A stretch of DNA of 23,545 nucleotides from Psammoneis japonica (Eukaryota), in NCBI GenBank assembly GCA_008632985.1, contig QPGO01000038.1:521939-545483 (forward strand). The letters are read 5' to 3'. A model generated the notes under the pieces. The model saw nothing but the letters and a program-made list of their open reading frames with translations, was not told the DNA's origin and did no database searches. This document shows positions 1 through 23,545 of this stretch, piece by piece. Within the stretch, counting starts at the first letter, position 1. Every line of letters starts with the position of its first letter. The position numbers were made by a program, and so were the translations under genes.

Positions 1-1153
1 GCCTTTCATCCATTGCCGCAGCAAGATGTGACAATCCAATGATGTTTGCTGTTCTCAGGGAACTCGCCCAAGTTGGAAAGGATCTTGTGAAGGGAACTTT
101 GGGCTTCTTTGCTGTGAACACACACTCATTGGGGCAAGTCATCATCTTGGCCATTGCAAGCCTCAAAGCCCTTCTCACCACCGTGATCCTTTGTGAAGCA
201 CCACAAAGGATGCAAGCAGCATCCCAAGTTGAGTGAGTGATGTTGGAAGTTTTTGCGCCATGCACATGTCCCAGTGGGAGAGTCATCATGACAGACCGGA
301 GGTTCTCTGAACAGCATTTTCTGATCAGGGGTCAAGCTCACAACAAAGAGAGTGCAGCCATTGAGAATGATGCAATCAGAGGCATTGATGTGATGACGGA
401 ATCCATGGTCACAATGGACGAGTGAGCTCTTCAGGGTGGCGTCTCCATGTTCTTTGCGGCTGCAGCATTTGCGGGCATTGGCAGGCAGAGCATCAGGGTT
501 GAAGAGATGTTTGGATGCAGTGGAAGTTGCAGTGCTTCCAGATGTCTTGCCGGAGGCAGCAGAAGGCAGAGCAGTGCTCGGCGCAAACTTGTTGAGGGCA
601 GTGATTGAGTCATTCACACCAGTGGTTGCAGGTCCGGAGCTGGTGGCAGGCGAGGATGCAGGCTGTGGTTTCTGCTGGCAGGGCTTGAGGGAAAACTCTT
701 TCCAACCCCAACAATGCCATGTCATGTCAGGATCAATGCAAATGTGTTGTGTGGAAATGACAATGTGTGTCGTTTGATCATTGCTCCAGAGATTGTCTTG
801 ATCATCAACGACATGGCTGGAGACGTCGCGCGGATTGCACGAGGCCTGGCGGGGTTTGCAGCACGGAATGCAGCTTGACCCACAATCGTCTTGACAGGCT
901 GCATGTCCACAGGATCAGCCGTGCATGGTGGGAATGTTGTGCAGATGATGTGATCTTGAGATGAGCCCACATGATCATTCTTGGGTTGAGCGTGCTCTGG
1001 ATTGTCAAAGAACGGGCCCAGGTCAATTGTTGAGTCCGTGCGCACCTCATTCAAACACGCGCGGAGATGAGGTGTCAATGCATGTTCTTGAAGCTCACAA
1101 TGGATCTCTGCAAGAGACGTTGGAGTGGCCTTTGCAAGGTCAGGGGATGCCAT
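1..1153 (-). pseudogene. Gag-like protein of a diatom copia element, frameshifted and hypermutated
   Basis: Two ORF pieces (722-1288 and 126-725) lie in different frames, and reading continues past the TGA at 126-128. The string AWRKNFQHHSLNLGCCLHPLWCF...GF...DDDLP...LHKILS...FP...IVTSCCGNG matches my recollection of CoDi Gag (WY..F..H....G.Y.HP.WCF...DDLP...GDGY) once Cys/His/Arg are read back as Tyr. Recognised from memory, not by search. Confidence 0.65.
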
Positions 1154-1343
1154 GGTTGCACTTGGTGAGAGCATTTTTGGTCGCGCACATGCAGAAATCT
1201 GGTGTGTTTCTACGATCGTGAAAAATGCCGGGAAAGCAAGCAAAAATTGTTGCTGGAACAGACAACGAGGCTTGCTTTGTTGGCTCACAAAACAAATGAA
1301 TCAAGGTGGAAAGTGTGGTGCAGAGTTCTGTGGCACAGCACAA

Positions 1344-1353
1344 GGCCACAACC
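1344..1353 (-). promoter_or_regulatory. Putative primer-binding site (internal tRNA-iMet type, degenerate)
   Basis: The minus strand reads ...TGTCA|GGTTGTGGCC immediately after the putative LTR end. The copia-type PBS is GGTTATGGGCC/GGTTATGAGCC, so this differs by TA->TG and one missing base. Confidence 0.55.
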
Positions 1354-1964
1354 TGACAGAACACTGACGGTCAATGATGACAGAGGCACAAAAGACTCCC
1401 CAAGCACTGGGGCTGTGACAACACAAGTGCCATGCCCTGTGCAAAAAACAGGGTCCAAGCACTTGGTTGCAAAGAGGTCAACAATTCTTGTGCTGTGCAA
1501 ATCATGGGGCTGTTTTTGCAGAGTGCGTGCATGTGCGACAGCAGGACATGCGGAGCTTCAGCCCTTCCATGCAGCCAATCATGCTTGGTCCCTTCACATG
1601 CAAGGTGAGTCACGCGCGCAATGGCCAGTCATGCTGGTCTCAGTTGCATGGATGTCCAGCAGACCATCACAGGTCTTGCACTGGGAGTCACGTTGTCCAG
1701 TGTGCACTTCTGCGGGATCAGCATCGGAGTTGCCTTGGCAGTGGTGTGTGCAGTTGCACGGCAGAAAGTTTCAGTCCAAGGGTTGTCTTTGCCCAGCTCC
1801 ATGTCTTGCACTTGGAGTGCTGCACGAGCACAAGCACTGCATCAAGAAAATGCAATGCACAGTGTCAAGTTGTGTGCGTTCCACTGTGCAGTTCACCCTG
1901 GGTTAAAAAAAAAAGGTGGCGCATCGACACGTGTGCAGAGTTGATCAGGCTCCACTCTCTGTCA
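1354..1964 (-). repeat. Putative 5' LTR (~611 bp)
   Basis: Bounded by a perfect 7-bp inverted repeat, TGACAGA (1354-1360) and TCTGTCA (1958-1964), giving TG...CA ends, and it abuts the PBS. The outer boundary is uncertain because the partner LTR is outside the window. Confidence 0.45.
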
Positions 1965-1994
1965 CATGGCAACACCCCTTCTGTCTTTGACAGG

Positions 1995-2030
1995 CAATGG
2001 ACAAGGCAAAACCAATGGACAAGGCAAAAC
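1995..2030 (+). repeat. Perfect 18-bp tandem duplication CAATGGACAAGGCAAAAC x2
   Basis: Seen directly at 1995-2012 and 2013-2030. It precedes a T-rich non-coding stretch and may be a subterminal repeat of a DNA transposon. Confidence 0.9.
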
Positions 2031-2657
2031 AATTTTGCTCATGTCACACTCTTTCACTTTCACAGAAAGAGCACAACAAATTTGCATTTGAGTGGCGGGT
2101 TTTTTGTCGTGAAGCTCTTTTTGCACCAGCTCAGGTTGTTTTTTGAAGTTCACGTGCCTTTTTGGGCATTTTCATGCCTTTTCCGGGCATTTTTACAATT
2201 CTCACAAATTTTGGTGCCGAAGTGTCACATTGTTTCTGACCGTTTGTTGAGTTGGTTGAAGTCAGTCAAACCAAATGGTCTGCAGCCCATGAGCAGTTGA
2301 GTGCTCTCATTTTTTTAGAGCACGTTGACTTTCTTGTGTGTGATTTGTCACACGCTGGTTTTTCCGTTGCACCCTTCGAGCGTTTTGTCACATGACGGCT
2401 TGTTCAGCACTTTTTTGCATGAAGGCAACATCAGAAGAGAGCACGGTGCACCTCCTGTGTGCATGCTTTTCTCACACAATGGGTTTTTCTGTTCAACCCT
2501 TTGAGCACCACATCAATTGACGTCGTGCATCCAAGTGTCAGTGTGTGCAGTCTTTCTCACTGCGTGTCATTCTTTGTGCAGGCCTTTTGTCTGACGTGCT
2601 GTTTGGCCTTTTTCTTTAGATGCAGTGGCTGGTGTCTTTGCCGCGGCATGGACATTC

Positions 2658-3954
2658 TCACATCAAAGTGTCAACAAATGACGTGTGCACAACAACGCTG
2701 CTCATGCACAGAATCAATTGCATCTGGCGCTGCGCGAGCATCAGCTCCAGGCCATTTGCAGGCCTTGCGGAAATGTCGCATCCATTCTGCATCCCAGAGA
2801 TGTGGAAAACATGCCACAGGCAGTGTCGCAAGTCATTTTCTGTTGACACTTTGTCTCAGGCAGTTTGGCATGTCTTGGCTGCTGTTTTTGCACAGTTTGC
2901 AGTGCTGCCTTCTTGGCAGTCATCGGTGTCAGCATCTTTCTCACCGGCGATGAATGAAATTTAGAACAAGATTCTCAGATTGCTCATGAAACGCAACATC
3001 TGCGGCTTTTGTGTCAAGCGTGTTGAATCTTGGAGCTTGATGAGATCAATTTTCTCATCGCTCAGCAGTGCATGCTGTGCATCACCGCTGCTGTCAATCG
3101 CTGAAAGTTCTGAAAAAACTCTTGCATGTTCTTGCCACACGATCGCCACCTTTGACGATTTTTTTGCTCTCTGCTGTCCTCCCAAGGAAACAGTCACAGA
3201 GAGCAGGAAATTGATGCTCTGTTCATCAGAGGCGTTGATGTCGCAACATCTGTGATTTTTGTGCAAAGTGCATGATTGCATTTTGGCACCACCTCATCTA
3301 AATGTGATGATTTTCTCCATTTGTGCAATTGTCACAAAGCTCCCAATCATCACATCCGAAAGCTGTTGCCTGTCACTTTTTGTGTTTGCACCCACATCAC
3401 AACAACATGCAATGTCCAACAATGTTCCAATTGATGTGTTTTCATCTAGTTTCATCATCATGATGCAAAGTGAACACCAAATGTTTGTCCAATCATTCCG
3501 TTTCCTCCTCTCCACTCGTGTCCGGGGGTGTTGTCCACATCATGCCTTGCCTGTTCAGTCCATTCACAATGTTGCATGCTTGGTCACTTTCTTCTTTGGT
3601 CCCATGCAAGAATGCCAAAACTGTGTCTCCAGCTGCCGGGTGAACCCCAAGCACCTCCATGCGAATGTCACGGCTGCCTCCCTGAAACCTTTCTGGCAAC
3701 TGAGAAATCTCTCCTTGCTTTGGCGCAGGCTTCTTCTCCATTGTTTTTTTCTTGTTCTTTGCTCTTTCTTCCTCTGTCTTTGCCTCAGTGGCCGTGGTCG
3801 TTGCCTTCTCAGTCGTGTTTGCATCTGACTTGTTAGTCTTCGCTGCTGCTGTTTCAGCCGCCTTCATGGTTTCATCCTCTTTGATGTTTGTTGTTGTTTT
3901 TCTTCTCTTTCTTCTGACCTGGACCAAAATTTCTGAGTTGTTTGTCCACAACAT
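2658..3954 (-). pseudogene. Degenerate ORF of unknown function inside the hypermutated domain (probably transposon accessory or cargo)
   Basis: A chain of protein-like minus-strand ORF pieces (3493-3954 with a Lys/Glu/Thr/Ala-rich N-terminus, 3294-3515, 2961-3281, 2658-2849) separated by stops and a frameshift. Family not recognised. Confidence 0.4.
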
Positions 3955-4103
3955 GCATTTCTGGATGTTCCTGTGTCATTTTTGCGTGCGTTGGATGAAG
4001 CCTCCCACGCAATTGTCACCTGCACAAGTGTGCATGTAGAAATCCACATCAATTTGCAGTGCAAACATGCTTCTCTGGCTTCACCTCTTTCACAATTTCC
4101 GCA

Positions 4104-4935
4104 TCACTCCTTGTCATCATTCTCTCCCTCCCACTCATCAGTTTTGCTGTCATGTTCCTCTGCCTTGTCTGAACAGTCCTCAAAACAATCCATTGCCTCC
4201 CACTGTCCGATGGCATCCAGAATTCCTTCGTGCTTGTCATCACTCAAACAATGTGGATCAAGAAGTGAAGCCTCATTCCTGTTGCACATGCTTGGCAGTT
4301 CCAGAGTGGCTGGTGGTCCATTGAAATCAATGTTGGCAATTGCAGCTTGCTTGAGCAACACTCTTGTCTTACATTCCTCAGCATCGCCGGGAGTGTGCCA
4401 TCCTCTGGCCCTTGGAACAGGGCTGAGATGTGTTCCCCAGCAAACCCATTCACTGGCCTTGACAGTTGTGGGTGGATCAAACTCTTTCCACACCTTGTCC
4501 TCCTGTGCTTTGTGGGGGGAGTTCATCCCATTGCAGCAGACAAAAGCCCTCCTCAGATTCACAAGACAATGCAGCACAGCTGTTTGGAACAATTTCCTTG
4601 GCCATTTCCTCAGTCAGAGAGTCCAACACAGATTTGTGAACCAACTGCACCTCATTGGCATCACTCTTGTCTGTTTGAATCACCTGGCACACTTGCCAAT
4701 CATTCAGTCCCTCAAAGATGGACCACAGTTTGCAAGCTTGGTTGCCACCTGCATGTCATGGCTGCTCTGTTGGCTTGACATTTTTCACCCATGGCCGTTT
4801 GAGCTGATCCAGGCAGGCTTCACAAGCACAAGGAATTCTTCGCATGGCAACCCAACCAGTGGGGAAAAGAGGTTCAAATCGGAAATGGCGCACGGCTCCA
4901 ATGCCACAATGGTGCATGTGCACTTGCACCATGTT
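4104..4935 (-). pseudogene. C-terminal relic of a probable DNA-transposon-associated protein with a CxCxxC motif
   Basis: Continuous reading HFRFEP...AMRRIPCACEACLDQLKRPW...EQP*HAGGNQACKLWSIFEGLNDW...GFCLLQWDELP, then a +1 frameshift in the G6 run at 4514-4519, then HKAQED...EWVCWGTHLSPVPRARGWHTP... and an acidic tail. It resembles repeated diatom transposase-associated C-termini as I recall them. No DDE core is visible and the superfamily is not assigned. Confidence 0.55.
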
Positions 4936-6111
4936 CTTTGCTGCTCCTGCAATGAACAATGGCAATGGACATTTCTTCAGGGCCCACACAAGAAGTGTGA
5001 CAATGTGCGCACCTCTCCATCATTGTGCAGCACACTGTCATTGAGTTTGGAGTCTTGGTTTTGAGAAGAACTGGCGCGCTCAAATGACGTGCATCACACA
5101 GCATCCGCTCTGTCTTCTGTTCTCAAGATGGGGCAGGGTGGCACCACATCTTCAACAGCAGGTTTTTAGCAGAGCAGAGCATGGTTCAGCAGGTGCAGTC
5201 ATTGTCAAGTGGAGTGGTCAGAGATGGGATTGAGCAGCCACAATGGGATCACACACTTGGCCCCAATGGTGGGAATTGTGGAACTTGGGAACCAGAAAGT
5301 CCTCCTGGCATCATGGCACCAAGGCGGAAGCAAAGGCTGTTTGCTCTAGAATCAACAACCACCTGGTGAAAGACAAGGTGCACTTGTTGGATTCTGTTGA
5401 TGACACCTGAGGACTCACTCTGCTCACAGGTTGTGAAATTGGTTGACCACGGTGCACCCTGTGTTCAAGTCCAGCACTCAGGAAGCCAAACGGCAGTTGC
5501 TGCAAGAGGCACTCGCACTGTTTGGGGGTGTGGGCCAGCTTGATGCCAGAGTTGCAGGGTGAGTGTGGCAGCACCTGAAACACAGAATTTGGGTTTTGTT
5601 TTGAGTTGGAAACACAAAATGCAGCAGGTGCATGTCATAAAATGCTGTCACTGGGCATCATTGCTCTTCACTGTTTGTGAAGGAAAGCAAAAATCTCCAC
5701 ATTGCACCTCTGATGCTCAAGTGAAAGAAAGCACATTTTTGCAATGACCACATTAGCTTTGGCAAATCTTGCAAGCCAAAAGCCGTCTTTGGCAAGTGAA
5801 GCTGTTGTGTGAGCCACTGTCAGCAGCAGCTCAAGTGCTCATAAGACAGCAGACACGCCAGCAGCTGTGAACACCAGACAAAGCTCTGCAGACAGCTTGC
5901 TCATGTTGCTGTTGGAGTTTCAGTGTCACCCCAGCCTCACGCCACTCATCTTGTTCCTTTTCAGCCAAGCCACTTTGTGTGTCTTGCATTTTCGATCGAT
6001 GGAGAACAATCCTTAGACAGACAACTGTCGACTTATCAAAGCAGACGGGCAAGCCCAAGACATGGCCAAATGCCTCAATTATATGCACGTCCTTAGTCAC
6101 TATTCACTATT

Positions 6112-8940
6112 CTAGAAAGTTTCAATCAGCTCTTTGGCGGAGGCATGAGATTCCCGGTCTTTTGCCGTCATGAGCTGCTCCACGACGTCGACATTCGCAT
6201 CCAGCATCTGTTCCTCGTCACTCAATTTCTTCAACACCTTGGCAGCAAAAGAAGCCGCCCGTCCTTCCGTTCGAAAATACCCTGGGGCTGAAAGCAAAAA
6301 ATCAAACGACAGAGCGCCCATGTCAACCCAAGTCGTAACAATTGTTGCCAAATGGGATTCGGCAAGGGGTGCGTCAATAACAATGTCGCTTAAGAATTCT
6401 AGCGGATCCTTCAAGCCTGTGCACAACGATTCTTTCTCCAATTTAGATTCCTTGATGCAGCGCACCAATACAGTGAGCATTTTGGACACATCTCCTGCCT
6501 TCATTTCCATAACCAGTAGGACACTGCTCTCTACCACCTTGCTGCCACGATCTACAGATCCGTCACGTCCTGCACCAATGATTTCATCGAGACTCAAAAC
6601 CGCATCATCCGTATCTCCGCCGCTAAAATACTCTTTCAAAATGCTCTCCGCCTTCTTTCCACATGAATCTGGACTGGGGTATTCAGTCTTACTTTCTTTT
6701 GGAGGCGACGGTTCTGTCTTTTCTTCAGCTACTACCTTTTGGCCGCTTTCCTTCTTTCCCACAGAACCTGACCGTTTCGGTTTGTTACTCTTGAATCCAC
6801 TGGATCGTGAAGAGGTGACATCCGACACGCTTCGTTTTAGTCCCGGCTTCTTCGAGGGGATTTGGACAAAACCTTCGTGATCGACAATGCTCTTTTTGGA
6901 ATCGCGGCGGTCGAGAATACGCACATCACCCGCGCTAGCACGTCGTGGGCCCAATGCTTTCAAATTTCCCGAGCTCGAGCTTCGACGAGCCGCCTTGCGC
7001 TCTTCCTTTGCTACTTCTTGATGGATCTCTTCAATAGTCTTGGCAGTCTCCACTTTGCGTCGTGTTACCCAGCCTGTTCAAAGCACGCCCGTTGACAACA
7101 TTGTTAGATGACAAACAGAGAACGAGCTGAGCAACGTCATAGAATAACGTGAATAATGTGAATAACTCACCCTTGTCTCGCATTTCCAACAAATCCTGCA
7201 GCATAAACTTGAAGCGATTACTAACCTGTTGAGCAGGTTGGTCATTCTTCCTACCGGCCATGACTTCAACTAAATGCCAGCAGTCATTCACTTTCTCGTA
7301 CGGCTGTGACTTCCCAATCTCATTCAATGCCAAGCTCTGGTTCTGAAGGGAAGCACCAATCGTGGTCATCAACTTGGCAAAGCACTCGATCTTTTCTTCT
7401 TCCACCTCGCCACTTTCCTTCTCCGACGCACTTCCTTCGTCGCCTTCTCCTTTCAACAATGTGTCGAGACACCACAACATAATATCAATCTTAATCATAT
7501 CGCCCTTGTAGAGTTCACCAATGAATCGCATATGGCCCAAGTAATGCTTTCGAATCAGAGTCGCGTGGTAATCTATTTCTTCCTTGTCAGTGATACCCTC
7601 TGTAGCCTTTGCAATCTTGTGCGCGGTATCTAACTCGAATTCTTCCTGACACCGAGAGAGTAAGAGTTTCTTGAAAATCTTCTTCTTTTTCGATGACCCA
7701 GCGTTGTCGTCAAAAGCAAACTCTTGTTGAGCCAACTTTGAGCACAACTGCGCATACATGTTTGCAAAGTGAGGTTCCTGCTGTGCCTTGTTGACAATAA
7801 GCCCAATGGCACCCTCCAAACACGCCTTGTTTCGTCCAATCCCCGTGTCAATAAAGTCATCACTGAGCTTATCGAATTTTGTTAGGGACAGCTTGTTGAG
7901 AATCAATAGTGCCTTTTTCAGAACAGCTTCGTCCGACTCTTCATCCTGATCCTTATCGTCGGTCATGACTTTGGCCTTCCAGCGCGTTTCATCATTAACC
8001 TCCAATGGCTTACAATCTTCCAAAGCCGGAGCTGTATCGATAACCTTCTTCTTTGAATGCCGTTTTTCAATCGAAACGTCGCCTCCCTGTCTAGGAGCAA
8101 CGTGTGTCGAGCTGATCTCTTCCTTGCGATTCTCAGCACACCATTCACACGCTTCTGGCGGATTCCAATTCTTGGCAGGAGGATCCAAAAAGTCAAGGCG
8201 TACCGCCAATAAGTCTTCAAAGGTAAAGCGTTGAACCGCCTTTTGCACCTCCGTCGTCCCATCACCGGGATTGCATAGCTCCAGAATGACCAACGTCTTG
8301 TTGCTGCCGTGGTTGTTACTGTTGTTGGGACCACGATTGTGTTGATGGTGGTGGTGGTGATTCCGGTTGCCACCGCCGCCGCCGCCACTATTATTCTGAT
8401 TTCCGTAGCCACCGTGACGTCCACCACCACTGTGCTGACGCTGACTCTTTCGTCCGTGATGGTGGTGGTGATGATTATGATGATCGCCATGTTTATCACT
8501 CGAGTTGGAACGATTGCCCCACTGCTTACCGTGTCCTCCTTTCCTTTGCTTTTGTTTGGATGCAGCTGCTTTTAGCGACGAGGATGATGATGAAGCAGCA
8601 GCTGCGGCGGCAAAGGATGGGGGAGGAGCGGCCCTTACAGCGTCCATGGGCTTACTTCCCCAAGCCATCACGGCAGGTTTTGCCGCAGGCTTCGGAGCAG
8701 CTTCTGGTGCCTTTTTCGGTTCAGCCGGAGCCGGTAAGGCCTTAGAAGTAGCTGGCGATGGCCTTGAAGCCACCTAACGTATCAAAGAGAAAGAAGATTG
8801 AGTGTTGAGACGATTCCTGTACTTCTCTATGATCCATCAATCGCTTCAATCAGCTTCAATTCAAAACAACATACCGATGATCCGGGAACAAACGCCTTCG
8901 AGCTCGGGTTCAAGCCCGCTGCTTTTTTACTCTCAGGCAT
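6112..8940 (-). CDS. eIF4G: Eukaryotic translation initiation factor 4G (MIF4G + MA3 domains); exons 8940-8875, 8773-7171, 7073-6112; 876 aa
   Basis: MIF4G hallmarks ILNKLS..KFDKL, KAQQEPHFANMYAQLC, LLLSRCQEEFE, GHMRFIGELYK and RFKFMLQDLLEMR. The MA3 domain carries ILKEYF...IVIDAPLA. GT-AG introns at 8874-8774 and 7170-7074 splice in frame (…GSS|VAS…, …MRDKG|WVTRRKVETAK…), total 2631 nt. Confidence 0.93.
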
Positions 8941-9379
8941 TCTTTCTTTGACTTCTGACTACTAGAGTAATGTCAAACGAAGGTCTACGGGTCAATCGTA
9001 TTTACAACTTGATGACGTGCTGCAATCTTGACAAGAGCGGCGCTGTTTTCGTCTTCTTGCGATCTGATGGCATGGTCGCGGCGCTCGTCCCGCATTCGAG
9101 AGCTCTGTGCCCAACGCAAAGGTTGAAGTCAACGTAGTATGTTTTTCACGTACGATTTGCGTAGCCATTTTTGGCGGGTAATCTTCTACGTACTTTAACG
9201 TAGAGAATGTATGGAGCGAGACGATCGGGTTATGAAGTGATGGGAATGAGAAAGATTATCGCGCACTATCGTCAGCATCATCGTCGGCATTTTGTTCTCA
9301 CTTCTTATGCTTTTCTCCGGTATTAATTGTCAACTACCATACCTTTTACCGAACTTCAAACAACGAGAAACAAGTGACC
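8941..9379. promoter_or_regulatory. Short divergent (bidirectional) promoter region
   Basis: ~440 bp between the head-to-head ATGs at 8940 (-) and 9380 (+). It contains several ACGT-core motifs (9015 and ~9132-9202). Confidence 0.5.
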
Positions 9380-10465
9380 ATGGCGTTCATCCGCATCAGC
9401 AAAAACAATCGTGCGACAGCAGTGTTGATTATGTTCATGCTGAGTTTGATAACAGCCTTTCAAACTTTCTCAACGATGACCACGTCCTTCAGGCGGAGGA
9501 CTAGACAAAGGAATCGAGATTTCTTTCAAACAATGGCATCTTCTAAGGGCGAAACAGCGGGCAGCAAGCAAATACTGGAAGCCTCGATTGAAGGTGTGTC
9601 GGTATCGGATCGTGGCTTTCGGGTAGTGCTGGCTGTTCCTATCGAGAGTAATAGCAATTCTTCTTCCTATCTCGCAATCCAAGTCACGTCCAGTCCTCCC
9701 GACGACACCCTCTCCGCGACGTCTGCTGAGGCTCTCACATTGCTGCAGTTGATTTCTAGTGTAGACATGGCTGGTCCTATTCTGCCACCAGAGTTTCTAG
9801 GACAGATTACTATTCTGCATTGTGAAGAGCAAAACGATAAGAATGAGCAAGAACAAGCTTTCCTTGGGCTGGTAAAGGATACCCTACCAGAGCCCCTGTA
9901 TTCAGAGTGCAATACATGGCAACGATCCAAAGTGCGATTACCAAAAACGAGTTTGAATCAAGTAACAATAACGGTCGAAGACAATATAATGGACTGGACT
10001 TTATCCTGTCGATTGGTTCAATTTCCACAGTTGGACGAGGTGAAGGTGAAACCTACTCCTGACATTTTGAAGCAGGTCTGTTATTCGTACAACGAGAAAT
10101 CATCAGCTGCGTTTAGCTGTTTAGCATGTGCCTTGCGATACAAAGCTCGCATATCGTTGGAAGTACTGGGTGATTTTGACTCGCAGCAAGACTCGCCTTC
10201 ATTCCAGTGGTTGGAGACGAAGGATGCGCTGCAAGAGACTTTTCCAATGTACAGATCCAGCACAGCACTCAAGACCCAATCGGATAGAGTCCACACAAAT
10301 ATTGAACGGGGATTCGAGATTCACAAGTTGTCTGGTGCACTACGCATTGCAATGGAGCGAGGTGACGAGGAAGCGGTTAAAAAAATCAGACAAGAGTTGG
10401 ACAAATACGATTCCATGGATGATTTGCCGACGACTCCGAACGACGGTTTAGATCAAATGCAATAA
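9380..10465 (+). CDS. Bifunctional nuclease (DUF151/BFN)-like protein with C-terminal UVR-type helical hairpin, probably plastid-targeted
   Basis: 361-aa intronless ORF. Hydrophobic leader ending ITA-F; IEGVSVSDRGFRVVL, SAEALTLLQL, ACALRYKARI (compare BFN ALALR..API); C-terminal LRIAMERGDEEAVKKIRQEL is UVR-like. Confidence 0.6.
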   Translation: MAFIRISKNNRATAVLIMFMLSLITAFQTFSTMTTSFRRRTRQRNRDFFQTMASSKGETAGSKQILEASIEGVSVSDRGFRVVLAVPIESNSNSSSYLAIQVTSSPPDDTLSATSAEALTLLQLISSVDMAGPILPPEFLGQITILHCEEQNDKNEQEQAFLGLVKDTLPEPLYSECNTWQRSKVRLPKTSLNQVTITVEDNIMDWTLSCRLVQFPQLDEVKVKPTPDILKQVCYSYNEKSSAAFSCLACALRYKARISLEVLGDFDSQQDSPSFQWLETKDALQETFPMYRSSTALKTQSDRVHTNIERGFEIHKLSGALRIAMERGDEEAVKKIRQELDKYDSMDDLPTTPNDGLDQMQ

Positions 10466-11231
10466 TGAAAGAATCCCTTTCCAGCCATCATGAAATTACA
10501 AGAATGTTGTGCCTTTTGTATTGTGAATCATGAAAGCCTCGTTGTCGATAGGATGCTCTTAGCTAGTTCATTGGCTGCGTTAGGGCATAACGCCAAATAC
10601 TCTTAAGATACTCAAAATGAGTTGAAAAGAATGTTAGGACCAGGGTATTATGAGGGAAAATGATTGCACCGTATGCTGCATCAATAGTTTGCATGCCTTA
10701 TCTACTAGAGAGTTCATGCGCAGAGCCAAGGGGAAGGTGTGCGATGCTTCAACTTATCGAGATAAACTAAATGAAATAGGAAAGGTAGGCCGCAAGCTGT
10801 TATGACATCTTGCATCAGCTACACTCATAGAGATGATACGTCGCACATTGTAGATTCACGCTTACTCCACTCTAGAGAGTTCATTGGCAAAGCCAAGAAA
10901 GTTTTTGCGATGTTTTATCGTTTTCTAGATCAAACTCAATGCAATGTGTAGGCAACAAGCCGTACAAGGCTAACTTATAAACGTTGCGACGTCTAATCAC
11001 AGCTACAATCATAAAGATGATTCGGTGCACATTGTAGATCCCTCTCCCATCTAGTAGACAAGAAAGACACGGGTCAAGGATGTTCGTGTCCCATCCAGAG
11101 TAACTGCATAATTCTCTACAACGCACAGGCTAACGTCTTGATGGGTAAGAAGCAAAGTTGAGGTCTCTATATGGGCTCTATTATATATTAGCTTATTCTG
11201 TGTGGGGTGCTGCATCATGTACCGCAGCTTT

Positions 11232-11906
11232 TTATGACGCAACAACCAAGGTGCGTGGTTGCTGCTGCTGTTGTACCGGTGTTTGCTCTTCATCACCACA
11301 TCGCTGCCTCACATTTCTTGCAACTTCTTGGGCTGCTTCTGTGAGAGATCGACTCGAGTGACGCTTCCGGCTCTTGGTAAGCGGGAATGGGATGACAGGA
11401 ATCTCTGGCATTGACTGAACAAGACTCGGGTGATAGACTTGGTAAAAGTCCTTCTGTCCTGTCTGCAGTGCCACTTGTCTCGCCCATGCGGTACATCTGG
11501 CTGCAATGGTAGCGAGCGCTTCCGGTGATTCGTATCGCTCCTGCGCTTTGAGGATAGCGCAGTTGGCCAAGAACTTGTGCTTTTGTCGTTCTAGGGAGAT
11601 ACGGTGCTCGAGGCCTCTTGATTCAGGAGCTTCCTCGTTGCCAGAGTACTGCTCGACTCGCAACGCACGGCACAAGTCCCGAGCTTCTTGTTTGAACTGT
11701 TCCAGTTGTGATTGCTCGTACCAGATTTCGTTGCGTTCTTGCTGGGTAATGCTACAGCTGCATGGCACTGTTGACATGACTTGAACAGTATCGGAGAAAC
11801 ACACTCCGCGTGATCGTCGGCGGCCTACGTTTGGCTTTGCAACCATTGGTTCCGCTGGGACTGTGATTGTGAGCTTGGAGAGAGCGGTGGTTTCAACCTT
11901 GCACAT
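11232..11906 (-). CDS. Diatom-specific hypothetical protein (V.F..VQV...WY...RGLE family), 224 aa
   Basis: ATG at 11906. Motifs RGVCFSDTVQV, EIWYEQSQLEQFK, RGLEHRIS and AILKAQ are typical of an expanded family of uncharacterised diatom proteins. Confidence 0.75.
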   Translation of the reverse strand: MCKVETTALSKLTITVPAEPMVAKPNVGRRRSRGVCFSDTVQVMSTVPCSCSITQQERNEIWYEQSQLEQFKQEARDLCRALRVEQYSGNEEAPESRGLEHRISLERQKHKFLANCAILKAQERYESPEALATIAARCTAWARQVALQTGQKDFYQVYHPSLVQSMPEIPVIPFPLTKSRKRHSSRSLTEAAQEVARNVRQRCGDEEQTPVQQQQQPRTLVVAS

Positions 11907-12618
11907 GATTAAGTTGTATGATGGTAATGTATGTAGTAAGTAGTTGAGAGTCAACTGCAGGAGTCAATTGCCATACAGTAGTACGATGTGATGTTCTTCT
12001 TTTCTTTTTTGTGCGACGAGCAAAAGTGTAATAAGAGAAATGAATGAACCTTCGCGAGAACAGCCGCGAAAGGTCGTGAAGCCGCGAGACATCGCGTGTG
12101 TGGAACACACGCTCCAATGCCGTATTAACGATGACTGATTCAAACACATATGGAGAATCTGTGTAACTTGGACAAACTATCGAGACATTCACGATTGGGA
12201 TTGCTCTAAGACAAAAGTAAGTACGTAGAGATGTACTGTACGTGTGTCAATTCTTCACGATTACAGCGCCAGCCAGCTTGACGACATTCTGAAAAAGCAC
12301 GATCATTAATTGATTTAGTTTCTAGTCATTAGCGACTTCTTCGGTACTTTCAGTGTTAAAGGAGAGAAATGACCATTCGTAATCGCGATTAGAAAACTAT
12401 CATTTTCACGTGTAACTGAACGTCAATTCTATATGCTTCTTTCTTTGTAAGTATAATTGCCCATGTTCAACTTTTATTGTTGTTAGATGCCAATGCCCTC
12501 TTTCGCGCGCTTTTTGCTGGTTGAGAGAGAAGTCCGAGGAATCGAAAGATCCAAACGCCGATGAACGATATAGGCGTCGTCGTTTTCGTTTCCACAGCAC
12601 CGGTATTTTGAGTTCATA

Positions 12619-14079
12619 ATGAGACGCCCGTTGTTTCTTCTCACCATCAGACTTGTCAGTAGTGTCCATGGTTTTTCTCCGTCGACAATACGTGAGAAGC
12701 TGCAGAGGACTCCGACTCAGCGTGCCAAGGTTTGCGTGATTGGCGGTGGCGTCAGTGGTTTGACAGCGGCCGCTGAAATAGGTCGAGATGCGATTTTGCT
12801 CGAATCAAGTGAAACGCTGGGAGGACGAGTTCAATCTGATCTTGTGGAGGGCTTTATTTTGGACCGAGGCTTTGCGGTCTTTATTGAGGAATATCCTGCC
12901 GCCAAGAAATTGCTAGACTACGATCAACTAGATCTCCGCCAGTTTCTTCCAGGAGCTCTCATCAAAACAAACGACAGAACTGAAAAACTTGCCAGAGTAG
13001 TTGACCCACTTCGAGGCGGCGATCTACTCACAGCTCTCTTCACACCGGTAGGAACCTTTCGAGACAAGCTTGCCATGCTGCCCTTGCTTATCAACGTTCG
13101 AACCAAGTCCATACAAGAACTATTTCAGGAACCTGAAACCGATACTTTGAGCTATCTACAGGATCGGTTTTCAAACGATATGATTTCTAAGTTCTTCAAA
13201 CCATTTTTGCAAGGGATTTACTTGTGTCCCCTGGAGGAACAGTCTTCTCGCATGCTATTATTCGTAATGAAAATGTTCTCGGAAGGCGCTGCGACACTTC
13301 CGGCAAAGGGGATGCAGGCTGTAGCCGATCAACTTGCTGAGAAAGCAACCAATGCCGGGGTAGAAATATGCAGAAACCGACGAGTAAAGAGTATTTCGAA
13401 GGAATCTGACGGGTTCTTGATAAAGTGTTCTGGCGGACCAAACGTTGTCGCCGACTCAGTGATTTGCGCAACAGAGGGACCAGCGGCGAAAAAGCTCCTA
13501 TCCACATTTCAAGGACTCGAGTCTCTTGCGGACGGTCCAGATCAGCCACAACGGTCTGTGGGCTGTCTCTATTATACTTTTGATACGTCAGTACCAGTTT
13601 CAGATCCCATTCTTATCTTGAATGGCGTGGACAACGAATCTGAGAGTCTCCCCATCAACAACATCTGCTTTCCGTCTGTGGTAAGTAGCAGCTATGCACC
13701 TCCTGGCTCTGGGCTTTGCAGCGTTACAGTGCTGGGACATGTCATGGAGTCGTTCCAGAATAGTACCGACGAGCTTGACACGGCTGTTCGCAAGCAACTG
13801 GTATCCTGGTTTCCTGACTACGAAATGGACATTCTGGGAAAATGGAATCTGAAAGGCACCTACCACATCAAATTTGCCCAGCCGGCACAATTGTATGGTC
13901 CAATGCCGGCTAATGTGAACGGCGGTCGATCGTGTGATTCCTTTCTCGGTCAGCGGCTTCCGCCTGGTCTGTTTGTTTGTGGCGACTACATGGCAACTGC
14001 CACCCTCAACGGCGCACTTGAAAGTGGTTTGTTGGCCGCAAGAGCTGCGTCGACACACATTATGACGCAGGAAGAGTAA
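12619..14079 (+). CDS. FAD-dependent oxidoreductase (flavin amine oxidase / protoporphyrinogen oxidase / phytoene desaturase-like superfamily), probably plastid-targeted
   Basis: 486 aa. Rossmann motif VIGGGVSGLTAA, LESSETLGGRVQSD, LDRGFAVF, C-terminal FVCGDY...TLNGALESGLLAA; leader ending VHG-FSP. Confidence 0.85.
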   Translation: MRRPLFLLTIRLVSSVHGFSPSTIREKLQRTPTQRAKVCVIGGGVSGLTAAAEIGRDAILLESSETLGGRVQSDLVEGFILDRGFAVFIEEYPAAKKLLDYDQLDLRQFLPGALIKTNDRTEKLARVVDPLRGGDLLTALFTPVGTFRDKLAMLPLLINVRTKSIQELFQEPETDTLSYLQDRFSNDMISKFFKPFLQGIYLCPLEEQSSRMLLFVMKMFSEGAATLPAKGMQAVADQLAEKATNAGVEICRNRRVKSISKESDGFLIKCSGGPNVVADSVICATEGPAAKKLLSTFQGLESLADGPDQPQRSVGCLYYTFDTSVPVSDPILILNGVDNESESLPINNICFPSVVSSSYAPPGSGLCSVTVLGHVMESFQNSTDELDTAVRKQLVSWFPDYEMDILGKWNLKGTYHIKFAQPAQLYGPMPANVNGGRSCDSFLGQRLPPGLFVCGDYMATATLNGALESGLLAARAASTHIMTQEE

Positions 14080-15938
14080 TATCGGATGCCATTGGTCATT
14101 CTGCAGACTGGAAAACAGCATTGAGAATGATTCATGTTTGAGATGTGGACGATTGGGATGTGGACGAGGACACATCTCGGCACAAAACTCACTTGGAAAA
14201 ATTTATCATCGCTCCTCAGACATTTATTTTTTTAATAATCGAATAGCTTGAAGCTATTGTCACTCAAAACTGGTTGATGGCAGGAGCTACTAAAATGCAA
14301 AATGCGAGGTTTCTTATTGAACCAGTGGCTACCACAATGGTTGCGAGCTTTTTGACGAGGACAGAGCGGAAAGCGAGACCAAGCGGCTGCGGTTTCCAAG
14401 TTCCTTTGTCTTATGAGCTCGGACCGATAGTCCAATGGAGAGGGGTCAAAACATTCATCATAGATGCGACGGCCTACCCGTCAACGTCATGCAGACAAAG
14501 CTAACCATTGAAGGTAGTTGTTTCAATAACGAAAACAACAATGGCCAGTTTGTACCTGTAATGTCGTCTAGTTTAAATCTACAAGTACCATAAAAAGCAA
14601 AGGAAGTACGTTTGTACCATAAATAATAATTACGGTATAAAGCCGCGAACTGGAAGATTGTTGAGTAGGGGTCTTTTGCCCCGGGGTTTTGATGGAGAGT
14701 ATTTTTTTTTCGTTCTGTGGGCCTGAGCCAGGGCAGCTGTGCCCGAGGAGGGGGATGCCGTACTACTAAGCTCGCCTTTTACACCACTTAGCAGGGTCTT
14801 ATACCCTTTCTCACCTCAGATGCTATTCACTCCTTTTCTTAGTTTGGCCTCTTTTCAATTTTTTACGCTCAATAATACCACACGGTATAGACTTTGGTGG
14901 ATAACAAGGTCACTAGCCGATCAACCCCTGTCCTGCGGGAAGGCGTATCCACAGTAACATTGACAGGGTCCCGGTTCTAGGCCGTGCTTCCTTTTTTAAT
15001 GTCTCAGAACGCTCTCGTCACCAAGGATTGTTTTGTACTGGAGGAAGAACCCGGTCCACATCATACGCAATCACAACAATGAACGCAACTACACCCAAGC
15101 CGAATCCAGCGTATTCCAACCATTCACCACAATCATCCGTCATCATGAAATTCCAATAGTAAGTATTGAAGGAAAGAACAGCATCACAGACACTGAGACG
15201 CTCCTCCTCAACCTACAAATGAAAACACTCAATCACACGGATGATGCGTGGTGCTCCACAATCGGGGTGTCAAACCATCGACAAGAAACCCTCAATCTCA
15301 TGTCGTGGAGGTTCTGGAAGTCGAATATGGACTCTAAACAAACGCCACGCAGAGTCCAAAGACGAGCTACAGTTCCTCTACGACACGAGAGTGAGAACAC
15401 TACTTCTTCGAGTCGACGGCGATCATGGTAGAGGCAGGCATCACGCAGGCGTTGTCTGACTTGGCTATAGAAAAGTCCATGGTTGAGAATGCATACAATA
15501 CAAACCGCGGCCTTCGTTCTTACCCCAAAAACAACCCTGACAATTCTCTGTTTCGATGAATTGTGACCAATGATTGATGTTCCGATCAGCTATCACGCTC
15601 AAGCGACCAAGCTCAGCGACATACCAGGAATGCGTAGATTCTACACGAATTCCGAAACACGACTCATTTCACGATTGTTAGGATCAGGTTTTGCGAGTGC
15701 AATGAAGGTGTTGGCTCAAATGATAAGGTTTTCAAACGGTCATTTTTCAGCTACCTTTCTCTTCCCTTGTACCGTCGTCAACAACCGCCGTCGCGGCACC
15801 GTGTGGGCTATGGTGCCGTAATAGATTATGTCGGAGGGAAGTTTCGCAAGTTGAAGTTCGCATGCGATCTTTCGCGCGCGTTTATTTGACAATCGACGGT
15901 ATTTACCACTTGCCACACAGTTCATTTCAACACCGACC

Positions 15939-17027
15939 ATGGCGTTCCCCAAAACGGTCCTGGCTTTCCTAGCAGTTCTAGTTGCTTTTGCGATTCAACT
16001 GGATTTTGGCGTAGAACTACATGAGTGGTCAACTCGACAACCTCGAGTTGATCTGCTTGAGAATAGGAACAGCGAAGACGAAACAAGCTCGGGCGCTCTT
16101 GTTCAATTCTCGAGTCGATCCGAGACCTTGGTTGGCCGAATCTTTTACCCGGTGAATGGCACAGATCAGCCGCCACCCGTAGTCATCCTTGCACATGGCT
16201 TGGGACTTTCGCAAGACTGCTCTCTTACAGGGTTTGTAGAGGCGTTTCGCGGAGCAGGATTTGCCGCCTTTACATTCGACTACGCTACGTTTGGCATGTC
16301 GACCGGCACCCCGCGTCATCAGGTACACCCGGAGAATCTTATTATGGACATTAAAGCGGCCATATCCACACTTAAGGAACGTTCCACCCAGCTCCAAATC
16401 GATGCATCGAGGACGGCTCTGTTTGGGACTTCTCTTGCGGGGGGGCATGTACTCCGTGTGGCAGCCGAGACTAAGGATAACGAGTTGCGCTGCATCATAT
16501 CACAGATCCCACACCTTGCAAGTGGTGCCGAATCTGCTTTTGGAACTATGTTACGGACTCCTGGGTCAACTTTTCTGAGTGTAGGAAAATTAGGTCTTGT
16601 TGCAGTCCGCTGGGTGGTTCAGTGGACGATGGGCAGGTCTTTGTACGTGCCTCTTGCTGGCCTACCTGGTTCGCTAAGTCTGATGCAGAACGATGGTGTC
16701 TTTGAGGGATATCTTTCCTTGACACCAGAAAATGGTGGGAAATTTGATTGGCGAAACGTAGCAACGCTCCCGTCTTCTACTCGAATCCTCAAGTATCGAC
16801 CGCTTGATGCCGTTGAGAACGTGCAAACTCCAGTCTTAATGATTGCAGCCGAAGAAGACACACTCTGCCCTGCTATTCACGTCGAGACAGCTAGAAAACT
16901 CATCGACAGACGCGATACTGAGGTCGTAATACTCAAGGGCGCCCGCCACTTTGATCTCTATCGTGGGGAACAGCATGAGCAGTCGGTTCGCGCATGTGTA
17001 GCGTTTCTGCAAAAGCACATGTCATAG
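15939..17027 (+). CDS. Alpha/beta-fold hydrolase with N-terminal signal or membrane anchor
   Basis: 362 aa. VILAHGLG, FTFDYATFGMSTG, nucleophile elbow GTSLAG, acid in AAEED, His in GARHFDLY. Confidence 0.88.
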   Translation: MAFPKTVLAFLAVLVAFAIQLDFGVELHEWSTRQPRVDLLENRNSEDETSSGALVQFSSRSETLVGRIFYPVNGTDQPPPVVILAHGLGLSQDCSLTGFVEAFRGAGFAAFTFDYATFGMSTGTPRHQVHPENLIMDIKAAISTLKERSTQLQIDASRTALFGTSLAGGHVLRVAAETKDNELRCIISQIPHLASGAESAFGTMLRTPGSTFLSVGKLGLVAVRWVVQWTMGRSLYVPLAGLPGSLSLMQNDGVFEGYLSLTPENGGKFDWRNVATLPSSTRILKYRPLDAVENVQTPVLMIAAEEDTLCPAIHVETARKLIDRRDTEVVILKGARHFDLYRGEQHEQSVRACVAFLQKHMS

Positions 17028-17369
17028 GACAGCACCCTATATGCCAGAGAAACGGTATAGTTGCAACATTTTCCGAAATGTGGTACTTTGCTCTAGAGTG
17101 ATGATAAATCTGTACGTGGCCAAATGGTTTCGGTTCGTTTGGAAAACATACGAATGGTCTTGCGAGGAATGCGAATTGCGGAATCATATAGTACTCACAA
17201 ATTCAACGAGACATGACAAGGTGGCTGATCCTTCTCGGTGCATCTCTCATGCCGTACAAAAAGACCCACACACTGTATCTACTTTCAGAAAAAAGAGCTA
17301 AAAGTGCTATCTATTTAGTTCATAAAAGCGTAGAGCCGCAAATATGATGATTCTCCATCGCGGTTCGCC

Positions 17370-18146
17370 TTATCCACTGTAGCGATTCGTTTCCCGCTCA
17401 AGTTGCACAACACGGTTCAATTCTTCCAATGCTTCGCAAGCTTCAATAGCCTCCACCAAACATTCGTCGCCCAAAGCACCACCAAGAGCTGGGGAGTTGC
17501 TTGCGGAAGCAATCTCCTCCACGTCTGCCCACGCCACCTTAGCTTCTGGTGAATCCTTGCCATTCTCCTCAGAGATCGATTTGGCCTTGGCCATGGCTTC
17601 TCGAAGAGCAGGCGAGTCCGATCCAGGCAATGGGTTTGACGATGGCATTTTGATGGCCTGAATCTCTGAAGCGAGAGTCTTGACATTTTCCATTTTGGGG
17701 CCGAAATCTTGAATGATATCAGATAGCTGCTGCATCTTCTCTTCATACTCTTTGCAAGCGTCGCTCTCGTCCTCTTCAGGAACGTAGCAATCTTGATCAG
17801 TCACACCGCCCGTGTAAGAAGCGCTAAAAGAAGGATTTACGAGTGGTTGAAAGAGAAATGGATTTCGTAAGCTATGCTGCACCAGAGGTGTGTTTTGCCT
17901 TCCATATCTCTACAGTACTTACGAGTTATCAGATGCATCCATCTCCTCCACGATATCCCAAGCCACTCGTGCTTCAGGACTTCCCGCACCATACGTTTTG
18001 CTGGCAGCGACTGCGGCTTTGATGGCTTCGCTCGAGTCGACTCTACTGTTTGAGAGACTGGTCGAGGATCTTACGGTAGTGCCCCATGGCGAAACAAAGG
18101 CATGGCAAGAAGCCACTAGCAATAGGTTCGCAACAACAAGTTTCAT
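17370..18146 (-). CDS. CP12: Plastid-targeted protein with two CP12 domains; exons 18146-17923 and 17823-17370; 225 aa
   Basis: Signal peptide ending SCHA-FV. Two AWxxVEE motifs (ARVAWDIVEE, AKVAWADVEE), each followed by a Cys pair (CYVPEEDESDAC, CLVEAIEAC). The GT-AG intron 17922-17824 splices in frame (678 nt). Confidence 0.85.
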
Positions 18147-19300
18147 CGTGTAGCAAGTCGGTTGATGTGTTTACTGTTTATATTATGAGAGTTCAGAGTG
18201 CAGAGAACACAAAAATGCAAGAGACATCCATCAAGAAAAGATCGTGTGGAAAGCCAGCTGCCGATCAAAACACACGCACGCTGATTGGTCAACAGCTGCT
18301 ATGGAATCCTTCTTCGAAAGCGACTACGTTCTTCATTACATTCACGGTGATCATGGTTAAAAATACTACGAGGGGGATAATGAGGTCGAATTTTGTCAGT
18401 TGAGAGATTCCTTTTGGTCTGGACATCGGTTCGCTAAGATCGCGGGCGAACTTCAACTTGATGAAACTTCCCTCCGACACGTCTCAACATTCATTCTTAC
18501 CAAAACACACACACTGTATACCGGTAGAAGATGATGATCCCCGTTCGTGCAAGCCTTGTATTGAGAAACATTCTGACACTGTGGGGCGGGTATTAATAAA
18601 ACATTCCTGGTACATTCAAGTTGCATTTTGCTTTAACATGATTGGCTCAGTTCAGTCAATGTGCATACATGTAAAACTGGTACCAGGGATCTTGCATGAA
18701 ATAGTTCAACCAACAGATACATGACAGATACAAATGGAACAACACAGCCAATGGAAGCTACCCCTATTCAAGTATGAATCAGGTGAGTACGTGTGGTTTG
18801 CTTTTTGTTTGCTTTTTGTGTGACGTTGGCGTTTATTTGGAGTGGCACTCTCAATTTCTGTTCTGCGATTGCGCACGGTGTAAGGGTATCACGGAGTAAC
18901 AAACCGAGGCTTTCACGATTGCCTTCGTATCCCAATCGTGTTACGTACGAAATCGTTCTCCTGCCGGTGGCATTCGTCTTGTATCGGTGGGCCCGGAACG
19001 AAACTCCATTGATTCTGTAAAAATGTCAATAGGCGGACATGGTGACAAGTCAATTTTTCACATTGAACAGGTGCTATCAATATGGAGTACTCTGGATTAG
19101 TATCGCGGGGAGAGAGACAGCACTTTGCTCAAGCCTGCAAGTCGGGCGCTATACACACAGAAGACGACCCGACTACGCTGCGATATCTTTTCAGGATTCA
19201 GAAGAGCCAGATAACTGGCCTATACCCGATGTTGACGTTTCGTCAAAAGAATTTATGCTTGATCCACGTCTACTGCTACTACTACTAGTGGCTGACCGCT

Positions 19301-19437
19301 GCTCCACCATGTCCAGGACTTGAGCCGAGTCACTCCTACTACCGATAGTAGTTGCTGGAGTCGCTCCACCAAGTCCAGGACTTGAGCCACCTCAACTGTA
19401 AGTGGGAGGCCCATACCACCAAGTCAACGCTTGAGTG
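19301..19437 (+). repeat. 26-bp direct repeat x2 (1 mismatch) plus a degenerate third copy
   Basis: GCTCCACCA(T/A)GTCCAGGACTTGAGCC at 19301-19326 and 19363-19388; weaker copy at ~19413-19437. The unit translates as APP(C/S)PGLEP. Confidence 0.8.
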
Positions 19438-19733
19438 CGGTAGAGCCCACAGCTATGCAGAAGAGACCCATCAACGAATATGTTGCCACCGTCGGAGCTT
19501 GATTATCAAATGCGTGAGAATGATAGCTTGTTTGAGTGAGAAACTCCTTTCTTCTTCATTCAAGGGATGAAAGCGATTCACAATTAATTGGATTGTCTTG
19601 CGACATTTTCAAGTATCGATTTCTTTGTCCATTTGGTGCGACTGGTAGGGCTCACCTCAAGTATATTTGCATAAGAATCCGACCACCAAGTATGTTGCCG
19701 CCCCCGGAACCCTAGGGCTTAACACTGTGTGAA

Positions 19734-20424
19734 TTGGCAGCCGCACTCGGTCATCCCATTACCATTGTCACACAAGATGGAGTTGCGGGTTTCTATCGGG
19801 GACAATCAACAACATTGATTGAAATCTTACGTTCCCGATCAGTCTACTTTTATTGTTATCAACGATGCAAACGCGCGTGTTGGGGCATGTTCTGCCCGAA
19901 GCCTCGCATCTCCGGGCAATGCGCCCTTGGCGAGATTGTATCGGCTGGCATTGTGGGAAACACACTCACCATCCATTTCGTACGGAAAAAGGCCTATGCG
20001 GGTTATCGTGATGCGATTGGAGCCATTTTTCGTGAAGAGGGTATTTGTCGGTTTTTACAAGCGCGTTTTTGCTAGTTGATGGGTGTGTATCGAGGGATCG
20101 ACTCAATTTATTCTTTATGAACAATTCAAAACACGCATGTTGGAACAGACAAGCAATGTTCGTGCGAAAAAGGGATTACCACCGACTGACAAACTACCGG
20201 AGTGGATGTACTGGATGCACTTTCTTAGTGCCGCGGTCGCCAAGTTTGTGGCGTCAATTGCGACATTCCACACAAGGTGGCACGAAACGCGATTCAGAGA
20301 GCAAGTCCGAAACGGCATTTTTTCAAGTACCATGTCATGTGACAAACCATTGGGCTATGTAATTGCCAAAGAAGAAGGACGGCTGGCTTGTATGGCGGGA
20401 TGGGATTTTGTTTTTGACGTATGA
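19734..20424 (+). pseudogene. Mitochondrial carrier family (SLC25, Rim2/SLC25A33-36-like) pseudogene fragment
   Basis: IVTQDGVAGFYRG, SRSVYFYCYQRCK, AIFREEGI, EGSTQFILYEQFK, FLSAAVAKFVASIATF, TRFREQ and IAKEEG are carrier motifs. They are spread over broken frames with deletions and no intact N-terminus. Confidence 0.8.
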
Positions 20425-21093
20425 AGTTGTAAACACGTGGTTAGATCAATTCACAGTGGTGGATTGCAATGGCGCGCTTGTGGCTACAAGGCGTTGATAC
20501 TCTATGGCAAAAAAAACACTGCGGTTGCTTTCGTCACAGCCAGAAACATACTCGATAATGAAGTCAAAGCGTCAGACGTCATCGTCAGACTGCAGCTAGC
20601 TTTTTTTGTGATATGCGGGACGGGGTAAATCCTACCCGCAGAGCTTGGACGCTGATGACATTGACACTGCAAGGCTTTGCAGACGGATTAATGCAAAGTG
20701 TGCGAATAGCCATTAAGTAGCGGATTCTCCCCGTCTCTTGAAGTCGACTTCCTCGGATGACTTCCAAACTTCACGCCAACTATCCCCTGCTGTTCGGTGC
20801 GCGTACGTCCCACACAAATCCAACCTCTTTCTTTGCAGGTGCCCACGACCCACGAGACGATCAATGGGCAGGGCACCCATAAATTAATAGACGCATCCCT
20901 CACATTCTTAGCCATAACCCGAAAGGCACTAGCCAAAAGCTATCGTATGCTCTCTACTGTACTTGAAATTTCTTTCAAAACAACAGGCTGCACCAAGTTA
21001 TGCGCTACACTGGCTGTTTACTGGATACCATGCAACGAGACGAGAAGATACGACGATACAAAGATACATGTCATAATTGACCGCCGCGTTGGT

Positions 21094-21430
21094 CGTTGAG
21101 CTCTCGTCAAAGCTCAACGCATTCTTCCTCTAATTGGGCAAGAATTGGGAACAATTAACGCATCCAACGCTTTTAGTTTAAATATATATATTGATAAATA
21201 TTTGTATGTTCATTTTCTACATCGCGGCCCGGAATTCTCAATCGCGGCCCAGCAAATCGCAATCGCGGCCCAGTCTCAACGCATGCCAACGCTTTTACAA
21301 TAAATATATTAATTATTATATATTTGTATGTTCATTTTCTGAATCTCTGCCCACAAATTCGCAATCTCTGCCCAGTCTCAACGCATCCTCAAATTTTTGG
21401 GTAAAAATTCAACGCATGCCACCCAACAGT
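21094..21430. repeat. Nested direct-repeat cluster with a terminal hairpin (possible non-autonomous transposon end)
   Basis: Two related units of ~120 and ~100 bp start at 21157 and 21278 (AACGCAT(G)CCAACGCTTTTA...ATATTTGTATGTTCATTTTCT...CCCAGTCTC). They contain ATCGCGGCCC x3 and AATCTCTGCCCA x2. A 9-bp stem CGTTGAGCT/AGCTCAACG lies at 21094-21119. Confidence 0.85.
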
Positions 21431-22964
21431 GCTTGTCAAGTCGTTATGGTTGTTGAGTGGTGCGCCTCCGAGTTTCACACGCCATGATGGTGCGGATTGT
21501 TTGTCGGGTGCAGGGGTGCAAAAAGGGATGATGTTGTTTGTTGTTGTACAAATCAGCGTTTTGTGCGAGTAGCGACGATGCCCCTCGGTTGCTTAAATTA
21601 TGCAAGGAGGGAAAACGTTAATTCCCAGTGAGAGGCTCCTGTGTTGCAGACGACACCAACACTTTACACACGTTCTTGCTGATGCGTGCCCAGTCTCCCA
21701 TCCTCTTTCGCTTCCTGTTGATTACTCAATCAATTTCCCAAAGTTCAAAAACAAAAAAAATTTCAACTTCAAACTTGCAAGTACGGATCCCAAATGACAC
21801 CAATGTTTTCGATTCGCTGTTTTTCGAGATGTGCCAATTTTCCCATTCTTTGATTTGTGACTGACCGTTGACCATCTGACCATTATCCCAAGTTCTTTCC
21901 GGCGTCGTTTTCCCCCCTGGGAACATTACAATACCCCCCGTTCCGTGAATTGAAAGAGAAGAAAGACGCACTTTCCCGTTTATTGCCCAGCATCTTCCAC
22001 ACGGCACCAACTGTTTGTCGAGTTTCGCTTCTCGGCCTATCACCCTTTGTTGCAAACCATTGCCCTTGAAACTGCTGTCCTAGATTTATCCCATCCTTGA
22101 TGTGCAATTACCGTCTCGGTTCTAACAAACCAATGACATATCGTACATGCGTTTCCAACTACTCGTGACTTTGTATTCCGGGGTGCGAGTAACCATGATT
22201 TAAAGAGTCGCGGACGTTCCTTGTGTCCCGATCCGAATCATACAGTGAATTGGGTTAGTAGTTAGACGTGTATGACAAGAGAGGGGTGATGTTTTGTTGT
22301 GCGGGGTTAGCTGTCGTGCAGTTTTCAAAGGGAATATTAGCGCAAGATAATTCTATAGGTACTTTTATTTTGATTGTATTGGGTAGTAGAATCTCTAGCT
22401 ACTAGTACAGAATGTAAAACAAGAATAACAGAGATCGTATCCGAATAGTCTCCCTGCTTTCCTATTGATATCGTTCGCTTCTAAAAACACTGTTTCTCTC
22501 GAGTATACGTAGGGCGCTAGAACACACTTCCCTCTAGTGCGGTGCATTTTTCGTTCGGATGAAGTAATTCCCACAACAACGACAAGTCGTCTTGTAAAGG
22601 AGAATCGCTTCCTGTTGGCTAAATGAGGAGAACTCGTGCGTAGCATGGGTTTGATCGACAACTTTGTTCTTGTTTTGGCGTCCACGACCGCTTTTGCAAT
22701 GCCACAATAAGATGGACAGCAAAGCAATCCTTGAGTGTTGCAATGAGCTCCATATTCCAGCGTAGATGATCAAGCAAGACACACGTGACGGCATGGCAGA
22801 CGTATGCTGTGTCATGGCCACGTGCATTCTGGGTTCTTCCTCTGGCTGTTGAACGAAGTGGGGTATGATAGGCATGTCTATCAGTCCGTACGTTTTGCGG
22901 ATCAATATACGTGAAGGCCACACTCCGACCCAGCCTGCCATCCCAGACAACTCTACTACCGGTG

Positions 22965-23545
22965 TCATAATGACTTGTCTGCACCTCGAACAGTCTCTGC
23001 TACTCCACTGCTCACGAGCCACTCTGCAACTGCTGACGCCACAACGTCTCGACCAACTTCATTGAGGTGCAGCGAGTCGCTCAGTACGACGTTTCCAATC
23101 CAACCCGAACATATCTTCCATGATAACCCAAATAAGTGGTGCATTACACTCATTACGGACCCCAGCAAGAGAAAGTAATCCACCGGAATAACCTTGTTGC
23201 GACGACCCTCTGTTGACAAAATGCGTCGCTCCAGTGTCTTGTAGACTGGAACAACAGTATATTTTTCTCGAAATACTTCAGAAGCAACAAGCTTTTCAAT
23301 TCTAACATTGGTTTCCTTGACGAGACGATTTGCTTTTGCATTGGTCACGTCCTCGCCCATGGGAGGCAGCGTACAAACGCCGATGCGCTTGATGCTTTCG
23401 TGTTGCATCATGCGATTCAGCATGGCTTTGACATGGAGCAAGAGATCATCCACGGTTGGCTCCTGAGGTAACTTCCACATTTTAACCATTTCGCGTCCCC
23501 ACGATGCCTTGTAGACGGATCGTAAATCGTTGGTTCCAATCCACA
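22965..23545 (-). CDS. SGNH/GDSL hydrolase family protein, 3' part (5' end outside the window)
   Basis: The frame is open to the window edge: WIGTNDLR (block III, GxND), CTLPPMGE, and DSLHLNEVG (block V, DxxH). Confidence 0.85.
   Translation of the reverse strand, partial: WIGTNDLRSVYKASWGREMVKMWKLPQEPTVDDLLLHVKAMLNRMMQHESIKRIGVCTLPPMGEDVTNAKANRLVKETNVRIEKLVASEVFREKYTVVPVYKTLERRILSTEGRRNKVIPVDYFLLLGSVMSVMHHLFGLSWKICSGWIGNVVLSDSLHLNEVGRDVVASAVAEWLVSSGVAETVRGADKSL

Follow-up and report, generated by a model that had tools for sequence, protein, structure and literature searches.

In the 23,545-nt stretch of Psammoneis japonica DNA analyzed here (the window), the dinucleotide TpA has almost disappeared from the first 6013 bases. 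We judge it probable, at roughly 75%, that this block is silenced and decayed mobile DNA in the nuclear genome of the diatom, altered in place by two separate transition processes; the judgment is drawn from the end state of one locus in one genome. One process would be a domain-wide hypermutation of TpA to TpG or CpA (A:T→G:C, on either strand), which has run nearly to completion and whose signature matches the hypermutation measured in the integrated viral DNA of Bigelowiella natans. The other would be the ordinary decay of CpG to TpG or CpA, as for CpG-methylated diatom transposons, which is less complete and uneven. Both would contribute to the excess of CpA and TpG, and together they would have removed Tyr codons, turned Arg codons into stops and killed the element. 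The block appears to hold at least one 5′-truncated copy of a TIR/DDE transposon among other repeats and spacers.

Along positions 1–6010, TpA occurs 16 times against 387 expected from the base composition (observed/expected ratio, o/e, 0.04; frequency 16/6010 = 0.0027), CpG is also scarce (137/361, o/e 0.38), and CpA (676/338, o/e 2.00) and TpG (665/414, o/e 1.61) are in excess. The remaining three parts of the window have o/e values of 0.60–0.65 for TpA and 0.94–1.01 for CpG. At the TpA rate of the flank, 262.5 TpA are predicted per 6010 bases; about 94% of them are missing from the block, and the Poisson probability of finding 16 or fewer is 2.5e-89. The preliminary description of this DNA, which had reported about 16 TpA in 6 kb where hundreds were expected and a great excess of TG and CA, was accurate in both respects. 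When balanced against the flank frequencies, the block lacks 247 TpA and 189 CpG and has gained 235 CpA and 231 TpG: the sites lost (436) are close in number to the sites gained (466), and the gain is strand-symmetric, as had also been proposed. An attempt to split the TpG excess by tetranucleotide deconvolution into a TA-derived and a CG-derived share gave a crude result (R2 0.47), which was kept out of the evidence. Rfam gave no match anywhere in the window, and the tandem repeats amount to two trivial arrays.

The block (1–6013, not assigned to a strand) was delimited by dinucleotide o/e and by the maximum-likelihood change point, which lies at 6013 for TpA and at 6137 for CpG. Since it reaches the left end of the window, where it is open, 6013 bases are its minimum extent only. 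Its right boundary is abrupt, with about 100 bp between it and the stop codon of a minus-strand host gene that is intact (6112–8773), an eIF4G-like gene with MIF4G (6.3e-32) and MA3 (4.8e-11) domains and with normal TpA and CpG. This gene carries a 97-nt intron on the same strand (7074–7170) with GT..AG ends, across which a read contig joins 7072 to 7170. No RNA data set is listed as containing the block, and the contigs of a further read run, X2, cover this flanking gene and hardly the block; these results carry no weight on expression.

Within the block, every 300- or 500-base bin is depleted of TpA (0–3 TpA each). In 500-base bins, the o/e of TpA is uniformly low (0–0.09), whereas that of CpG is uneven (0.07–0.77), which indicates that the two losses are not tightly coupled. 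This contrast bears on another chemistry for the A:T→G:C changes at TpA, namely, error-prone repair of the Pol eta type (WA errors, T:G mismatches in methylated DNA) or a thymine oxidized or modified to 5hmU, 5fU or a base-J-like form that mispairs with G. Pol eta is prone to A→G errors at WA, and the thymine hydroxylases of protists favour T before A, as in the base J of GGGTTA repeats and the 5hmU at TpA in dinoflagellates. Coupled repair would also account for the coincidence of CpG decay and TpA loss, both in the block and in a metagenome relative described below (L021). However, a polymerase acting on the WA motif should erode AA as well, and neither AA (o/e 1.20) nor TT (1.18) is depleted in the block (outside it, 1.10–1.13 and 1.11–1.18, respectively). 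Thus Pol-eta-type mutagenesis, which the preliminary description had listed as a candidate, is a poor fit, and we regard such chemistries as a whole as unlikely.

The bases themselves were compared with contigs assembled from a single public read run. Such contigs agree with the window without a single difference over 3185–4144 (960 bases) and 593–907 (315 bases), at a k-mer depth (about 40–46) equal to that of the single-copy flank. Another contig of 3119 bases spans the block edge (4902–8029), and the eight differences listed at its depth, as many as its own count of differences, all lie at 6712–7291, none inside the block. An artefact of sequencing or assembly, in which TA was miscalled in modified DNA, is very improbable in view of this agreement, even though the only run found to contain the window may be the window's own source. 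The changes are also evolutionarily sensible (Tyr to His or Cys; Arg to stop, Cys, Gln or Trp), and the same pattern occurs in the separate metagenome contig L021. The confirmation of bases that the preliminary description had called for was thereby obtained in part, the contigs being identical over the two stretches above and the run being possibly that of the assembly, hence not a fully independent chemistry.

In the same run, 965 contigs map to 1–9000 at a likeness of at least 80%. They differ from the window at 641 places, with 468 transitions vs 163 transversions, and adjacent CA↔TG swaps are found at 341/342 and 494/495 among the 20 differences listed for the block. By our own arithmetic, the 237 of the 965 contigs that are at least 95% alike to the window are too similar for fully independent saturation, so that either some copying postdates the mutation or they are alleles of the window itself. 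The summed depth of such contigs, which reflects look-alike contigs and not copy number (about 46 in the flank), reveals that repeated and low-copy DNA alternate in the block as a mosaic, in stretches that have no assigned strand. Positions 1–3300 are repeated DNA of an unrecognised kind, with many diverged look-alike contigs (summed depth 224–2794) and no Pfam match. The stretch 3301–3900 has flank-like depth (47.7 and 40.7) and is just as poor in TpA (1 and 1 vs 23.4 and 14.7 expected). The most repeated stretch, 3901–5100 (depth 609–3122), is where a transposase relic lies and where CpG loss is strongest (4, 4, 1 and 8 CpG vs 14–19 expected per bin). Positions 5101–5400 are again free of extra look-alike contigs and equally depleted of TpA, as is the DNA of flank-like depth from the last repeated bin to the host gene (5701–6013), where 2 TpA are found in 5701–6000 vs 20 expected. 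Because the low-copy stretches (3301–3900, 5101–5400 and 5701–6013) are as depleted as the repeats, the entire domain is affected, and the term "repeat-targeted" used earlier proves too narrow.

The one identifiable element in this mosaic is the relic at 4107–4938 on the minus strand. It is what remains, in broken form, of the C-terminal part of a transposase of a DDE-type family (about 280 codons), with a Cys-rich RRIPCxCxxC motif and a BAH-like domain. Homologues of the relic number 314 at a cut-off of E ≤ 1e-3, the best at 1.8e-27. The long homologues (1003–1218 aa) align to it solely through their residues at about 860–1150, and the N-terminal part of about 850 codons is absent. Two minus-strand frames make up the relic: frame 1 (4516–4938) has an in-frame TGA at 4756–4758, where 67% of the homologues have Arg, and frame 2 (4107–4547) follows a frameshift at about 4516–4547, across which the paired HSPs of the same homologues change frame. 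The copy is dead, as seen in its in-frame stop, frameshift and 5′ truncation. Of 108 conserved columns, 68 are retained. A word-indexed protein search with frame 2 (4104–4613) returned nothing; this method is too insensitive for this mutated sequence, and tblastn finds homologues there.

The assignment of the family draws on predicted structure and on relatives. In the AF2 model of the homologue P0126 (mean pLDDT 76), residues 596–852 resemble the Mos1 transposase core at a middling Z of 8.9 (rmsd 3.6, 172 aligned) and retroviral integrase cores at a similarly middling Z of 8.0–8.5, with no catalytic residues assigned; residues 980–1113 of the model resemble BAH domains (Z about 6). A sequence-profile search of the PDB gave no match, and Foldseek against the PDB gave only weak ones. 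Terminal inverted repeats (TIRs) occur in two relatives, with 28-nt arms (96% complementary, 4817 nt apart) in L005 and 18-nt arms (89%, 4217 nt apart) in L001, and both start with GACG.G.TCC. The window itself has no TIR, and the TIR-like motif is at chance level there (21 matches vs 26 expected), as expected of a truncated copy. By the modelled fold and the TIRs of its relatives, the relic appears to be a TIR/DDE DNA transposon of a family lacking a Pfam model. An LTR retrotransposon was considered and rejected: no LTR pair or internal repeat was found (no long direct repeat in 1–7000), and Pfam, searched with 11 ORFs of the block and with all six read-through frames, gave nothing at the curated cut-off, with no reverse transcriptase, integrase, protease or gag/pol domain. 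The location in transposon DNA was described correctly at the outset, the block being dead mobile DNA with repeats and this relic, but the "LTR" named there was not confirmed.

The same findings weigh against an origin at the RNA level, by which ADAR-like A-to-I hyperediting of transcripts would have been fixed through reverse transcription and reinsertion. That ADARs prefer U on the 5′ side, which the discussion of the B. natans preprint (10.64898/2026.01.13.699255) cites, agrees with TpA as the site. Nevertheless, an RNA route marks one strand, whereas the gain here is symmetric (CpA +235, TpG +231); the sole identifiable element is a DNA transposon, no frame encodes a reverse transcriptase domain, and low-copy spacers and the junction DNA beside the host gene are depleted too. 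We give this origin very little credence.

The direction of the changes can be read from the conserved codons of the relic, which has no Tyr in 288 codons (homologue median 3.4%). At eight conserved-Tyr columns, where Tyr makes up 70% of 581 homologue residues, the window has His four times, Cys once and Tyr never, the conserved TAY codons having become CAY (four) or TGY (one). His and Cys together account for 5.5% of the homologue residues in these columns (P = 2.5e-5 for the window). The other three columns carry Phe (two) and Arg (one), which is beyond what the TpA process alone explains. Where the closest homologue has Tyr, the 22 relatives whose TpA o/e is ≥ 0.45 carry Tyr in 181 of 270 cells and His/Cys in 9, as compared with 0 and 5 of 11 in the window. 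Relatives of the relic protein, in a locus scan run from a small alignment (A2), have TpA o/e values of 0.45–0.94 at 22 of 23 loci, so that the homologues are not equally TpA-free, a point on which the preliminary description had asked for a check. The exception is the metagenome contig L021 (TpA o/e 0.19, CpG 0.03), which has Tyr at 3 and His/Cys at 7 of 14 of the same positions. The normal TpA of the relatives, taken with the Tyr columns now occupied by His or Cys, argues that TA was turned into CA or TG in place on both strands, the direction (A:T→G:C) first suggested. In addition, four of nine conserved-Arg columns now read TGA, TGT, CAG or TGG.

By these sequence comparisons the transposase family is not natively poor in TA, which speaks against a native composition, i.e., an element that arrived TpA-poor from a TA-avoiding donor or virus, or became so by selection, with nothing mutated in place. 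Strong avoidance of UpA and CpG has been described for some viruses. However, a collection of viral contigs contained no relative of the relic family, His and Cys stand at conserved Tyr columns, and the depletion reaches the host gene across stretches that lack look-alike contigs. Selection on the copy is also implausible given its stop and frameshift, and a native origin is thus hardly credible.

As for the mechanism of the in-place TpA process, its targeting would depend on chromatin or silencing state and not on repetition alone. Chemically, adenine in DNA may be deaminated to hypoxanthine, with a TadA/ADAT2-like protein as the candidate enzyme, and a role in defence seems plausible. The natural tRNA substrate of an ADAT2-like enzyme is A34 after U33, that is, a "UA" step. 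Among the 16 surviving TpA of the block, 10 lie in YTAR and none in RTAY; this bias is absent from L021 (YTAR 4/16). A wider reading, which we put forward tentatively and at somewhat less than even odds, is that diatoms and chlorarachniophytes, and so two or more lineages of SAR, share a chromatin-directed editing defence that turns TpA into TpG/CpA, hits DNA transposons no less than viral inserts, and saturates beside CpG methylation decay; the survivor bias (YTAR kept, RTAY gone) would then be the fingerprint of the candidate TadA/ADAT2-like deaminase on double-stranded genomic DNA, and the system would be nature's equivalent of the adenine base editors made in the laboratory.

Mutational genome defence was long regarded as a fungal speciality (RIP, C→T). 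A process that mirrors it, with A:T→G:C changes at TpA, was described in 2026 from one rhizarian alga and may be more widespread than known. If our reading is true, this process is neither a quirk of a single species nor limited to viral DNA, and genetically tractable diatoms could be used to find the enzyme; CRISPR/Cas9 knock-outs are reported for Phaeodactylum (PMC9998398). TpA-poor "orphan" sequences found in the genomes of protists could then also be recognised as mobile DNA that is dead. Blocks of this kind are nearly devoid of TAA and TAG stops and hence contain long false ORFs (one of 375 codons is noted here), and the loss of Tyr hides homology: no Pfam match was obtained in the six frames of 1–6010.

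Among known systems, RIP of ascomycetes is alike in that context-specific transitions kill repeated DNA and spill into adjacent unique DNA. It differs in that RIP, a C-to-T change mostly at CpA, generates TpA and makes the DNA AT-rich, whereas in the diatom block TpA is destroyed and GC is slightly raised. RIP requires duplication and a sexual phase; in the diatom block, unlike in this duplication-dependent process, low-copy spacers are affected. With TpA at 0.04, CpA at 2.00 and TpG at 1.61, the pattern is the opposite one, and fungal RIP was rejected.

For 5mC deamination, DNMT5a-dependent CpG methylation of transposons is described in Phaeodactylum (PMC9998398). The signature of CpG decay is present in the block (o/e 0.38, −189, a matching gain of TpG/CpA, and four of nine Arg codons changed), and this deamination accounts for it and for part of the TpG/CpA excess, the changes of Arg to TGA, TGT, CAG and TGG being in keeping with it. 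It is, however, powerless on TpA and covers only about 189 of the about 436 lost sites; the earlier argument that removal of TpA is beyond both RIP and 5mC deamination is upheld.

The ADAR and APOBEC systems of animals resemble the present case in that parasitic nucleic acid undergoes deaminase-type hypermutation in a preferred nearest-neighbour context, but they use RNA or single-stranded intermediates and mark one strand, whereas the diatom marks are symmetric, made in place, and found on a DNA transposon and its surroundings. Adenine base editors derived from TadA convert A via I to G in DNA; these are engineered and guided by Cas9, and we know of no natural eukaryotic DNA adenine deaminase demonstrated to act in genome defence. 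Early TadA editor variants had a preference for T/C on the 5′ side and C on the 3′ side, a legacy of the tRNA anticodon loop; the contexts of the diatom survivors (YTAR 10/16, RTAY none) can be set beside this preference.

The closest counterpart is the hypermutation of TpA to TpG/CpA measured in NCLDV and virophage inserts of B. natans (Mettrop et al., bioRxiv 2026, 10.64898/2026.01.13.699255). As reported in this preprint, 230 of 231 de novo mutations in two viral regions were A→G or T→C, every one at TpA; the genome has 124 TpA-depleted clusters; its TpA-poor CDS are enriched in DDE-endonuclease and RT domains; and an ADAT-type deaminase is proposed as the candidate enzyme. When the cluster criterion of that study was applied to the window, with Rho taken as observed/expected from base composition, all six 1-kb windows in 1–6000 qualified (Rho_TpA 0.00–0.08, Rho_CpA+TpG 1.75–1.87), vs none of 17 in 6001–23000. 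Several likenesses are seen. One is the change itself, TpA to TpG/CpA on both strands. Another is the long-term footprint, in which clusters of at least 3 kb lose TpA and gain CpA+TpG; the TpA frequency is 0.0018 in the low-TpA CDS of B. natans and 0.0027 in the diatom block. A further one is the restriction to foreign or mobile DNA, with the adjoining host gene spared (edge at 6013, gene from 6112). The differences are as follows. The host belongs to the diatoms (Stramenopila) and not to the chlorarachniophytes (Rhizaria), and the main text of the preprint contains "diatom" and "CpG" 0 times each, while CpG loss co-occurs in the diatom block. The actively mutating NCLDV region of B. natans keeps a Rho_TpA of 0.45, whereas the diatom block is near saturation. 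In B. natans a de novo rate comes from mutation-accumulation lines, the process being active in some lines only, whereas the diatom case is known from its end state. The target is a mosaic of transposon and repeats in place of viral inserts; the relic, with TIRs in its family, a DDE fold and no relative in the viral contig collection, bears no sign of viral origin, and the transposon domains in the TpA-poor CDS of the preprint suggest that such an origin may not be essential. Our literature search found no report of a TpA-erasing signature for diatoms. The initial statement that no characterised pathway does this thus needs amendment, since the phenomenon has been published for B. natans, although no enzyme is known there either. 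The phenomenon itself is known from the 2026 preprint, and what the present block adds to it is the diatom host, the DNA-transposon target, the near-saturation and the concurrent CpG decay.

The first 6 kb of the window (hereafter, the block; positions 1 to about 6013) is almost devoid of TpA. Between positions 1 and 6010, 16 TpA were found against 387 expected from base composition (observed/expected ratio, o/e, 0.04), which confirms the depletion and shows the count in the preliminary description to be exact. In the same region, CpG is deficient (137/361, o/e 0.38), and CpA (676/338, 2.00) and TpG (665/414, 1.61) are over-represented. In the other 17.5 kb of the window (the flank), the o/e is 0.60–0.65 for TpA and 0.94–1.01 for CpG. 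When the TpA rate of the flank is applied to the block, 262.5 TpA are expected, and the Poisson probability of finding 16 or fewer is 2.5e-89. Every bin of the block is depleted (0–3 TpA per 500 bases). Change-point analysis places the edge best at 6013 for TpA and at 6137 for CpG; the left boundary of the block lies beyond the left end of the window. Relative to the flank frequencies, the block differs by −247 TpA, −189 CpG, +235 CpA and +231 TpG: the two losses account for the two gains, and the gains are strand-symmetric. Mutagenesis of WA sites by a Pol-eta-type polymerase fits this pattern poorly, since AA and TT are untouched in the block, where no depletion of them was seen (o/e 1.20 and 1.18). 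Because TAA and TAG are almost missing, the block contains spurious long ORFs, such as the one of 375 codons at 3937–5064 (plus strand), opposite in strand to the transposase relic at 4107–4938; ORFs of this kind are likely to be annotated by gene callers as Cys-, His- and Ser-rich orphan proteins. Elsewhere in the window, TpA o/e reaches about 0.9–1.0, against the usual 0.6, in short stretches at 10501–11000, 14501–15000 and 22001–22500, which are presumably AT-rich intergenic DNA.

The edge of the block at 6013 is 99 bases short of the stop codon of an ordinary eukaryotic gene with MIF4G and MA3 domains (eIF4G-like; 6112–8773, minus strand). The flank also carries genes for an amine oxidase (12619–14079) and an alpha/beta hydrolase (15939–17027). 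Among the best 120 matches to the amine oxidase, an organism is named for nine, and all nine are diatoms at 52–56% identity (Nitzschia, Seminavis, Bacillariaceae, Pseudo-nitzschia, two Cylindrotheca, Attheya, Fragilaria and Epithemia), so the window comes from a diatom and not from Bigelowiella.

The block sequence was compared with public reads. In one run (X1), 73% of the sampled words of the block are present, and contigs built from its reads are identical to the window over 3185–4144 (960 bases) and 593–907 (315 bases). The k-mer depth of the matching contigs (40–46) equals the single-copy level of the flank. A 3119-base X1 contig spans the block edge (4902–8029), and the eight listed X1 differences at the depth of this contig, as many as are counted for it, all fall at 6712–7291, outside the block. 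We take the X1 reads as accurate because the run yielded contigs of up to 315 kb; X1 is possibly the source run of the assembly, and its agreement is therefore not fully independent. A second run (X2) mainly covers the eIF4G-like gene. One X2 contig joins position 7072 straight to 7170 and so skips the 97-nt GT-AG intron of this gene (7074–7170, minus strand); X2 is therefore probably derived from RNA, though not recorded as such. X2 contigs differ from the window at seven single bases in the gene (6336–7910), at places separate from those of X1. Many differences of both runs are transversions, and they may represent allelic haplotypes or residual assembly errors.

Neither the 11 ORFs of the block nor its six read-through frames gave a Pfam match. 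A HMMER search with the minus-strand frame at 4477–5100 found 314 homologues at E ≤ 1e-3 and 96 at E ≤ 1e-10, the best at 1.8e-27 with 42% identity. The long homologues (1003–1218 aa) align by their last ~280 residues, and to positions 4107–4938 (minus strand) only. This relic contains a frame change near 4516–4547 and an in-frame TGA at 4756–4758, and since the N-terminal ~850 codons are missing, the element is a dead, truncated copy. The family, for which there is no Pfam model, was characterized from relatives. In the AlphaFold model of the homologue P0126 (mean pLDDT 76), residues 596–852 resemble the Mos1 transposase core (Z 8.9, rmsd 3.6, 172 aligned) and retroviral integrase cores (Z 8.0–8.5), and residues 980–1113 resemble BAH domains (Z about 6); these Z values are middling by the comparison tool's own warning. 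Terminal inverted repeats flank the gene in two metagenome loci, L005 (1164–6036; 28 nt, 96% complementary) and L001 (168–4420; 18 nt, 89%), and both repeats begin with GACG.G.TCC. The family can thus be read as a TIR/DDE DNA transposon. The preliminary description had placed an LTR in this region, but no LTR, RT or gag/pol was detected in the block. The proteins of about 1000–1200 aa share a conserved RRIPCxCxxC motif and, in the model, a C-terminal BAH-like domain; these features suggest a TIR/DDE transposon family that is so far unannotated and carries a chromatin-reader-like domain.

The direction of change can be read from the relic at Tyr codons, as no amino acid other than Tyr has TA in all of its codons. 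Scoring was confined to columns in which 30 or more homologues align and the consensus reaches 50%. At the eight Tyr-consensus columns, where Tyr makes up 70% of 581 homologue residues, the window has no Tyr (0/8): its codons are CAT, CAC, CAT and CAC (His), TGT (Cys), TTT twice (Phe) and CGC (Arg). His and Cys thus account for 5/8, compared with 5.5% of the homologue residues there (P = 2.5e-5), in agreement with the proposed direction, TA to TG/CA. Tyr is absent from all 288 codons of the relic, the family median being 3.4%. At Arg-consensus columns, 4/9 are now TGA, TGT, CAG or TGG, which are products of CpG decay. The preliminary reading depended on relatives not being equally TpA-free, and it withstood the comparison with 23 family loci from metagenomes: 22 have a TpA o/e of 0.45–0.94. 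Where the closest homologue has Tyr, these 22 keep it in 181/270 cells and have His or Cys in 9/270, against 0/11 and 5/11 in the window. These comparisons show that the family is not natively TpA-free and that TpA loss accompanies Tyr-to-His/Cys replacement. The exception, L021 (1–1182, a sediment metagenome contig; TpA o/e 0.19, CpG 0.03, CpA 1.62, TpG 1.93), keeps Tyr in 3/14 and has His or Cys in 7/14, and is a second, partly hypermutated member. In another locus, L017, CpG is 0.11 and TpA is near normal (0.45). Among homologues from public assemblies, His or Cys occupies Tyr columns in P0244 (5/6), P0201 (3/4) and P0242 (2/4); these and P0164 and P0224 are almost Tyr-free (0–1%), and judged by their protein sequences, all five are probably further hypermutated copies.

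The sequence context of the surviving TpA may bear on the mutator. Of the 16 survivors, 10 are YTAR (six TTAG) and none is RTAY, compared with 16.6% and 28.4% in the flank (P = 4.7e-5); against YTGR plus YCAR in the block (20.5%), P is 3e-4. This may reflect a mutator that favours sites where a pyrimidine follows the adenine on its 3′ side (TAY over TAR). However, the sample is small, the bias is not repeated in L021 (YTAR 4/16), and the ratio of His to Cys at Tyr codons has no obvious fit with it. Alternatively, the bias may come from how new TpA arise.

The extent of targeting was judged from 965 X1 contigs matching positions 1–9000 at ≥80% likeness (104 at ≥99%, 133 at 95–99%, 318 at 90–95% and 410 below 90%). 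Their summed depth is 224–3122 in most block bins, compared with about 46 in the flank, a quantity that differs from copy number and indicates many diverged look-alikes. Between these contigs and the window, 468 places are transitions and 163 are transversions. Two adjacent CA/TG swaps (341/342 and 494/495), each within the same contigs, were found among the 20 block places listed. Such swaps are expected from one ancestral TA (or CG) resolved independently in two copies, but are only suggestive because there are 601 further places. The bins at 3301–3900, 5101–5400 and 5701–6000 have flank-level depth. TpA is equally lost in stretches without extra look-alikes (1, 1, 2 and 2 against 15–23 expected), and the loss runs ~300 bases beyond the last repeated bin before ending at 6013. 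"Repeat-targeted" is therefore too narrow a term: the low-copy spacers are as TpA-depleted as the most repeated stretch. Because CpG loss is patchy (o/e 0.07–0.77 per 500 bases) and TpA loss even, we treat the two as separate processes on one silenced domain. In diatoms, DNMT5a has been documented to methylate transposons at CpG (PMC9998398).

Both TA and CG were changed to CA/TG in place and strand-symmetrically within one delimited domain of dead mobile DNA, which upholds the process, direction and target first proposed for TpA. An RNA-editing route fits poorly, because the changes are strand-symmetric, the relic is a DNA transposon, and the junction DNA is also affected. In TadA/ADAT2-type enzymes, the tRNA substrate A34 is always preceded by U33. 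An enzyme of this type is the candidate mutator here: it would deaminate the adenine of TpA to hypoxanthine, which replication would then turn into G. Thymine oxidation at TpA is a possible alternative chemistry.

The one directly relevant precedent found in the literature comes from Bigelowiella natans and was observed in mutation-accumulation lines (Mettrop et al., bioRxiv 10.64898/2026.01.13.699255). There, one NCLDV and one virophage insert received 231/302 nuclear point mutations at rates about 1000-fold over background, in some lines only; 230/231 were A→G or T→C, every such change at TpA. The preprint also describes 124 clusters poor in TpA and rich in CpA and TpG, reports an enrichment of DDE-endonuclease and RT domains among TpA-poor CDS, and proposes an ADAT2-like DNA adenine deaminase. 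The NCLDV target is single-copy; since low-copy spacers are hit here as well, recognition would be by silent chromatin and not by repetition as such. The cluster criterion of the preprint is passed by 6/6 1-kb segments of the block and 0/17 others. Its main text makes no mention of diatoms, CpG or context past the dinucleotide. The "reverse RIP" of the preliminary description is thus a real process, but it is not novel, having been described in 2026 in B. natans. The host here is a diatom, not a chlorarachniophyte, and the block is a new instance, in another supergroup-level lineage, of this kind of process.

Follow-up and report, generated by a model that had tools for sequence, protein, structure and literature searches.

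We assign a probability of about 0.85 to the following reading: near the start of the window (the whole stretch of 23,545 nucleotides that was analysed, to which all positions refer) a transposon gene persists as a dead fragment, in a block of DNA that has been altered in place by transition processes acting on TpA and on CpG. The codons of this fragment give the direction of the changes, both strands were hit, the TpA changes are confined to the block, and CpG decay has acted on the same DNA. Dinucleotide counts alone give no direction; here the outside reference is the dead gene itself, which has many intact relatives.

The relic lies on the minus strand and comprises only the C-terminal quarter of a transposase-like protein of ~1,100 residues, without the region of the predicted integrase-like core that is described below for its homologues. 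Its family was recovered with phmmer, using as query the two upstream pieces of the relic (A and B) joined with an X at the in-frame TGA between them, and as target 1.84 billion representative proteins: 316 homologues passed E<=1e-3, 95 of them with E<=1e-10, and the best of all is 42% identical to the relic. Many of these homologues are 1,000-1,240 residues long and derive from metagenome or transcriptome assemblies, where they are named just ‘hypothetical protein’. A profile built from 16 long homologues matches the three pieces of the relic in order, from position 870 to position 1138 of 1141 (hmmsearch), and has no other match elsewhere in the window. The parts of the relic are as follows:

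4759-5019, minus strand: piece A, open reading frame
4759..4914, minus strand: piece A, family match to profile positions 870-921, with the motif RRIPCACEAC (hmmsearch E 1.3e-19)
4756..4758, minus strand: in-frame TGA at an Arg column (Arg in 105/146 homologues); CGA to TGA is a CpG transition
4516..4755, minus strand: piece B, profile positions 926-1003, with the motif FEGLNDW (hmmsearch E 2.2e-20)
4514..4519, minus strand: six consecutive G, read as C on the coding strand, with one surplus base; a frame shift, at which the match moves from the frame of B to that of C
4107..4514, minus strand: piece C, profile positions 1001-1138, extending to the acidic C-terminus (hmmsearch E 1.2e-25)
4104..4106, minus strand: terminal stop TGA; the profile match stops at 1138 of 1141

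Six related contigs of public run X1 lack one base at 4514, and the window’s copy therefore carries a one-base homopolymer insertion. The first-pass annotation, which was made from the letters alone, had read straight across this shift (ELP-H-KAQ), and that reading fits a single surplus base. The same annotation had described a frame without Tyr, and had quoted the strings QP*HA, GFCLLQW, LP/HKAQ, GTHLSP, RGWHTP and AVRHFRF as the places of interest; all of these strings are present, with the codons CAT, TGT, CAC, CAT, CAC and CGC at the residues in question, and Tyr codons number 0 among the 268 codons that match the family. Bearing in mind that TA-free DNA encodes no Tyr in any frame, this zero merely restates the near-absence of TA: window 4104-5019 contains one TA (O/E 0.02), against ~40 if the density were that of window 6101-23545 (Poisson P 1.7e-16), together with 113 CA (O/E 1.89), 94 TG (O/E 1.76) and 10 CG (O/E 0.18). 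Because the lack of Tyr follows from DNA composition, it is the comparison with homologues that is informative.

For this comparison we aligned the homologues to the relic and considered those columns that are occupied in 30 or more homologues and have a majority residue. The relic has kept the majority residue at 0 of 8 Tyr columns, as against 77 of 110 other columns (Fisher p 1.3e-4); in place of Tyr, which it retains nowhere, it has His at four columns, Phe at two, and Cys and Arg at one each. The Tyr columns, including a ninth in which Tyr has a plurality, are these:

4888..4890, minus strand: Arg CGC, where most homologues have Tyr (Tyr 75, His 10, Phe 9, Cys 4, Arg 1 of 104)
4753..4755, minus strand: His CAT, where most homologues have Tyr (Tyr 93, Phe 36, His 4 of 145)
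4576..4578, minus strand: Cys TGT at the ninth, Tyr-plurality column (homologues Tyr 34, Phe 23, Val 16, Ile 16, Cys 3 of 103)
4543-4545, minus strand: Phe TTT at a Tyr column (homologues Tyr 64, Phe 23 of 94)
4540-4542, minus strand: Cys TGT at a Tyr column (homologues Tyr 76, Cys 6 of 93)
4512..4514, minus strand: His CAC, where most homologues have Tyr (Tyr 26, Phe 9 of 40)
4479..4481, minus strand: Phe TTT, in a column of Tyr or Phe (Tyr 24, Phe 15 of 41 homologues)
4428..4430, minus strand: His CAT, where most homologues have Tyr (Tyr 46, Phe 6, His 2 of 55)
4395..4397, minus strand: His CAC, where most homologues have Tyr (Tyr 41, Phe 8, His 2 of 55)

The first-pass annotation had claimed that Tyr was changed to His or Cys, and had set the alignment of homologues beforehand as the test; in this alignment the homologues carry Tyr, and not His, Cys or Arg, where the relic has His, Cys or Arg, which supports the claimed direction. 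The eight Tyr columns contain 627 homologue residues, of which His, Cys and Arg together account for 7.7%, whereas the relic has one of these three at 6/8 (binomial 4.9e-6). Moreover, 84 homologues span four or more of the Tyr columns, and in 74 of these Tyr is present at half or more of those columns. At 4540..4545 (minus strand) two such columns are adjacent, and the relic reads Phe TTT then Cys TGT where the family has Tyr-Tyr. The motifs that had been restored in the annotation, namely QPRY, GYY, LPY, YL and WYT, each match the family.

A single step from TAY to CAY or TGY accounts for five of the eight Tyr columns. Both outcomes are present, CAY at four Tyr-majority columns and TGY at one majority and one plurality column, and it follows that both strands were hit, just as the annotation had argued from the mixture of His and Cys. 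The CGC codon of AVRHFRF, which had been suspected to occupy a former Tyr position, does fall at a column that is Tyr in 75/104 homologues, and it requires two changes from TAC: it fits a putative double hit of TA to CG, and it also fits two separate changes by way of His (10/104) or Cys (4/104). The two remaining columns of the eight read TTT, and a TpA transition cannot yield Phe; to judge from the alignment, in which Phe is the second commonest residue at both, Phe may be ancestral there.

The ancestral residues in this analysis are inferred from homologues that are 25-45% identical to the relic. Among the 41 majority columns that have changed, ten are accounted for by single TpA or CpG transitions; the other 31 comprise 5 other transitions, 14 transversions and 12 multiple changes, as is expected at this evolutionary distance, and are uninformative. 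We also retrieved 48 metagenome loci of the family, in which TA O/E ranges from 0.19 to 0.87 and Tyr makes up 2.0-5.9% of the aligned frame; as all 48 have ordinary TA, the family is not TA-free by nature.

Another key set of columns concerns Arg. Five of the ten Arg-majority columns are kept (CGA, CGA, AGA, AGG and AGG), and four of the five that are lost are explained by single CpG transitions, the codons now being TGA, TGT, CAG and TGG. The first of these is the in-frame TGA, and the other three lie in piece C:

4248..4250, minus strand: Cys TGT, where most homologues have Arg (Arg 27, Lys 8, Tyr 2 of 46)
4200..4205, minus strand: Gln CAG then Trp TGG where the family has Arg-Arg (Arg 35/46 and 40/44); both are CpG transitions from CGG

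The suggestion in the annotation that CpG deamination had acted on the same DNA, which it had drawn from one CGA-to-TGA change, is thus borne out at that column, where 105 of 146 homologues have Arg, and is extended by the other three; the relic has a CG O/E of 0.18, the block as a whole one of 0.38. The codon at 4248-4250 is instructive in a further respect, in that eight contigs of run X1 differ from the window by C>T at 4249 and A>G at 4250, and so have CAT, the commonest reading at this codon among the related contigs, where more than half show it, instead of the window’s TGT. Both TGT and CAT are one step from CGT, and both are also one step from TAT. Such CA/TG swaps between copies alone give no direction, because either TA or CG can be the source, and because of this ambiguity the protein columns are needed. 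With inferred ancestors TAY at the Tyr columns and CGN at the Arg columns, the relic tells the two processes apart and shows which way each of them ran.

The loss of TA is not limited to the relic, which lies within a much longer interval of the same composition:

1..6010, no strand: TA-erased block, which runs past the window start; right edge at 5843-6013

A dinucleotide count over window 1-5850 gave 16 TA (O/E 0.04), 655 CA (O/E 2.00), 650 TG (O/E 1.61) and 133 CG (O/E 0.38), whereas in the flank (window 6101-23545) the O/E values are 0.62 for TA, 0.98 for CG, 1.20 for CA and 1.14 for TG. At the density of the flank, ~255 TA would be expected where 16 were counted (Poisson P 1.8e-86). Expressed against flank rates, window 1-5850 has a deficit of ~239 TA and ~184 CG and a surplus of ~454 CA+TG: with TA and CG both turned to CA or TG, the deficits and the surplus balance. 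CA and TG are raised alike; adenines that follow A or G are undepleted (AA O/E 1.22, GA O/E 0.90), and the G+C content of the block is ~0.46-0.52. There are no TA dinucleotides between 5842 and 6014, and the end of the block is ~100-270 bases from position 6112, which is the stop-codon edge of an intact, eukaryotic eIF4G-like gene that has MIF4G and MA3 domains and an ordinary TA content. The depletion runs for ~6 kb across non-coding and unrelated DNA and halts beside a normal gene: the erasure of TA is confined to the repeat-rich block, and normally composed genome adjoins it. Farther along the window is an amine oxidase gene, for which all nine of the organism-named homologues are from diatoms (best identity 62-64%), and for this reason we regard the host as diatom-like. 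No RNA data sets are listed as containing this stretch.

That the relic belonged to a transposon had been stated in the annotation as a label; this label is supported through the relatives of the relic. Of the 48 metagenome loci, seven long ones were inspected for end repeats, and in four of these seven the gene is flanked by inverted repeats of 18-32 nt. The arms begin with GACG(T/C)G(T/G)TCC, are 89-100% complementary and bound units of ~3.9-5 kb; at the four repeat pairs there was no matching flanking repeat that would constitute a target-site duplication, and inside the window the end-repeat motif has 6 matches, compared with 8.2 expected by chance. An AlphaFold2 model of one homologue, P0005 (mean pLDDT 66), has a core, residues 623-854, that was placed by VIA-align on retroviral integrase catalytic cores with Z 9.9 and rmsd 3.3 over 152 residues, in a comparison in which chance best Z values of 7-8 are common; it was also placed on the IstA and mariner transposases. 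Four residues, D644, D737, D764 and D778, are invariant in 13 sequences. On the other hand, a Foldseek search against the PDB returned nothing at E<=0.001 (best E 0.028), and a profile search of the sequences of solved structures gave chance-level rows only (best E 0.024). An integrase-like fold for the core of the family is, as a model-based prediction, suggestive only.

Copies of the relic are abundant: X1, the one public run with this stretch, contains 954 contigs that are at least 80% alike to window 1-7000, and the summed word depth is 2839-3343 over 4213-4914 versus 46.5 over the single-copy flank at 5617-7000, word depth not being an exact copy number. The run differs from the window at 613 places, and none of the 40 that are listed restores a TA. 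Taken with the end repeats and the modelled core, these contigs support the view that the family of the relic is a multi-copy DNA transposon, with inverted-repeat ends and a transposase-like protein that has no Pfam family. Furthermore, we noted that the depth at 3277-3978 is 40-50, equal to that of the single-copy flank, and that TA is erased both there and at 5617-5850. Because the erasure spans these stretches of single-copy depth, it suggests that the TpA process is directed at a domain and not at repeated sequence in itself.

The family itself was elusive in other searches. Pfam had no family at the curated level for the three pieces of the relic or for 68 further stop-to-stop frames in window 1-6288, and none in 24 scans of long homologues. 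A word-indexed protein search with piece C, within a range of 92-296 residues, returned nothing, and it was the exhaustive HMMER search that revealed the family. Metagenome contigs searched with the relic protein yielded no close relative, and viral contigs scanned with the family alignment yielded no relative. A language-model look-up gave a cluster with a score of 0.92, of which 98% of members have DUF7869; we treat this as a lead only, since hmmscan of the relic and the 24 scans of long homologues gave no match to DUF7869 in a copy of Pfam that may lack this model, and a literature search on DUF7869 found no paper.

We account for these observations by two context-specific transition processes. 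In one, nearly all TpA in the block became CpA or TpG, depending on whether the T or the A changed, a single kind of event that looks different from the two strands; as a consequence, Tyr codons (TAY) became His (CAY) or Cys (TGY). In the other, many CpG became TpG or CpA, converting Arg codons (CGN) to TGA, TGT, TGG or CAG. The agent of the TpA process would most likely be an enzyme that deaminates adenine to inosine in DNA and that is aimed at silenced or foreign DNA. The CpG process would probably be the deamination of 5-methylcytosine in methylated transposon DNA, which fits the description of diatom transposons as cytosine-methylated (PMC9998398).

Three other explanations deserve consideration. 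The one that survives best is a lesion of thymine, in which a modified or oxidised T in TpA would mispair with G and leave the same footprint: T-to-C is indistinguishable by sequence from A-to-G on the opposite strand, TpA being its own reverse complement, and the equal rise of CA (655) and TG (650) is accommodated as well. We nevertheless consider it unlikely, as the sole published proposal for changes of this kind invokes an ADAT2-like adenine deamination, which is itself a hypothesis. Less probable still, and in our estimation a long shot, is the editing of RNA, whereby an ADAR-like enzyme, favouring an A that has a 5' U, would deaminate A to I in a double-stranded RNA intermediate that was then copied back to DNA. 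Action on both strands of the duplex would yield the same pattern of TA to TG and CA, and a comparison with ADAR is drawn in the Discussion of a preprint on the chlorarachniophyte Bigelowiella natans (Mettrop et al. 2026, bioRxiv 10.64898/2026.01.13.699255); however, the family has inverted-repeat ends and a predicted integrase-like core, the 24 Pfam scans of long homologues contain no reverse transcriptase, the whole ~6 kb block is erased, including the single-copy-depth stretch at 3277-3978, adenines after A or G are undepleted (AA 1.22, GA 0.90), and the changes that the preprint reports in B. natans arise de novo in resident DNA. As for a native or selected lack of TA and Tyr, that is, a lineage that always had His or Cys at these columns, or a TA-poor donor, with no TA-erasing mutation at all, the 42% identity of the nearest homologue does leave room for lineage-specific residues in any one column, but we give this hardly any credence in view of the contrast between Tyr columns (0/8 kept) and other residues (77/110), the normal TA content of 48/48 relatives, a frame so broken by the TGA and the frameshift that the protein is not under selection, and a loss of TA that extends for ~6 kb through non-coding and unrelated DNA to end beside a normal gene.

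Enzymatic deamination of DNA adenine, the agent that we prefer, has its closest parallel in that preprint. In mutation-accumulation lines of B. natans the de novo changes are reported to be confined to TpA, and to convert it to TpG or CpA (Mettrop et al. 2026, bioRxiv 10.64898/2026.01.13.699255). For two integrated viral regions, 230 of 231 new mutations are given as A-to-G or T-to-C, all on TpA, and the TpA-depleted genes of B. natans are described as enriched in DDE endonuclease and reverse-transcriptase domains (bioRxiv 10.64898/2026.01.13.699255). Its authors propose that ADAT2-like adenine deamination serves as a defence in this organism (bioRxiv 10.64898/2026.01.13.699255). The likenesses to our block, as far as the text of the preprint describes them, are that transitions are confined to TpA and lead to TpG or CpA, that the footprint is low TpA with high CpA+TpG, and that foreign or silent DNA is hit locally beside a normally evolving genome. 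The differences are several: the host is a chlorarachniophyte there and a diatom-like stramenopile here; the target is integrated giant-virus and virophage DNA there, and here the relic of an inverted-repeat DNA transposon in a repeat block; TpA in the B. natans viral region is reported as just 1.8-fold lower, whereas its erasure is near-complete here (TA O/E 0.04); and the direction, which according to the preprint was seen directly in the B. natans lines, is inferred from codons here. CpG, too, is depleted in our block, whereas a full-text term search of the preprint found no mention of CpG, of diatoms or of tyrosine in its text, from which its supplements may differ. A full-text literature search, supplements apart, gave no report of TpA-specific hypermutation in diatoms, and the B. 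natans preprint was the only report of such hypermutation that it found.

Other systems share some of these features. RIP, or repeat-induced point mutation, of Neurospora and other ascomycetes also riddles repeat and transposon DNA with context-specific transitions while sparing neighbouring genes. As summarised in the Discussion of the B. natans preprint, RIP acts by changing C to T mainly at CpA, making TpA and AT-rich DNA (bioRxiv 10.64898/2026.01.13.699255). RIP thus creates TpA, whereas the block described here loses it and gains CpA and TpG, at a G+C content of ~0.46-0.52. When RIP was considered as a candidate for the block its signature was not found, as TpA is almost absent and CpA is doubled. 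The decay of CpG in methylated transposons resembles what we observe in that CG is depleted and Arg codons become TGA, TGT, TGG and CAG; it accounts for the loss of CG only, and neither the disappearance of TA nor a change of Tyr to His or Cys can result from it. In animals, hyper-editing by ADAR and mutation by APOBEC3 resemble the proposal made here, as clustered transitions produced by deaminases that prefer certain neighbours and act against selfish or viral nucleic acids; these enzymes, however, act on RNA or on the single-stranded cDNA of retroelements, whereas the target here is a resident block of DNA. The preference of ADAR for a 5' U is, according to the B. natans preprint, not absolute (bioRxiv 10.64898/2026.01.13.699255), whereas the context here is strictly TpA.

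The relic is a sound further instance, and a clean test of the direction, of TpA erasure; it is not a new kind of system. With it, a diatom-like stramenopile joins B. natans, the sole published case of TpA-specific hypermutation that our literature search found. The erasure is far more complete than in B. natans, and what it struck is not an integrated virus but an ordinary DNA transposon. Should an enzyme be responsible, this would point to a TpA-specific editor of A:T pairs in DNA that occurs in nature, and to a route of genome defence so far undescribed in diatoms. A bolder extension of this idea is one that we offer tentatively, and would sooner bet against than for: diatoms may own a dedicated pathway of DNA hypermutation for chromatin domains, which would convert TpA to TpG or CpA on both strands of silenced transposon blocks and would work beside CpG methylation. 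It might be of the same kind as that of B. natans and might descend from an old, SAR-wide defence that mirrors RIP, in which case the CGC codon at 4888..4890 would be the trace of one episode in which the two adenines of a single TpA duplex were both hit. Lastly, we draw attention to a hazard for annotation: DNA from which TA has been erased is devoid of TAA and TAG stops, and as a result it presents long false reading frames.

Erasure of TA seems to track the whole block rather than just those pieces of it that can still be recognised as repeats, because two stretches (window 3277–3978, which holds three TA, and 5617–5850) are TA-erased even though their summed contig depth in the public run X1 is 40–50, equal to that of the single-copy flank (46.5). 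Elsewhere in the block, as over the relic, summed depth in run X1 is high, about 980–3640, at 1–468, 1171–1404, 2809–3042 and 5383–5616; the transposase profile matches none of these four segments, which presumably derive, as fragments, from repeat families other than that of the transposase. Short, diverged direct repeats were also noted where the window is TA-normal, at 21164–21386 and 10705–11039, of 50–67 nt with 77–84% identity and of 26 nt with 88%.

The block adjoins an intact gene, and the transition is abrupt, on the order of a 3′ untranslated region in length: the edge of the block falls within 5843–6112, some 100–270 bases downstream of that gene's stop codon. The domains of the gene are as follows:

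7034–8773, minus strand: MIF4G domain
6115–7077, minus strand: MA3 domain

Sixteen TA dinucleotides remain in window 1–5850:

TA at 1211, 1904, 2194, 2316, 2617, 2962, 3299, 3447, 3834, 4037, 4370, 5167, 5347, 5638, 5754 and 5842

The flanks of these sites are non-random. Ten of the 16 stand in a YTAR context, as against 126 of 761 TA in the TA-normal flank at 6101–23545 (Fisher p = 6e-5), and none is in an RTAY context, which accounts for 216/761 in that flank (p = 0.009). The remaining TA could be new mutations instead of survivors.

Loss of TA also bears on the coding appearance of the block, which contains several other long open frames besides the following:

3937–5064, plus strand: open frame of 375 codons, opposite to the transposase-like relic

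A Pfam scan of this frame and of the block's other long frames gave no match in any of them. As neither TAA nor TAG can occur where TA has been lost, all of these frames are most simply a by-product of that loss.

Among metagenome loci of the same transposase-like family, four carry intact relatives of the relic:

L002, 199–4090: transposon-like unit
L003, 124–5114: transposon-like unit
L010, 1164–6036: transposon-like unit
L007, 168–4420: transposon-like unit

These units span 3.9–5 kb, have inverted repeats that begin GACG(T/C)G(T/G)TCC, and each hold a single gene of about 1,000–1,150 codons without a Pfam family; no target-site duplication was recognised at any of the four. A CTACGT(A) motif lies immediately inside the left end of the L002, L003 and L010 units, and in L007 it reads CTACG, where the examined stretch ends. 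Together the units look like a DNA transposon group that is undescribed or unnamed.

Some public protein homologues bear the signature of the relic. P0124 has 0.6% Tyr, 6.3% His and 5.1% Cys, and its Tyr columns read HFHHHH; P0045 has no Tyr at all (its columns read CFHC), and those of P0122 read CFFC. In a further metagenome locus of the family, L044 (1–1182), observed/expected ratios are 0.19 for TA, 0.03 for CG, 1.62 for CA and 1.93 for TG. Taken with the three proteins, this locus suggests that other organisms may likewise harbour TA-erased copies of this transposon family.
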